In this document: in pieces, positions 1 through 64,000 of the stretch
Layout: every line of letters starts with the position of its first letter
Position numbering within the stretch: position 1 is the first letter of the stretch
NCBI GenBank assembly: GCA_013360585.1
Contig: JABWBH010000016.1
Location: forward strand, 9,474 to 73,473
DNA from: Phycisphaerae bacterium
GTDB lineage: Bacteria; Planctomycetota; Phycisphaerae; UBA1845
DNA length: 64,000 nucleotides
Reading direction: 5' to 3'
Program-made: the position numbers and the translations under genes
The notes under the pieces: model-generated
The model's input: only the letters and a program-made list of their open reading frames with translations
The model's database searches: none
Told to the model about the DNA's origin: nothing

Positions 1-1610
1 CACGCCCCCTTCCGGATTCCGCTCAGTCTGACGCCTTGGCAGGATGGGGCGCCGGGCTTTCAATTCAGCAATCGTCTCTCGGCATTGCGCCTTCCCGCAC
101 GCCTTGGCGCGACATCGTCCGGTCCTTGCGCGACATGCGCGGCGTCGCGTACGCCCTCGGGGCGAAGGAGGCGCCGCCGACGGGCGCCGAGGTTGTGACG
201 CTTCCGTCGTATGAGGAGGTGAAAGCTGACAAGCTCAGGTTCGCCGAGGCGACGCGGAAGTATCACCTCGAGACGAATCCCTACAATGCGAAGACGCTCG
301 TGCAGCGGCACGGCGATCAGCACGTCGTCGTCAACCCCCCGCGGCTGCCCGAATCCGAGTCGAACATGGATCGGTATTACGACCTGCCGTATACGCGCCG
401 CCCGCATCCGTCGTACCCCGAGCCGATCCCTGCGCACCAGGTCATCAAGGATTCGATCACGCTGATGCGCGGATGCTTCGGCGGCTGCACCTTCTGCTCG
501 ATCACGATGCACCAGGGGCGGATCATCCAGTCCAGAAGCAAGACCTCGATTCTCCGCGAGATCAACACGCTGACATCGGATCCGGCGTTCAAGGGCACGA
601 TCAGCGACCTCGGCGGTCCGACGGCCAATATGTACAAGATGGTCTGTACGAAGCCCGAGATCGAGGCGATCTGCCGCCGCCTCTCCTGCGTGCATCCGAA
701 GATCTGCCCGCTGCTGGGCACGGACCACGGACCGCTCATCGACGTAATGCGCGAAACCCGCCAACAGAAGGGCGTGAAGAAAGTGCTGGTCGCCAGCGGC
801 GTGCGGATGGACCTCGCCCGGCGCTCGCCCGAGTACATGCGCGAGCTGACGCTGCATCACGTCGGCGGCCACCTCAAGGTGGCGCCGGAACACACGGATG
901 ACAGGACGCTGGCGCTGATGAAGAAAACGCGTCCGGAGGATTTCGAGGGGTTCTCGGAGCAGTTCCGCGACATCTCGAAGCGCGCCGGCAAGAAACAATA
1001 CCTCGTCCCGTATTTCATCAGCTCGCACCCCGGCAGCACGGTGGAGAGCATGATCGAGCTGGCCGTGTTCCTGAAGCGCAACGGCTATCGCCCGGACCAG
1101 GTGCAGGACTTCATCCCCGCGCCGATGGATCTCGCCACCTGCATGTATTACACGGGGCTTGATCCGATGACGATGAAACCGGTCCACGTGGCGACGCGCC
1201 TGCGCGAGCGGAAGTTCCAGCGGGCGCTGCTGCAATTCTTCAAGCCCGCGAACTACTTCACCGTGCGCCGCCTCCTGCTCGACCACGGCCGCGGCGACCT
1301 CATCGGCGACGGCTGCGACGCGCTGATCCCCTCGCGCCCGCCGCGCGAGGCGATCGAATCGCGACGGCAGGAAGCCGAACGAATCGCGCGGCGGAGCGGG
1401 GCCGGCGAGCGCCCGGCGTCCGTCGCCGCTCCGTCGGAATCGGAGTGGGATCTGGCCCGCAGCATGTCGGAAGACGAGGACCACTATCACTCGACGGGGC
1501 GCAGACCGTCCGGCGGAGAGGCTCCCGATTCAAACGCCGGCGGTGCCCGGTCGGGCGGCGCTGGATACCGCCCGGGCCGTCGATCCGGCCGCCGACGCGA
1601 GCGCCAGTGA
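1..1610 (+). CDS. ygiQ: YgiQ/UPF0313 family radical SAM protein (5'-truncated by window edge)
   Basis: CxxxCxxC motif RGCFGGCTFC followed by HQGRIIQSRS, LKVAPEH, PYFISSHPG and QVQDFIP. The frame is open back to the window start. Confidence 0.9.
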   Translation, partial: RPLPDSAQSDALAGWGAGLSIQQSSLGIAPSRTPWRDIVRSLRDMRGVAYALGAKEAPPTGAEVVTLPSYEEVKADKLRFAEATRKYHLETNPYNAKTLVQRHGDQHVVVNPPRLPESESNMDRYYDLPYTRRPHPSYPEPIPAHQVIKDSITLMRGCFGGCTFCSITMHQGRIIQSRSKTSILREINTLTSDPAFKGTISDLGGPTANMYKMVCTKPEIEAICRRLSCVHPKICPLLGTDHGPLIDVMRETRQQKGVKKVLVASGVRMDLARRSPEYMRELTLHHVGGHLKVAPEHTDDRTLALMKKTRPEDFEGFSEQFRDISKRAGKKQYLVPYFISSHPGSTVESMIELAVFLKRNGYRPDQVQDFIPAPMDLATCMYYTGLDPMTMKPVHVATRLRERKFQRALLQFFKPANYFTVRRLLLDHGRGDLIGDGCDALIPSRPPREAIESRRQEAERIARRSGAGERPASVAAPSESEWDLARSMSEDEDHYHSTGRRPSGGEAPDSNAGGARSGGAGYRPGRRSGRRRERQ

Positions 1611-1654
1611 TTTCGCGGACTCCCTGCGCCCGGTCGACGCCGCCGGTCATGACG

Positions 1655-2323
1655 TCATCGTCCGTTCTGACGATCCGGCGCGCACCACAGTCGCCCCTTC
1701 TCGCGGCGAAGGAGTTCCTTCTGATACTCGCCGTGGGTCATCCACTCGGTGTGTCCGTCGATGCCGGCGACGGTGGACCCGCCGCCGTGGCGCGTGGTCA
1801 GGCCCTCGGTGGGGAAGCTGGACCCGTCGTTCCAGGTCGGCTCGCCGGCCTCCCAGAAGATCAGCGCCTCGGTTCTGAATCGGGTCGTCTGAAACGACCA
1901 GTCCGCCCGTCCGAAACCCGCGACCGCGCCGTTCATCAGGTAGCTCGTGAGGTGTTCGGTCTGAAAGTAAGGCTCCAGGTGCTTCGGGCAGCGGTACACG
2001 CTGTCCACCTGAAAATAAGGCCACACCAGCCCGGTGCGGCGATGCTCGGGAGTGAACTCGACGGGGGATTGATAAAGCCACCCGGGCACAGGGTCCATCG
2101 CCGCCCAGTTCGGGGGCGGGAGGAAGTCGTTGTAATCCTGGGCGTAGAGGAGCGCAGCGGTCATGAGCTGACGATGGTGGGAGGCGCACAGCGCGCGATG
2201 ACCTTGGTCGCGCGCGTTTCGCAAGGCGGGCAGGAGCATGCTGATCAGCAGGGCGATGATCGAAATGACGACAAGCAATTCGAGAAGGGTGAACGCCGCA
2301 GCCCTTTGTCGATCGCCGATCAT
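1655..2323 (-). CDS. Prepilin-type N-terminal cleavage/methylation protein with H-X9-DG motif (DUF1559-like pseudopilin)
   Basis: Type III signal A|[24 protein letters not shown]; C-terminal [13 protein letters not shown]. Confidence 0.9.
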
Positions 2324-2561
2324 ATTTCAACAGGATAACAAGAGAGGCCGGTCGGGCGAAAACGAGCTTCCGGCGAGGCGGGGAGGGAGCGGCGACTGCC
2401 CGGAGCGGAGGTCCGAGGGTCGTCGTCGTCGAATCAGGTCCACGTTGTCCACCGTCCTGCCGCAAGGTTCGCGTTTTGACACGCGGCTTATTATCATTCC
2501 CCATCGCCAAGGCGTCAGGAAAGGGCTTCGCACGACGGACAGTCCGGACGAAAGGAATCGC

Positions 2562-3845
2562 ATGAACGAAGAGCTTTCCGAAGTCATTTCCCCTCCGCGC
2601 ATCGAATTCCTGCGCGTTCAGAATTACCGCGCGCTCGCTGATCTGAAGCTCGAGAGAATCACTCCGCTGACCGTCTTTGTCGGCCCGAACGGCAGCGGGA
2701 AGTCTACGATCTTCGACGTGTTTGCGTTCCTTTCCGAGTGTTTCTCCGTCGGATTGCGCAAGGCATGGGACAAACGAGGACGGTTCAAGGAACTGCGCAG
2801 TCGCGGGAAAGAAGGACCGATTACGGTCGAGATCAAGTACAAGGAACCCGACCTTCCGATTATTACGTATCACCTCGAAATCAGCGAAGACACGAAGGGT
2901 CCGTTCGTCAGTCGAGAATGGCTTCGGTGGACGCGGAAGGGAGGCGCAGGACGCCCCTTCAACTTCCTTGACTTTAAAGAGGGAAGCGGTTCCGTCATCT
3001 CGGGGGACAGGCCTGAGGAAAAAGACAAGCGGATTCCGGAAGTCTTGGAATCGCGCGAGCTGCTGGCGGTTAACACGCTGGGGCAGTTTGCGAAACACCC
3101 GCGGGTCAGCGCCCTGCGCCGTTTCATCACGGATTGGTACCTGTCCTATCTTTCTGCAGACAACACGCGCGGCATCCCCGAAGCCGGTCCGCAGGAGCGG
3201 TTGTCGGCCAACGGCGACAACCTGCCCAATGTCATTCAATATTTGAAGGAGCAACACGCCGATCGTCTTGAGACCGTATTGAACACGCTGGCCCGGCGGG
3301 TTCCCCGGCTCGAAAAAGTGGATGCCGATATCATGCAGGACGGTCGACTGTTGTTGCAGATCAAGGATGCGCCGTTCGAACGACCCGTCATGGCCAAGTT
3401 CGCATCGGACGGAACACTGAAAATGCTGGCTTACCTCGTAGTGCTTCACGATCCATCCCCGCCACAGCTTGTCGGGATCGAGGAGCCGGAGAATCAACTG
3501 CACCCTCGCCTGCTTCCCGAACTTGCAGAGGAATGTCGCGGCGCATCGGCCCAGACCCAACTGATGATCACGACGCACTCGCCTTATTTCGTGAACGGGT
3601 TGAAGCCCCAGGAGACGTGGATTCTGCACCGGGACGCGCAGGGATATACCCGGGCCGAGCAGGCATCAAGGATCCGAGGAATCAACGATTTCATCGACCA
3701 GGGCGCGCAGCTCGGTTCCTTGTGGATGGAAGGGCATTTCGGCGTGGGCGACCCCCTTGAACCCGACACACGAGTCGGTGATGCCCGCCGAAAGCGGGGA
3801 ACCCGGAAGCAGCGCACGAAATCGCGTAAGGGGAGAAAGCCCTGA
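2562..3845 (+). CDS. ABC-type AAA ATPase (AAA_21/AAA_15-like)
   Basis: Walker [10 protein letters not shown], signature variant ASDGT, Walker [15 protein letters not shown]-loop ITTHSP. Start set at ATG 2562 after an AAAGGA RBS. Confidence 0.9.
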
Positions 3846-4453
3846 TGCACGTCGAGTTCCTTGTCGAGGAACCCTCCGCCGAAGCCGCTTTGAGGGAGTT
3901 TCTCTCTTCTTTATTGGGAGCCGAGAACACGTTCAGGATCCACGCGCACCAGGGAAAGAGAGACCTGCTCAACTCGCTTGCAGGGCGACTCCGCGGGTAC
4001 TCAAAATGGCTTCCGGACGACTGGAGAATCGTGGTTCTGGTGGATCGGGACGCCGAGGACTGTCGCCATCTGAAACGGCGTCTTAATCGACTGGCGAAGG
4101 ATGCGGGCCTTAAGACGCGTGCAGACGCAAGATCGCCGGGCATCATCCGAGTCCTGAATCGCATCGCCATTGAAGAGCTCGAGGCGTGGTTTTTCGGCGA
4201 CACCGACGCGATACGTGCCGCGTACCCAAGGATTCCCAGCAATCTTTCAGCGAACGCAAGGTACCGAGATCCGGATGCGATCAGGGGCGGGACGTGGGAA
4301 GCGCTGGAACGCGTGCTTCAAGACGCCGGGTATCACAAAGGGGGGTTGCCGAAGATCGAAGCGGCGCGAAGGATCGCGCATCATCTTCGCATCGAAAACA
4401 ATCGTTCCGTCAGCTTCCGTGCGTTCTGCAGCGGGGTTCGATCCCTCCTCTGA
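3845..4453 (+). CDS. DUF4276-family TOPRIM-like putative nuclease
   Basis: N-terminal FLVEEPS, DxD (VLVDRD), IEELEAWFFGD, C-terminal NRSVSF. TGATG stop/start overlap with the ATPase. Confidence 0.8.
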   Translation: MHVEFLVEEPSAEAALREFLSSLLGAENTFRIHAHQGKRDLLNSLAGRLRGYSKWLPDDWRIVVLVDRDAEDCRHLKRRLNRLAKDAGLKTRADARSPGIIRVLNRIAIEELEAWFFGDTDAIRAAYPRIPSNLSANARYRDPDAIRGGTWEALERVLQDAGYHKGGLPKIEAARRIAHHLRIENNRSVSFRAFCSGVRSLL

Positions 4454-4672
4454 TTGATCCAGGATGCGTTTGCAGGGTTTGAATCGCCGGGTCAATTTCC
4501 GTTACGGCGCCCGAAATCCATGCCGGGTATGTTGATCCGGACCGCGTAGCGCAGCAGGTCATGAACAGGGCATTCGTTTTGACCTCGACATGGGGATTCA
4601 TGGGCGCGCGGGCTCGGTTCCGTCGGGAATAAGCGTCTGAGGTCAGGTGCGGTTCGGGGCGATGGCGGTGAA

Positions 4673-5518
4673 TCAGGGCGATCGGCCCCAGTGCAGTTTT
4701 CTGACGAGATTGTCCCACGGGGAGCGGGAGGGATTGCGCACCAGGAGGAAGTCGGCGGGGAACCGGCGGATGCGGAGGATGTCGCCTTCGTGGAGGGGCA
4801 TCGCCGCCTGTCCGTCGACGATGACGGACGAGCCGCTGTTGACCGCGACGGGGCGGACCTCGATCACGGCGTCCGGTCCGACGACGATGGGGCGGTGGGT
4901 GAGGGAGTGGGCGTTAAGCGGGGTGATGCCGATGGCCCGCAGTTCCGCCGCCATCACGGGCCCGCCGGCGGACAGGCTGTGAGCGGTGGAGCCCGTCGGG
5001 GTGCAGACCGCCAGCCCGTCGCCGCGAAGATGGGTGAGGCGCTCGCCGTCAATGTAGACGTCGAGCGCGATCATGCGAAAGGGCGGACCCATCTGAATCA
5101 CGCAGTCGTTGATCGCGGGGAGGGCGTGCTGCGCCCTCTGCGACGTCAGTGTGACCTCGAGCGTCAGCCGGCGTGAGACGCATGCGTCATCCGTCATGAC
5201 CCGATCGAATTGCGCACAAAGCTCATCGAGGGAGAATTCCGCGAGGAAGCCGAGCTTCCCCATGTTCACGCCGATCAGCGGAAACTGTGTCGCCCCGAGG
5301 CTCCGAGCAACGCCGATCAGCGTTCCGTCACCGCCGAGCACGACGATCCGGTCGGGACGGGCGGCGATGGCGGAAGAAACATCGAGAGAGGGAACCGTGC
5401 CGACCAGTTCCGCGCGCGGCTGAGCGAAAGCCGCGAGACGTTCGAGCGCAGAGGCCACGTCGGGCTTATCCGGATTCGAGAGAATCAGGATCCGTGGTGG
5501 ACGGGTTCCGCTCATCAT
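4673..5518 (-). CDS. nadK: NAD+ kinase
   Basis: GGDGT, GVNMGKLGFL, AINDCV, GDGLAVCTPTGSTAHSLSAGGP. Confidence 0.95.
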   Translation of the reverse strand: MMSGTRPPRILILSNPDKPDVASALERLAAFAQPRAELVGTVPSLDVSSAIAARPDRIVVLGGDGTLIGVARSLGATQFPLIGVNMGKLGFLAEFSLDELCAQFDRVMTDDACVSRRLTLEVTLTSQRAQHALPAINDCVIQMGPPFRMIALDVYIDGERLTHLRGDGLAVCTPTGSTAHSLSAGGPVMAAELRAIGITPLNAHSLTHRPIVVGPDAVIEVRPVAVNSGSSVIVDGQAAMPLHEGDILRIRRFPADFLLVRNPSRSPWDNLVRKLHWGRSP

Positions 5519-5627
5519 CGGTCCGAGTTCTTATGAAGCTGTCCTTGGAACGCCCCGACGTATCCCGTCATTGTCGATCGGACCCCGACGTGCTGCAACC
5601 TGCGATGCGCGGAGCAGGGGCGGCAGG

Positions 5628-5788
5628 CAGGGCAACCGCATTCTGACTTCGAATCCGGGTGGCATGGCCTGGAGTACTCGCCTGGCCAAGCTACAGGAGC
5701 CGAACCCCCGTTCCTTCCGGACACGGGTCCGCTGCTGCGGACCCGTGCCGCCCGACGTGCCGGCAGATCTCAGAATGCGATTGCCCTG
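5628..5788. mobile_element. 161-bp MITE, probably ISAs1-family derived
   Basis: 19-bp TIRs CAGGGCAACCGCATTCTGA (5628-5646) and TCAGAATGCGATTGCCCTG (5770-5788), one mismatch. Perfect 10-bp flanking direct repeat GGGCGGCAGG (5618-5627, 5789-5798). No transposase inside. Confidence 0.85.
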
Positions 5789-5897
5789 GGGCGGCAGGTC
5801 GGGGAAATCCGAAAACTGGTGGTCCAGGGGCATTTCTAGGCTTATGATTAAGGGGCGAAGGCGACGGCGTCGGCAAAGATATGTGGCGGGGAGGGCG

Positions 5898-6716
5898 ATG
5901 GGTCTGCGCGTGGTGCTGGTGACCGGTCCGCGGAAGTCGGGCAAAGGAGCGATCATCCGGGCGATGATCGACCTGCTCTGGCAGCACCGCCCGCATTACA
6001 TGCGCCTGGCGCGGAACAACGGCGACAAGAAACCCCCCTCGAAGCTGGGGCTTCAGACCCCCGAGGACTGGGGGCTGGCCAGCGCCCGGTGGCTGATGTA
6101 CGACGACGACCTGATCTTCGAGCGCCTTCCCGCCGCCCTGACCCAGATTCATGCCGCCGATCGCTACGGGTCGGTGGTGGTCGAGGCGGACTCGGACCCG
6201 ATCGTGCGGAACGCCTACCCTTTCGATCACCGCGTTTTCGTCATGCCGACGCCGTGCGACCTTTACGAGATTTTCCGCACCCCCGAACAGGCCGCCGCAG
6301 CGATGCATGCGGTGCTCAAGGACACGACGGCGTTCGCCTCCGAGGTCTTCGGCTTGATCGACCAGGGTCGGATGCTATCGGAAGGGGATTGCAACGAGAA
6401 ACCGGACCTTTCGGCGACGCAGTGGCGGGGCTTCCTGTATTCGCCGCTGGGAGAGGAGCTGATCACGCGGATCCTGCTTCAGCCGCCCTATCACGGGCTT
6501 GCGGAAAGCGACGTGGTGATCATCAACACCGGCGTTGGGGCGCGTTCGTGTTCAACGGCGAAGTGCATCAGCAAGCTGGATTGCCTGCTGCGCAAAATCA
6601 GCACCCTGACGCAGAGGGAGGTGCGACGTTTTGCGTGCGATCTGTATGCGGAACCCACGCCGGCGTCGCGTGAACTGCTGGAAGTGCTCGCGCCGATGTG
6701 TCAGGCCGGGCGGTAA
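5898..6716 (+). CDS. Hypothetical protein with N-terminal P-loop-like motif
   Basis: MGLRVVLVTGPRKSGKG after a GGGAGG RBS. The longer ORF start at 5571 would run through the MITE. Confidence 0.7.
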   Translation: MGLRVVLVTGPRKSGKGAIIRAMIDLLWQHRPHYMRLARNNGDKKPPSKLGLQTPEDWGLASARWLMYDDDLIFERLPAALTQIHAADRYGSVVVEADSDPIVRNAYPFDHRVFVMPTPCDLYEIFRTPEQAAAAMHAVLKDTTAFASEVFGLIDQGRMLSEGDCNEKPDLSATQWRGFLYSPLGEELITRILLQPPYHGLAESDVVIINTGVGARSCSTAKCISKLDCLLRKISTLTQREVRRFACDLYAEPTPASRELLEVLAPMCQAGR

Positions 6717-6925
6717 GCGAGCGGAAAGCACGCGCTCTGCCAGCCTCGACTTTTTCCGTATTTGAGGTCGGAGACTCCCTGGACGACTGAGGACATCAGA
6801 ACGACCACCCTGGAATTTCAGACGCCCGGTATTTCCAGGGGGCGTGGCGAAGCTTCAACGCCTGCGGTTTCTCTCGGAACTGGCGGAAACCGCCCCTCGC
6901 AAAAAGGCAAAAGTCAAGCGGCTAA

Positions 6926-7373
6926 CGCCACGGTACGACGACATTGTTCGCGGCCGTCACGATGGCCACGGGTAAACTCATCGGCACGTGCGTGAAGCGT
7001 CGCCATCATCAGGAGCGGCTCAAGCTCCTGAAACTCATAGACGTGCGCCCACGCCGCCGCATCCGGAACCGCACCTCATCGCCGAAAACTGGAGCACGCA
7101 CACCCCCCCAAGATCAAGGCCCGACTCGCGCGACAGCCGTGGTTTCATAGGCACTTCACCCCGACGTCCAGTTCATCGCTGAACATCATTGAACGCTGGT
7201 TCCGCGAGATCGCCGTCAAGCGGATCCGCCGCGGAACATTTCGGAACGTCGAATCTCTGGAGAAGGTCATCCCTGACCTCATCCAGGCCCGCAACAAGAA
7301 CCCGAAGCCCTTCACCTGGACCGCCGACCCGGCCGACGTGCTCACCGGAGTCGTGCGGCCCACCAAGCCCTGA
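6926..7373 (+). pseudogene. IS630-family transposase remnant (C-terminal part, two frameshifts)
   Basis: Segments in three frames: RHGTTTLFAA...TGKLIG; HLIAENWSTH; FHRHFTPTSSSSLNIIERWFREI...RIRRGTF...NPKPFTWT. Confidence 0.85.
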
Positions 7374-7402
7374 ATACGGATCAACATCGGTGAGATACTA
7401 CA

Positions 7403-8389
7403 TCAGGGGCATGTAACCAGCCTCTCGATGTCGCATCCGGTGACGCGCACCGCACCGCTGATGCTGGGGCATTCCTTCACGACGACCTTGCCGCGGTTGT
7501 TGGCGGCTTTGCGAATGCAACCGCCGGAGGGCAGCTCAAAGGTGTAGTTCAAGCCCGGCGTTCCGCCCTTGAGCACGGCCTTGGTCTGGCATCCGCAACC
7601 GCGGGACGTGGTGGTCGCCTTCAGGGACTCCGCTCCGTTGCATCCGTCCGAGGGAACGCAGGGGGATTCCATCAAAGGGAGTCCGCCGGAACAGCCGGGA
7701 CTGGGCGAGGTCGTGCCGAAAAGGACGCCGCCCTGGGTCACGGTGTAAGCCGGGTCGAAGTAGATTTCGAGCCGGTCTCCGGCGTAATTGATCTGGGCGC
7801 CGTATTGCGGCGCTCGCGGCGCGAGGCGCTGGAACAGCGCCTGGCAGATCACCGGTCCTTCGGTCTGGAAGTTCAGCTCCGCCGCGGAGACTTGCACGCT
7901 CAGTTCACCCACGTCGGTGATGATGCCGGCCTTGAAGATCGCGGGCAACTGGTGGGAGTCGAACGGCTCGAAGAAGTTCTCAAAGATAACCCGCGCCGGC
8001 TGTTCCGCCGTGGAGACGAATTGCGACTTCAGGGCGTCGTCGAGTTCGGCGGTGTCGCGCGTGAAGAATTCGATGTAGCGGATCGCCGGGTTCAGGTTCT
8101 TGAGCTTCAACTCGCCCGCCGTGCCCGTGTCGATGTCGAACATGGTGCAGGTCGCCTTGATCTTGGCGGCCTTGCGCTCCGCCGACAGGTCCGCAGCCGT
8201 GATATCGACCTCGCAGTCCTTTCCGGGAATGATGTTCCCGTTCTTGTCCCTCGCGAGCAGCCGGACGGTCCCGGTCTTGAGCGGATCTCCGACCTTGACG
8301 GTGGCGGTCCGGAAGTCGGCGAACGCGCCGCTCGTCGCAACCGCCATCACCCATCCCCCGATCAACAGATTCTTTTGTACGGTTTTCAT
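7403..8389 (-). CDS. Secreted protein of unknown function with ~79-aa Cys-bracketed C-terminal domain
   Basis: GAGGAG RBS; signal peptide MKTVQKNLLIGGWVMAVATSGAFA; ends CNGAESLK...NNRGK...VTCP. Confidence 0.85.
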   Translation of the reverse strand: MKTVQKNLLIGGWVMAVATSGAFADFRTATVKVGDPLKTGTVRLLARDKNGNIIPGKDCEVDITAADLSAERKAAKIKATCTMFDIDTGTAGELKLKNLNPAIRYIEFFTRDTAELDDALKSQFVSTAEQPARVIFENFFEPFDSHQLPAIFKAGIITDVGELSVQVSAAELNFQTEGPVICQALFQRLAPRAPQYGAQINYAGDRLEIYFDPAYTVTQGGVLFGTTSPSPGCSGGLPLMESPCVPSDGCNGAESLKATTTSRGCGCQTKAVLKGGTPGLNYTFELPSGGCIRKAANNRGKVVVKECPSISGAVRVTGCDIERLVTCP

Positions 8390-8952
8390 GGCCAACAACT
8401 CCTCGTTTTCACGCCGAGCCGCCGGCCCGGCTTCGACCCCTGAGTCGGAAAGCGGCCGCCGCACTCCCGAAGAGGCCTTCGGCGCCCTCTCATCAGCGCC
8501 GGAGGCACCGGGTTCCGAAACCCGGAATACGCGGTGCGGTCTGCATGCCGCTCTCCCTTACTCTGACTCCGTTACTGACGCGGCGAGTCTTACAGTAAGG
8601 GCGTTCCGTCGGATGAATCGTGGCTTGTGACGCCCCGGCGCAGGGTCCACTGAAAGGCCCGGGGCATGCTCTACCGGAGGGGGACGCGGCAATGCGGTGG
8701 AATCCGTTCCGGCTGGTTGATCCGCAACGGCGAGGATGATCAAGACGAGGGCGGGGCCGATCCGGCGTGGATGGGCGCGGATGACGATGCCCCGTCCGTC
8801 CCGCCGGGCGCCTGAAGCGCCGCCCTCAATCGTCATCCTCGACTCCGCGGCGCGCCACGAAACGAGCGTTCGCGCGAGCTGAAGCCTGCGGCTCGGATGG
8901 CGCTCCACATTCGTGAATAATGATTTAGGCCCGTCGGACCCGTCCGGATGCT

Positions 8953-10011
8953 TTACGCCACCACCAACCGGGTGCGGACAATGCGGGCGATCGCCGTGCC
9001 CGCGGCGGTAATCTGCTCGGCACTGACGTCCAGGTGTGTGACGGCGCGGACGGTCCGCGGTCCGACGGGCAGCATCAAGACGCCCGACGCCTTGAGCGCG
9101 TCGCATAGCGCCTGCGCCGTCGCCAGGTCCGGATCGACGTCGAAGAACACGATGTTCGTCTGCACCTTCCGCGGATCGACCGACAGCCCCGGAACGTCCG
9201 CAATCGTCTCGGCGAGGCGCTTCGCGTTGCGGTGATCTTCGGCGAGACGTTCGACGTGATGATCGAGCGCATGCAGCGCCGCGGCCGCGAGGATGCCCGC
9301 CTGGCGCATCCCGCCGCCGAACATCTTGCGGAAGCGGTGGACGCGCTGCACCACCGCCGCGCTGCCCGCAACGATCGAGCCGACGGGCGCGCCCAGCCCC
9401 TTCGAGAAGCACATCGACACCGTGTTGAACGGTTTCGCCCACTCCGCGATCGGGATGCCCGTGGCGACGCTCGCGTTCCAGAGTCGCGCGCCGTCCAGGT
9501 GCATGCGCAGCCCGAATTCGTCCGCGACGGCGCGGATGGCGCGGATGCGTTCGATCGGCCAGATCGTTCCGCCGCCCTTGTTGTGGGTGTTCTCGATAAT
9601 GACGAGGCGGGATTGCGGAAAGTGCGAGGTGGGCGGGCGCAGCGCCGCCCGGACGTCGTCCTCGTCAAACAACCCGCCTTCGCCGCGCAACAGGCGCAGC
9701 GAGCAGCCGGACAGGGCGCAGGGCGCGCCGGCTTCGTAGAAGTAGAAGTGCGAGTGCTCGTGCCCGATGATCTCGTCGCCTGGTTCGGTGTGCGCGCGGA
9801 TGCAGGTCTGGTTGCCCATCGAACCCGAGGGGACGAAAAGGGCCGCCTCCTTGCCCGTCAGGCGGGCGACGCGCTCCTGAAGGCGGTTGACGGTCGGGTC
9901 GTCGCCGAAGACGTCGTCGCCGACCTCGGCCTCGGCCATCGCCTTGCGCATCGCGGGCGTGGGGCGGGTGACGGTGTCGCTGCGCAGATCGATCGGGAAA
10001 GAAACGCTCAT
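8953..10011 (-). CDS. ltaE: Low-specificity L-threonine aldolase
   Basis: [36 protein letters not shown] lysine motif [12 protein letters not shown]. Confidence 0.95.
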
Positions 10012-10253
10012 AACTGGTTCACCTCCTGCGGCGATCCTGCCCGGATGAACGGCCGCTGTGCGAGGATAACGCGATCTGCGGCGGATGTCTCGCCCCGACA
10101 GAGCGAACCCGTCATCGGGGGTGGGTGTTGCGGAATGAGCGCAATCAGGCGGGCGTCGATCCCGGAAGCAAGGATCGGCGCCCGCCGCCTAAGGTTGCCT
10201 TGCAGGCGGCGCGGGACAGACCCGCGAACCGCCGCTTTCGCCGCCGACCTGCA

Positions 10254-10910
10254 TCAGGCCGCGCGGTACACGCCGCGCTCGACGCGCTTGGCGCCCTTGA
10301 GCTTGCCCATCGTGTTGTTGATGGCGTCGGCAAGCTTCTTGGACTTCGTCTTGTAACCGGCCTTGAGCACGGCGCTTTCGATCTCGGCGATGCTCATGCT
10401 CTTGCCGGTCTCCTTGAGCACCTTGAGGATCATGTCGTTGAGGGAACCGGGGCGGTAGCCGCCGCTCTTCTTCAGGCCCGGACCCTTGCCCCTGGTTGCG
10501 CCTTTCTTGCCCTTGCCTTTGCGACGAAGCTTCGGCGCCGCCTTGGGAGCGGAAGCGCTCTTGGCGCGGCGACCACGTTTTCGCTTCGCGGGAGCGGAGG
10601 CGGCGGAACCGCCCATCGAGGAGATCGCGCCCTGGAGGGCGGACAGTTGCTGATCAATGCGCTCGCGCTGAGCCGTCAACTGAGCGCAGTAGGCGTTGAG
10701 CGTCTCGGAGAAGTCATCCGACGCAACGAGGGCGGCGGACATCGGCGACGGGGCGCCGGTGCGCTTGACGCCCGCCCGCTTCCCCTTCTTCCCCTTTTTG
10801 GCCGGCGCGCCGGTCATCGAGACGTTATGCACGGCCTTCATGTGCCGGCCGAGGTGCGGCGGCATTGCGAACTTCTGACCGCAGATCTTACAAACCAGAT
10901 TTTTCTTCAT
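10254..10910 (-). CDS. C2H2 zinc finger + coiled coil + Lys/Ala-rich linker + winged-HTH DNA-binding protein
   Basis: CKICGQKFAMPPHLGRHMKAVH; very basic middle region; C-terminal SLNDMILKVL...VERGVY; AAGGAG RBS. Confidence 0.8.
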   Translation of the reverse strand: MKKNLVCKICGQKFAMPPHLGRHMKAVHNVSMTGAPAKKGKKGKRAGVKRTGAPSPMSAALVASDDFSETLNAYCAQLTAQRERIDQQLSALQGAISSMGGSAASAPAKRKRGRRAKSASAPKAAPKLRRKGKGKKGATRGKGPGLKKSGGYRPGSLNDMILKVLKETGKSMSIAEIESAVLKAGYKTKSKKLADAINNTMGKLKGAKRVERGVYRAA

Positions 10911-11424
10911 GCTTCTGAAACTCCTTTCATCATCATGCGACGGCCGCCAGGCTGGTCGAATACATGACCGCCCGCGACTCGGGTTCGTCGCCCACTGTTC
11001 TGGAGACCGACCGCTCCGCGCACCGCGCGCAGAGAGACCGACGGAAGAAGCGCCCAAGACGCTCTCCGAAATTCAATTCCCGGTACTCTGTGTCAAGAAA
11101 ACTCAATGCTCTGGACGTTGTGCCCTGATCGCTTCATGCCTTTCGGGCAATCGGCTTCCCTACCGGCGGTCATTCGCGGGGGGCGGACCAAGACGCCGCG
11201 ACCTTCCCAGCGCGGCTCGGCAAAAAAGGGGGGTTAACCGAACGACTCCTGCGCACCGAACCGAACGCTCCGACGCTCTGCGGCGGCGCCACATCGCCGC
11301 AGTCATTTCAGACTCCGGCACCTGTCTGATCCTGTCCGGCGGACTGTACCGACCGATGCCGTGAGGTATACAATCACAACCCCCCGCCGGTGTCAAGTGT
11401 GCCAATACCCGACGTCCGACAGAG

Positions 11425-14400
11425 GTGGTCCAGATGTTCACAACAGGTTGTTCAGGGAAGGCGGATGAGACGAAGGCCCCCCGGAGCGCCCCACCGGTGT
11501 TCGCCCGACTCCGCAATCCGCGACGCCGATTGCATACCTGGATGGCCTGGGGAATGATCACAGTCGTCGCGGTCTGCTCTGTCCCGTCCGTCGCGCAGGA
11601 TCGCCCGCAGGACATTCTGATCGAGTTCCTCACCCCGCGGCATTCCGACGCAGACGGACGGGCCGCACAACCCGACTCCGACCCTACATCGGTGACGTTC
11701 TTGCAACGGGCGGAAGACGCCATCGCCCGCGGAGACTGGAAACTGGCGATCGACTCGCTTCAGCGGAATGTCACAGAAGGCGGGCGAGTCCTTTGTAAAC
11801 GCGAGCCGTCCCGGCAGCCTGACGATGCCTCCCGGCTGAAAGACACGACCCTTTTTGAGTCCGCGCGGCGCCAGGCCCTGCGACGAATGCGCTCGTTCGA
11901 CGCCCGCGGGCGCGAGGCGTACGAGCTTTTGTATTCCGGGATGGTGTCCGGACTGCTGGCGGCGGCGGAGACGAAGGGGGACGAAGCGCCTCTCGTTACG
12001 GCGACGTCCGCCTACCCCCTCTGCAAAGCCTCGGTGGACGCCTTTGACGAACTGTCCAGCCGGCAGTTGGATTCGGGCCGGGCGGCGGCGGCGATCACGA
12101 CGCTGGAGGAACTGGCATTGTGGCATCCGGAAGCGGCCGCCGCGCCGCGTTTGCGACTTCGGATGGCGGCGGCTTTGACGTTGGCGGGGAGGCAGGTCGA
12201 AGCCCGGCGCGTAGTGCGCGAGGTGTTGGAGCGCCCGGATCTGGACGAGGGTGCTCGCGCCGCGGCGGAGGATTTGTCAACCTGGGCCGCGTCGCTGAAC
12301 CTGATTGCTCGGGACTCCGCCCCGCACAACGGAGATCGTCACACTTCCGTCGGCATTCAACAAGCGACCGGTGCGTCGTTGTCCTCTCCTGCGCCGTGGG
12401 CGCTGTCGCTGACCGACGACTTGCACAGTCGGTGGGACTACATCAGGCTGGCATGCCGGGCGTGGACACTGCCTTTGCCTCCCGTGCTGAACACGGCGCA
12501 GGACGCGGAGCAATTCTTTGTGCGAACCGCGGACGGATGCCTCGCCCTGAACCTCTCGACGCTGCAACGGTCGTGGACCTGGCGGGAAACGGATTGGCCG
12601 CAGAGAACATCGGGCGTTAATCCGGCGGGAAGTCCGACGGAAATTCTGGGTCGGTGGATCGCGGAGTCTTCAGTGGACGCCCTGGGGGCAAGCATCACCG
12701 CGTACGAGGGGCGTGTGTATGTCCTCGAAAGGCGTCCGGCCCAAAGCGGCGAGAACTACCTGATCCAGCGGCTCCGTCGCGGCATGATTGACGTGGATCC
12801 GGATTCGGACACGGCGCTGGACTGGGTCGGGGGGCTTCCGCGCCGGCTGGTGGCGCTGGATGCGTCGACGGGCACGGAACTGTGGTCGCTCAATGCCGAC
12901 GGTCGTGCGACGGATCCGTTTCACGACCTCTGCTTCCTGGGCCCGCCGCTGGGCGTCGGCGGAGCGTTGTGGTTGTTGTATGCCCAGGGGAACGACATCT
13001 ACCTCGCCGTCGTGGATGCGGAACGGGGGGAACTGGCGGACCGGATGCATCTGTGCTCCGCGGAGGGACTGGACGCGGGGCGCGGAGCCGCTCTGCACTG
13101 CACCACCGACGGCGAGCGTGTCTACGCACAGACGGGACGGGGACTGCTGGCGGCGATTCATGCGCAGCGGCGGACCTTTGAGTGGGCGTACACCTACAAC
13201 GACGGGCATTACACGGTCTGGCATCAGCGCAGCGATCAGCTTGCGGGAAGGATGGGCTGGCTGCCCGAACCTGTGATGACGGCGGGCGGGAGGGTTATTC
13301 ACGCGCCTTACGATGATGACCAGCTCTGGGTGCATGACGCCCGCACGGGCGAAGTCTTGTGGCATACTCCGGCGGGCAGACATCAGTACGTGATTTCGAC
13401 GGACGGTGCGTCGGTCTGGCTGGGAGGCGATCGCATTTCGCGTCTGTCGCTGGCGGACGGCGAGACGATCTGGACGGTCGCGCGGGACATGCTTTCGGAG
13501 GGCGATCCGGCGCCCTCCACCTGCGGTCGCGCGGTTCATTGCGGCGCGTCAATCCTGGTTCCGTCCGAGCGGGCCTTGATCGAGCTTGACGCGGATTCGG
13601 GTCGCCTGCTGAGCAGCCGCATGTATGCGGAGGGACAGGCGCCGCCGGGACATCTCATCAGCACCGGAACCGCGCTGGTGGCGATCGACCCTGCGACCGT
13701 GCGCCTCTACCCGGACTTGGAGCACGCGCTGCCGAAGGCGCTGGCGGCGCTTCAAGCCGAGCCGGTCCCGGCCCGCAATGTCCTTCACGCCTCGTGGTTG
13801 ACGTACCTGAGCGGCGACCCGGCGGAAGCGCTGCGACTCCTGAATACGCCCTCCGTCGGCGCTGAAGCGGCGGACGAGGATCGTCGCGCCCACCTGACGG
13901 TGCTTTGCCTGCTGGATCAGTCGGCGCGCAGCGCGAGCGCGGATGAAAGACGCCGCCTCTGCGAGTCGGCGGAAGCGGTAGCGCGGACGCCAGACGACCG
14001 GTTGCGCGTCTCTTCGGCGCTCGCCGACGCGCTGTCGGCGTCCGGCGAATCTGCGGCGGCCTTCAGGAAACTCTGGACGATCATCGCGGACCTTGCGCCT
14101 CGTGAAGATTTCTTCGGAGCAGACGGGAACGCGATAGCGGACGGGGCGGCTCGCCTTTCCGGACGGTTGCGGGCGATCGAGGCGGATCTGGATGACCCCG
14201 AGCGACATCGCCTCAGGACGTGGGCACAGTCTCTCGTGGCGCAAGCGGAGCAGCGTCTCAAGCAGGATGACGCCGCGAGGGCGTGGTCGTTCCTGAGGTC
14301 CGTCGCAGGCCTGGATTTCGCCGGCGGCGGCGCCGACGCCGCCTGGTTGCTGCTCGGGCATGCCGCCGTCGCGGATCAACGATATGAGTTCGCGGAATCG

Positions 14401-15978
14401 GCGTACGCCCGCGTCGTCGAGCTTTCGCAACGTCCGGCGACGACGGTGGAGGCGTTGATCGCGCTTTCCAGGCTTTACCTTCCCGACGCGCTGAACGTTC
14501 CAGGTCGGCGGGTCGCCGCGCTTGAGCAACTGCGGGAGCGGTTTTCCGGCGTCGCATTGCCCGCGGCGCACGCCGAGGAGCACCGGGGCATCCGCACAGT
14601 CTCGGACTGGCTCGCGCGTCAACCGGCGCCTCGGGGAGCGACGGGGTTGCGGTCGGACGGGTTGTTCCGGCTTGCGCGGGAAGCCGGGGGGGGGATTGAA
14701 GGAGTGTCCGAAGCGGTGGCGTTTGTCGACGTGTCACCGATGTCCGACGCGGCGGCGTTCGCGTGGGATGAGGTTGTGTTTCTGAGCAGGGGCAATGCGT
14801 TGATCGCCCGTCGCCTTTCCGACGGCGGGCTCGCGTGGGCGAGTCAACTGGCGCTGCCGAATCAGCCTGCGAGCGGCGCCTCCCCGGGCAGCCGGGATTC
14901 GTGGATCACGACCCGAGGCGCGGTATGCGGCGCAGCGCTCCTCCTGCCGGATCAACAAGCGCTTCACGCGGTCGGATTGCGCACCGGAAAGCGACTCTGG
15001 AGCGCGGCGTACCGGTTGCCGCCGGTGATCGGCGAGCCGCCGCCTTCGGGATGGGAGTTCTGCGTCGTGGTAGGCGGGCGCGTGGCGTATCTGCCGACGT
15101 GGGGGGAGGCGGCCCTCCTGGACGTTGCAGACGGCGCGCCGGTCTGGACGGCGCGGACATCGGGAACGCCGCTGATGGCGCTGAGCGCGGACGGCGGGCG
15201 CGTTTTCGCCCTGGAGATGGGGCTTTCCGGAGTCCACGTGATTCAAGCAGACGACGGAGAGGTGACGCGGCGGATCGCGTTCGCCGGACCGGACGAAGAC
15301 GCGCCGGAGATACACCCCGGACCGTGGGTTCGGGCGGGGCTTCTGGTCGGCGCCGCACCGGAGAGTGAAGGCGTCGTCTGGGTCGGGGTGGATCCCGACA
15401 GCGGCGCGGAGAGGTGGCGGTGGAGCCCGACCGGAGAGGTGGTTCGCGCGCTGACGGTGGGAACGAGCGGCGTCGGTGCGGCGCTGAGTGAAGGACGGTT
15501 CGTCGCCCTTGACGCCGGAACCGGGCAGGTGATCGTGGATGCAGCGCTGCCGGACGGACCGGTGGTCGGGGCGACGCGCATCGGCGAGTTCGTGCTCGTG
15601 CAGTGCGGGGCTTATGATGGCGGCGGGTCGCGTTCGACGCTCGCGGCGTTTGACGCGGCGACGGGCGCCCCGGTCTGGACGCGGGAAGACGCGGTGATGC
15701 CCGAGTTGCCTGAAGCACTGTGGCGGGAATGCGGCGACCGCCTGCCGATGTTATTGCAGCGGGAGGCGCGATCCGGACGTCGCGGGACGGCGGTGGACGT
15801 GGCGATGGTGGATGTGCGGACGGGGCGGGCGGTGGGTCCGTCGTTGACGCTGATTGAATCTGACTCGCGGGAGCGGCCCACGGCGGGCATGACACGGCGC
15901 GGCGGGCAGCTCGTCATTCCGACGACGGTCGGCGTCCGCGTTATTGATCTTGAGACCGAATCAGAAAGCGGCGGATAA
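11425..15978 (+). CDS. Large PQQ-like beta-propeller (BamB-like) repeat / TPR protein; start uncertain
   Basis: Repeated ALDASTGTELW, DARTGEVLW and AFDAATGAPVW motifs separated by helical TPR-like segments; signal-like N-terminus. Confidence 0.8.
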   Translation: MVQMFTTGCSGKADETKAPRSAPPVFARLRNPRRRLHTWMAWGMITVVAVCSVPSVAQDRPQDILIEFLTPRHSDADGRAAQPDSDPTSVTFLQRAEDAIARGDWKLAIDSLQRNVTEGGRVLCKREPSRQPDDASRLKDTTLFESARRQALRRMRSFDARGREAYELLYSGMVSGLLAAAETKGDEAPLVTATSAYPLCKASVDAFDELSSRQLDSGRAAAAITTLEELALWHPEAAAAPRLRLRMAAALTLAGRQVEARRVVREVLERPDLDEGARAAAEDLSTWAASLNLIARDSAPHNGDRHTSVGIQQATGASLSSPAPWALSLTDDLHSRWDYIRLACRAWTLPLPPVLNTAQDAEQFFVRTADGCLALNLSTLQRSWTWRETDWPQRTSGVNPAGSPTEILGRWIAESSVDALGASITAYEGRVYVLERRPAQSGENYLIQRLRRGMIDVDPDSDTALDWVGGLPRRLVALDASTGTELWSLNADGRATDPFHDLCFLGPPLGVGGALWLLYAQGNDIYLAVVDAERGELADRMHLCSAEGLDAGRGAALHCTTDGERVYAQTGRGLLAAIHAQRRTFEWAYTYNDGHYTVWHQRSDQLAGRMGWLPEPVMTAGGRVIHAPYDDDQLWVHDARTGEVLWHTPAGRHQYVISTDGASVWLGGDRISRLSLADGETIWTVARDMLSEGDPAPSTCGRAVHCGASILVPSERALIELDADSGRLLSSRMYAEGQAPPGHLISTGTALVAIDPATVRLYPDLEHALPKALAALQAEPVPARNVLHASWLTYLSGDPAEALRLLNTPSVGAEAADEDRRAHLTVLCLLDQSARSASADERRRLCESAEAVARTPDDRLRVSSALADALSASGESAAAFRKLWTIIADLAPREDFFGADGNAIADGAARLSGRLRAIEADLDDPERHRLRTWAQSLVAQAEQRLKQDDAARAWSFLRSVAGLDFAGGGADAAWLLLGHAAVADQRYEFAESAYARVVELSQRPATTVEALIALSRLYLPDALNVPGRRVAALEQLRERFSGVALPAAHAEEHRGIRTVSDWLARQPAPRGATGLRSDGLFRLAREAGGGIEGVSEAVAFVDVSPMSDAAAFAWDEVVFLSRGNALIARRLSDGGLAWASQLALPNQPASGASPGSRDSWITTRGAVCGAALLLPDQQALHAVGLRTGKRLWSAAYRLPPVIGEPPPSGWEFCVVVGGRVAYLPTWGEAALLDVADGAPVWTARTSGTPLMALSADGGRVFALEMGLSGVHVIQADDGEVTRRIAFAGPDEDAPEIHPGPWVRAGLLVGAAPESEGVVWVGVDPDSGAERWRWSPTGEVVRALTVGTSGVGAALSEGRFVALDAGTGQVIVDAALPDGPVVGATRIGEFVLVQCGAYDGGGSRSTLAAFDAATGAPVWTREDAVMPELPEALWRECGDRLPMLLQREARSGRRGTAVDVAMVDVRTGRAVGPSLTLIESDSRERPTAGMTRRGGQLVIPTTVGVRVIDLETESESGG

Positions 15979-15987
15979 ACCTGACCG

Positions 15988-17061
15988 ATGATCCGGCACC
16001 CTTTGTTCTCGGGAGTTCTTTCTGCGCTGATCGCGGCGGGACCGACGTCCGTCGTTTTCGCGCGAGCGGCCTTCCTGGGACAGGACGCCCCCGTCAACCG
16101 TCTTCCGAAGCACATCACGCCTGAGACACAGGCGGCAATCGACCGCGGACTGGCGTTCCTGGCGGGAGTCCAGAACCGGGACGGATCGTGGGCGAATCGC
16201 GCCGGCGCCGAAGGTTTTCCGGTGGCGATGACGGCGCTGTCGGGCGTGGCGTTTCTGATGGACGGGAACACGACGACGACCGGGCGTTATGCCGAGAACG
16301 TCGAGCGAGCGCTGCGGTTCATTCTGGGGTCGCAGACGCCGACGGGCCTGATCGCGCGCGAGGCGGTCGAAAGCCGACCGATGTTCGGTCACGGATTCTC
16401 GTTGCTCTTTCTAGGTGAGTTGCACGGGATGGTCGAAAGTCCGCAGCGCCAGCGGGAGATTCAGGACGTGCTGCGTCGCGGCGTGGTCCTGACGGCGCGC
16501 AGCCAGAGCCCGCTGGGGGGGTGGATTTACACGCCGGACTCACGCGGGGACGAAGGCTCGGTGACGATCACGCAGGTTCAGGGGCTGCGCTCTTGCCGCA
16601 ACAGCGGCGTCGAAGTTCCGAAGGATCTGATCGACAACGCGATGAAATACCTCGACCGCTCGCAGAATCCCGACGGCGGGATTGCGTACACGGCGTCGCG
16701 CCCCGGTCCGTCACGGACCCCGATCACGGCGGCGGCGGCGGCGTGCTGGCTGAACGCAGGCGAGTATGACAACCCGCGGTTGAAGCGTGCGATGGATTAT
16801 TGCCGGCGCTCGATCGGTCCGGACGGCGTAATCGGCGATCATTTTTTCTACGCCAACGTGTACTGGGCGCAGTCGGTGTACCTGGCGGACGACGGGTACT
16901 GGGACGTGTACTTCCCGCTGGTGCGCGATCGGATCCTCAGCCTGCAGAGCACCGACGACGGCTCGTGGCCGGGGGAGGGGGTCGGCGAGGTTTACGGCAC
17001 GGCGATGGCGCTGATCATTTTACAGATCCCGTATAACCGGCTGCCGATCATGCAGCGATGA
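15988..17061 (+). CDS. Prenyltransferase/squalene-oxidase repeat (QW) protein
   Basis: QNRDGSW, QSPLGGWIY, SQNPDGGIAY and QSTDDGSW repeats; signal peptide. Confidence 0.85.
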   Translation: MIRHPLFSGVLSALIAAGPTSVVFARAAFLGQDAPVNRLPKHITPETQAAIDRGLAFLAGVQNRDGSWANRAGAEGFPVAMTALSGVAFLMDGNTTTTGRYAENVERALRFILGSQTPTGLIAREAVESRPMFGHGFSLLFLGELHGMVESPQRQREIQDVLRRGVVLTARSQSPLGGWIYTPDSRGDEGSVTITQVQGLRSCRNSGVEVPKDLIDNAMKYLDRSQNPDGGIAYTASRPGPSRTPITAAAAACWLNAGEYDNPRLKRAMDYCRRSIGPDGVIGDHFFYANVYWAQSVYLADDGYWDVYFPLVRDRILSLQSTDDGSWPGEGVGEVYGTAMALIILQIPYNRLPIMQR

Positions 17062-17139
17062 TGATGTGCGAACGCCGCGGTGGACACAGGACGGTATTGC
17101 GCGTGACCGATCAGCAAGTCCGTGTTTAAGGAATTCAAG

Positions 17140-18177
17140 ATGCAGAACGATGTAGAAGCGGTTGAGGCGTTGCGCAGCGGGTATGCGCGCCTTCGCGCCG
17201 AGATGGGCAAAGTCATCGTCGGGCAGGACGACGTGCTGGAGCAGCTCTTCATCGCGCTTTTTGCGGGAGGGCACTGCATTCTGGAGGGCGTGCCCGGGCT
17301 GGCGAAGACGCTGATGATCTCGACGCTGGCGCGATGTCTGGACCTGAGATTCAACCGCATCCAGTTCACGCCGGACCTGATGCCCTCGGATATCACGGGG
17401 ACGGAGGTGATTCAGGAGGACAAGGCGAGCGGCACGCGGATGTTCAAGTTCCTGCCGGGGCCGGTCTTCACGAACGTGCTGCTGGCGGACGAGATCAACC
17501 GCACTCCGCCGAAGACGCAGGCGGCGCTGCTGGAGGCGATGCAGGAGCGGCACGTGACGGTCGGCGGCGAGCGGCACGATCTGCCCGGCGTCTTCTTCGT
17601 GCTGGCGACGCAGAACCCGATCGAGCAGGAGGGAACGTATCCGCTGCCGGAGGCGCAGCAGGACCGGTTTCTTTTCAAGATCAACGTCGGCTACCCGCCG
17701 TATGACGAGGAGCTGGCGATCGCGGAGCGGACGACGGCGGGTGCGGCGCCGGAGGTGGCGCGGGTGTTCGACGGTGCAGCGATCACCGGGTTTCAGCCGG
17801 TGGTCCGGCGCGTGCCGGCGGCGCCGGATGTTCTTCATTACGCCCTGCGTCTCGTGCGCGCGACCCGCCCGGAAGACGAATCCGCACCGGCGATCGTGCG
17901 AAGCATGATCACGTGGGGCGCCGGTCCGCGGGCGGTGCAGGGGTTGATCCTCGCCGGCAAGGCGCGGGCCGTGATTCACGGCAGGAGTCACGTCGCCGTC
18001 GAGGACCTCTCCGCATCCGCCCCCGCGGTTCTGCGACACCGCCTCGTCCTGAACTACTCCGCCGAGGCCGAGGGGTACTCGCCCGACCGGATGATCGAGG
18101 AATTGATCGAGTACGTCGATCCGCACGCGACGGGTCCGGGCAGCAATGAGCGATTCCAGAAAGTTCTTTCAACCTGA
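17140..18177 (+). CDS. moxR: MoxR family AAA+ ATPase
   Basis: LEGVPGLAKT, RIQFTPDLMPSDITG, LADEINRTPPKTQAALLEAMQE, ATQNPIEQEGTYPLPEAQQDRF. Confidence 0.95.
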   Translation: MQNDVEAVEALRSGYARLRAEMGKVIVGQDDVLEQLFIALFAGGHCILEGVPGLAKTLMISTLARCLDLRFNRIQFTPDLMPSDITGTEVIQEDKASGTRMFKFLPGPVFTNVLLADEINRTPPKTQAALLEAMQERHVTVGGERHDLPGVFFVLATQNPIEQEGTYPLPEAQQDRFLFKINVGYPPYDEELAIAERTTAGAAPEVARVFDGAAITGFQPVVRRVPAAPDVLHYALRLVRATRPEDESAPAIVRSMITWGAGPRAVQGLILAGKARAVIHGRSHVAVEDLSASAPAVLRHRLVLNYSAEAEGYSPDRMIEELIEYVDPHATGPGSNERFQKVLST

Positions 18178-19054
18178 CGTCCTGAAGGCGATCACGCCGC
18201 TGGAACTGCGCGCCCGCCAGGTCGTCAACGGCTTCCTGTCCGGGATGCACCGCAGTCGGTACCGCGGATTCTCCGTCGAGTTCGCGTCGCACCGCCTTTA
18301 TGCCCCGGGCGACGACCTGCGGCACATCGACTGGCGCGCGTTCGGGCGCCTCGACAAGCCCTTCATCAAGGAGCACGAGGTCGAAACCAACCTGCGCGTC
18401 CACCTGCTGCTGGACGGTTCGGAATCGATGGCGTACCCGGAGCATGCGCGGGACGGTCGGATGACGAAGTGGGAGTACGCGGCGACGGTCGCGGCGTCGC
18501 TGGCGCATCTGCTGGTGGGGCAGCAGGACTCGGTCGGGTTGACGTTGTTTGATGAAGACGTGGTGAACGTCGCGCCGCCGTCGACGCGCAAGGCGTCTTT
18601 GTCGGGGCTGATCGGCTCGATCGCGGAACATCGCCCGCAACGGCGGACGCAGGCGCGGGTCGTGCTGGATGAGCTGTCGGGGCGCGCCCGCGGGCGTGGG
18701 ATGGTGATCCTGCTGTCGGATCTGCTGACGGACGTGGATGAGTTGATCGCGGGACTGAGGCGCCTCCGCTTCAGCGGGCAGGAGCTGCTCGTGCTGCACA
18801 TTCTGGACCACGACGAGCTGGAGTTTCCTTTTCTGGACCGGACGCAGTTCGTCGGGATGGAGGATGCGTCGCTCGACGTGCTGGCGGATCCTCAGTCCCT
18901 GCGAACCGCGTATCTTGAGGCGCTGCATCGCTTCCTGACGCGCGTGCGCGGGGCATGCGTCAATCAGCGGATCGACTACGCTTTGTTCAACACTTCTGAT
19001 CCGCTGGACATCGTTCTGACGCGGTTCCTGGCGCGGCGGCGCGGCGCCAGGTAA
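18146..19054 (+). CDS. DUF58 domain protein
   Basis: GMHRSRYRGFSVEFASHRLYAPGDDLRHIDW, LLDGSESM, LLSDLL; follows moxR. Confidence 0.9.
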   Translation: MSDSRKFFQPDVLKAITPLELRARQVVNGFLSGMHRSRYRGFSVEFASHRLYAPGDDLRHIDWRAFGRLDKPFIKEHEVETNLRVHLLLDGSESMAYPEHARDGRMTKWEYAATVAASLAHLLVGQQDSVGLTLFDEDVVNVAPPSTRKASLSGLIGSIAEHRPQRRTQARVVLDELSGRARGRGMVILLSDLLTDVDELIAGLRRLRFSGQELLVLHILDHDELEFPFLDRTQFVGMEDASLDVLADPQSLRTAYLEALHRFLTRVRGACVNQRIDYALFNTSDPLDIVLTRFLARRRGAR

Positions 19055-19132
19055 TCAAGATGGCGGGATGCAGATTGTTGACAGAAGAAGGCGGGGCTGG
19101 ATGCGCCAGCACGGCAGGGCGAGCGGTAACGT

Positions 19133-21532
19133 GTGACAACGAGGATTGACGACAACGTGCTTTCGGTCCTGGGCAATCCGCTTTCGGCGATAACGGCGTC
19201 TCCTTTGCTGGGCGCGTTCGTCTGGCCTGCGCTTTTCTCCGCCGGGGCGGCGTGCGTGGCGATCCCGGTCCTGATTCACATCCTCGCGCGGCGAAGATAC
19301 CGCCGGGTTCGGTGGGCGGCGATCGAGTTCCTGCTCGAGGCGCAGCGTCGGAACCAGCGCCGCGTTCAGCTTGAGGAGTTGATTCTTCTGGCGCTGCGAT
19401 GCCTTGCGGTGTTCTGCGTGGCGATGTTCGTGTCGCGGTACTTCATCCCTCCGGAGGGGGTCGGGGGGGCGCTCGCGCGGGCGGCGCGCGTCGAGCACAT
19501 TCTGATCCTCGACGACTCGTTGAGCACCGGATATCGCGTGGACGAAGCGACGACCGTCTTTGACCGGGCCCGGCGGTCCGTCATCGCCGCTCTCCGCACC
19601 GCCGATCCCGAGATCGACGCTGCCACCGTGATTCTCCCCTCGCGTCTCGACGACCCGCTGGTCGCTTCTGTAACGCCGAGTCCGGATCAGATCGAGACCG
19701 TCGAGGCGCGGCTGGCGACGCTGGCTCCGACGCAGGAGACCTACGACGCAGGCGCGGTCATCGCGGCCGTGCGCGAATTCCTGGATACACGACCGGACGC
19801 CCTCAACGTTGTTCTTCACGTCGTCAGCGACTTTCAGGCAAACGCCTGGATCGATCGCTCCCGAAGCGGCGCTGACGGGCGGGAAGGCGCCGCAACCCGC
19901 AGGACCGAGGCGGGAATCTTTCATGCGCTGCGCGACTGGGCCGGCAGCGAGCGATCGTTGCGCGTCGTGTGCGTCAATGTGGGGTCTCCGCAGGCCGTGA
20001 ACCGAGGCGTTCACGATCCCGCGATCCTGTCGGGCATTCCGGTGGTCGGGACGGAAGTGCGCGTGAAAAGCAGCGTTTTCTCCGTCGGCGCCGGCGCTGA
20101 GGAGGCGACGGAGTTGACGGCGACGATCGGCGAGGCGCTGACGTTCACGCAGGCGATCGGGGCGATATCAGCAGGCTCCAGCCTTACCGCGGAGACCGAA
20201 GTGGCGTTCCCCTCGGCCGGAGAGGAATCCGTCCGGCTGAGCCTGCCCTCCGACCGGCTCGAAGCAGACGACGCCGCCTATCTCGCGGCGCGCGTCTTCA
20301 ATGCGGTGCGCATTCTCATCGTCAACGGCGAGCCGGATTCGGATCCGTTTCTGGACGAGGTTCATCTGCTGGCGACCGCGCTGCGTCCCTCGGGAAACGT
20401 TTTCTCGGGTTATGAGGCGACGATCGTCAGCGCTTCGGAATTCGAGGAAACTCGCTTGACAGATTTCCACGCGGTCATCCTCGCCAACGTACCGTCGATC
20501 TCGGACCGCGCCGCTCAAGAACTGACGGAACAGGTGCGCGGCGGCGGCGGGTTGATCCTCTTTCTCGGCGATCAGGTGGACGAGGACGCTTACAACCGCT
20601 TGTTCTTCGCCGAAGGCGGCGGAATTCTCCCCGCTCGTCTTGGAGAACGCGAGATCGCGGCCGACGCACCGCGCGGACTGCTCCTGACGGACCGGCTTCA
20701 CCCGGCTCTGTCGCGCCTCGCGCGGGAGGGCGATCCGCTGGGGCTGGGCCGCGTGCGTTTCCGCGGGTTTACGTCATGCTCGATCGAGGCGCCGGATCCG
20801 GGTTCCGAAGAGGATGCCAACGACGCAGAGGCGGCGTCGATCAGCGGTGCCGTGGCGAAGGTGCTGGCGACGTACGACGACGACGCTCGCTCGCCCGCCA
20901 TCGTCGAGAAGCGGCACGGCGAGGGCCGCGTCGTCCTTGTGACCAGCAGCGCGGACAAGGAGTGGAACAACTGGGCGGATTTCCCGACGTATCTGCCGAT
21001 CTGTCTCGAGCTGGCTGCGTACGTCACCGAGCGAGCGGGGGAAGTTCGGACGGCGCGGACGGGCGGACCGGTGGAGTGGGCCTTGCCCGCGGACCGGTAT
21101 GAGGCGGCGGGGTTCGTCCGAACCCCGGCTTACCCCGCGCAGTCGGAGGTTTCCCTGACGGGGGCGCCGACGCCGGACGGGCGAAGCATCCGCTTCCGCC
21201 TGCCCCGGGCGGAGTCACCGGGGATATACCGACTTTCAGTGAATTCGCGTGAGGCCCGGGAAGAGACGTTCCTCGCCGCCGCCAACGTGGATCCGCGCGA
21301 AAGCGACCTGCGTCCCTGTCGTGAGGAGGAGCTGCGCCGGACGTTCGACGGCGTGCCGATGCAGTACGTCACCGGCGCCCAGGCCGAAAACGACGAGCCG
21401 CCTGCTCGACGCGAACTCTGGTCGTTTTTTGTCATTGCCGCCGCGCTGACGCTGATGCTGGAGCAGACGCTCGCGTGGTGGTTCGGACGGCGGCATCGTG
21501 CGACGCCCGCCGTCGCCGGTTCCGTCCGGTGA
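19133..21532 (+). CDS. BatA N-terminal double-TM + vWA + GATase-like membrane protein
   Basis: IPVLIHILARRRYRRVRWAAIEFL, MIDAS-like LDDSLS, GGGLILFLG, C-terminal TM helix. Confidence 0.85.
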   Translation: MTTRIDDNVLSVLGNPLSAITASPLLGAFVWPALFSAGAACVAIPVLIHILARRRYRRVRWAAIEFLLEAQRRNQRRVQLEELILLALRCLAVFCVAMFVSRYFIPPEGVGGALARAARVEHILILDDSLSTGYRVDEATTVFDRARRSVIAALRTADPEIDAATVILPSRLDDPLVASVTPSPDQIETVEARLATLAPTQETYDAGAVIAAVREFLDTRPDALNVVLHVVSDFQANAWIDRSRSGADGREGAATRRTEAGIFHALRDWAGSERSLRVVCVNVGSPQAVNRGVHDPAILSGIPVVGTEVRVKSSVFSVGAGAEEATELTATIGEALTFTQAIGAISAGSSLTAETEVAFPSAGEESVRLSLPSDRLEADDAAYLAARVFNAVRILIVNGEPDSDPFLDEVHLLATALRPSGNVFSGYEATIVSASEFEETRLTDFHAVILANVPSISDRAAQELTEQVRGGGGLILFLGDQVDEDAYNRLFFAEGGGILPARLGEREIAADAPRGLLLTDRLHPALSRLAREGDPLGLGRVRFRGFTSCSIEAPDPGSEEDANDAEAASISGAVAKVLATYDDDARSPAIVEKRHGEGRVVLVTSSADKEWNNWADFPTYLPICLELAAYVTERAGEVRTARTGGPVEWALPADRYEAAGFVRTPAYPAQSEVSLTGAPTPDGRSIRFRLPRAESPGIYRLSVNSREAREETFLAAANVDPRESDLRPCREEELRRTFDGVPMQYVTGAQAENDEPPARRELWSFFVIAAALTLMLEQTLAWWFGRRHRATPAVAGSVR

Positions 21533-21589
21533 ACGCTGCGCCGTGCCGTGCCGCCCTCAGGACCGGTCGCGTCGGCAGTCGCCGCGCTC

Positions 21590-22309
21590 TTACTCGCGTC
21601 TCCCGCCCAGCAGACCCGAGCGCATCAGGAAGTACAACAACTGGAGGATCGCGCCGATCGTGGCGGCGACATAAGTCATCGCAGCCGCGTTCAACACCTT
21701 CCCCACCAGCGGATCCTCCGCCGGAACGATCACGCCGCTGCTGACCAGCGCCGCCCGGGCGCGGGAGCTGGCGTTGAACTCCACCGGAAGATTGACGATC
21801 TGGAACAGCACCAGCAGCGAGAACAACGCAATCCCCGCCGCAATCATGCCCGTCGATTGCAGGGCGAAGCCGACGATCAAAATAATCATCGAAAGCGACC
21901 CGCCGAGGTTGGCCAGCGGGACGATCCCGTTGCGCACGACAAGCGCGGCGTAGTTCGAGGCGTCCTGAATCGCATGCCCGACCTCGTGTGCCGCGATGCC
22001 GACCGACGCGATCGACCGACCGTGAAAGACCTCCGGACTGAGGCGCAGCACCTTGTGCCGCGGGTCATAATGATCCGAGAGGAACCCCCGCGCCGGCTCG
22101 ATGCCGACGTGATAGATACCGTGCGCCTCAAGGATCCGCTGAGCGGCCTGTGCGCCGGTCATCCCGCTGGAAACCGGGCGCCGGCTCATCTGGGCGTAGG
22201 CACTTTTTACCTTGAACTGCGCCCACAGCGCCAGCAACCCCGCCGGCAGCATCACAAACAGAAGGTACGTCGGATCCCACGTGTATAAAAACGCCAGCAT
22301 GTGCATCAT
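21590..22309 (-). CDS. Membrane zinc metallopeptidase (YugP / Zn_peptidase_2 family)
   Basis: LSDHYDP, AAHEVGHAIQD, LPVEFNASSRA, VLNAAAMTYVA. Confidence 0.93.
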   Translation of the reverse strand: MMHMLAFLYTWDPTYLLFVMLPAGLLALWAQFKVKSAYAQMSRRPVSSGMTGAQAAQRILEAHGIYHVGIEPARGFLSDHYDPRHKVLRLSPEVFHGRSIASVGIAAHEVGHAIQDASNYAALVVRNGIVPLANLGGSLSMIILIVGFALQSTGMIAAGIALFSLLVLFQIVNLPVEFNASSRARAALVSSGVIVPAEDPLVGKVLNAAAMTYVAATIGAILQLLYFLMRSGLLGGRRE

Positions 22310-22538
22310 CCTCGTTTCACCTTGCTCTAACGGACTTCACCTTGTCGTAGTGCGTATTTCGAGAGTCCGGCAAGCGAGCTGCAAAATGCGTTCCGCGACC
22401 GATCTGTTCTAATATCCTGATTTCAAACGAGTTAACGCCGTATCTCGATAGCATCGCTCTGCCAGATTGACAGGTTTGCACACCGAGTAACGTGCCGCAG
22501 CGGCAAAGGCCGGTTGCGGTTCAATCAGCCGCTCCGTC

Positions 22539-23867
22539 TCACCCAGCCAGATCGCTCTCCCGGACAGCCGGGCGACCGACGGGGTAGTACTCAAGGCCGT
22601 AGCGGCGCAACGTCGAGCCTTCGTAAAGGTTGCGTCCGTCAAAGACGACGCGGCGACGGAGCCGACGTGCGATTTCGTCGAAGTCGGGGCTGCGGAACTC
22701 ATTCCACTCCGTGCAGATGAAAAGCACGTCGGCGTCATCGAGCGCCTCATAAGGCTTTGGACAGTACGTCACCCGGTCCTTGTACATCTGACGCAGAGGT
22801 GCCAGCGCTTTCGGATCATGCACCCGGACGCGCGTGCCGGCTTCGAGAAGCTGGTCGATCAGGGCCAGCGCCGCCGCCTCGCGGATGTCGTCTGTGTTCG
22901 GCTTGAACGCCGCCCCCCACAACGCGGCGGTCAGTCCCCGCACCTGTCCGCCGAATCTCCCGCTGAACTTCTCGAAAAGAACGCGTTTCTGACGGACGTT
23001 GACGTCGTGGATCGCGGGAAGCAGTCGCGGGGCCATCCCGGATTGATCGGCGAGATGCGCCAGCGCCCGCACGTCTTTCGGAAAGCAGCTTCCGCCGTAA
23101 CCGGCGCCAGGATAAAGAAAGTGATGCCCGATCCGCGCGTCGCTGCCCATCCCCCGGCGGACTTCGTCCACGTCCACATCGAGGCGGTCGCAGAGGTTGG
23201 CGATTTCGTTGATGAAGCTGACGCGCATCGCGAGGTAGGCGTTGGCCGCGTATTTCGTCAGCTCCGCGGCGCGGCGGCTCATCCGCAGCATCGGCTTCTG
23301 ATTGCGGACAAAGGGGCGGTAAAGGTCTTCAATGATGCTCGCGGCTTCGGGGGACTGCGACCCGACGACGACGCGGTCGGGAAACTGAAAGTCGCGGACC
23401 GCCCCTCCCTCCTTGAGAAACTCGGGGTTGCTGACGACGTCGACGGGAAATTTCGCCCGCGCGCGGATGAGGGTTTCAACGCGCTCGCCGGTTCCGACCG
23501 GGACGGTGCTCTTGATCGCCACAACCAGCGGGCGCCCGACGCGCGGACCCAGCTCGCGGGCGAACGACTCGATCGACGACAGGTCCGCGGCCCCGCTTTC
23601 CAGCGGGGGCGTGCCGATCGCAATGAAGACGATCTCCGCGTGGCGGACGGCCTCTTCCAGATCATGCGTGAAGCGGATGCGCTCGGCGTCACGGTTCTGC
23701 TGCAGCAGGTCCGCCAGCCCGGGTTCGAAGATCGGGCACTTCCCCGCGTTCAACTCGTCCACGCGGGCGCGGTTGATGTCATACCCGAGGACGCGGTTGC
23801 CCGTGTCCGCAAGGCACGCCCCCGTGACCAGTCCGACGTATCCGCTTCCTGCGACCGTAATACGCAT
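22539..23867 (-). CDS. ugd: UDP-glucose 6-dehydrogenase
   Basis: GSGYVGLV, KSTVPVGT, SNPEFLKEG, GYGGSCFPKD, FKPNTDDIRE. Confidence 0.95.
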   Translation of the reverse strand: MRITVAGSGYVGLVTGACLADTGNRVLGYDINRARVDELNAGKCPIFEPGLADLLQQNRDAERIRFTHDLEEAVRHAEIVFIAIGTPPLESGAADLSSIESFARELGPRVGRPLVVAIKSTVPVGTGERVETLIRARAKFPVDVVSNPEFLKEGGAVRDFQFPDRVVVGSQSPEAASIIEDLYRPFVRNQKPMLRMSRRAAELTKYAANAYLAMRVSFINEIANLCDRLDVDVDEVRRGMGSDARIGHHFLYPGAGYGGSCFPKDVRALAHLADQSGMAPRLLPAIHDVNVRQKRVLFEKFSGRFGGQVRGLTAALWGAAFKPNTDDIREAAALALIDQLLEAGTRVRVHDPKALAPLRQMYKDRVTYCPKPYEALDDADVLFICTEWNEFRSPDFDEIARRLRRRVVFDGRNLYEGSTLRRYGLEYYPVGRPAVRESDLAG

Positions 23868-24091
23868 GCTCGTTTCTCACTTGACCGGACCTTCCCCAGT
23901 CCGCGTTCCTAAGATGTTATCGGGCAAAGTCGCTTGTTCGACCAGCCAGGCCGGGACGCATCCCTGCCGGTTGTTTTACGCCTCCCGACCCCCGATCGTT
24001 CGTCTTCGCAGCAGGCGGTGCGCTGACGGCCACCCTCAGACAAAAAGGCCGAGGACGCCGTCAAGGGTGCAATTCGGGGGCGCGGTCGGAT

Positions 24092-24841
24092 TCAGTCCGG
24101 TTTCGGCGCGGCCGGCTCGGGCGTGGGAGACGCCGGTAACGGGACGTCGGGGCGGATCCCCGCCGGTCGCAGACGGCTGTAGCGGGCGTCAAGAGCGCGG
24201 TTCCAGCTCTTGACGCGTTCGGCAAGCCGGGTCAGCAGCGGGGTGGGATCTCCGACGATCTTCACGGATTCGATCGCGTCGCCAGGCTCAAGACGCTGCA
24301 CCACGTCCAGCCCGCCGCGGACCTGTCCGAAGATCGTGTTGCGCCCGTCCATCGTCGGCATCGACCGCATTGTGATGGTAAAGCGGCAGCCGTTGGAGTC
24401 CGGTCCGGCATTGAGGAGGGAAACGCGCCCGGGGCGATCATGCCGGAGCGCCTCCGTGAACTCGTCCTCGAACTTGTATCCCGGCCAGCCGATGCCCTTT
24501 CCGAGCGGGCAGCCGCCCTCCACGGCCGTCTTCCCGACGACCCGATCGAACGTCAACCCGTCGTAGAACCCGCGCTGCACGAGGTTCACGAAACTGGCGA
24601 CCGCCACCGGCGCCTCGTCGGAGAGAAGCTGAATTCGGATCTCGCCGCGCGCCGTGGTGAGCACGGCCTGAAGTCCGCCGGCCCGCACGGAGGCGTTGCG
24701 GGTTTCCTGGACATCGCCGGTTTCCGGGGTTTCCTGCGCGGTCCGGCCGCTGCCGGGTTCCTGGCGAGCGACCGGCGCCGCGGCGGCGTGGCTCCACGCG
24801 AGCATCGCTAAGATCCGGATGCCAGTATTCATGCCGATCAT
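24092..24841 (-). CDS. Secreted cyclophilin-type peptidyl-prolyl isomerase (divergent active site)
   Basis: APVAVASFVNL, GFYDGLTFDRV, GGCPLGKG, PGYKFEDE, TIFGQV; signal peptide. Confidence 0.85.
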   Translation of the reverse strand: MIGMNTGIRILAMLAWSHAAAAPVARQEPGSGRTAQETPETGDVQETRNASVRAGGLQAVLTTARGEIRIQLLSDEAPVAVASFVNLVQRGFYDGLTFDRVVGKTAVEGGCPLGKGIGWPGYKFEDEFTEALRHDRPGRVSLLNAGPDSNGCRFTITMRSMPTMDGRNTIFGQVRGGLDVVQRLEPGDAIESVKIVGDPTPLLTRLAERVKSWNRALDARYSRLRPAGIRPDVPLPASPTPEPAAPKPD

Positions 24842-25054
24842 GCCCTCGCCCCTGATACGCGGGATGTAACCCGCGCGACACGCGGGACGCAAGCAGGTGG
24901 GTTCCGGAGGGAAAACGACGCTCCGGCTTTTTCATTGCCGACGTTCCGCCGAGCACCGGGACCGAACCTCAACCGAAACTGGTCGTAACCGCGATCGCGT
25001 CCTAGAATCAGCCGAGTTAAAGGTCTAGTTCATCGGGGGTCGGAAGGAGTCATC

Positions 25055-25327
25055 ATGAGCTTCGAGGCACGCGGGGAGGCGGTGGTCGGCGTACACGATG
25101 TAGAAGACCTGAAGCTCATCTACCGCGTTCTGCACGCCCACCTGGCGGAGCACCCGGACCTGATGGACACGCATTTTCTGATCGAATTGCAGGGTTTCCT
25201 GCACGCCCGGGCGCGCGACGAGGGCGTCGACACAACGCACCACGGGGCGTGGGACGCCTGGCTGGGCAATACGGACGCCGCTCCCTGCGACGAGCGCGTG
25301 CGACAAAGGCGGACGATCCGGCCCTGA
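25055..25327 (+). CDS. Small hypothetical protein (90 aa)
   Basis: AAGGAG RBS; natural composition (VEDLKLIYRVLH...WDAWLG). Confidence 0.7.
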   Translation: MSFEARGEAVVGVHDVEDLKLIYRVLHAHLAEHPDLMDTHFLIELQGFLHARARDEGVDTTHHGAWDAWLGNTDAAPCDERVRQRRTIRP

Positions 25328-25414
25328 AATCCCCTCGAAATACCCCCCTCACTCCGGTACAATGCGCATCCGCAATGCGTTCGGGCATCGCGGATTTCTG
25401 GAGAGGGACACAAG

Positions 25415-27115
25415 ATGATCGTTTTGCATTTACCGCTGCGCGGCGGGCTGATTGCCGCTTTGATCGCCTCAGCCGTCAATCCGGCCGCGACGGCGCAGGA
25501 CTCGGCTTTCGGTGGCTACGTGCGTCAACCGCTCGACGGACCGGCGCATAACTGCATCACTCCCCGGGAGCATGACCACGTCCGCGACCTGCTCGCCGCT
25601 TATGAGGCGGCGCACGGGCCGCTTTCCGCGCCCGAACCGGCGTCGTCGTCCCTGCTTTACCCCTTCTGGCCCCAGGCGGGCTACGTTTACGGCGATCTTT
25701 TCAGCGGGTTGTTCGTCGATCAGGATCCTTCCTCCGGCTTTCGCGACTACTCCTGCCGCGACTTCACCTACAACACGCACGCGGGGATCGACTGCGGCCT
25801 GCGCAGCTTCGCCGAGCAGATGATCGGCGTGCCGGTGTTCGCGGTGCTGGAAGGGACGGTCGTCGCCACGCAGGACGGCTTCGACGACATGAACGTCAGC
25901 GGAAAAAACAACAACGCCAACTTCGTCATCATCGACCACGGCAAGGGCCGCCTCGGGTATTACTGGCATCTGAAGAAAAACAGCGTCATCGTCACGCCGG
26001 GTCAGCCGGTCGTCGCCGGACAACAGATCGGACTGACCGCGTCGAGCGGTTACAGCTTCGGTCCTCATCTTCACTTCGAAAGCCGCGATCTGCCCGATTA
26101 CACCGTGTTCGACCCTTTTGCGGGTGACTGCCGTCCCGGCGACAGCGGCTGGGCGGATCAGGAACCGCTCAACCTGAACACGTATTTCGTCGACTTCGCG
26201 TTCACCTACGAGGATCTGTTCCAGCACGATCCGCTTCCGTATGAGCAGCCGCGCACCGGGCAGATCGCCACCTCCGACGGTTTCATCTTCTTCTGGATGA
26301 TCTTCGCCAACCTTCCCCCCGACAGCACCTGGCGCAACGTGTTCATCCGGCCTGACGGCACGACGGCGTACGACTCCGGCGACGTGGAGTTCGGCTGGGA
26401 TTATTTCATTCGGCACAGCGGGCTTTTCTTTTACTGGTGGATCCCGGACATGCACACGATCACCGGGCGGTGGCGGGTGCAGGTGTATTTCAACGGCGCG
26501 TTGATGACCGACGCGCCGATCGAGGTCGTCGCCGAGCGGGATCCGCAGTTCAACCGCCCGCCGGAGCCGATTTCGCTCCGGTTCGACCCGCCCGCGCCGA
26601 CGGAGGCGGACGCGATCTTCTGCCGCATCGACACCGACCTCGTGCTGGACGACCTGGACTACGACGTCGTGCGCTACGAATACACCTGGCAGATCGACGG
26701 GAACGAGGTCCGGCGCGTCACATCGGCGGGACATGCGGATGCGATCCCGCGCGGTCTGGCGCCGGCGGGCTCCGTGGTCGAGTGCCTCGTGACGCCTTCG
26801 GACGGGCGGACGACGGGAACCCCGGCGACGATCAGCGCCGTCGTAGGCGACGCGGGATCGAATTGCTCGGGCGAGGAGAAGCTCAAGGCGAGATGCCGGG
26901 AGAAACGCGGCGCATTCCTTCTGAAAGCGAAGATCTCCGGCGGCGTTCCGGGTGCGGTGCTTACCTTCCGTCTCGACGACCGCCCCGAATCCGACAACGT
27001 GCAGAACGTCAATAACCGCGGCAAGGCAGCAGCGAAGTTCAGCGGACTGATGGCGGGAGAGCACGCGGTCGAGGTTCTTGAGTGCGGCTTGCGGAAAAAT
27101 GTGACCTGCAAGTAA
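25415..27115 (+). CDS. Secreted M23-family metallopeptidase with beta-rich middle domains and ~83-aa Cys-bracketed C-terminal domain
   Basis: HxxxD (HAGID), YWHL and HxH (GPHLHFE); signal peptide; ends CSGEEKLK...NNRGK...VTCK. Confidence 0.88.
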   Translation: MIVLHLPLRGGLIAALIASAVNPAATAQDSAFGGYVRQPLDGPAHNCITPREHDHVRDLLAAYEAAHGPLSAPEPASSSLLYPFWPQAGYVYGDLFSGLFVDQDPSSGFRDYSCRDFTYNTHAGIDCGLRSFAEQMIGVPVFAVLEGTVVATQDGFDDMNVSGKNNNANFVIIDHGKGRLGYYWHLKKNSVIVTPGQPVVAGQQIGLTASSGYSFGPHLHFESRDLPDYTVFDPFAGDCRPGDSGWADQEPLNLNTYFVDFAFTYEDLFQHDPLPYEQPRTGQIATSDGFIFFWMIFANLPPDSTWRNVFIRPDGTTAYDSGDVEFGWDYFIRHSGLFFYWWIPDMHTITGRWRVQVYFNGALMTDAPIEVVAERDPQFNRPPEPISLRFDPPAPTEADAIFCRIDTDLVLDDLDYDVVRYEYTWQIDGNEVRRVTSAGHADAIPRGLAPAGSVVECLVTPSDGRTTGTPATISAVVGDAGSNCSGEEKLKARCREKRGAFLLKAKISGGVPGAVLTFRLDDRPESDNVQNVNNRGKAAAKFSGLMAGEHAVEVLECGLRKNVTCK

Positions 27116-27214
27116 TTCGGAGGCGCATCGGAATCCCGGCAAGGGGCGGCGTCCTCTCGAGTATCTCACGATTTTGTTGCGACCACCCGAGGGGAAGGCA
27201 AGGAGGAATCAACA

Positions 27215-28795
27215 ATGTCGTCACGCGGATTCGTGTTGCGGTGGACCGTTGTCCTGGGGTTTGCAGCGGTGCTTGCCGCCTCGGCACAGGGGAATGACCG
27301 GCGCGGGGCGTGGGGACCAGTCTTTGACTGGGGACTTCCGGAACGGTTGACGACACCGATCCACGCCAGCGTCGTCGTGACGCGCCCCGGTGGACAGGGT
27401 CCGCTCGTCGGTCAGGTCTTCACTCACGGGTATTACGGAACAACGTGGTCCTACCTCTGGAACCCTGAAACCGGAGTTTTCACCTTGATCGACTTCTTCC
27501 CCGACGATTCCGCGCGCGAGTGCGGCGACGGGCGACCCGATGCAATGACGTCGCTGTTCTGCTCCGGACACTGCGTCCTGGCTGACGGACAGTTACTCCT
27601 GGCGGGCGGCGACCTGATGCACGAGGATCAGAACTGCCCGCTCGGGTACGCCTTCGCCGGTGCGTATTACTCGCACACGATCAACCCCCTCGACCCCTCC
27701 CCGACCTACGTCCGCGCCGGTGACATGAACCAGGGCCGCTGGTATCCGACGAATACGATGCTCGGCGACGGCTCGGTCGTGACGTTCTCCGGTTTGACCG
27801 AGTGCGCATCCTGCGACGACAACGGATTCCCGATCAGTCCGCTGAACACGGACGTCGAGCGTTACAATCCCGCGACGCGCACGTGGTCGATCATCTCGCA
27901 GCGCGCCCTTCCGCTTTATCCCTGGATGCACCTGCTCTCAAACGGGCGCGTCTTTTACGCCGGCCCGGGACGTGACTCCCACCGCTTCAACCCCAACAAC
28001 GGAACGTGGTCCTTCGTGGACTTTTTCGACCACCCTTACCGCAGCTACGGAACGTCCGTGCTTTACCCCGCGGGTCCGGATCAGGTGCTCGTCATCGGCG
28101 GCGCCTGCTGCGGCGACTTCGCAACGAACACGACGGAGATCATCGACCTGTCGCTCAGCTCGCCGCAGTGGCGGCCCGGCCCTGCGATGCGCACCGGGCG
28201 CACGCAGTTGAACGCCGTCCTCCTGCCCGACGGCAGCGTGCTCGCCGTCGGCGGGCGCAGCGACTTCGATTTCGGCGGCCCGCAGGCGCAGCCGGTATAC
28301 CGCGCCGAGCGGCTGGATCCCTTTGCCCGGCGGCAGCGCTGGAAACGGATGGCGAGCATGAGCCGCCCGCGCATGTATCACTCGACGGCGGTGCTGCTAC
28401 CCGACGGGCGCGTGCTCTCCGCGGGGGGGACCGTGGCCGAGGGCTATCCTCTCGATGAGAAAAACGCGCAGATCTTCAGCCCGCCTTATCTCTTCAAAGG
28501 CGCAAGACCGGTTATCACATCGGCGCCGGAGGAGGTCACCTACGGCGCGTCGTTCTCCGTGGTGACGGCCGAGGCGGATCAGATCTCCTCCGTCGTGCTC
28601 ATCCGTCCCTCGAGCGTCACGCATGCCTTCAACATGGAGCAGCGTTACGTGCCGGTGACCTTTGCGTCGCGGGGCGGGTCGCTGGAGGTCTGGGCGCCTT
28701 CCGGCGGCAACGTCGCCCCGCCGGGGTATTACATGCTGTTTATCCTGAACCGCGACCGCGTCCCGTCGACGGCGGCGTTTATCCGTCTGCACTGA
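27215..28795 (+). CDS. Galactose/glyoxal oxidase-like copper radical oxidase (kelch + DUF1929, AA5-like)
   Basis: FCSGH (Cys), RWYPT (Tyr), RMYHS (Tyr-His), VTHAFNMEQR (His), APPGYYMLF. Confidence 0.9.
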   Translation: MSSRGFVLRWTVVLGFAAVLAASAQGNDRRGAWGPVFDWGLPERLTTPIHASVVVTRPGGQGPLVGQVFTHGYYGTTWSYLWNPETGVFTLIDFFPDDSARECGDGRPDAMTSLFCSGHCVLADGQLLLAGGDLMHEDQNCPLGYAFAGAYYSHTINPLDPSPTYVRAGDMNQGRWYPTNTMLGDGSVVTFSGLTECASCDDNGFPISPLNTDVERYNPATRTWSIISQRALPLYPWMHLLSNGRVFYAGPGRDSHRFNPNNGTWSFVDFFDHPYRSYGTSVLYPAGPDQVLVIGGACCGDFATNTTEIIDLSLSSPQWRPGPAMRTGRTQLNAVLLPDGSVLAVGGRSDFDFGGPQAQPVYRAERLDPFARRQRWKRMASMSRPRMYHSTAVLLPDGRVLSAGGTVAEGYPLDEKNAQIFSPPYLFKGARPVITSAPEEVTYGASFSVVTAEADQISSVVLIRPSSVTHAFNMEQRYVPVTFASRGGSLEVWAPSGGNVAPPGYYMLFILNRDRVPSTAAFIRLH

Positions 28796-28828
28796 GGCGG
28801 GGACGCCCCCCGTCCGGTTGAGCCGAAT

Positions 28829-31114
28829 TCAGGACGGCGGAGGAAGTTCAACCCGCACCGTAATGACCTCTCGTCCGCGGCGAAGGACGAACTCGACGGA
28901 TTCACCCGGCGCCAGCGCCTTGATCGCCCGCTCGTAAGCTTCGGCGTCCGGCGTCTCGCGCGTGCCGACGGCCAGAATGAGATCATCCGGACGGACGCCG
29001 GCTCGCGCTGCCGGCGAGTCCTTCAAGACGCGCTCAACATAAGGCAGCGTCGTCCGGTATCCGGCTTTGACGAGACGGACCCCGGGATCGACGGGCGCGA
29101 CGGCATCACGCTGCGCCGCCTCTGTCGCCGCCCGATCCCCGCCGCCGGAACGCGCCTCGGCCAGAAACGCGCGGATCTCCTCGACCGGGATCGCGTAATT
29201 GAGGTTCGTGTTGGTGCGGGTGAGGCGAACCTCACGCCCCAGGACTCCGACGAGCGCGCCGGATGCATCCACGACGGGACCACCGGGGAATCCCGGACTG
29301 CTCGTCACGGCGTCGATCGCCCAGACTTCGCCACGGTAAGCGAATTCCTTCGATCGCCGCGTGGCGTCCAGCGGGAACCGCGACATCAACACCCCCTGCG
29401 TCACGGAAGGCGCTTCGGCCCCTTCCGCAATGTGAAAAGGATTCCCCACGGCCAACACCCACGCCCCGGCAAACGCCTCCGGATTTTCCGTCACCTCGAA
29501 GTGTGCGAACGATCGCGGCACGGACGCCGCCTCGCTGGACGAATCCTCCGCGACCGGCGCAGCCGTCGCAGCGATTTCGCGTCCCGTCGTGAAGGCGCCT
29601 GAGATCCGAAGCAGCGCAAGCTGCCGACCCGCGTCCCGGTGGCGCACTTCGGCCTGCCACGCCGAACCGTCGCGCATCACCGCCTTGATCCGCCGGGCAT
29701 CAATGAGCAGAGACAACACGGTCACCACGTCGCCCTCGGCGGACACGAGCACTCCGCTTCCGTATCCGGCCTCCATCCCGGCGCCGAGTCCGTACAACTT
29801 GACCGTCCGGTCCAGGGCGGCGTCGACAAGGGTGGAGGCTTGTGTCGGAAACGAATTCGGGAGCGACCCCGCCACGGTCTCCTCATGCCGGTCGGAATTC
29901 CCCACAACGGAACCAGCGTCCTCCTCAGGCGTCGGCATCAGCGGAAACGACACCGGAAGCTCGATCGGCAGAGGTTCGAGGCGACAAACCGCGCGCGACG
30001 TCTGCCCGCTTCGCTCATACTCGATCGCCAGCGGCCAGTGCTCCGGGTAGGTTCCGAGCAGGCTGGCATAATGATTCGCGGAGGTGATCCGATGTCCGTC
30101 GATCGAAAGCAGGCGATCGCCCGGACGAAGCCCCGCGTTGTACGCCGGCGCGTTCTCGAGCATCCGGTCGAAAATGACGCCGCGACCCGGCTCATCGCGC
30201 ACCGTCGCCTGCAAACTCCCGTGCCGCACCAGCCGTCCCTCGCGCAGTCCGGGAAGAAAGCGGCGGATCTGGTTCGCGGAGATCGCGTAGCCGACGCCGA
30301 CGTTCAGGCGGCCACGGGAGTTGATCGAGATGCGCCCGTTGATGCCGATGATCGCCCCGGAAAGATTGAAAAGCGGTCCGCCGGAGTTTCCCGGGTTGAT
30401 CGCGGCATCGGTCTGGATGCAATCGGAGTAAAGGAGATGATCGCCCTCGCCGTACTGGTACCGGTGAACCCCGCTGACATGTCCGAAGGTCACGGTCGGC
30501 GTGAAATCTTCGGAGAGCACAAAGGGGTTGCCCATCGCGATCACTTCATCCCCCACGCGGACGGCGTCGGAGTCGCCGAGACTGACGCAGGGAAAGCGAC
30601 CCCGCGTGTAAGCCTCTCCGCGCGACGTCGCCCCGCCATCTGACTCGCCTTCGACTTCGCCGAGACGGAACATCGCCACGTCGCCGCCCGGATCGACGCC
30701 CAGCACATGCAGGGCGTACAAACGCCCGTCGGACAGTCCGCCCAGTCCGCGGCGCGTCTCCAGCATTTCCGCCACGACGTGAAAGTTGGTCAGCCCGTGA
30801 CCGTCCACGTCGATCAGAACACCCGAACCCCCGCCGCGCTGCAGCGGATCAAAAATGCACACGACCGCCGGCGCCAGCCGCTCGACGAGCGCGACCCGAC
30901 GCGCCTCCGCCTCCTGAACCCGGCGTCTCGCGGATTCGAGGCTCGCCGCGTCCTGATCGCGCGCCGTCACGGTCGATGCAAGCGAAAAAAGAACGAGCGC
31001 CAGACCGACCCCCCCGGATTGACCTCGCCGAATCAATGCCTGACCCGCCGGAGCGGCGTCCGTCAGGAACAAGCGGCGTCGCGCACGCCCCGGCTTCGTG
31101 AACGTCACGTTCAT
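28829..31114 (-). CDS. Tandem trypsin-like (S1C/HtrA) protease-PDZ protein
   Basis: First unit TNFHVV...DVA...AINPGNSGGPL + PDZ; second unit degenerate (GFPGG) + PDZ. Confidence 0.88.
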   Translation of the reverse strand: MNVTFTKPGRARRRLFLTDAAPAGQALIRRGQSGGVGLALVLFSLASTVTARDQDAASLESARRRVQEAEARRVALVERLAPAVVCIFDPLQRGGGSGVLIDVDGHGLTNFHVVAEMLETRRGLGGLSDGRLYALHVLGVDPGGDVAMFRLGEVEGESDGGATSRGEAYTRGRFPCVSLGDSDAVRVGDEVIAMGNPFVLSEDFTPTVTFGHVSGVHRYQYGEGDHLLYSDCIQTDAAINPGNSGGPLFNLSGAIIGINGRISINSRGRLNVGVGYAISANQIRRFLPGLREGRLVRHGSLQATVRDEPGRGVIFDRMLENAPAYNAGLRPGDRLLSIDGHRITSANHYASLLGTYPEHWPLAIEYERSGQTSRAVCRLEPLPIELPVSFPLMPTPEEDAGSVVGNSDRHEETVAGSLPNSFPTQASTLVDAALDRTVKLYGLGAGMEAGYGSGVLVSAEGDVVTVLSLLIDARRIKAVMRDGSAWQAEVRHRDAGRQLALLRISGAFTTGREIAATAAPVAEDSSSEAASVPRSFAHFEVTENPEAFAGAWVLAVGNPFHIAEGAEAPSVTQGVLMSRFPLDATRRSKEFAYRGEVWAIDAVTSSPGFPGGPVVDASGALVGVLGREVRLTRTNTNLNYAIPVEEIRAFLAEARSGGGDRAATEAAQRDAVAPVDPGVRLVKAGYRTTLPYVERVLKDSPAARAGVRPDDLILAVGTRETPDAEAYERAIKALAPGESVEFVLRRGREVITVRVELPPPS

Positions 31115-32313
31115 CGCCTCAGGCCTGAAGGTTTGATGACGCGGGCGTCAGCCCAGTTGCCGAGATCCCCGATGTCCACGCCGTCCGCCGTGTCGCAGAT
31201 CAACGTGAGCGCATCCGTCCCGACGATCGAGAGGCACACCTCCACGGCGCGGTCACTCGGCGTCAGCCGTCCGCTGTCGTAGACGGTCTTGCCGTCCGCT
31301 TCCACGCGGAATTCGACGCTGCCTCCCGGGCCCGCGGCGTCGTCCACGCCGACCACCGCGAAAAAGAACTCGTAATCACCCCCGAGCGCATAAGTCACTG
31401 CGGTGCGCGCGTGCATGCCGACGCCCTTCGGGAAGTCGCGACCGTCGAGCCGGAGCGGACCGCGCGCGGCGTTCTCATCATTTCGCGCCGGACGAGCAAC
31501 GAGCAGCACGCCCTCGACCTGCTCCTTCGCTCGCGGCAGGTCGGAGACGTACACCACCCGCGGATTCAGGTGCTCGATCCGCGTCACTTCTGCGGAAGGA
31601 ACCGCGACGCTGACCCCTTCCGTCAGGCGCACGTGAAGCATCTCGCCCCCGCCGCTCAACGATCCGGGGAGAATCCAGCCGCGCCGGGTGTGAACCCGGA
31701 ACCCGGGCGGATCCTGAGGATTCAGCGGCGCCGCCAGCACGACCCCGTGCATGCGCGCCGTCCGAAATGTCCGGGACTCGCTCCCCGCGCGGAAACGCCC
31801 GGTCTCTGCGCCGAGCGACTCCAGCACTCCGCCGACCGTCCGCACTTCACCGCCCGCGCATGCAATCAGGACGTCTTCACCCGCCCGCCGGGCATGCAAC
31901 GCCGTCGTAAACGCAGCCTCGCCGTCCGGACATGCTCCCTCTCCCGAGAGCCGGACCGCCTCAACGACCGACAGCGGCAGCACCCGAGCCTCGCCGTCAG
32001 GAGTATTGATCGCGATCCCGCCTGACGACTCATCTCCCAGACTCGCCTGGATTTGACCGCCGCCAGCCAGGTATACGATCACATTCCCCTCGCCCACAAC
32101 AGGCGATGCGGGGGGCACACCAGTGAACGTGATTTCCAGCACATCCTCGGCGGGGACGATCGTATCTACATCGTTCTGCTGCAGCGCCGCACCCGCCTCA
32201 GTCCACCCCCGCCACGCTCCTGACACGCGCCGCCCGTCAACAAGGCGGAGTTCCGCTTCTGCGGATCTCATCACCGGCAACATCAGCAGAACGCTGGCAC
32301 AGATTAACAACAA
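31111..32313 (-). CDS. NPCBM/NEW2 domain protein
   Basis: C-terminal VYVSDL...FPKGVGMHA...VGVDD...GSVEFRVEADGK...WADAR; ATGA overlap with the protease gene. Confidence 0.85.
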   Translation of the reverse strand: MLLICASVLLMLPVMRSAEAELRLVDGRRVSGAWRGWTEAGAALQQNDVDTIVPAEDVLEITFTGVPPASPVVGEGNVIVYLAGGGQIQASLGDESSGGIAINTPDGEARVLPLSVVEAVRLSGEGACPDGEAAFTTALHARRAGEDVLIACAGGEVRTVGGVLESLGAETGRFRAGSESRTFRTARMHGVVLAAPLNPQDPPGFRVHTRRGWILPGSLSGGGEMLHVRLTEGVSVAVPSAEVTRIEHLNPRVVYVSDLPRAKEQVEGVLLVARPARNDENAARGPLRLDGRDFPKGVGMHARTAVTYALGGDYEFFFAVVGVDDAAGPGGSVEFRVEADGKTVYDSGRLTPSDRAVEVCLSIVGTDALTLICDTADGVDIGDLGNWADARVIKPSGLRR

Positions 32314-32357
32314 GTCTTGAACCCCCGGGCAGGTGGATGTCGCCGCGGCTCACACGC

Positions 32358-33392
32358 TCACTTCGGTTCCCTCGCCAACTGCTCGTAATACTGCTCGACG
32401 AGCTTCCGGTATCTCGGCGGAAACGAGTCGCGCAACGCCTGAAGAACCTTCTCCCGCTCCGCAGGCGGCAGCGCGCCCCACGCCTCGCCGGGATTGATGT
32501 CCCGGACGCTCAGATGCTCGCGCACCGCGCCGTCAGGGGGGAGCTGCGACTGCGGCATCGGGCTTTGCGGCTGCGAGGGATTCTGGCGCGGCGACCCGCC
32601 TTGCGATCCGTCGTCCGGTTGATTCTGCTGGTTGCGCTCCCGCTCCTCCGCTTCCTCGATCATCTGGTCGAGCAGGTCGATCGCCCGCTGCTGACGCGAC
32701 TGCACCTGCTCTCCGGTGTCGCGGTGCTTGAGGCGGCCCGCCGCGAACGACATCAGGTCGCTGACTTCACCGATCTGTCCAGGTGTCCTTGCTTCCAACT
32801 CCGCGAGCATCTGTCGCGCTGACTGCGTAAGACGCACCGGTGCGTCCGGATGCACCGTCAGAAACTGCACAAGCTTCCGCGACGCCGCGTCATATTGCAG
32901 GTTCTCAAGCAGCGCCGCGGCGTGACAGAAGTCGAACTCGGCAAGTCCGTAACTGTACTGTCCGATCCGCTCCCGCCGATCGCCCGCCAACGCCTCCACC
33001 GTCTTCAAGGCCGCCGCGGCGTCCCCCGCGTCCAGCAACGCCTTGACGTGCAGCACCGTGGCCGCCGCCGCCAGATACGGATCCTCCGCCTCGCTTAACC
33101 GTCCCGCCGTCTCCGCGCATTCGCGATGATCATCGCGATCACGCGCGTCCAGTGCGGCGCGAAACTCGGCGTGAAGCGACGCAAGCGCCTCCGTCAGAAA
33201 CTCCGCCTCATCCGGCCTCGGCGTCGCCCCCCACTTCCGGAGGATTTCGTCACGCACCGCGGTGTCACCCCCGGTCTGCGCCTGAAGGGACTCGACGAAC
33301 CGCTCCGCCGGTGACTTCTGCGCGGGCTTCTCCTGCGCGATCGCCGTCGCCGCCCCGCAGAAAAATCCGCATGCCGCAATGAACGCCTTCAT
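32358..33392 (-). CDS. Secreted helical/TPR-like protein
   Basis: Signal peptide; C-terminal WGALPP...FPPRYRKLVEQYYEQL motif, of a kind common in planctomycete clusters. Confidence 0.75.
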   Translation of the reverse strand: MKAFIAACGFFCGAATAIAQEKPAQKSPAERFVESLQAQTGGDTAVRDEILRKWGATPRPDEAEFLTEALASLHAEFRAALDARDRDDHRECAETAGRLSEAEDPYLAAAATVLHVKALLDAGDAAAALKTVEALAGDRRERIGQYSYGLAEFDFCHAAALLENLQYDAASRKLVQFLTVHPDAPVRLTQSARQMLAELEARTPGQIGEVSDLMSFAAGRLKHRDTGEQVQSRQQRAIDLLDQMIEEAEERERNQQNQPDDGSQGGSPRQNPSQPQSPMPQSQLPPDGAVREHLSVRDINPGEAWGALPPAEREKVLQALRDSFPPRYRKLVEQYYEQLAREPK

Positions 33393-33421
33393 GCTTGATC
33401 CTCAATCCGCTCCGAACCCGG

Positions 33422-35359
33422 TCATTCCTCCTCCAGCCGCTTACGCAACTGACGTGCAATCTCAAAGCACTCCTGCTGCCGATCCGCCGTCTGCGACAGC
33501 GTGCGCTCCAGCGTCACGTCCGCATCAGGATCCGCCGACCGCGCCTTCTCGATCATCACCGTCCGATCGCGAACCCGCCCCTGCGCCGCCCGCAGCAGCT
33601 TCAGCTCCGCCGACGTCGGCAGGAGCGGCGCGTTCTGATCGGACGGCGCGCCCTGATCCTCCTGCTGCTGGCGCTCCCGCTCCTCCTCCTGCATCTTGCG
33701 CACCGCCTCCAGCAGCTGACTGAGCGCGTCGAGGATCTCCGCCTGCACCGCCTGAGTCACCGCTCCAGTCTGACGCTGGGCGAGTCGGTCCGCCACAAGG
33801 CGCATGTCTTCGGACGCCTGCTCAAGGATTCGCGGAAAGACGATCGTCGTGCCCTCCTCCTCCAGAATGTGCAGGCACGTGTCGACAATTCCCGCCAGCG
33901 ATCGTTCTCGCTCCGACAGCCCCGCCAACGCCAGTTCGAATGCCCGATCCGCTGCGGACACCCCTGACGCGTCCAAGGTCGCGGTTTCCTCGTTGATCCG
34001 TTTCTGCTTGACGTAAAGGTCATGAAACCGCGCCTCAAGGTCGCGGAGCATCTCCTCACGCTCCTCACGACGCTTCTGACGCAACGTGTCCTCCAGTTCG
34101 CGCTTTGCCTGCTCCAGCGCTTCGACTGCCTTTTCCTGGTGCTCCAGCGCCCCCTCCTGATCCTCGTGTTCGAGATCCTCGGCCGCATCCTGCATTTCTC
34201 GCTCGGCGTCTTCAATGCGAGGTTGAGCCTCCGATCCGGGGCGCTGGCGGTTCGGTGACGGCATTTGCCGGTCAGACTCGCCCGACGGCCCGCTTTGCGG
34301 CGGACGCATATCCTGCGAGAGCTGATCCGCCTCCTCTGCAAGCCGTCGCTGCTGACGCGCCAGATCCTCCTGCGAGGACGCGGGCGACCGCTCGTCCGCC
34401 GCCTCTTTCAACGCATGCACGGCGCGACGCAGCGCTTCCTCGGCTTCTTTCTGCTCTGACTTGGCCTGGGGACCGTCCGCCTCCTGCAACGCCTCGGCCG
34501 CTTGCGCCATCTCTTCTGCGGCGGACTTCATCGCTTCAGCGCCTTGATCGAGCAATGATGAAGCGGATTCCTCCTGCGGCGCGGCGTCCGAACGCTCGCC
34601 TTCTTCAGATTCGTTCGGGTCAGGAGGGCCCAACCGCGCCTGCGCCGCAGCCTGCTCGACGGCCTCCGCCAACGCGGCCGCTGCTTCCGCCAGCTTCCCT
34701 TGTTGCTGCGCCTGTTGTCGCGCCGTCTCCGCATTCATCCCGCCAGGCGCCGCCGCCTCTTGCGACGTCTGCGCCGACAAGTCCGCCTGACGGTTCAGAA
34801 TCTCCTCGGCGCCGCGCAACGCCTCCTCGACGCGCTGCTGCAATCCCTCCCCCGACGGATCTCGCGTCGCCTCGCGCAGTCCGCGCTGACGGTCCAGAAG
34901 TTCCTCGAGCCGCTTCATCTGCGCCTGAAGGTCGGCGATCTCCCGCTCGCGATCCTCATTCCGGCTGTCCCGCTGGAGCAGCACCGCAAGCACGGTCTCA
35001 AGGTCCGCCACCGCCTCGTCCTGAAGCGCGGTCGTCGAACGCAGATCCTCCCCACGTTGCAGACGGCCCACCAGATCCGCGAGACGCTCCGGAGCGCCCA
35101 ACTCCCCCAGCCGAGTCAGCGCCCGAGCGAGCCGCTCCGCGCTCTCCGGCTCTTCGACCGCCAGATCCTGTTGCAGCCTGAACATCCGGTCCCGGAACCG
35201 CTCGACCCGGTCGCGGATCATGTCCTGCTTGACCGCCAGCGGTTGCGAGGGAGGGGTGGTTTGTATTCCGGACGACGCGGCAAACCCCCGGCTCTGGGCG
35301 ATGCCAACCCAACTCGACACGGCCAGCACCGTCCCCACGATCACGCTTTGTCCGCGCAT
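33422..35359 (-). CDS. Secreted coiled-coil protein (DUF4175-like)
   Basis: Signal peptide; long Gln/Glu/Ala heptad repeats; AELKLLRAAQ motif. Confidence 0.7.
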   Translation of the reverse strand: MRGQSVIVGTVLAVSSWVGIAQSRGFAASSGIQTTPPSQPLAVKQDMIRDRVERFRDRMFRLQQDLAVEEPESAERLARALTRLGELGAPERLADLVGRLQRGEDLRSTTALQDEAVADLETVLAVLLQRDSRNEDREREIADLQAQMKRLEELLDRQRGLREATRDPSGEGLQQRVEEALRGAEEILNRQADLSAQTSQEAAAPGGMNAETARQQAQQQGKLAEAAAALAEAVEQAAAQARLGPPDPNESEEGERSDAAPQEESASSLLDQGAEAMKSAAEEMAQAAEALQEADGPQAKSEQKEAEEALRRAVHALKEAADERSPASSQEDLARQQRRLAEEADQLSQDMRPPQSGPSGESDRQMPSPNRQRPGSEAQPRIEDAEREMQDAAEDLEHEDQEGALEHQEKAVEALEQAKRELEDTLRQKRREEREEMLRDLEARFHDLYVKQKRINEETATLDASGVSAADRAFELALAGLSERERSLAGIVDTCLHILEEEGTTIVFPRILEQASEDMRLVADRLAQRQTGAVTQAVQAEILDALSQLLEAVRKMQEEERERQQQEDQGAPSDQNAPLLPTSAELKLLRAAQGRVRDRTVMIEKARSADPDADVTLERTLSQTADRQQECFEIARQLRKRLEEE

Positions 35360-35543
35360 AACACCTCCGCAGACTCATTCAACCGCCTTCGACAGCCGCC
35401 GCCGCCTCATACAAGGATATCGGCCGCGACACCCTCATTATACGGTTCAGACAATCTTTCATTCCAGAAAGATCGCCCGCTCCGCGCCGTGGCGCCTTCC
35501 TTCTTCGCAACCCCCAACGCCCCGGACCGTTCCCGACGCGATT

Positions 35544-36923
35544 TTACACCCCTGGTCTCCCTGCGGATTCTCCCTGCACCGTTCTGGAGCCCTCCTCATC
35601 GGCAAGCCGCTTGAACATCCGGTGCGCGATCATCATGAACACCAGCGCGACGATCCAGATCCCCCACCCGATCCACTGCCAGAGGTACACGCCGAGCAAC
35701 GTCGCCACCGTCCCGCGCACCCCCGTCAACGTGACGTGGATGCCCATGTAAAGGTCTCCGCGGGCGCCGCTGGCGAAATGCAGGTGCCCGAGGCTCCACG
35801 CCACTTTGCCGCCGCCCATCCCGAATCCGTAAGCCACCGCCTGAAGCGCAAAACACGACATCATCATCACCGGTGAGATCGGACCCACCGCATCCCGGTA
35901 AGTCATCGCCAGCTCCCCGGCGAGTCCCAGCACCGCCGCCACCCCCCAGAACCAGCAGTTGATCACCCGGAAGCGAAGCACGCCGACGCGATCAAACAAG
36001 CCCCCCCACTGCCGCAGGCTTCCGAACGTCAGCAGGCGCGGCATCGCCGTGAAAAGCACCGTCCCGACCCAGTACACGTCTCCGCCCCAGCCGTCGATCT
36101 CCCGCGTCACCAGAACCGTCAGCACCGCCATCACCAGCAAATTTGAAAGCCCGAGAAACGTCTGCGCGCTGAGATAACGCGCGTACGCAGGATCCGCCGC
36201 GATCGCCTCGTGCATCCGACGCCAGACCCGCCCCGGCGACCACTCGGACAGCTTCTCCCGGGTCGTTAGCCGCTTGTCCCCTGAACGCAGCGCTTGTTCT
36301 CGCTGTCGGCGCCTTCTTCCCTCCCCCCGCACACGCATCCGAAGCAGAAACACCAGCGACAGCAACCCCGCCGCCGCACAGACCTGAAGGACAATGCCGA
36401 AGGCCCGGGGATCTCGGTCGCAGATCGGCGCCACGATCAGCGCCGCAGACGTCGACACAAAAAGGTTGGCTGCGTGCAGCCGCGCCGTGATCCGGCCACG
36501 AGAGGTCGCGGGATAATTCACCTGCCAGATCGCCGGCCGTAACGTCAGAACGCCGGCCAAAAAAACCTGAGACAAGCCCAGACAGAAGATGAACGCTCCC
36601 GCCCCGCCGCGGGTCGGCGACGCCAGCGACGCGGCAGCCGCAAACAGCGCCGTTCCGGCGACGAACAACGCCTGCACCGCAAGTTTCGGCGCCCGCGCCA
36701 GGAGCATCCCCCAGTACACGCTGAAAAGATAGGACGCCGTCGGAGTCGCCGTCGCGATCGCCACCATCGCCGCGCTCCCCGAGAAGCTCTTTGACACAAC
36801 GAGGCTGCCGAACCGCCCCTCGACCAGTCCGGCCAGCATCGTCCAGAGGATCGTATGCTGATACTCGTGAAGAAAATTCAGACGCGCCGACAAAGGAAGT
36901 GATCGAAGTCGAAGCAGGTCCAC
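35544..36923 (-). CDS. MFS-type transporter
   Basis: About 12 hydrophobic segments; WGGLFDRVG loop; NYPATSRGRI. Confidence 0.8.
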   Translation of the reverse strand: MDLLRLRSLPLSARLNFLHEYQHTILWTMLAGLVEGRFGSLVVSKSFSGSAAMVAIATATPTASYLFSVYWGMLLARAPKLAVQALFVAGTALFAAAASLASPTRGGAGAFIFCLGLSQVFLAGVLTLRPAIWQVNYPATSRGRITARLHAANLFVSTSAALIVAPICDRDPRAFGIVLQVCAAAGLLSLVFLLRMRVRGEGRRRRQREQALRSGDKRLTTREKLSEWSPGRVWRRMHEAIAADPAYARYLSAQTFLGLSNLLVMAVLTVLVTREIDGWGGDVYWVGTVLFTAMPRLLTFGSLRQWGGLFDRVGVLRFRVINCWFWGVAAVLGLAGELAMTYRDAVGPISPVMMMSCFALQAVAYGFGMGGGKVAWSLGHLHFASGARGDLYMGIHVTLTGVRGTVATLLGVYLWQWIGWGIWIVALVFMMIAHRMFKRLADEEGSRTVQGESAGRPGV

Positions 36924-37086
36924 GGATGCCGTCTCGCTTGCCGCACGGCGCCAACTCCGCCGCTCCCCCCACGTTTATCCCTGCGGCGACGGCGTCGCAA
37001 GCGCGGTCATTGCCCGGCGGCCTGACCTGCCGTATCCTCCCCTTGCGTCACCGACCCCCGGCGACGGTCAGCGAACGAGGCTTTCC

Positions 37087-38040
37087 TTGCGAAAGATAGA
37101 CGGACTTGAACACGCAGCGCCGCTTCCCGGCGGTTGCGTCCTGACGGTCGGCAACTTCGACGGTGTTCATCGCGCGCACCAGCATCTGCTCAAACAGGCA
37201 AAGACCCTCGCCCGAGCCTCTCTGCCGCTGGTGGTCATGACGTTTGAACCGCACCCCCTAGCGATCATCGCGCCGCACCGCGCGCCGCAACGCCTGACCC
37301 CGCCGGACGAACGACTTCGATGGTTCGAGGCCTGCGGCGCCGACGTCGTCGTCGTCGCTCGCAGCGAACCCACCCTGCTGGCGATGACGGCGGCGGATTT
37401 TGTCGAGCATGTCCTCGTCTCGCGCTTTCACCCGAGGCACGTGATCGAGGGGCCGACCTTCGGGTTCGGACGCGATCGGACCGGGACGAACGAACTTCTT
37501 GCAACCCTCGGCGTCCGCTTCGGGTTCACCGCGCATGTCATCCCTCCTCTTTACCTCCCCGTCGATGGTGCGGAGCGCGCGATCTCAAGCTCCCTCGTCC
37601 GGGAGTGTCTTGTCGCCGGGCGCCTCGACGTCGCCAACGCCGCCCTCGGACGTCCTTATGCGCTGATCGGTCGCGTCATACCGGGAGACGCCCGCGGGCG
37701 CACCCTCGGTTTTCCCACCGCGAACCTCGACTGCGGCGACCAGCTTGTTCCCGCCGACGGGGTCTACGCCGCTTGCGCTCACGCGCCTTCGGGTCGCTTC
37801 TCCGCCGCCGTCAACATCGGCGCAGCCAGGACTTTCGGCGGCATCGACCGGCGCATCGAGGCCCACCTTCTGGATTTCAACGGCGACCTGTATGATGCCT
37901 CCCTGCGGCTGGAACTCCTGAAGTTCCTGCGAAATCAGCGAACGTTCGCCTCAGCGGACGCCCTGAAGACGCAGGTGATGCGCGACCTTGACGACGTCCG
38001 AGCGTGCATCAAACCGGATGCGGAGACCGTTCGGGGATGA
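37087..38040 (+). CDS. ribF: Bifunctional riboflavin kinase / FAD synthetase
   Basis: GNFDGVHRAH, TFEPHP, ISSSLVR, GRTLGFPTAN, IEAHLLDF. Confidence 0.95.
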   Translation: MRKIDGLEHAAPLPGGCVLTVGNFDGVHRAHQHLLKQAKTLARASLPLVVMTFEPHPLAIIAPHRAPQRLTPPDERLRWFEACGADVVVVARSEPTLLAMTAADFVEHVLVSRFHPRHVIEGPTFGFGRDRTGTNELLATLGVRFGFTAHVIPPLYLPVDGAERAISSSLVRECLVAGRLDVANAALGRPYALIGRVIPGDARGRTLGFPTANLDCGDQLVPADGVYAACAHAPSGRFSAAVNIGAARTFGGIDRRIEAHLLDFNGDLYDASLRLELLKFLRNQRTFASADALKTQVMRDLDDVRACIKPDAETVRG

Positions 38041-39422
38041 TCATGACCTTGTGGGTCACCTTGTTGTTGATCGAGGCTCCGCCAGACCGGCGCCCGACGG
38101 ATCCGGGCGGCGTCACCGAGCGCGTAAGCGTCTCTACATCCGGCGACGAGGCGGACGGCATGAGCATGATGCCCGACATTTCCGCCGACGGACGCTTCGT
38201 CGCCTTCGAGTCTGGCGCCGGCAACCTCGTGCCCGATGACAACAACTGTGCATCCGATGTCTTCGTCTTTGACCGGCTGACGCACACCACCGAGCGCGTC
38301 AGCGTCTCTTCGGCTGGCCTTGAGGGCAATGCCGGAAGCCAGCGCCCTCGCATCAGCGGTGACGGGCGTTTCATCGCGTTCCAAAGCAACGCCTCGAATC
38401 TCGTCTCTCATGATCTCAACGGCTGCACGGACATCTTCGTCCACGACCGCCTGACCGGAAGCACGACGCGCGCAAGCGAAGACGTTCTCGGGACAGAGGG
38501 GGACAACGCCAGCATTCACCCCCGTCTCAGCTCCTGCGGGCGCTACGTCGCGTTTCACGCCGCCGCCAGTTGGGATGAACGCGACGTCAACGGACAGTGG
38601 GACGTGTATCTCAAAGATATCCTCACCGGCGACCTCGAGCTCATCAGCCTCAACAACGACGGCGCGGTCGGAAATGACTGGAGCGAACACTGCTACGTGT
38701 CCAGCGGCGGACGCTGGGTCGTCTATCACAGCAAGGCCACGAACCTGGTTCCTGACGACTACAACGGCAAGGATGACATCTTCATCTTCGATCGCGCCGA
38801 GAGGCGCACCCGCCGCCTTTCCGTCAACGCCGCCGGCGGGGAGTCCGACGGCAACAGCGCGTTTCCCGCGATCTGCGGCGACGGACGCTGGGTCGTCTTC
38901 GAAAGCGACGGGACCAACCTCGTCCCGGACGACACGAACCGCCAGCGCGATGTCTTTCTCTGCGACACCCTCGCGGGCACATTGAGGCTGATTTCCCGCG
39001 CCGACCAGCGCCCCTCGGATGGCGCGAGCATGAGGGCGCATATCAGCGATGACGGCAGGTTCGTGGTCTACGTAAGCCAGGCGACGAATCTGGACCCGCG
39101 CTTTGCTCCGTCGGCCGGCGCAAAAATCTACATTTACGACGTCGCCGCGAAAACGACTGCGCTCGCAGGGCTCACCGCCGTCGGCATGCCGGCGGAAGGC
39201 GGCTGCGCTTTCCCGATGATATCAGGCAACGGCGCCGCGATCGCCTTCGTCGGGTTCGCTTCCGACCTGGTTCCCGGCGATCGAAACAATCTCGCCGACG
39301 TCTTCGTGCGCGCCGCAGCGCCTTATGACGGAGAATCCGCCGCCGCGATCCTCCCGGTTTCAGCGCCGCCGAAGAACGCGCTGCCTGATCCTCCTGCCGT
39401 CGGAAGGACGCCCGATCCCTGA
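38037..39422 (+). CDS. TolB-like/PD40 beta-propeller repeat protein
   Basis: About 7 repeats of the type ISADGRFVAFES.A.NLVP.D.N...DVFV; ATGA overlap with ribF. Confidence 0.85.
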   Translation: MIMTLWVTLLLIEAPPDRRPTDPGGVTERVSVSTSGDEADGMSMMPDISADGRFVAFESGAGNLVPDDNNCASDVFVFDRLTHTTERVSVSSAGLEGNAGSQRPRISGDGRFIAFQSNASNLVSHDLNGCTDIFVHDRLTGSTTRASEDVLGTEGDNASIHPRLSSCGRYVAFHAAASWDERDVNGQWDVYLKDILTGDLELISLNNDGAVGNDWSEHCYVSSGGRWVVYHSKATNLVPDDYNGKDDIFIFDRAERRTRRLSVNAAGGESDGNSAFPAICGDGRWVVFESDGTNLVPDDTNRQRDVFLCDTLAGTLRLISRADQRPSDGASMRAHISDDGRFVVYVSQATNLDPRFAPSAGAKIYIYDVAAKTTALAGLTAVGMPAEGGCAFPMISGNGAAIAFVGFASDLVPGDRNNLADVFVRAAAPYDGESAAAILPVSAPPKNALPDPPAVGRTPDP

Positions 39423-40462
39423 TGAATCCGCTCTTGCAAGCCTACGACGACGCCGCGAACCGTGCCGCCACGCTGCGCAGACCGCTCCTTTTGTCGCATA
39501 CGAAACCGGACGGCGACGCCTTCGGCTCACTTGTCGCCGCGCGCGAACTCCTTCGCACCCGCGGTGCCGACCCGCTCGCCGTGTCGTTCGATCCGCTCCC
39601 GAGAACGTACTCCGTGTTTGCCCGCTTCGAGCCTGTCCACGTCCTCGGGCGCGATGTCCCCCTTGCGGACCTCGACCGCTGCGACGGCGTGATCCTTCTC
39701 GACACAGGAGCCTGGAACCAGCTTCTTCCTCTCGAAGCCTGGCTCCGCGCCTCCTCCCTTCCGAGGATCATCGTCGATCATCACGTCACGCGCGACATCC
39801 CCGCGGACGCGATCATCCTCGACGAGTCCGCCGCCGCCACCTGCCTCATTCTTTATCACTGGGCGGATCACCAGGGGTGGACGCTGTCGCCCGACGCCGC
39901 AGCCGCGATCTTCATCGGCATCGCCACCGACACCGGCTGGTTCACACATTCGAACACGACGCCGGACGCCCTCGCCGCCGCCGCCAGGATCGCCGCTCTC
40001 GGCGTCGCCCCCAACGAAATGTACCAACGCCTGTATCAGACGGACGACGCGGCGCGGCTGCGGTTGCGCGCTGCGGCGCTTTCGACAATCGAGTTTGCCG
40101 CCCAGGACCGGCTCGCCATCCTCTCCGTCGATCAGGCGACCCTCGCCCGCGTCGGCGCCACCCTCGCGGATACCGAGAACCTCATCAACGATCCCCTCAG
40201 CGTCCGGTCCGTCGTCGTCAGCGTGCTGCTGGCGGAGCAGAAAAGCGGACCCGTCCGAGTCAGTTTTCGCAGCAAGGCCCCCCTGTCCGGACTCTGCGAT
40301 CTGGACATGGATGTCGCCGCGGCCGCCGCCGGCTTCGGCGGAGGGGGACATCGCCGCGCGGCTGGAGCAAGAGTCGAAGGCCCCCTCCCGGAAGTAAAAC
40401 GCCTCGTCGTCTCGCGTCTCACCCGTCTGATCGAAGACGCCGACGCCGCCCGGAGAACCTGA
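39422..40462 (+). CDS. nrnA: DHH/DHHA1 phosphoesterase (NrnA-like oligoribonuclease / pAp phosphatase)
   Basis: HTKPDGDAFGS, LDTG, VDHH, GIATDTG, GGGGHRRAAG. Confidence 0.88.
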   Translation: MNPLLQAYDDAANRAATLRRPLLLSHTKPDGDAFGSLVAARELLRTRGADPLAVSFDPLPRTYSVFARFEPVHVLGRDVPLADLDRCDGVILLDTGAWNQLLPLEAWLRASSLPRIIVDHHVTRDIPADAIILDESAAATCLILYHWADHQGWTLSPDAAAAIFIGIATDTGWFTHSNTTPDALAAAARIAALGVAPNEMYQRLYQTDDAARLRLRAAALSTIEFAAQDRLAILSVDQATLARVGATLADTENLINDPLSVRSVVVSVLLAEQKSGPVRVSFRSKAPLSGLCDLDMDVAAAAAGFGGGGHRRAAGARVEGPLPEVKRLVVSRLTRLIEDADAARRT

Positions 40463-40476
40463 AACGCCGGCGCCGT

Positions 40477-41592
40477 TCAGACGCCCAGCACACCCTCGAC
40501 CGCCTCGCGGACATCCGATGCGGAAACGTCCTCCGCCAGGCATGCCTTGCCGATCTGCTCCAGCAGCACGAAGCGCGCTCGGCCCTGAACCGCCTTCTTG
40601 TCCGACGCTAGCCGCGCCATCACGACGTCCACGTCCACGCCACCCACCTTCGCTCCGGCCTCCCCCAGCGTGGACGGCAGCTCAAGCGACCGGATCAGAC
40701 GCACGACCCGCCCCCCTTCCGCCGGCGACAGTCCGGACCGCCGCTGCGAAATTCGGCATGCCGCCGCCATCCCCAGCGCCACGCATTCCCCGTGCCGCAA
40801 ACCGTATCCGCTTGCGCTCTCGATCGCATGACCGATCGTGTGCCCGAAGTTCAGCAGCGCCCGCTCGCCGGTCTCCTCATAAGGGTCCGCCGAAACTACG
40901 CCGCTTTTGATCTCGGCGTTCCGCCGCAGAAGCACTTCCGTCGCCGGCGGATCCAGCTCCAATATTTTTCCGGCGTTCTCCTCATGCCACGTCACGAACG
41001 CCTCGTCGAACACCACCGCATGTTTCACGGACTCCGCCAGTCCCGCACGAAAATCGCGCGGCGGAAGCGACCCGAGGCATTGCGGATCCATCACCACCAG
41101 GACCGGGTGATGAAATGCCCCGACAAGGTTCTTTCCCGCGGGCAGATTGATCCCCGTCTTTCCGCCGATCGACGCGTCGATCATTCCCTCCAGCGTCGTC
41201 GGGACATTGACGTGCCGGACGCCGCGCATCCACGTCGCCGCAGCGAACCCCGCCACGTCGCTGACGACGCCGCCGCCGAAGGCGATCACCACGCCTCGCC
41301 GATCCAGCCCGACGCGCGAAAAAAACTCGTGCAGCGCCGCAACCGTCGCCCCTGACTTCGATGCCTCACCTTCCGCAAACGTGAACGTCTCGCACGGCAA
41401 ATCCGCGCTGCGCAGCGATCGCGCCACCCGGTCGCCGAGGATCGCAAGCACGTTCTGCTCACTGACCACAACACAGGCGGAGGGTGAAAGCGACGTCACC
41501 CACGTCCCCGCGCGATCCACCTCTCCGCAACCCACCACAATGCGAGTCGCTACGGACCGCCCGGACATTCGAATCTCCAGGTCACGGGTCAT
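40477..41592 (-). CDS. aroB: 3-dehydroquinate synthase
   Basis: GGGVVSDVAGF, PTTLEGMIDASIGGKTG, KNLVGAFH, LNFGHTIGHAIE, HGECVALG. Confidence 0.95.
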   Translation of the reverse strand: MTRDLEIRMSGRSVATRIVVGCGEVDRAGTWVTSLSPSACVVVSEQNVLAILGDRVARSLRSADLPCETFTFAEGEASKSGATVAALHEFFSRVGLDRRGVVIAFGGGVVSDVAGFAAATWMRGVRHVNVPTTLEGMIDASIGGKTGINLPAGKNLVGAFHHPVLVVMDPQCLGSLPPRDFRAGLAESVKHAVVFDEAFVTWHEENAGKILELDPPATEVLLRRNAEIKSGVVSADPYEETGERALLNFGHTIGHAIESASGYGLRHGECVALGMAAACRISQRRSGLSPAEGGRVVRLIRSLELPSTLGEAGAKVGGVDVDVVMARLASDKKAVQGRARFVLLEQIGKACLAEDVSASDVREAVEGVLGV

Positions 41593-41634
41593 CTTCAGAT
41601 TCCGTGAGGCGCGATGAGCAAAACCCCCGCGCAT

Positions 41635-41671
41635 GAAAATCCCGGCGGATCGACCGTGTCAACCCGCCGGG
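41635..41671 (-). terminator. Probable intrinsic terminator of the RRM gene
   Basis: Minus strand CCCGGCGGGTTGAC-ACG-GTCGATCCGCCGGG (14-bp stem with G-U pairs) followed by ATTTTC, just past the stop at 41693. Confidence 0.65.
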
Positions 41672-41692
41672 CGCTTGACTGTGTCCTGTCTT

Positions 41693-42049
41693 CTAGTAGC
41701 GGCGCGATCCGCCGCCGCCACCGCCGCCGCCGTAACCGCCACGACCGCCACGACCCCCGCCGCCGCCGCCTCCGCCGTAACCGCCGCCGGAGCTGCGGTT
41801 CTCCTTCGGCTTCGCCTCATTGACGGTCAGCGCACGACCTTCGTGCTGCTTGCCGTTCAGCGCCTCGATCGCCGCCTGCGCCTCGCTTGCCGAACTCATC
41901 TCGACGAATCCGAAGCCCTTGCTGCGACCGGTGTCGCGGTCATTGATCACCTGCGCCGACTCCACCGTCCCGTGCGCCGAAAACAACGACATCAGATCGG
42001 CGTCCGTGACCGAATACCCCAGATTCCCAACATACAATTTCTTGCCCAC
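41693..42049 (-). CDS. RRM RNA-binding protein with Gly-rich tail
   Basis: RNP2 LYVGNL, RNP1 KGFGFVEM, GGGY/GGRG tail; GTG start after AGGAG. Confidence 0.95.
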   Translation of the reverse strand: MGKKLYVGNLGYSVTDADLMSLFSAHGTVESAQVINDRDTGRSKGFGFVEMSSASEAQAAIEALNGKQHEGRALTVNEAKPKENRSSGGGYGGGGGGGGRGGRGGYGGGGGGGGSRRY

Positions 42050-42370
42050 GCAGTTCACTCCTGTCTTAAGGGCTTATGACCCAACGTTTACTTTCAGGAT
42101 CACGTTGAAAGAGGCCGACCGCTCGGCCTGGAGGAAGGAGAGTACAGATGAGCAAAAACGTGCGCCGCCTGAAGGAGTTCGCAGCTTAAGACCCGATCGT
42201 CTGATCCAACCAGTCTACGATCTTATGCTCGTAATCGGACCTTAGCAAGCCCCCCTCAAAAATATATATGAACACCCTCTGACGCTGCGGAGAGTGATAC
42301 AACACCCCTTGCAGGGCTGAAAGGTACCTCTCTTCCTGCGGACTGGGTAAGTCCCCCTAAGAAACGCCTG

Positions 42371-44239
42371 CTATCCCGCCACCCGCTTCAGTTCGGTTCG
42401 GACCGGTTCACCCCGCAACTGCAACGTCACCAGTCCCGCCAGCGGCGTCCCCGGCAACGCATGACTCGCCGCACCCCCCGACGCCTCACGCATCGGAATC
42501 GGACTGGCGGGAACGCCCGGCTTGCGCTGAATCCCCCCTCGCATCAGCCGCACCGCCCAGCCGATCGTCCGCCGGAACGTCTGAACCAGCCCCCACATCC
42601 CCAGCGCCTGCATCCCGGCGTCCGCAAGATACAACCGGCTTTTCGGCTTCATCAGCGCCGACACGAAACGAAACGGATTATAAAAGTACAGGTAGGCCGC
42701 AAGAATGTTCAATTGCTTCCGCCACGGCTGAGGATGGTTCGACGCCACCACGTAATTCGCATCCAGCATGTGAGGCTCGACTTTCCGCCCGCCCGCGCTT
42801 TCGTACACCAGCCCGGTCGTGAACGCCTCCTCGTACAATTTCGAACCCGTCGCGGGCGTCATCATCAGCACCTGAAGACTGATCGCCCCCGCACGCCGAA
42901 GCAGACGCACCTGGTTGAGCAGTCCGTAATCCCGCCCGCGCGTCGCCAGCGGCTGCGTGTCGTGGTGCATCATCATCGGCATCGGACAGATGCCGTGTTT
43001 CCGCAGGAGATGAAACGCCTCCGTCGTCTTGTCCACGCTCTGGCCCTTCCGCACCAGGGTCGCGGTCATGTCCTCCACGCCCAGCCACAGCGCCCGCACG
43101 CCCGCCCGCCGCACCTCCTGCAACTGGTCGCGCATCGCCAGCGTGTCATGCACCGTCACCTCGGTCCCCCACCGGATGCGCTTGCGGAACGGCTCTCCGC
43201 CGATCCTCGTCCGCGCCAGCGCCTCGATGATCCGCGTCGTCCGGTCGTGATCGTTGAAGAAATTGTCGTCCGAGCCGAAAAAGTAGCGCAACCCGAACTC
43301 CCGGTGCAGCGACGTGAACTCCTCAACGATCCGCTCGGGGCTTTTCAACCGGTGCTGGCGCTGGTTGTACGCAGGAATCGGGCAATACGGGCAGTTGAAC
43401 TTGCACCCGAACGTCAACACCAGCGAGGCGATCGGCGAATACTTTCGCACCTCGGAATCCGAAAGCGGCCGTGGCGACAGCTCCTCCCCCTTCCCCGGCG
43501 GCTCCAGCAGGCGGTACCCCGGCACCGGATGCGGAAGCTCGTCCAGATCACTCACCAGCCGCTGCACGCCCGTGTCCACCAGTTCTTCCGCAGCGCCTTC
43601 AGATCCCGTCCGCGCGTACACCAGCCCGGGAATCGCGTCCAGCAACCCGCTGTTCCGCGCTCGCAGAAACGCCTCTCGCAGCGACGAATGCGGATCGCGG
43701 ATCGAAAGCACCGTCTCCAGCAGGCTCAGCAGAACGTATTCCTCGCCCGTCACCGCTACGTCCGCCCCCGACGGGTTCCTCGGATCCGAACTGAACACGT
43801 CCCACGGCTCGTAGATCGTTTTCGCCCCGCCCGCGATGATCAGCGGACGATGCGCCGCGTCGATCCGGCACGCGTCACGGATCAGCGCTTTGCACGCCTC
43901 CGTGTGTATCTGCATGCTCGACACGAGGAAAAGATCGGGCACACGCCCGTCCAGGCGCATCCGGGAAGGGCGGAACCGGCGGTTCCACTGCTGAAGGACG
44001 ATCCGCGTCCGCGCAAACCCCGCGTCCGCCAGCGCCGCGCCCACCGCCCGAACCCCCGCCGGCGCCATCCGCATGTCCGCGTATATGAAAGGCAGCATGC
44101 GCGTCCGGTGATCGAACGCACACGCCACGACCGTCGTCAGGTCGTGCGCCGGCGCCATCCGCCGAAGGCGCTGTCGCAACTCCGTCAACGCGCCGGGCCG
44201 CAGCAGCTCATCCCCGCGATGTCGGCGCGGTAGCTCCAT
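42371..44239 (-). CDS. Radical SAM protein with probable B12-binding N-terminal region
   Basis: GCKFNCPYC, FFGSDDNFF, LWLGVED, IIAGGAK. Confidence 0.85.
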   Translation of the reverse strand: MELPRRHRGDELLRPGALTELRQRLRRMAPAHDLTTVVACAFDHRTRMLPFIYADMRMAPAGVRAVGAALADAGFARTRIVLQQWNRRFRPSRMRLDGRVPDLFLVSSMQIHTEACKALIRDACRIDAAHRPLIIAGGAKTIYEPWDVFSSDPRNPSGADVAVTGEEYVLLSLLETVLSIRDPHSSLREAFLRARNSGLLDAIPGLVYARTGSEGAAEELVDTGVQRLVSDLDELPHPVPGYRLLEPPGKGEELSPRPLSDSEVRKYSPIASLVLTFGCKFNCPYCPIPAYNQRQHRLKSPERIVEEFTSLHREFGLRYFFGSDDNFFNDHDRTTRIIEALARTRIGGEPFRKRIRWGTEVTVHDTLAMRDQLQEVRRAGVRALWLGVEDMTATLVRKGQSVDKTTEAFHLLRKHGICPMPMMMHHDTQPLATRGRDYGLLNQVRLLRRAGAISLQVLMMTPATGSKLYEEAFTTGLVYESAGGRKVEPHMLDANYVVASNHPQPWRKQLNILAAYLYFYNPFRFVSALMKPKSRLYLADAGMQALGMWGLVQTFRRTIGWAVRLMRGGIQRKPGVPASPIPMREASGGAASHALPGTPLAGLVTLQLRGEPVRTELKRVAG

Positions 44240-44827
44240 CCTTGCTCCTTACAAGAAGGACCGTCGCCGCCGTTCCACGGGCGGCCCATCCTGAGTCCTG
44301 CTCAACGCCAGCGGACGCGCGGCGCAGGGGTTTCCCGCCCCCGGCCCGCAGGCAACGGAATTGTACTGCTATTCCGCCACGTGTCGAGATCGCCCACATG
44401 CCTTTGGGGCAAGCGCCATGACCTTGGTTTTGGCCGTTTTCCTGGGGGCGGGTTCCGTGAATCACGACAAAAGACGCAGGAGTCAAGGATTCGTCTCACG
44501 CCCCCGAAATCCCAGGGGAATCAGAACCTCAAGCCGCCCTTATGCAATTCCTGACCTTGATAATCCAGGGAGTCTCCTTCCTTCAAAAAAGGGGGCAACG
44601 TCGAGCTAACCTCATTGCAACATTGCGATTGCACTGGCCGTCATGATGCCCTCGTCGGGCTTCACGCGGCCTGAGGATCCAGATGCAGCATGACGGTTCG
44701 GCTCGAAACACGTCTAAGTGTAAGAATCCTGATGGATACCTCGGATCCACTTCCGGGAGCGGCAGCTTCTTTTCGACGTTCGATTCGAGCGCACTCCCTC
44801 ACCTTTTTCCTCAAGGAGACTGATGTC

Positions 44828-45796
44828 ATGTACAAGCGAAACAAGGAGCGAGGATGGGCGATCAGGTGCCTGAGCGCCTTGATAGGTATCGGTCCGGGGA
44901 TCGTTTCAGCGGACGTCACCATCACCATCCTCGAAACAAAGGGAATCGTGTCCGTCAAGAAGGCCGGCGAGCGGAATTACAGGCGTCTGGCGCAAGGTGA
45001 GACGCTCTCAACCTGCGACACGATCAAGTTGCTTCACTCCAATGATGATGAACTCTCGATCGTATCCTCAATCAAGTGGGTCCGCGAAGGGGACTGTCCC
45101 AATAAAGGCAAGGCCGTCTCAACCGCGGATACAGAGAAAACCAGGACGCTTCACGTCGGCACCGACATCGGCAATCCCGGACCATTGCCGCCGGGCGGCT
45201 ATTTCGATTTGCTGCTCGACGACGACGCGAAGATTTCCACCGCCACCATCATCGAAGGCCAGTCCTGTGAAGGAACCGGGCACTGCGGCCTGAACAGCCC
45301 GATGGCGCTGGCGGTAGCGATCGAACCCACGCCCCCCGAGCACGAGACGGTCTTCAGCGGAGAATACGGCTTCAACCTCGAGGGTCAGGAGTACACCCAC
45401 TTCATTAACTACCCTCCCAATTCGATCCCGCTGGTTTCGGTTCCGTACTTCGGCCCGTTCAGCGGAGAGCATATTCTTGTTCCACCAGGTCAAATGATCA
45501 CTTGGCACGCTTCCGGTGTGTTCGAGTTGTCGGAAGCACCCCCCTGTACCGGAGCCGAAGATCTCAAGGTCACGGCGTGTCGCCAAAGAGCCTGCGGAAG
45601 CACGTTCAAGGCGAAACTCTCCAGGGCTTTGCCTGGATCGCCCGTGACGTTCACGAGGGACGGGCGTGTATTCGACAGGGCCGTGGTGAATGACCGCGGC
45701 AAGGCCGTGGGCAGGTTCTGCGGCGAGACCTCCGGCTCCCACCTGATCGGTGTCGTGGAATGCGAATCGGCGGTCGCCGAGAGCAACTGCCCTTAA
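44828..45796 (+). CDS. Secreted protein (FecR-like N-terminal region) with ~83-aa Cys-bracketed C-terminal domain
   Basis: AAGGAG RBS; signal peptide ending VSA-D; KGIVSVKKAG...LAQGETLSTCDTI and LVPPGQ resemble FecR; ends CTGAEDLK...NDRGK...NCP. Confidence 0.8.
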   Translation: MYKRNKERGWAIRCLSALIGIGPGIVSADVTITILETKGIVSVKKAGERNYRRLAQGETLSTCDTIKLLHSNDDELSIVSSIKWVREGDCPNKGKAVSTADTEKTRTLHVGTDIGNPGPLPPGGYFDLLLDDDAKISTATIIEGQSCEGTGHCGLNSPMALAVAIEPTPPEHETVFSGEYGFNLEGQEYTHFINYPPNSIPLVSVPYFGPFSGEHILVPPGQMITWHASGVFELSEAPPCTGAEDLKVTACRQRACGSTFKAKLSRALPGSPVTFTRDGRVFDRAVVNDRGKAVGRFCGETSGSHLIGVVECESAVAESNCP

Positions 45797-46307
45797 GCTC
45801 GACTCTGCCGTTTGGAAGGAAGCTCAATCGCTCGGCCTTGTTGGTCGAGCCGCGTGAGCCGGATGCGCCTGGGGAGTTCTGATATCTCCGCGTGAATCAG
45901 CGACCTTTTCATGACTGTTTCTCAGCACGACCGTCGCCAGCATGGCCGTGACCCTTCGCCGTTGCGGCGACAGCTCGCTCCGAGAATCAGAACCCCCGAC
46001 CCTTCTGGAACGTCGGACGGGAAAAAGATGTCCTGAACGCCGAAGCGAGCGATTCCACCGCTTGGGGTAACGTGAACCTGCCTGCGCCCGTCCGCCTTTC
46101 CGGCGGACGGGTTGGCACGTCGAACCCCTTTCCGATTGTTTTTAGCCCCGGATTCATAAAAAACCTGCCGTACGAGACGACAGAAGTCGAAATGAAAGGG
46201 TTTAGGAAAATGGGCTACACTTAGTCCGTCCGATTGGTCCGATCTACAAATGAAACCGTTGGCGGACGTCGACACCGACGCCCGTTTCAGATGTAATCCG
46301 GGGTATC

Positions 46308-46892
46308 ATGTCCACCACCGCCGTGATTTTCGACCTTGACGGCACGCTGACAAAGCCGATACTTGATTTCGACCTGATCCGGCGAGACATAGGCATTCCC
46401 TCTGGACCGATCCTTGAAGCCCTGGAGCGCATGGGACAGGAGGATCGCAGGCGCGCCGAAGACATTCTCAATCATCACGAAGCCCACGCGGCCACCCACT
46501 CCACGTTGCAGGAAGGGGCGCGCGAAGTGCTGCTGGCACTGCGACGCCGCGGTTATCCCACGGCCATCCTGACGCGCAATGCCCGGCGCTGGGTTGATGT
46601 CGTTGTGTCAAAACACCGGCTTGAGGTGGACGCCGTTCGCACACGAGAAGATGGGGCAATCAAGCCGGCCGCGGAACCGGTGCTGGATCTCTGCCGCCAA
46701 CTCAAAGCCGATCCGACCGCAAGCTGGGTCGTGGGGGATTATCTTTTTGACCTGCAATCCGGAAGGCTCGCGGGGACGCGCACCATTCTGATGATCGGCG
46801 ACGGCCCGACACCGTCTTTCGCTTCCGCGGCGGATCACGTCATCCGCCGGCTCGCGGAACTTCTGCCCCTGATCGACCGCAACGGCCCCTGA
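46308..46892 (+). CDS. HAD-superfamily hydrolase
   Basis: FDLDGTL, LTRN, KPAAEP, VGDYLFDL. Confidence 0.92.
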   Translation: MSTTAVIFDLDGTLTKPILDFDLIRRDIGIPSGPILEALERMGQEDRRRAEDILNHHEAHAATHSTLQEGAREVLLALRRRGYPTAILTRNARRWVDVVVSKHRLEVDAVRTREDGAIKPAAEPVLDLCRQLKADPTASWVVGDYLFDLQSGRLAGTRTILMIGDGPTPSFASAADHVIRRLAELLPLIDRNGP

Positions 46893-46925
46893 GGCGGCTG
46901 AAGGTGAGGATGCCGACGACACGCA

Positions 46926-47429
46926 TCAGAACACTTCCTTCGGAACGATGATCCGGATCGGTTGACCGAACGTCTTGCGCCCGGCGGGATCCTCGTACGA
47001 CACGATGAACTCCACTTCCCGCTCCAGCACGTCGTGCGGCGCCCACGACAGACGCATCACGTAATACTGCCCGAGCGTCGTCGGGTGCCGCTTGTGCGGC
47101 AGCGTCCGGGTCGGGGCGCTGAACGTCGTGATTTTCTCCCGCGACACTTCGCCCTGCGCGTCGCGCCCGCGGTAATACATGTCCACGATGAACGTCCCCG
47201 GCACGAGGACGCCGCGGTGCTCGTTCTGAGGAATCAGAAATATCCGGAACTGGATCCCCTCCGGCTTCTCATCGCGCACCGCATCCATGTTCAGCCACGG
47301 ATTCGCGCTGCGCAGGATCGAGACCGTCTGAATCCGCGGACCCCGGTAATTCCGCCCCCCGGACTCGCATCCCGCCGTGCAGAAAACCAGCAATACCAAC
47401 CCCGCCGGAACCGACCGCCGCACCATCAT
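46926..47429 (-). CDS. Lipoprotein translationally coupled to the secretin (pilotin candidate)
   Basis: Lipobox LVFCTAG|C; ATGA overlap with the secretin stop at 47426-47429. Confidence 0.75.
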   Translation of the reverse strand: MMVRRSVPAGLVLLVFCTAGCESGGRNYRGPRIQTVSILRSANPWLNMDAVRDEKPEGIQFRIFLIPQNEHRGVLVPGTFIVDMYYRGRDAQGEVSREKITTFSAPTRTLPHKRHPTTLGQYYVMRLSWAPHDVLEREVEFIVSYEDPAGRKTFGQPIRIIVPKEVF

Positions 47430-50400
47430 GACGAGCCACCGCCCTCGGCCCGCGCGATCTCTGTCTTCTCTGCGTCCTTCTTCACCGGCGGCGATTCCTC
47501 GGCCGGCTTATCCGGCGGCGGCTTCGGACCGTACTTCGTGATCGGCTTCGAAAGGTCCGGTCCGTAACGCCGCGGTTTCGGCCCGTAAAGCTCCCGGTTC
47601 GCAGGCGTCGCACCGTTCCCGTTGCTCGGTCCCGCCGACGGGGCGTTGGGATCCTGCGGACCCATCAGCGCCGCGTCCGGCGTAATCCGCAGCCCCTCCA
47701 TGAAACGGTGCGTCTTCACCCAGTCCGACGCCTCGCCCATGTCCCGCTCGCGCCCCGACATCTGCCGCGCGTCCTGCGGCGTCCGGAGCACCTCCACCGT
47801 CAGCACCACCATCAGCTCCGTCCGCCGGCTCACGTCCGTCGCGGATCGGAACAGCGGACCGAAAAGCGGAAGATCTCCGAAAATCGGAACCTTCGTCTCG
47901 CCGTACTCCTGGCTCGACGTGATCAACCCTCCGAGCACCACCGTCTCCCCGTCCTTCACCGTCACGCTCGATTCCAGCCGCCGCTCGTTGATCACCGGCG
48001 CCCGCAAACCCTCCGTCAGCGTGATCGTCTGATTCGAAAGCTGCGAAATCTCCGCCAGAATATCCATCCGGACGTAGTTGTCCGGCGTAATGTGCGGCGT
48101 CACGTCCAGCTCGATGCCTACATCCTCGTAGTCGAACGACGTCTGCGTCCGGGCGCTCGTGTCTCCCACGTTCGACGTCGTCGGGATCGGAATGCGGTCG
48201 CCGATCCGGATGTTGCCCACCCGGTTGTTCTCCACCACCACCGTCGGCCGCGACAACACTTCCAACCGGCTTTCCGTCTGCAGCGCATGCACCAGGAACC
48301 CGAAATCCTCCCCCGTGATCGTGAACGAGAATCCCGTCCCCGATCCGATGGCCCCGATGTCCGTCCCGATCACGCTATCGAATGCGTCGTTGTCTCCGAT
48401 CACCGTCCCGTTCGGCCCCAGCACCGCCGTCTGGGAGAACTCCAGATCCTGACCCGCGAACTCGATGCCCAGCTCGAGACGATCGTCCAGAATCACCTCC
48501 GCCACCATCACGCTGATCCGCACCTGCGGCTCAGGCCGGTCAAGCTGCTGCACCAGCTCCAGAATCTGCGGCAGCTTCCGCGGACTCGCCCCGATCACCA
48601 GCCCCGCCCCGCGATCCTCCTCATCCGTCCCCCCAATGCTCACCAGCGACACTTTCTTCTCGCTTCGCTGATATGACGAGGTCGATTCCTCCGTGTCCTG
48701 GTACACTTCCTCCTCCTGCTGCAACCAGTCCTGAAGCGCCTGCGACAACTGCTCGGGCTGAAGCGTGTTCGGCCGGTACACGTCGGCCAGCCGCTCCTGC
48801 ACATCCCGCGCATCCAGAATCCGCACCAGCCCCTCCACCATCTGAAGGTCGATCGGCGCCCCCGCCGCCACCACCGTGTTCGTCCGCACGTCCGCCACGA
48901 AGCGCAGCGTCTGCCCCGCCAGCGCCGGAATCCCCTGCGACGGGAAGCCCATCAACTCGAACGTGCTGCGGATGTTCTGCTCCTCCTGATCCCCGGTCGC
49001 GCTGCCTTCCTCATAAAGTTCGCGGAGCATCTCCACGACCGTCTCCGCGTTGCTGTTCCACAGCTCGAACATCCGGATCTCGTTCACCGTCGGGCGGATC
49101 TGGTCGATGCTGCGGATCATCGACTCCAGGGCGTCGATGCTCTTCTCCGGCGCATACACGAAGATCGAGTTCGTCCGCGGATCCGGCGTGAACCGAACGT
49201 CCTGCCGAAGCAGTTTGTGCTCCACGAACGTCCCGTCGTCCCGCTCCTCGCGGAACGTCACCATCACCGCCGACTGCTCGTCCTCGTTCTCCCCGAAGAT
49301 CGCCTCCTGAAGCACCTGCGCGAAGTTCTCCGCCAGCGCCTGCTTGAGCTTCACCACCCGCACGCCCTGGTTCCGCACCGGCAGCGTCGTGTCCAGCTTC
49401 TCGATCATCACCGCCACGTCCTCAAGCTGCGACGACGATGCCCAGACGATCAGCGCGTTGCTCCGAACATCCGGAACCACCGCCACCGCGTCCGGACGCC
49501 CGGAGTCCGCGTCGCCGCCTGACTCCGCGAACAACTGGTCCAGCCCCTCCGCCACGTCTTCCGCCCGCGCGTACTGAAGCGGGAAAATCTCCACCTGCTT
49601 CGCCAGCGACGACTTCTGATCCAGCAGCTTCAGCAGGTCCGACACCACCTTGTGATCATCGCGCGATGCGCTGATCACCAGGCTGTTCGCCCCCTCAAAC
49701 GGCACGATCACCACCGGCGTGCGCTCCGCGCTGTCCCCGCCCCCCTGCGCGCGGTCCTCGAACAACCGCGTCATCTTCGCCGCAAGCGTCACCGCGTTCG
49801 CGTGGATCAGCGCATACGCCTCCAGCACCGCCGTCGTCGGGCCCGACTCCACGTCCAGCTTCGTGATCAGCGTCTCCACCCGCTCCATCGCGTCCTGCGT
49901 CGCCGCCACGATCAGCGAGTTGCTCCGCTCGTCCGAAATGAACGTCGGTTGGTTCTCCTCGCCCATCAACTGCGTCAGCCCGTCGAACAACTCCTCGAAC
50001 TTCGTCTTCATCTGCATCGCATCCGCGAACTTCAGCCCGAAGATGCGGATGCTGTCCACGGCCGACTCCTGCTCCAGGCTCTCGACAAGCTGCTTGATCT
50101 GGGCGAAGTCCTCCGGACCTGCCGCCACGATCAGCGAGTTGCTTCGCGTGTCCGCCACGATCACCGGCTCATCCGGAAACTGCTCCGCTTCCTGAAGGAT
50201 CGCAATCTTCCGCTGCCACAGCTCGACGATCTTTTCCGCCATCGTCTCCGCCGACAGGTGCTTGCACTTGATGATCCCCAGTTGCGTCAGGTTCCGGCTC
50301 GCCGGCACGTCCAGCGACTTCACCAGCTCCGTGATCTCTCCCAGGTTCTCCTCGCTCGCCGACAGAATCAGCGCGTTGTTGTTCACGTCAATCGTCAGGA

Positions 50401-52387
50401 ACACACGCTCCGCCTCTGACGGAATGGATCCGACGGTCTGGCTGTAAGCTTCCAGCCGCTGCTCCAGCATGTCCGTCAGCACCTTGCCGATCCGGATCGC
50501 GTCCCCGTTCTGAAGACGAACCAGCCGGATCGGATACTTGTACCGGTACGGCTTATCCAGCCCCTCCACGATCCGCTTCGCCAGCGCTACCTGCTCCGGA
50601 CGGCCCGCGATCACCAGCGTGTTCGACCGCTGATCCCCCGTCACCGAAAACGCATACGCCAGCGCCTTCGCCTCAGGCTTCCGCGGCACGCCCTCCGGAT
50701 TCGGCTCGCCCGGATCCGGCAGAATTCCCGGTCCGTCGTCGAAAATGCTCGCCAGCCGCTCCTCCAGGTCGTTCGCATCCGCGTACATCAGCGGGATGAT
50801 CTCGACGTCCACATCCTCCGCCAGCGGAACGCTGTCCAGCAGCCGGATCAGCTCCGCGAAGCCCGGAATGTTCTTCTCCACCGTCGCCACGAGGATGCTG
50901 TTGGTCCCCGCGTCCGCGATCAGCTTCACCGTCCGCGACACGTCGATCGGCTTGATCACGTTGATCGTCCCGTCCTTCGGATCGACGATCGACAGGCTCA
51001 ACCGCAAGATCGCCTCATTCGCCGCCTCCGCATCCTCCGGCGAACGCAGCAGCGTCTCCAGCACCGTCCGGAACTCCTCCGCGTTCGAGTGCAGCAGCGG
51101 GAACATCACCAGCTTCAGCTCGCCCCAGTCCTCCTTCGGCGCAACGTCCACCGCGTCGATGATCGCCTGAATCTTCTCCCGCTCCGATTCCGGCGCGAAC
51201 ACCTGGATCGTGTTCGTCGCGTCGATCGCCTTGATCGCCAGCTCCCCGCTCTTCGCCCCGAGCTGCGTGCGGATCTTGCTCAGCATGTCCTGCACCTCGC
51301 GCAGAACGTCGCTCGCCTTGCGGTTCCTGATCTCGAACTCCAGCCACTTTCCCGGAATGCTCGGCGGCAGGGCGTCGATCTTGTCGATGAGCATCAGGAT
51401 CGTCTCAATGTGCTCCGGCAGCGCCGCGACGATCACCACGTTGTCCCCCGCCGGCGTGATCTTGAACTGATCCTGCGTCCGCCCCGTCGGCGCGGGAAAC
51501 ACGTCCCGCAACGCTTCCGTCACGATCCGAGAAACTTCGTCCGAACCCTTGTTTTCGAGCACGACCGGTTCGATCACCTTCGTTTTCTGAAACGCATCGA
51601 GCATGAGGATCAGGGCTTCGAGCTTCTGCACATCCTCCGGATTGCCGCGCAGCACGATGTTCCCGCCGACCACCTCGACCTTCAGGTCCGCGCCCGACAA
51701 CCCGAGATCCATCGAGTTGATGTAGCCCAGAAGCTGATCCCCGGAGAGATTCTTGAAGGGCACGTCGAGTTGCCGCGCCCGCATCGCCGGCGTCTGACCC
51801 TCCGCGGGAACTTCCCGCTCAGGAGGCGCCTGCCCCTCTGCGGCAACGTTGCGATCCGCAGCAGCCTGCTCCACCGCCGCCTCCGCCGCCTGCTCCTGCC
51901 CCGTCATCTCTGAAACGGCCGCCCTGGCCTGCTCTTTGATCGCTGCGCTGTCCGCCTTGCCCTTCGGTTTCCCCGTCTTCGGCGCCGCGCCGGCAGCCTT
52001 GTTCTTCCCCTTCTTGCCCTCAGCCGCTTTTTCACCGGTCGTCGGCGCCTCGCCCGTCGCCGGAGGCTGCGCCGCTCCGCCTTCCCCAGCGCCGGCGTCT
52101 GCCTTTTTTCCCGTCCTGGCGTCGCCCTTCTTGCCGGCCTGCTTATCCGCCTTCGCGTCGCCCTTCTTTTTGTCCTTCTTTCCGCCCTTCTCGGCGTCTC
52201 CCTCGGCGGGCGGCTGCTTCTTCCCCGGCTTCGTCTCCGTCGAAGCCGAAGGCGCCTCCTGCGCCGGCTGAAGCGCGGCGTTCGTTGAAACCCGCCACGG
52301 TCCGCACACACCCGTCGCCAGCCCGGCGGCCGCCGCTACGCGAAGTGTCAATGTGATTGCCGCCCGGTTCATTCGTCTTGAGTTCAT
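47426..52387 (-). CDS. gspD: Giant GspD-type secretin with ~13 secretin-N repeats
   Basis: C-terminal secretin core (QVRISVMVAEV, LSRPTVVV, DVGIELDVTPHI, VKDGETVVLGGLI, KVPIFGDLPLFGPLFRS) preceded by repeated [VIF]-L-x-[YH]A-x-A...D-x-R-[ST]NSLIV...LD units. Confidence 0.9.
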   Translation of the reverse strand: MNSRRMNRAAITLTLRVAAAAGLATGVCGPWRVSTNAALQPAQEAPSASTETKPGKKQPPAEGDAEKGGKKDKKKGDAKADKQAGKKGDARTGKKADAGAGEGGAAQPPATGEAPTTGEKAAEGKKGKNKAAGAAPKTGKPKGKADSAAIKEQARAAVSEMTGQEQAAEAAVEQAAADRNVAAEGQAPPEREVPAEGQTPAMRARQLDVPFKNLSGDQLLGYINSMDLGLSGADLKVEVVGGNIVLRGNPEDVQKLEALILMLDAFQKTKVIEPVVLENKGSDEVSRIVTEALRDVFPAPTGRTQDQFKITPAGDNVVIVAALPEHIETILMLIDKIDALPPSIPGKWLEFEIRNRKASDVLREVQDMLSKIRTQLGAKSGELAIKAIDATNTIQVFAPESEREKIQAIIDAVDVAPKEDWGELKLVMFPLLHSNAEEFRTVLETLLRSPEDAEAANEAILRLSLSIVDPKDGTINVIKPIDVSRTVKLIADAGTNSILVATVEKNIPGFAELIRLLDSVPLAEDVDVEIIPLMYADANDLEERLASIFDDGPGILPDPGEPNPEGVPRKPEAKALAYAFSVTGDQRSNTLVIAGRPEQVALAKRIVEGLDKPYRYKYPIRLVRLQNGDAIRIGKVLTDMLEQRLEAYSQTVGSIPSEAERVFLTIDVNNNALILSASEENLGEITELVKSLDVPASRNLTQLGIIKCKHLSAETMAEKIVELWQRKIAILQEAEQFPDEPVIVADTRSNSLIVAAGPEDFAQIKQLVESLEQESAVDSIRIFGLKFADAMQMKTKFEELFDGLTQLMGEENQPTFISDERSNSLIVAATQDAMERVETLITKLDVESGPTTAVLEAYALIHANAVTLAAKMTRLFEDRAQGGGDSAERTPVVIVPFEGANSLVISASRDDHKVVSDLLKLLDQKSSLAKQVEIFPLQYARAEDVAEGLDQLFAESGGDADSGRPDAVAVVPDVRSNALIVWASSSQLEDVAVMIEKLDTTLPVRNQGVRVVKLKQALAENFAQVLQEAIFGENEDEQSAVMVTFREERDDGTFVEHKLLRQDVRFTPDPRTNSIFVYAPEKSIDALESMIRSIDQIRPTVNEIRMFELWNSNAETVVEMLRELYEEGSATGDQEEQNIRSTFELMGFPSQGIPALAGQTLRFVADVRTNTVVAAGAPIDLQMVEGLVRILDARDVQERLADVYRPNTLQPEQLSQALQDWLQQEEEVYQDTEESTSSYQRSEKKVSLVSIGGTDEEDRGAGLVIGASPRKLPQILELVQQLDRPEPQVRISVMVAEVILDDRLELGIEFAGQDLEFSQTAVLGPNGTVIGDNDAFDSVIGTDIGAIGSGTGFSFTITGEDFGFLVHALQTESRLEVLSRPTVVVENNRVGNIRIGDRIPIPTTSNVGDTSARTQTSFDYEDVGIELDVTPHITPDNYVRMDILAEISQLSNQTITLTEGLRAPVINERRLESSVTVKDGETVVLGGLITSSQEYGETKVPIFGDLPLFGPLFRSATDVSRRTELMVVLTVEVLRTPQDARQMSGRERDMGEASDWVKTHRFMEGLRITPDAALMGPQDPNAPSAGPSNGNGATPANRELYGPKPRRYGPDLSKPITKYGPKPPPDKPAEESPPVKKDAEKTEIARAEGGGSS

Positions 52388-52436
52388 GAGTCCTGCTCGT
52401 CGTATATCCCCGGGATCGAACGCAACCCGACCCCTC

Positions 52437-52484
52437 GCCCTCACCGCCCCGCGCCCTCACTGCCCCGCGCCCTCACCGCCCCGC
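52437..52484. repeat. 3 x 16-bp tandem repeat GCCCTCA[C][C/T]GCCCCGC
   Basis: Units at 52437, 52453 and 52469 (one C>T difference), between the two secretin-family genes. Confidence 0.85.
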
Positions 52485-52652
52485 GCCTGGATCGAACCCC
52501 GCCCCGCTGCCCTTCACGTTGCGCAGCGATGCAAAGGTCAGGAAGCTCTCTTGCTCGTCCGGTCCCCACCGCGCCCCTTCGGAAGCGCCCCGCCTCCCGC
52601 ACCGACGGCCCTGACGCTTATACCCCGACGACCCCCTGCGGACTCGCCGCGC

Positions 52653-55600
52653 CTACCGCCGCCTCCCCGAACCGCTCGAACTGCTCGTGCCCTCATCCTG
52701 CTGTCGCAGCATGTCGATGATCGCCTGCACGTCATCCGCGCTGAGCTTTTTGATCGGGACCAGCCGCGTCTCCTCGCCCCCCGCGGGCCCCCGGCTGGTC
52801 AACTGCGCCACCATCTCCCGCACCTGCGGAAACAGCGAAGGCGCGCCCGTCACAATCAGCGACCGCGTCCGCGCATCCGGCGTGATCGTCACGCTCCCGC
52901 GCGACGTTCCGCCGCTGCGCCCCTGCCCCGATCCCTGAATCCCCTTGTTGATCGCGTCCGAAACCTGCTGCGCCAGCAGACTCACGTTGTATCCCTGCTC
53001 CACGCCGATGATCTCGAACGTCCCCTCCTGATACAGCTCCGAGTCGAGCTGCGCGATGACCCCCGCGATCGTCTCCATCACCTCCGGCTCCGCCACCACC
53101 ACCAGGGCGTTCGCCGAGGTCAGCGCGCTGATTCGCGCCCCGCCCGACAGCGCCTCGCTCGATCCGCCGCGGCTCGGGCTGAAAAAGAACGGGTTGCGGT
53201 TCGATGACCCCGAAGAAGAACCCGGACGTTGCAGGTAACTCTGAAGCGCCGCCTGCGCCTCGTCCACCGCGATGTGCTTGAGCATGAACACGCGGATGTC
53301 CTGCTTCTTCGCAAGATCCACGTCGATCTTCTCAATGATTTCGCTGATCTTCTTGAATTCCTCGTCGTTCGCCCGGATCACCAGATTGTTCGTGCCCGGA
53401 ACCAGCGCCACCACCATCCCGCCGCCCGAATCCGTCTGATCCCAGAAGAAGAACCCCCCGCCGCGCCGGCCGCGCCCGCCCCCGAAGGGATCCGCCCCGC
53501 CGGAGAACAAATCCTGAAGCACCGACTGCACGCCTTCCGGATCAACGTTCTTGATCTCGACCACGCGGATCGGCCGGTCCGCCCCCTCCTCCTTGTCCAG
53601 TTGCGCAACCAGCGACTGCACATCCTTCAACATCCTCGGCGAGGATGCGATGATGACCGAACGCGAACCCATCTCGGGAAACGCAATGACCGTGTCCTGC
53701 GGGTTCTTGCGCCCGCCGGAGGATTGCCCCCCTTGTCCGAAGACGTTCGAGATCGCCTGCGAAACCGCTTGAGGGTCGGCGTAGCTGAGCTTGATCGACG
53801 TGATCGTCCGCCCCGTCGTCACCTCCTCCACGTCCAGCTTCGTCAGCAGCTCCTTCACCCAGTTCATCTCCACCTCGTTGGCGAAGACGATCAGGCTGTT
53901 CGTCCCCAGATCGGGCGCCACGTACATCGGCTGCACCTCGGTCTTCTTCTTCGCCTGCGTGTTCTGGATGAGCTGGCTGAGGTTCTGCGCCACGTCCTGC
54001 GCGTTTGCGTACGTCAGCTTGATCGTCTGCACCGTCCGCTGCGCCGACGACGCCACGTCAAGCTGCGTCAGCAGCATCGCGATCTTGTCGTGGTTCTCCT
54101 TCGACGCCCCGATGATCAGGTTGCTCGGCGGCGTCCACGCGGCCTTGATCGTGTCCTCCGGGCGCTGCTTCCCGCCGCGGGTCTGCGCAAACGCCTGATT
54201 GACCATCGTCACCACGTACTGCGGGTCCAGATACTCCAGCGGGTAGACGCGGATGACGATCCCCGCATCCTCGTTCGCCGGAAGATCAAGCTGCGAAACC
54301 AGCGCCTTCGCTTCCTCGATGTCCTTCGGCGCCCCGCTGATCAGGATCGCGTTCAGCGCCGGAACCGGCGTCACCGTAAGCTGCTGCCCCGGCTGCCGCT
54401 TCTGCACCGCTCCGCTCTTGCCCAGCCCCTGCGTAATCACCTGGGCGAGTTCCTCTGCGTTCGCCTGCTTGAGGAAGATGACCTCCCGCTGCGCCCCCAG
54501 CCCCGTGTCCACGTCCAGCTCCGCGAGAAGCTGCTGGATCCGCTCGTGATTATTCTCGCTTGCCGTCACGATCAGCGACGACGTCGCCGGATCGACGAAC
54601 GCCAGCACGAGATCCCGCGCCGACGTCTGCACCGTCGTCTGCTTCGCCGTCCGGCCCTTGCCCGTGCGCGTTGCCGTCCACTCATCGATGACGCTCTTGA
54701 GCACGTTCGGATCCGCCCACTGCACCGGATACTTCTTCGTCAGAAGCCCCTCCTTCAGCGACGTCTCCTCCGTGTCCAGCATCCCGACGCGCTCCTCGAT
54801 GAACTTGAGGTTGTCCTCGTCCGCCAGCACGAGAAGCTGACGCATGTCCGGGTCCGAACTGATGACCACCGTCGTGCTCATCGCGTCGCCCTTCGCCCCG
54901 ACCGCCTTGAACCCCTCCACGCGCTCGCTGACCAGCGCCCGGATCTTGTCCGCCATCAGGTCCGGATGAACGTGCTTCAGATCGATCACCTTGTACTGAA
55001 GCTGCGGCGGCTGCATCTCCTCCAGCGGATTGATGAAGTTGTTCTTGATCTCCTCCTGCATCTTCTCCGACGCCCGGACGATCACGACGTTCATCGCCTT
55101 GTTCGCCTCGGCCTTGACCTCGACGCCCTTGTCCTTTCGGTCGCCGTAGGTGGAGTTGATGTTCTTCGCCACCTCCTCCGCGTTCGCCCGGACAAGCTGA
55201 TACATCGCCGTCACGACTTTCCCGACCGCCTTGTCCGGCGTGTCCAGGTCGGTCAGCGCCATCTGGATGAACGCGTGCGTCTGCGGACCGCCCAGCACAA
55301 TCAGCGCATTCGTCGCATCATCCGCGTCCACCGCGAACTTCTCGCTGCTTCCGCGGCTGCCCGACCCGCTCTGATACTGCGCCATCATGCCCTTCATCAT
55401 CTCGAGCACGGCGCGGGCGTTGAGGTACTGAAGCTTGAACACCCGGAACTGAAGGTCCGTCACAATGTCCAGCTTCCCGACCAGCGACTCGACCTGCTTG
55501 AACGCCTCCTCATTCGGCGCGGACACGAACAACTTCCGCGTCGCGTCCGACGCCGCCACCGTGATCCGTCCCGCAGCCGTCGACCCGCCCCGACCGCCCC

Positions 55601-58600
55601 CGCGTGCGGAAGACCCCCGGCTGCCCCCGCCGTAAGCGAGGTTCACCGCATCCGCAATCTCGCTGGGAACGCCGAACTTCACGTCGATGATCCGCACCTC
55701 CTGCTGCATGCAGGTCTGCTGGTCGATCCGCTCGATCGTCGCCAGCACTTCCGGCTTGATCGCGTTCGGCACGCTGTAAAAGAGGATCCGCCCGTCGCCG
55801 GTCGCGTAGAACTTCGCCCCCTCCGCCGGGGCGCCGCCACGACCCTTCCCCCCCGAGCCCGCATCGCTGAACATCTGCCCCAGTTGCGTCGCCAGCTCGC
55901 CGCCTTCTGCGCAGTGAAGCTCAATGAACTCGTACTGCGTCCCCTCCGGCGCCACGTCCAGCCGCGCGATGACCTCCTTCACCTCGGTCATCTGCTCCTC
56001 GGTCGCCCGCACCACCACCACGTTCAGCCGCGGATACGGAAGGAACGTCGGCGGAGCGATCGGACTTTGTCCCGACGCCTTCCCGCCCCGCGCGTCGCCC
56101 CCGGAGGCGCCGCGCGCCGTGTCGGCGAAGTGTTGATCCAGCATGCCCGCCACGTCCGTCGCCAGCGAGTTGATCAGCGGAACCCACTCCACCTTCCGCT
56201 CCGGCAGCTCAAAACTCTCCCAGTCCGCAATCAGCGTCCCGATGAAATTCAGCGCCGGCTCGGGCGCCAGCGCAATGATCGTGTTCGCCATCGGATTGCT
56301 GCTGATCCGGATCTGCGCCGGAATGATCTCCGTCCCCGAGACCGGATCGATGATCGGCTTCGGCATCACGCCGCCGTCCGACTCCGCGTCGCGCAGACGC
56401 TCCTCCTGCGATTTCGGTTTCTCATCCAGCCGCAGGAAGTCCCGCAGCTTCTTCTCCACGTCCTCCGCCTGAAGCTTCTTCAACGCAAAGATGCGGAACT
56501 CGCTCTCCACCTCCTGAGGCCGGTCGATCGTCGCAAGCAGCTCCAGGATCGCCGGGTACATCCCCGTCGGCGCGCGGAACACCAGCGTCCGGTCACGCGG
56601 ATTCGCGTAAACCGTGATCTGCGTGGATTGCTGCGCCTGCATCTGCGCCAGCATCTGCTGGTTCGGGTTCTGCTGCTGTCCATCGTCGCCCTGTCCCGGC
56701 TGGCCCGGGCGCCCCGGTTGACCTGACACGCCGCCCGGCAGCCCCGGCGCCGTCCGTCCTGCGTCCTCCTCCTCCCCACGCCCCGAGCGATTGCCGCCTC
56801 CCGCCGCCGCGGCCCGAGCCGCCGCCGCCTGCTGCGCCTGACGCTGCGCCATCTGCTGCATCTGCTGCTGCTGCTGGCGCATCAGGTTCTGCATGTTTCG
56901 CGACCCCGCCCCGAACATCTCCTCGATGATGTCCTTCGCCAGCACCGGGTCAATGTACTTCACCCGGTAAACGCGGATGTCCGGCTTCGTCGAAGGCTGC
57001 TCCTTCGCCAGCTCCGTCACCATCTCCTCGACGGCCGTCACATCCTCGTACGAGCCTTCGACCACCAGCGTGTTCGTGATCGGATCCCAGATCAGCGAGA
57101 CTTTCTCGAGTTCGCCTTCGCCCGTCTCACGGCCCACGCCCGTCTGCCGCGGAACAAAGAGAATCCGCGACTCGCCTTCGGGTTCAACCGACGGCGGAGG
57201 CGACGCAGAAGCTCGCGGCGCGGGCATGCCCGGCAGCGGATCGTCCCCCGTCACCACCGGAACGTCTCCGTCCCGGATGTCCGTCGGCGGCTCCTCCGAC
57301 GTCATCCCGCCTTCCCCGACGGTCGCGGCGTCCTCGACGGATTCCGCCGCCCCCTCATCCTCTCCGCGAGACCGGCGATCGTCTTTCTTCTCTGCTCGGC
57401 TGTCGCTTTTCTTCGCGGCTTTTTCCTTCGGCGCGGGCTCAGCCGGCTCGGCCTCTTTCTTCTTCTTGTTCTTCTTGCCCCCGGACTCCGGAGGGGCTTC
57501 TTGAGTAAACGCCGTCAGGATCAAGCTCGCCGACCGCCCCGCCGACAACGACGACGGCAGCACGCACCCCCCACCGGTCTTCCCCGCCTCGTTCGTCGAA
57601 GACGCGCCGCCCGCGCCGTTCGTGCCCCCGCTCCGGCGCGGCTGAACCTTCTCCACACCGTAATCGTCCAGCACGTCCTGATTCGCCTGCGGCGCGAGCT
57701 TCTTCGTGATCTCGCGCCCGTCGATGTTGATCCGCTCCGCAACCGACTCCACCGGAACGTTGATCGGCACCGGGATGACCCGCCGCGTCGGAACATCCTT
57801 CTCCCCCGGCTTGTCCACCACCGCGAAAACGATCTTCTGAATCTCCTGCAACACCGACAGCCGCGGATGCTTCACCGTCAGCGTGTTCAGATCCTCGTCG
57901 TAGCTGATCGCCGGGTCGTCCTCCCACATCCCCGTCACGTAGGTGTCGAGCGCAAGATACGCATCCCAGGCGTCCGCGTACGAAAGCTCATAAATCAACG
58001 TGTAAGGCTCGAGCGGTTTGGTCAGCGGACTGTCGCCTTCGCCCGGGGCGGGGTCGAGCTTCGCCAGCAGACTGTCGATCTCCTCCAGCTTCGCCGCCGA
58101 GGTCACGATCAGGATCGTCCTCGCGTAGTAGTCCGCCTGAAGATACAGGTCGCGCCCCTGATACGTCCGCGTGCTCTCCCACTCCGGTTCCGACGACGGC
58201 CCGAAGAGCGCGTCCAAGCTGTCCTCGTCGCTCTTCTTGCTGGAGGGTTTCGGCTGCGGCGCCGGAGCCTGCGAGCGTCCGCCGCGCGGCTGTGCGCCAC
58301 TCGCCTGCGGCGCGTCGATCACGTTGATGATCAGATCGACGAGTTGCTTCGGCTCGGCCTCGTTGATGTGATAGAGCTTGACCTGCTGCCCGACCAGCGC
58401 CTGCTTGTCCAGATCCTCGATCCACTTCTGCGCCTGATCGAGTTCCGCCACCGTCCCGTGCATGACCACCGCGTGTCCGCCCGGCGCTTCGGCGATGTAA
58501 AACTGCCCCGCGCCGCCCGGCGACCCGCCGCCACCCCGACCGGGACGCGGACCCGGACCGCCGCCCCCACCCTGCTCATTGCGGATCATCGCCGAAATCG

Positions 58601-61600
58601 CGGTCGCAATTTGCTCCGGCTGGGCTTTTTTCAATGCCACGTGGCGCATCGCCCGTACCGACGCCTCAGCCCCCTTGAGATGCTCGATCATCTCCTCGAT
58701 CTTCGGGAAATGCGCCCGATCCGCGATGACGATCAGCTTGCTCGTCGCCGCCTGCGGAATGAACTGCGGACCGATCGCCCTGGCCCCACCCGGAGCCGGC
58801 GGACGCCCGCCGCGCGACGAGGACGGTCCCGTCGATTCCAACCCGACGAGCGACGGCATCACCTGACCGAGCTGCTCCGCCATCGCCGTCACGTCCGTCC
58901 CCGTCGGGTACGTGTACACCCGCGTCTCCGTCCCCTCCTCGGGCGGAACGTCGAACTGATGCACGACCTCCTCGATCTTCGTCATCACCACCGCCGACGC
59001 CTTCACCAGCAGACGCTTGTCCAGCGGAAAGAGCGTCGCGCCGGCCGAGGCTTGCGCCCCCGGCCGACCCGTCGGGCGGGGGCTCCGCTGAGGCCCCTCG
59101 CCTCCCATGTTCATCGCGCCGGACGATCCCTGAAGCACCATCGCTTCCACAATGCTGATGATCGTCTGCGGATCCGCATACTGAAGCGTGAACGTCCGCT
59201 CGATCTGGTCCGACGGTTGATCCAGCACGCCGACCAGATCGCGGATCTGCTGCAACTCCGCAGCGCCCGCTCCGAACACGAGGATGCCCCCGTCGGTCGC
59301 CAGCAGCTTGCGCGAAGACCCCGACGGCGAGGCGTTGTTCCCGCGCTGCGGACCGGTCGGCGCGCCGCCGAGGAACCCGTTGATGCGCTCGATCGCCTCG
59401 TTCGGATCCAGATGCGACAGCGCGATCCGCGTGAACGAGTTCGCCCCGTCGTCCACGTCAAGCTGCTCGATCAGCGCCGCATATCGCTCCCACTCCCGAT
59501 CCGAACAAAGCACATAAAGCCGACCGTTCTCGTCGTCCGGCGTGAATTTCCCCGCCGACGGACGCGCGCCGCCGCGCGGTGGATTGCCCCCGGTCGGACG
59601 CGGCGCCGCCGCGCCCTCGGACGAGTCATACGTCTGAAGCAACGCCACGATCCACGACGGCGTCTTGTGCCGAATCTCCGCGATGTGCAGCGTCGCGTCC
59701 CCGGGCGTCGGCTGGTCGAACATCGCCGCCAGCTCCCTCACCCGCGCCACGCCCTCCTCGCTGCCCACCACGACGAGCTGATTCCAGTCCGTCATCGGAA
59801 GAATCACCACCCCGTGTGATGACCCCGCGCTCGACCGCGTCTGCGACGGACGACCCGGCGTCGGACGCGGCGGAGCAGCCTCGGCGGCCTTGCCCGACTC
59901 CGCGTCCAGAATGCTCTCGATCGTCTGCGCCAGATCGTCCGCGTTCGCGTGCTCAACCGGAATCACGACCGGAACACGCTTCGACTCCTCCGCCTCAACG
60001 TCGAGATCCGACAGAAACCTGCGGAATTCCTCGATCCGGATCGGAAGTGCGTACGCCTGAACTTCCTTCCGCTCATCGTTGGGAATGAAGATCGACTCCG
60101 GCTCGTCCCCCACCGCGATGCTCAGTCCGTCGCCGCCCGAGCGCGACGGCGCGTTCGCCGCCCCGCCCGTCGGCCGCGCCGGAGGCGTCGGCGTCCGCGG
60201 TGCGGACTTCCCGCCCGGCTTCTGCATGAACCGCTCGATCGTCTCCACCGCCTGCGACGGCAAAATGTGCTGACAGGCGATCCGCTGGAACTCCCGCCGG
60301 TCCTTGATGTCGATCAGAAACCGCTCCGCCATCGTCAGGTACTTGTTGATGTCGCTGACCTTGGCGTAAATCCCGATGACGTTCGATCCCTCCTGCACCG
60401 GCGCAATGCGCGCATAATCCGGCACGAAGCTGCGCAGCAGATCGAGGTTCGCCGCAGACCCGGCCGGAAGCTCGTACTGAACGTACACCAGCTCGTCGTC
60501 GTGCGGACGCGCAGCGCGGAACTCCGCCACGCTCGTGAACATGTGCTCTTCCGGCATCTGACGCCAGTAATCGTTGACGCTCAGCACGACGAGATACTCG
60601 CCGTCTCGCACGATCGTCCGACGGTTCAGAACGTCCGCCTGCCAGATCGCCGTCTTCACGCGCCGGAACGCCTCTTCCCACGTCATCTCCTTGTCAGCCG
60701 GCGCGGCGTAGTACGCGTTCCCCTTCGGAATCTCTCCCGTCGGCGTCAGACCCGACTGACGGCCGAACTCAATCAGCAGATCTTCGTACGTCCCCTGCAC
60801 GCTGATCACGCCGTAGGTTCTGTCCGCGGCGTCCACCCGATCCCGACCCGGGTCAGACCGCGCGGATCCGGTGCGCGAGCTGGACGCAGTCGGCGTTCGC
60901 GCACCCGTCTCACCGTCAGGACCAGCCTGCGGCGCATTGTTCTCACCTTTCAGGACCGGCGCCTTCTCACTAACGCCAGGCTCCTCGGGGTCAGCCGGAG
61001 GGACCGGACGGGACTGCGTGCTGGACTTGCTGACGGCGTCGCCCCCGGACGGCAGCGGAGGATCATCCACCGTCGTAATCGGGCCTTGCGGCCGGGATCC
61101 GGATGTCGGCTTCTTCACCGGCGGCGCGGATCCGCCCGAACCCGACTTCACTTCAGGCTGGATCTCCGGCTTCATCGGGTCGACCCCGGGAAGCTCGGGC
61201 GACTTCGACTTGTCCGTCTCCCCCCCCGGAGCTTTGACGGTGGAATCACCCGAAGGCGCGCCTCCCGACGGCGGCGTCAACCGCCCCGGCTGCACGCGTT
61301 CAGCCTGAGGAGCTCCGGTCCCCGTCTTCTCGCTCGAAGTGTCCGCCGGTCTGCCGGGCAACGAGACCTTCCCAGCGGAGGCGCCACCGGGCGTCGACAG
61401 TTTTGACTCGCCGGGCTTCGCATCCCCGGGCTTCATCGCGCCGGACTTGTCCCCAGGTTTTGCGTTCACGTCCGCGGGTTTGCCCGCGCCCTTCGGTTCA
61501 GCCCCGGAATCGCCCTTGCCAGCAGGTTTACCCTTTTCGCCGCCCGTCGCGCTCTCGTCGGAGTTGTCCGCCTTCTTCGCGGCCTTCTTATCCTTCTTCT

Positions 61601-61778
61601 TTTTCTTCTTCCCGCCGGACTTGTCCTTCTCGCCGCCGGCGTTCTTGTCCGTCTTCTTCTCTGCCGGAGGCTGCGCAGGCGCGCCGCCCTCCTGCGCAAG
61701 GACCGGTCCCGCCGCCAGCGCCAGCATCAATGCCGGAATGATGATCCTAAGCCAGTTCTGAGAATATCCGACCGTCAT
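52653..61778 (-). CDS. Giant (~3,040 aa) secretin N-domain repeat protein lacking a secretin core
   Basis: Signal peptide (IIIPALMLALAAGPVLA-Q), disordered N-terminus, N0-like segment, then ~27 N-type repeats counted by eye. Ends ...DDVQAIIDMLRQQDEGTSSSSGSGRRR with no secretin core motif. Confidence 0.88.
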   Translation of the reverse strand: MTVGYSQNWLRIIIPALMLALAAGPVLAQEGGAPAQPPAEKKTDKNAGGEKDKSGGKKKKKKDKKAAKKADNSDESATGGEKGKPAGKGDSGAEPKGAGKPADVNAKPGDKSGAMKPGDAKPGESKLSTPGGASAGKVSLPGRPADTSSEKTGTGAPQAERVQPGRLTPPSGGAPSGDSTVKAPGGETDKSKSPELPGVDPMKPEIQPEVKSGSGGSAPPVKKPTSGSRPQGPITTVDDPPLPSGGDAVSKSSTQSRPVPPADPEEPGVSEKAPVLKGENNAPQAGPDGETGARTPTASSSRTGSARSDPGRDRVDAADRTYGVISVQGTYEDLLIEFGRQSGLTPTGEIPKGNAYYAAPADKEMTWEEAFRRVKTAIWQADVLNRRTIVRDGEYLVVLSVNDYWRQMPEEHMFTSVAEFRAARPHDDELVYVQYELPAGSAANLDLLRSFVPDYARIAPVQEGSNVIGIYAKVSDINKYLTMAERFLIDIKDRREFQRIACQHILPSQAVETIERFMQKPGGKSAPRTPTPPARPTGGAANAPSRSGGDGLSIAVGDEPESIFIPNDERKEVQAYALPIRIEEFRRFLSDLDVEAEESKRVPVVIPVEHANADDLAQTIESILDAESGKAAEAAPPRPTPGRPSQTRSSAGSSHGVVILPMTDWNQLVVVGSEEGVARVRELAAMFDQPTPGDATLHIAEIRHKTPSWIVALLQTYDSSEGAAAPRPTGGNPPRGGARPSAGKFTPDDENGRLYVLCSDREWERYAALIEQLDVDDGANSFTRIALSHLDPNEAIERINGFLGGAPTGPQRGNNASPSGSSRKLLATDGGILVFGAGAAELQQIRDLVGVLDQPSDQIERTFTLQYADPQTIISIVEAMVLQGSSGAMNMGGEGPQRSPRPTGRPGAQASAGATLFPLDKRLLVKASAVVMTKIEEVVHQFDVPPEEGTETRVYTYPTGTDVTAMAEQLGQVMPSLVGLESTGPSSSRGGRPPAPGGARAIGPQFIPQAATSKLIVIADRAHFPKIEEMIEHLKGAEASVRAMRHVALKKAQPEQIATAISAMIRNEQGGGGGPGPRPGRGGGGSPGGAGQFYIAEAPGGHAVVMHGTVAELDQAQKWIEDLDKQALVGQQVKLYHINEAEPKQLVDLIINVIDAPQASGAQPRGGRSQAPAPQPKPSSKKSDEDSLDALFGPSSEPEWESTRTYQGRDLYLQADYYARTILIVTSAAKLEEIDSLLAKLDPAPGEGDSPLTKPLEPYTLIYELSYADAWDAYLALDTYVTGMWEDDPAISYDEDLNTLTVKHPRLSVLQEIQKIVFAVVDKPGEKDVPTRRVIPVPINVPVESVAERINIDGREITKKLAPQANQDVLDDYGVEKVQPRRSGGTNGAGGASSTNEAGKTGGGCVLPSSLSAGRSASLILTAFTQEAPPESGGKKNKKKKEAEPAEPAPKEKAAKKSDSRAEKKDDRRSRGEDEGAAESVEDAATVGEGGMTSEEPPTDIRDGDVPVVTGDDPLPGMPAPRASASPPPSVEPEGESRILFVPRQTGVGRETGEGELEKVSLIWDPITNTLVVEGSYEDVTAVEEMVTELAKEQPSTKPDIRVYRVKYIDPVLAKDIIEEMFGAGSRNMQNLMRQQQQQMQQMAQRQAQQAAAARAAAAGGGNRSGRGEEEDAGRTAPGLPGGVSGQPGRPGQPGQGDDGQQQNPNQQMLAQMQAQQSTQITVYANPRDRTLVFRAPTGMYPAILELLATIDRPQEVESEFRIFALKKLQAEDVEKKLRDFLRLDEKPKSQEERLRDAESDGGVMPKPIIDPVSGTEIIPAQIRISSNPMANTIIALAPEPALNFIGTLIADWESFELPERKVEWVPLINSLATDVAGMLDQHFADTARGASGGDARGGKASGQSPIAPPTFLPYPRLNVVVVRATEEQMTEVKEVIARLDVAPEGTQYEFIELHCAEGGELATQLGQMFSDAGSGGKGRGGAPAEGAKFYATGDGRILFYSVPNAIKPEVLATIERIDQQTCMQQEVRIIDVKFGVPSEIADAVNLAYGGGSRGSSARGGGRGGSTAAGRITVAASDATRKLFVSAPNEEAFKQVESLVGKLDIVTDLQFRVFKLQYLNARAVLEMMKGMMAQYQSGSGSRGSSEKFAVDADDATNALIVLGGPQTHAFIQMALTDLDTPDKAVGKVVTAMYQLVRANAEEVAKNINSTYGDRKDKGVEVKAEANKAMNVVIVRASEKMQEEIKNNFINPLEEMQPPQLQYKVIDLKHVHPDLMADKIRALVSERVEGFKAVGAKGDAMSTTVVISSDPDMRQLLVLADEDNLKFIEERVGMLDTEETSLKEGLLTKKYPVQWADPNVLKSVIDEWTATRTGKGRTAKQTTVQTSARDLVLAFVDPATSSLIVTASENNHERIQQLLAELDVDTGLGAQREVIFLKQANAEELAQVITQGLGKSGAVQKRQPGQQLTVTPVPALNAILISGAPKDIEEAKALVSQLDLPANEDAGIVIRVYPLEYLDPQYVVTMVNQAFAQTRGGKQRPEDTIKAAWTPPSNLIIGASKENHDKIAMLLTQLDVASSAQRTVQTIKLTYANAQDVAQNLSQLIQNTQAKKKTEVQPMYVAPDLGTNSLIVFANEVEMNWVKELLTKLDVEEVTTGRTITSIKLSYADPQAVSQAISNVFGQGGQSSGGRKNPQDTVIAFPEMGSRSVIIASSPRMLKDVQSLVAQLDKEEGADRPIRVVEIKNVDPEGVQSVLQDLFSGGADPFGGGRGRRGGGFFFWDQTDSGGGMVVALVPGTNNLVIRANDEEFKKISEIIEKIDVDLAKKQDIRVFMLKHIAVDEAQAALQSYLQRPGSSSGSSNRNPFFFSPSRGGSSEALSGGARISALTSANALVVVAEPEVMETIAGVIAQLDSELYQEGTFEIIGVEQGYNVSLLAQQVSDAINKGIQGSGQGRSGGTSRGSVTITPDARTRSLIVTGAPSLFPQVREMVAQLTSRGPAGGEETRLVPIKKLSADDVQAIIDMLRQQDEGTSSSSGSGRRR

Positions 61779-62067
61779 GATGCACGATCTCCTGATGAGC
61801 AATCCTTCGTCGCTGCGCCTTCCCTGACGACGCTCGCGGCCTTATTCCAGTCCGCACCGGCGCATGCCGCAACCGCTTCTAGTTGTTCTCTGTCTGGTGT
61901 CCTCAGTTACAGGTTCGTTGCATCAATACGGATCGCAGACCTCCGGTCCGCACGGGCCCGCCAGAACTCCTCGCTCTCCTTCAAGCGCAACAACCTACAA
62001 CCCACCTCACTAAAGCTTCGTCGTTATCTCACACATCTCACGGCGCCCGCTCGCCCTCATTGCGTCC

Positions 62068-63492
62068 TCACCGGTTGTCCGGTGGACCCGCCGGTTGAGG
62101 GTTTTCTTCGCCTGGGGCGGGCGGAGTCTGCGCACCGTCCTCGGAATTCTCTTCCAGCGGTCCTTCCGGCTGATCCGTCGGGCGAGCCGGAAGACTTTCC
62201 CCGGTCGTCCGGTTGGAGGCGCCGTTGCCGACATTCGACCCGCCGATCCGCGTTGACGTACTCAGGCTGCCCGGCCGCGGCGTCGTCCGCGAAGTCGGGG
62301 CGTTCGCGCCCGTGCTGACCGGCGGTCGCGGCGGCGTCCCAGGCCGACTCGACGTTGATCCCGGCGAAGGCGCAGAACCCGATCCCGATGAGGACGACAG
62401 CGCCGCCACCGTCTCACCCGCAAGCCCCGCCAACGCCCGAATCTCGTTCTCCGTCAACGGCGCAATCCCCGCCGACTTCTCCTTCAGGTCCGGGAAAGCG
62501 TCCGCCGCCCCCGCCTCCACTCGGCGACTGAACTCCTCCCCCAGAGGATAAACGTAGCTCTTGTCGTGATAGCGCACGAGCGCCCCGCGCGTACTGGCCG
62601 CCTCCAGCATGCCGCCGTCGAATTCCTGCCCGATGTGGATCCGCTTCCGGTTCGTCGCCCGCGCCGTGTCCTGCACGAGCACGCTCGCCCCCTCCGGGTC
62701 ATGCATCATCGAGATCGCCACCACCCGCCAACGCCCCGACCACGGTTTGCACACCAGCGGATCGGGCGGCTTCGGCGTCTTCGATCCCGTGTCGATCGGC
62801 GGCTTCGTTCCCGTCGGCTTCTCGGGTTCGTATTCCAGAAACGGCTTGGCGCTCGCCAGCTTGATGATGTCGGGCTCACCGTGTCGCACGAACGTTTTCG
62901 GTTGCGGCGGCAGCTTCTTCGGATCCACCGTGTACGCCAGCGCCGCACGCGGACGCGCCGGCAGCAGAAGCGCCTGAATGTCGAGGGTCAGCTTGATCAG
63001 ATCCTTCGCCTTCTCCCCGCGCGGCGGCAGGATCGGCGACAGCTTCGGATCCACGACCCGCAGCACGTGAGGCAACTCGTACACCTCGCGCAGGAAACCC
63101 AGGACGCTCTCCAGCTTCTGCTGACCGCTGACCGAAAACCCCAGCTCCAGCGCGTCCGTCTTGCCGTAACGCTGCTCGCGCTTCGGCGTCACCTTCAGAT
63201 CCTCCAGCGCATACTCATGCGCCAGATCCTCAATCCGGTGGTGCAGGTCGTCCTTCAGCTCCCCCAGCTCCAGCGTGCCCACCCGGCTGACCAGTTTCTC
63301 ATAATCCTTCCGCGCGAATTCATACTGAGCGTTGAACTCCGCCGCCTCGCTCTCCTGAGCACGCAGTTTCTCGATGTCCTGCTCGATGCGGACCAGCGGG
63401 ACCACCCACCACGCGTAGACGGTCTTGTATCCCACCCAGACCGCTATCAGGACCGCGAAGGTGATCCCCAGAATTTTCGTTCGTTTGTCCAT
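62068..63492 (-). CDS. PilO/GspM-like inner-membrane protein with C-terminal GspC-HR/PilP-like domain and disordered tail
   Basis: N-terminal TM, coiled coil, FSVSG...VLGFLREVYELPHVLRV, then beta-rich WRVVAI...IHIGQEFDGG...YVYPLG. Confidence 0.65.
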   Translation of the reverse strand: MDKRTKILGITFAVLIAVWVGYKTVYAWWVVPLVRIEQDIEKLRAQESEAAEFNAQYEFARKDYEKLVSRVGTLELGELKDDLHHRIEDLAHEYALEDLKVTPKREQRYGKTDALELGFSVSGQQKLESVLGFLREVYELPHVLRVVDPKLSPILPPRGEKAKDLIKLTLDIQALLLPARPRAALAYTVDPKKLPPQPKTFVRHGEPDIIKLASAKPFLEYEPEKPTGTKPPIDTGSKTPKPPDPLVCKPWSGRWRVVAISMMHDPEGASVLVQDTARATNRKRIHIGQEFDGGMLEAASTRGALVRYHDKSYVYPLGEEFSRRVEAGAADAFPDLKEKSAGIAPLTENEIRALAGLAGETVAALSSSSGSGSAPSPGSTSSRPGTPPRPPVSTGANAPTSRTTPRPGSLSTSTRIGGSNVGNGASNRTTGESLPARPTDQPEGPLEENSEDGAQTPPAPGEENPQPAGPPDNR

Positions 63493-63537
63493 CTCAATTC
63501 CGATCACCGCCCCGCACGCGACCCAACGCACACTCGG

Positions 63538-64000
63538 TCACCTTCCGGACCCCGCCGCATCCCCCTCGTCGCTTTTCTTGCCGGAATCCTTGCCTTCCGC
63601 CGGCGTCTCCGCACCCGGATCTCGCGCCTCGTCCGTCGAACCCGCACCGGAATCCGGAGCAGAGATCGGTTTCCCCGTTGCATCCGTCCGAACACCCGAC
63701 GCCGGTTTCTTTTCCGCTCCGCCGGACGACGAAGTTCTCGGCGGAGGCGTTCCGCGCGTCGAAACCGGCGGCCGACCTGTCGTCGGAACGCGCCCCGGAG
63801 GCGACGCCGTCGGGCGACCGCCCGCTTCCTTCGCTTCATCAGGCCCCGTCTTCGCCGCCCCGTCGCCGGGCTGAACCTCTGTCCCCCCGGTCTCAGGGAT
63901 GGGCGGAGCGTCTGCATCCGGTTTCGCCACCGGTTTCAACGTCGAGGACGCGTCTCGCGGTTCAGTAACGGCGGTATTCGGCTTGTCCTCGTTGTCGGAC
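63538..64000 (-). CDS. C-terminal Pro/Ala/Gly-rich tail of an upstream gene (runs off window; probably same T2SS/T4P-like operon)
   Basis: Frame open to the window end; co-oriented, with its stop 45 bp before the next gene's start. Confidence 0.55.
   Translation of the reverse strand, partial: SDNEDKPNTAVTEPRDASSTLKPVAKPDADAPPIPETGGTEVQPGDGAAKTGPDEAKEAGGRPTASPPGRVPTTGRPPVSTRGTPPPRTSSSGGAEKKPASGVRTDATGKPISAPDSGAGSTDEARDPGAETPAEGKDSGKKSDEGDAAGSGR

Follow-up and report, generated by a model that had tools for sequence, protein, structure and literature searches.

The genes for P0002 and P0001 close a type II secretion operon in a 64,000-nucleotide stretch of DNA from a Phycisphaerae bacterium, here called the window, and their products together probably make up a single giant type II secretin, in which half domains would join the chains 1:1 and the whole would act as a long periplasmic conduit or spacer. 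What is new here lies at the gene boundary: as read from alignments with the repeats, the first half of an N domain closes the coreless protein P0002, and a second half opens the pore-bearing protein P0001. The assignment of P0002 as the inner-membrane-proximal two thirds of a two-part secretin is largely supported by comparison with its relatives (coordinates in Table 1).

Table 1. Features of the two-part secretin and of the adjoining genes, in window positions.
Feature	Positions	Strand	Extent	Content or basis
P0002, coreless giant protein	52653..61778	minus	3041 aa	from likely ATG at 61778
P0002 signal peptide	61695..61778	minus	residues 9-36 of printed translation	read from sequence
P0002 N0/N1-like head	60288..60830	minus	residues 325-505	fold match and alignment
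P0002 repeat block 1	58053..60281	minus	residues 508-1250	8 Secretin_N repeats, own repeat HMM
P0002 linker 1	57159..58052	minus	residues 1251-1548	divergent domain, then half repeat, then low-complexity Lys-rich stretch
P0002 repeat block 2	52800..57158	minus	residues 1549-3001	18 Secretin_N repeats, own repeat HMM
P0002 C-terminal half N domain	52671..52766	minus	residues about 3013-3044	beta1-alpha1, HMM positions 2-32
Intergenic spacer	52388..52652		265 bp	between P0002 and P0001; G-rich, three copies of a ~16-nt unit
P0001, GspD-type secretin	47426..52387	minus	1653 aa	from likely ATG at 52387
P0001 signal peptide region	52265..52387	minus	residues about 20-60 of printed translation	read from sequence; Kyte-Doolittle 1.64
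P0001 N-terminal half N domain	51587..51718	minus	residues about 243-286	beta2-beta3-alpha2, HMM positions 39-66
P0001 full Secretin_N repeats	48539..51541	minus	residues 302-1302	12 repeats, own HMM
P0001 pore domain	47741..48388	minus	residues 1353-1568	own profile
P0052, bitopic inner-membrane protein	62068..63492	minus		TM helix, coiled coil, PilO/GspM-like domain, beta domain (about 255-345), disordered tail
PilM_2/GspL-like gene, 3' part	63538..64000	minus	part of 689 aa	extends past window
P0053, lipoprotein	46926..47429	minus	167 aa	lipobox ending TAGC, by eye; start overlaps secretin stop

An earlier note, made from the sequence alone, had described P0002 as a signal peptide, an N0-like segment and about 27 repeats with no secretin core, and each part of that description is borne out. 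The open reading frame (52653-61802, minus strand) encodes 3049 aa when read from an upstream TTG start at 61802; the hydrophobic stretch of its signal peptide has a Kyte-Doolittle value of 2.31, and a hydrophobicity scan of P0002 revealed no other hydrophobic segment of membrane-spanning length. By our own repeat HMM, built iteratively from the repeats of P0001 and P0002, the protein contains 26 complete repeats and, at its C-terminus, a half repeat, and the match that follows linker 1 begins at model position 26. The note had also proposed a Pfam scan with PF03958 and PF00263 as a check: the sole family to match P0002 is Secretin_N (E 5.5e-162, 16 stretches above cut-off), and the PF00263 core gives no match in it at E<=0.01. 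A family pore-domain profile scores -1.3 bits in P0002 versus 313 bits in P0001, and in 26 coreless homologues it reaches 3.7 bits at best. P0002 itself is a Secretin_N-only partner and not a secretin; its score of 511 bits against the GspD model TIGR02517 comes solely from model positions 131-334, which cover N domains. Coreless proteins make up 19 of its 49 homology matches, while the other 30 carry both repeats and core, 29 of them with 30-56 repeats.

The head of P0002 yielded no family in a Pfam scan of that region alone and nothing in a sequence search of the PDB, and a comparison of folds was needed. An AlphaFold2 model of residues 325-535, made from alignment A1 of 17 sequences, reached a pLDDT of 83.6, and its top Foldseek match in the PDB is the N0-N1-N2 region of XcpQ (5ngi, E 1.9e-7), followed by GspD (3ezj), PulD (6hcg), the GspC-GspD complex (3oss) and PilQ N0 (4ar0). 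In 17 relatives outside the split set, namely 15 pore-bearing proteins and the coreless P0020 and P0026, the N-terminal region is homologous to this head, and a profile of the head has zero match in P0001. A division of the pair into three homologous modules, each headed by a relic signal peptide, was considered and rejected: the N-termini and the internal linker of P0002 share low complexity only, and the linker stretch that aligns with both true N-termini falls below the hydrophobicity threshold.

P0001, with an open reading frame at 47426-52444 (minus strand) of 1672 aa from a GTG start, exceeds the cut-off of the NCBIfam GspD equivalog TIGR02517 (517.3 bits vs 351.35) and falls below that of the PilQ model TIGR02515 (277.8 vs 284.35 bits); its closest solved relatives are the 15-mers of type II secretion system (T2SS) GspD (6i1x, E 2.4e-38). 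The signal peptide, the roughly 13 repeats and the core that had been ascribed to it were all recovered. The own HMM finds 13 repeats, the first of which is a half domain followed by 12 full copies, Pfam detects Secretin_N in 10 stretches, and PF00263 matches residues 1387-1553, or window positions 47786-48286 (E 3.7e-47, 160.5 bits vs a cut-off of 27.5). Unlike GspD, P0001 has no N0 at its mature N-terminus and starts with the half N domain.

Comparison with the repeats shows the gene boundary to fall within the alpha1-beta2 loop of what would be a single N domain, each protein keeping one half. Beyond its half domain, P0002 runs through a Ser-rich stretch and ends in RRR. Aligned by hhalign to the repeat alignment, this tail half takes up the first 22 columns (probability 90.2%, E 1.5e-6) and the head half of P0001 the last 31 (probability 95.7%, E 1e-8). 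These matches are short (22-31 aligned columns), and single HMM scores are low, at 5-24 bits for a database size of 1. The tail half is kept in all 19 aligned homologues and is found at E<=1e-3 in 34 of 37 full-size coreless ORFs, three being without it. With a dedicated 44-column HMM, the 44-aa head-half element is seen ahead of the first full repeat in 37/37 downstream ORFs, whereas the general repeat HMM, at >=5 bits, misses the short element and recovers it in just 11 of the 37. The halves are complementary in all eight pairs compared, the tail matching the opening half of the repeat model and the head of the secretin its remaining half. A complex prediction with P0001 residues 225-440 (alignment A2) and P0002 residues 2838-3049 (alignment A3) scored 0.01, which allows no call either way.

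It might be argued that the split results from an artefact or from gene decay, be it a misassembly, a frameshift in sequencing or a pseudogene. Nothing was found in favour of this, although 4 of 41 related ORFs stop early and some of those loci contain N, and its chance is negligible. As the earlier note had stated, the genes lie 265 bp apart, from the end of the P0002 stop at 52653 to the P0001 ATG at 52387, and both frames are intact, over 9.1 and 5.0 kb. Positions 51900-53200 show 0 differences and 0 gaps in contigs of three public runs from three studies, some of which may be the source of this DNA. More telling, other genera retain the split, and in many genera a stop is followed by a spacer and then by a new start whose product has a hydrophobic N-terminus. 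A 405-nt contig from an RNA library crosses the spacer, and no terminator-like site was found within it.

The survey of fused versus split forms that the earlier note had called for separates the families of the order. Within the family of the window, all seven fetched loci are split, with a coreless ORF of 2601-3240 aa (22-30 repeats) located 47-237 bp upstream of a secretin of 1649-1842 aa (13-15 repeats), and 37 related loci from metagenome-assembled genomes (MAGs) are split as well; in two other families of the order, f2 and f3, each of the five fetched loci has a single ORF, 4410-4648 aa long and comprising 33-39 repeats. Of the 201 genomes sampled in the class, at least 46 have an open frame of >=3000 aa that includes a secretin core, among them 9/9 genomes of f2 and 7/7 of f3, whereas the frames listed for eight of the nine other genomes of the window's family measure 1253-1949 aa. 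Among 56 MAG loci, 37 head-bearing ORFs end 2216-3027 aa past the head, and at none of the 56 does the head-bearing ORF include a core. A hydrophobic N-terminal stretch lies within the 70 residues printed for seven of nine split secretins and in the first 60 residues of 31 of the 37 downstream ORFs. The two other split secretins are unclear in this respect: L022, and L015, for which the ORF call began at an upstream start.

The single-chain secretins of the sister families, at 3900-5030 aa, are collinear with the pair of P0002 and P0001 and share with it the head, the repeat blocks, the linkers, the core and the flanking genes; five that were read through hold 33-39 repeats. Because these single collinear relatives have about the summed length and repeat number of the pair, the two proteins are best understood as parts of one secretin. 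In databases, the single-chain giants are named 'secretin N-terminal domain-containing protein' or 'type II secretion system protein D'. The same two N-domain halves border a low-complexity loop of 200-540 aa in the fused relatives: among 15 of them with this linker, the first half is found at its start in 12, the second at its end in 10, and both in 9. A signal-peptide-like stretch, with basic residues, a hydrophobic core and AxA-type sites (such as AVAQT), is conserved in that loop. The nine split secretins form one clade among the fused ones (SH-aLRT 92), in a tree from a quick search whose outgroup sits on very long branches and in which the order of three sub-clades is not settled. Tree and taxon distribution would favour one fission, and the signal-like stretches of the fused loops could equally be relics of a fusion.

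These observations also bear on whether P0002 acts apart from the secretin, for example as a periplasmic scaffold or assembly factor, with its adjacency a legacy of descent from a fused gene. The two are indeed separate polypeptides, each with its own signal peptide, but such a role is very improbable: adjacency is strictly kept with the same partner architecture, the orphan half domain is conserved at both sides of the boundary, the machine needs an N0 head that the pore protein does not have, and the three other secretins of this genome are short and located elsewhere, none adjoining the P0002 gene.

The genes at 62-64 kb, earlier taken for an inner-membrane platform, fit that description. 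P0052 has no match in a PDB sequence search and none in Pfam, and its model (pLDDT 64) resembles PilO in Foldseek (3jc8_Oa, E 4.7e-6; 5uvr; 2rjz), in keeping with a PilO/GspM-like fold. For its residues 256-346, the Atlas structure rows give XpsN (TM 0.65) and T2SSC (TM 0.58) from a low-confidence model, and a GspC-HR/XpsN-like C-terminal domain may be taken as a lead only. In six of seven split loci, the gene immediately upstream of the giant one encodes a P0052 homologue. Beyond P0052 comes the PilM_2/GspL-like gene, with GspK next on the contig. In a relative, the operon runs E, F, G, three pseudopilins, K, L-like, P0052-like, giant and secretin; in the window's own genome, contig C28 carries K (C-terminal part), L-like and P0052, as well as the top GspE match (C28:4279-5952), and the end of contig C36 carries F, G, pseudopilins and K (N-terminal part). 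On the other side, a P0053 homologue directly follows the secretin in 7/7 split and 4/5 fused loci. P0053 belongs to no Pfam family, and the Atlas returned unnamed Planctomycetota clusters only, with an Ig-like fold as a lead; it is a candidate pilotin or accessory protein.

In known T2SS, N0 is the domain that meets the inner-membrane platform. Since an N0-type head occurs on the coreless protein only, within a T2SS operon and next to the fold of P0052, the order would be platform, coreless protein, pore protein and outer membrane. Both proteins would be exported by Sec, after which the C-terminal beta1-alpha1 of P0002 and the N-terminal beta2-beta3-alpha2 of P0001 are predicted to co-fold into one N domain that couples the chains 1:1. 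This docking by split-domain complementation is proposed because complementary half domains stand on either side of the boundary and the same halves flank the fused loop. Upon oligomerization, 15-fold in solved GspD, about 40 N domains per protomer would lie between the P0052/GspL platform and the outer-membrane pore, giving the pseudopilus and its cargo a very long conduit in the periplasm or, at a minimum, a spacer; the lipoprotein P0053 may aid pore assembly. The earlier idea of a coreless protein docked under the secretin is thus upheld in that the two appear to make one secretin, with collinear fused relatives, but docking is probably not simple ring-on-ring stacking, because the boundary halves one N domain.

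As to how the repeats are arranged in such a machine, a continuous tube about ten times the usual length would be one possibility. The N domains might instead form a flexible, extensible tether or cage, 'beads on a string' with no continuous ring stack, that keeps pore and inner-membrane platform linked as the width of the periplasm varies. Such an arrangement would suit the long low-complexity loops and linkers in and between the repeats, the long disordered N-terminal regions of both proteins, the hinge-like flexibility and unresolved links between rings described for Thermus PilQ in the excerpts of PMC5745081, and the variable invagination of the planctomycete inner membrane noted in those of PMC5394234. 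A smooth continuous tube also sits awkwardly with the loops of 200-540 aa in fused relatives and the 298-aa linker inside P0002, and a conduit of >100 nm would demand a pseudopilus far longer than in studied T2SS. Against the tether, N1-N3 form rings in every solved secretin listed among the relatives of P0001, the repeats being homologous to such ring-forming domains, and repeat number is steady at 33-45 per system across genera (fused 33-39; split 36-45, summed per pair), a conservation that suggests a defined length. The observations are compatible with tether and tube alike; the tether is rated rather unlikely, and the two-part secretin with a long conduit or spacer remains the preferred reading.

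A bolder proposal is that the giant secretins of this clade are inherently multi-part machines: two polypeptides would together rebuild an N domain, and this coupling would assemble a trans-periplasmic stack of about 40 rings and >100 nm. Fused chains would then also be cut or separately initiated, as the signal-peptide-like stretch conserved in the same loop would imply, and assembly from two or three pieces joined through split domains would be general. The stack could then underlie envelope-spanning structures seen in Planctomycetota. This is doubtful. The giant secretin is a speculative candidate for the envelope-spanning complexes of this phylum, and a link of it to crateriform structures is speculation. 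According to the excerpts of Boedeker et al. (2017, PMC5394234), crateriform structures sit where the inner membrane is close to the wall, a placement that fits poorly with a bridge to a distant membrane.

A secretin family with 30-56 N domains per chain is common across the whole class, and it would be by far the longest secretin known. The literature searched, largely open-access, contained no description of giant secretins, fused or split, nor of many-N-domain secretins in Planctomycetota. Such proteins raise the questions of how a pseudopilus-driven machine works across a wide and variable periplasm and how a subunit of 4500 aa is exported and assembled. The natural split points to N-domain stacks that can be built from separate polypeptides and predicts a defined interface at which two half domains, each about 30-45 residues long, would meet; in addition, the two split proteins are smaller than the fused giants and more readily expressed.

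Secretins studied so far have 3 to 6 rings in the periplasm. The T2SS GspD proteins (PulD, XcpQ, ExeD) resemble the pair in the pore, which is closest to GspD 15-mers, in the N0-N1-type head and Secretin_N repeats, and in an operon with GspF, G, K, L-like and M-like genes and minor pseudopilins. However, GspD consists of N0 and three N domains in one chain of ~650 aa, whereas the pair amounts to about 40 domains and ~4700 aa over two chains. N0 belongs to one protein of the pair and the pore to the other, and the gene boundary runs through one N domain. The single-chain giants of Phycisphaerae and other Planctomycetota are homologous and collinear, and differ in being one polypeptide where the window's family has two genes. 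As excerpted from eLife 2017 (PMC5745081), PilQ of the Thermus thermophilus type IV pilus, a 757-aa chain with six rings (N0-N5) and a length of 350 A, is among the largest characterised secretins and uses added N-domain rings to lengthen the secretin across a wide periplasm, as the pair may do; the system described here has about seven times the domains, a T2SS-type operon and two chains. The Tad proteins RcpC and RcpA, likened here by their description in the excerpted text of Nat Commun 2025 (PMC12307814), pair a secretin, as is proposed here, with a separate oligomeric periplasmic conduit that is docked to it and linked to the inner membrane, but RcpC carries a transmembrane helix of its own as an anchor, while in P0002 the signal peptide is the only hydrophobic segment of membrane-spanning length.

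Two long open reading frames (ORFs) on the minus strand, encoding a giant Secretin_N-repeat protein (P0002) and a pore-bearing secretin of the GspD type (P0001), fill 47426-61802; measured from the ATG starts, 265 bp separate them, as had been noted earlier. In P0002, Pfam detects Secretin_N only (E 5.5e-162, 16 stretches passing), and in P0001 it detects 10 Secretin_N stretches together with the secretin pore domain, or core, at residues 1387-1553. P0001 lies above the NCBIfam cut-off for GspD (517 bits vs 351) and below that for PilQ (277.8 vs 284.35). A repeat HMM, iterated from the repeats of both proteins, matches 26 full N domains (β1-α1-β2-β3-α2) in P0002 and 13 repeats, beginning with a half domain, in P0001. 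The family pore-domain profile, which scores 313 bits in P0001, finds no pore domain in P0002 (-1.3 bits) and peaks at 3.7 bits among 26 coreless homologues. The earlier note had described a secretin in two parts with a core in the smaller protein only, and this architecture is borne out by Pfam and the repeat HMM nearly to the exact numbers. At the start of both proteins, a hydrophobic signal-peptide-like stretch is followed by a long low-complexity region.

Table. Coordinates of the two secretin genes, the adjoining lipoprotein gene and the repeat regions of P0002
Feature	Position	Strand	Description
P0002	52653-61802; likely ATG 61778	-	ORF, 3049 aa
P0001	47426-52444; likely ATG 52387	-	ORF, 1672 aa
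P0053	46926-47429		lipoprotein gene
P0002 repeat block 1	residues 508-1250		8 repeats (repeat HMM)
P0002 repeat block 2	residues 1549-3001		18 repeats (repeat HMM)
P0002 C-terminal half repeat	residues 3015-3044		repeat HMM

Residues 325-535 of P0002 constitute a head that is conserved in all coreless homologues. Its AlphaFold2 model (pLDDT 83.6) finds its best Foldseek match in N0-N1-N2 of XcpQ (5ngi, E 1.9e-7), with further matches to N0-N1-N2 of GspD (3ezj) and PulD (6hcg), the GspC-GspD complex (3oss) and PilQ N0 (4ar0); the TM-scores are low, about 0.3, because domain orientations differ. Since the best match is to N0-N1-N2 of known secretins, the 'N0-like segment' previously read in P0002 stands.

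An assembly error joining the two ORFs had also been considered, and the boundary proved not to be an artefact: over 51900-53200, contigs of three runs from three studies show 0 differences and 0 gaps, some of these runs possibly being source DNA. A 405-nt RNA-library contig reads across the spacer, a finding that fits co-transcription without proving it, and no terminator-like site was found between P0002 and P0001. The G-rich spacer contains, at 52440-52500, about three tandem copies of a ~16-nt unit.

A protein search with P0002 residues 320-1300 yielded 49 proteins, which were classed by our own HMMs. Repeats and core occur together in 30 of them, 29 being 3927-5277 aa long with 30-56 repeats; the other 19 are coreless, namely 17 of 2074-3195 aa with 18-29 repeats, one partial sequence, and P0020, which at 4982 aa contains 52 repeats but lacks a pore domain. 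Either the coreless part can reach far greater length in some lineages or P0020 is an incomplete record. Across the class searched, the pore domain occurs in 200 of 201 genomes, and in at least 46 of the 201, counted among the 150 matches listed (with 735 further matches), it lies in an open frame of 3000-6169 aa. Among the matches listed, core-bearing frames are 3905-5029 aa long in two sister families of the same order (9/9 genomes of f2, 7/7 of f3) and 1253-1949 aa in eight of the nine other genomes of the window's family, f1. Families f14, f21 and f6 show, among the same listed matches, core-bearing frames of 2381-2602 aa; frames of such length (~2400-2600 aa) may reflect a split at a different linker or genes truncated by contig ends.

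A survey of fused and split forms, which the earlier note had put forward, found two genes in all seven fetched f1 loci, where a coreless ORF of 2601-3240 aa with 22-30 repeats stands upstream of a secretin of 1649-1842 aa with 13-15 repeats and the core, the gap being 47-237 bp; each of the five f2/f3 loci fetched carries just one ORF, 4410-4648 aa long, which encodes 33-39 repeats and the core. One locus of family f4, cut by the contig end, has the same appearance as the split loci. In a quick maximum-likelihood tree (C-terminal 640 residues, 46 rows; P0026, P0037 and L028 left out), the 9 split secretins come out as a single clade (SH-aLRT 92), which groups with the fused clades of f2 and f3. 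One change of state between split and fused suffices on this tree, in which very long branches lead to the outgroup and the branching order of the three sub-clades is not settled.

Scanning the head alignment against species-representative genomes gave 56 loci, 54 of them in uncultured MAGs titled Phycisphaerae, Phycisphaerales, Phycisphaeraceae or Planctomycetota; the two exceptions are titled Alphaproteobacteria (L073), probably a binning or labelling slip, and only 'uncultured bacterium' (L077). None of the 56 head-bearing ORFs contains a core. Fifteen run off the available DNA and 41 reach a stop, which lies 2216-3027 aa after the head in 37 and 371-1691 aa after it in four (L055, which contains N, L063, L081 and L082), where assembly problems or further splits may be responsible. 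In 17 relatives outside the split set (15 with a pore domain, the other two being the coreless P0020 and the partial P0026) the N-terminal region is homologous to the P0002 head, which has no match in P0001. The two proteins taken together are thus collinear with the single-chain giants. On sequence comparison, P0002 corresponds to the N-terminal two thirds of such giants and P0001 to the C-terminal third.

All coreless proteins share a C-terminal tail, seen in 19 of 19 aligned sequences, in which a GPxGG motif is followed by a strand and a helix, then by a Ser/Gly/Arg-rich segment and basic final residues. For eight of eight pairs the tail matches the opening half of the repeat model (β1-α1, from positions about 1-7 to 28-35), and the first structured element of the partner secretin matches the second half (β2-β3-α2), always ending at positions 65-66 and starting at 25-45 in seven pairs and at 14 in the eighth. 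With a dedicated 44-column HMM, the secretin half was found in 37 of 37 downstream ORFs, always ahead of the first full repeat; at E≤1e-3, 34 of 37 coreless ORFs show the tail half in their C-terminal 60 residues. In profile-profile comparison the secretin half aligns with the final 31 columns of the repeat alignment (probability 95.7%, E 1e-8) and the tail half with the initial 22 (probability 90.2%, E 1.5e-6).

Of 19 fused relatives in the same clade, 15 carry a linker of 186-544 aa located 10-14 repeats ahead of the core, with a first-half match at its start in 12 of the 15, a second-half match at its end in 10 and both in 9, so the 'linker' is a very large insert within the α1-β2 loop of a single N domain. 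As placed by these matches, the stop codon, spacer and putative new signal peptide of the window's family lie inside that loop. Many ordinary repeats contain smaller insertions, with envelopes of up to 108 aa vs the 66-position model, and the internal linker of P0002, residues 1251-1548, looks like the same kind of loop insertion because the next match starts at model position 26. In this linker (window 57159-58052), as in the relatives L023, L026 and P0023, which is the first long one and comes after 7-8 repeats, a recurring Cys-Val-Leu-Pro motif precedes a hydrophobic stretch.

Of the clade's 19 fused proteins, 13 have a hydrophobic stretch (Kyte-Doolittle ≥1.5 over 15 residues) in the loop at the split position. 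Basic residues often come before it and AxA-type sites after it, and in position it aligns with the secretin signal peptide of the split family. These signal-peptide-like stretches were noted among L024, L025, L026, L027 and P0022-P0040, in the loop that lies 10-14 repeats ahead of the pore domain. Fused giants of other clades have no linker of ≥150 aa at this position (0/15), and their short gaps hold three hydrophobic stretches, located elsewhere. The loop stretch may be a relic of fusion, a pre-adaptation enabling fission, or a cleavage or internal initiation site in the 'fused' proteins.

Upstream of P0002, on the same strand, lie three genes, encoding an inner-membrane protein (P0052, 487 aa), beyond it a PilM_2/GspL-like protein of 689 aa, and a GspK fragment at the contig end. 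The end of another contig of this genome, C36, encodes GspF, GspG, three pseudopilins and the N-terminal part of GspK; it joins the end of the window's contig, C28, inside gspK. The best GspE match falls outside the window, upstream of it at C28:4279-5952 and separated from the secretin genes by ~65 kb. In a family member with a longer contig, the full order is GspE-F-G-three pseudopilins-K-L-like-P0052-like-coreless-secretin. P0052 has no Pfam family, and its model (pLDDT 64) comprises a transmembrane helix, a coiled coil and a PilO/GspM-like domain matching 3jc8_Oa (E 4.7e-6), 5uvr and 2rjz. The Atlas's own model of its C-terminal β domain matches XpsN (TM 0.65) and the GspC homology region (TM 0.58), and a possible likeness to XpsN/GspC is taken as a lead only. 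P0053, a 167-aa lipoprotein of no named family, is encoded directly downstream of P0001, overlapping the secretin stop, a position kept in seven of seven split and four of five fused loci; the Atlas suggests an Ig-like β-sandwich, in Planctomycetota only. Three other, short secretins are encoded elsewhere (contigs C66, C13 and C10; open frames of 569, 625 and 1085 aa), and the genome therefore runs at least four secretin systems.

The analysis establishes homology and collinearity, N0 and pore on different chains, complementary half domains and a T2SS context. P0002 and P0001 would both be exported, and the two half domains would fold in trans into one N domain, linking every P0002 chain with one of P0001. 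By analogy with known systems, in which GspD N0 meets the GspC homology region (PMC3169554, in excerpt), the N0 head would meet the P0052/GspL platform. The oligomer would be a very long periplasmic structure: because the Thermus PilQ complex has six rings and a cap in 350 Å (PMC5745081, available portion), about 40 rings of PilQ-like height would, by rough extrapolation, exceed 100 nm if each domain forms a ring. Long loops and the need for a very long pseudopilus argue against a smooth tube, as does the location of Planctopirus crateriform structures, which, according to an extract of PMC5394234, occur at sites where inner membrane and wall lie close together. A single complex prediction for P0002 with P0001 gave no answer.

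The secretin core, the N0 and N domains and the T2SS operon are of known kinds. However, giant secretins have 30-56 N domains, vs 3-6 in known secretins, and this scale, the division of one secretin between two genes and a gene boundary cutting through a domain all depart from any secretin found described. In databases the giants carry automatic names, and no description of them was found in the literature searched, which covered few subscription journals. RcpC-RcpA of the Tad pilus, as described in part of PMC12307814, offers a precedent for a separate protein acting as a periplasmic conduit beneath a secretin.
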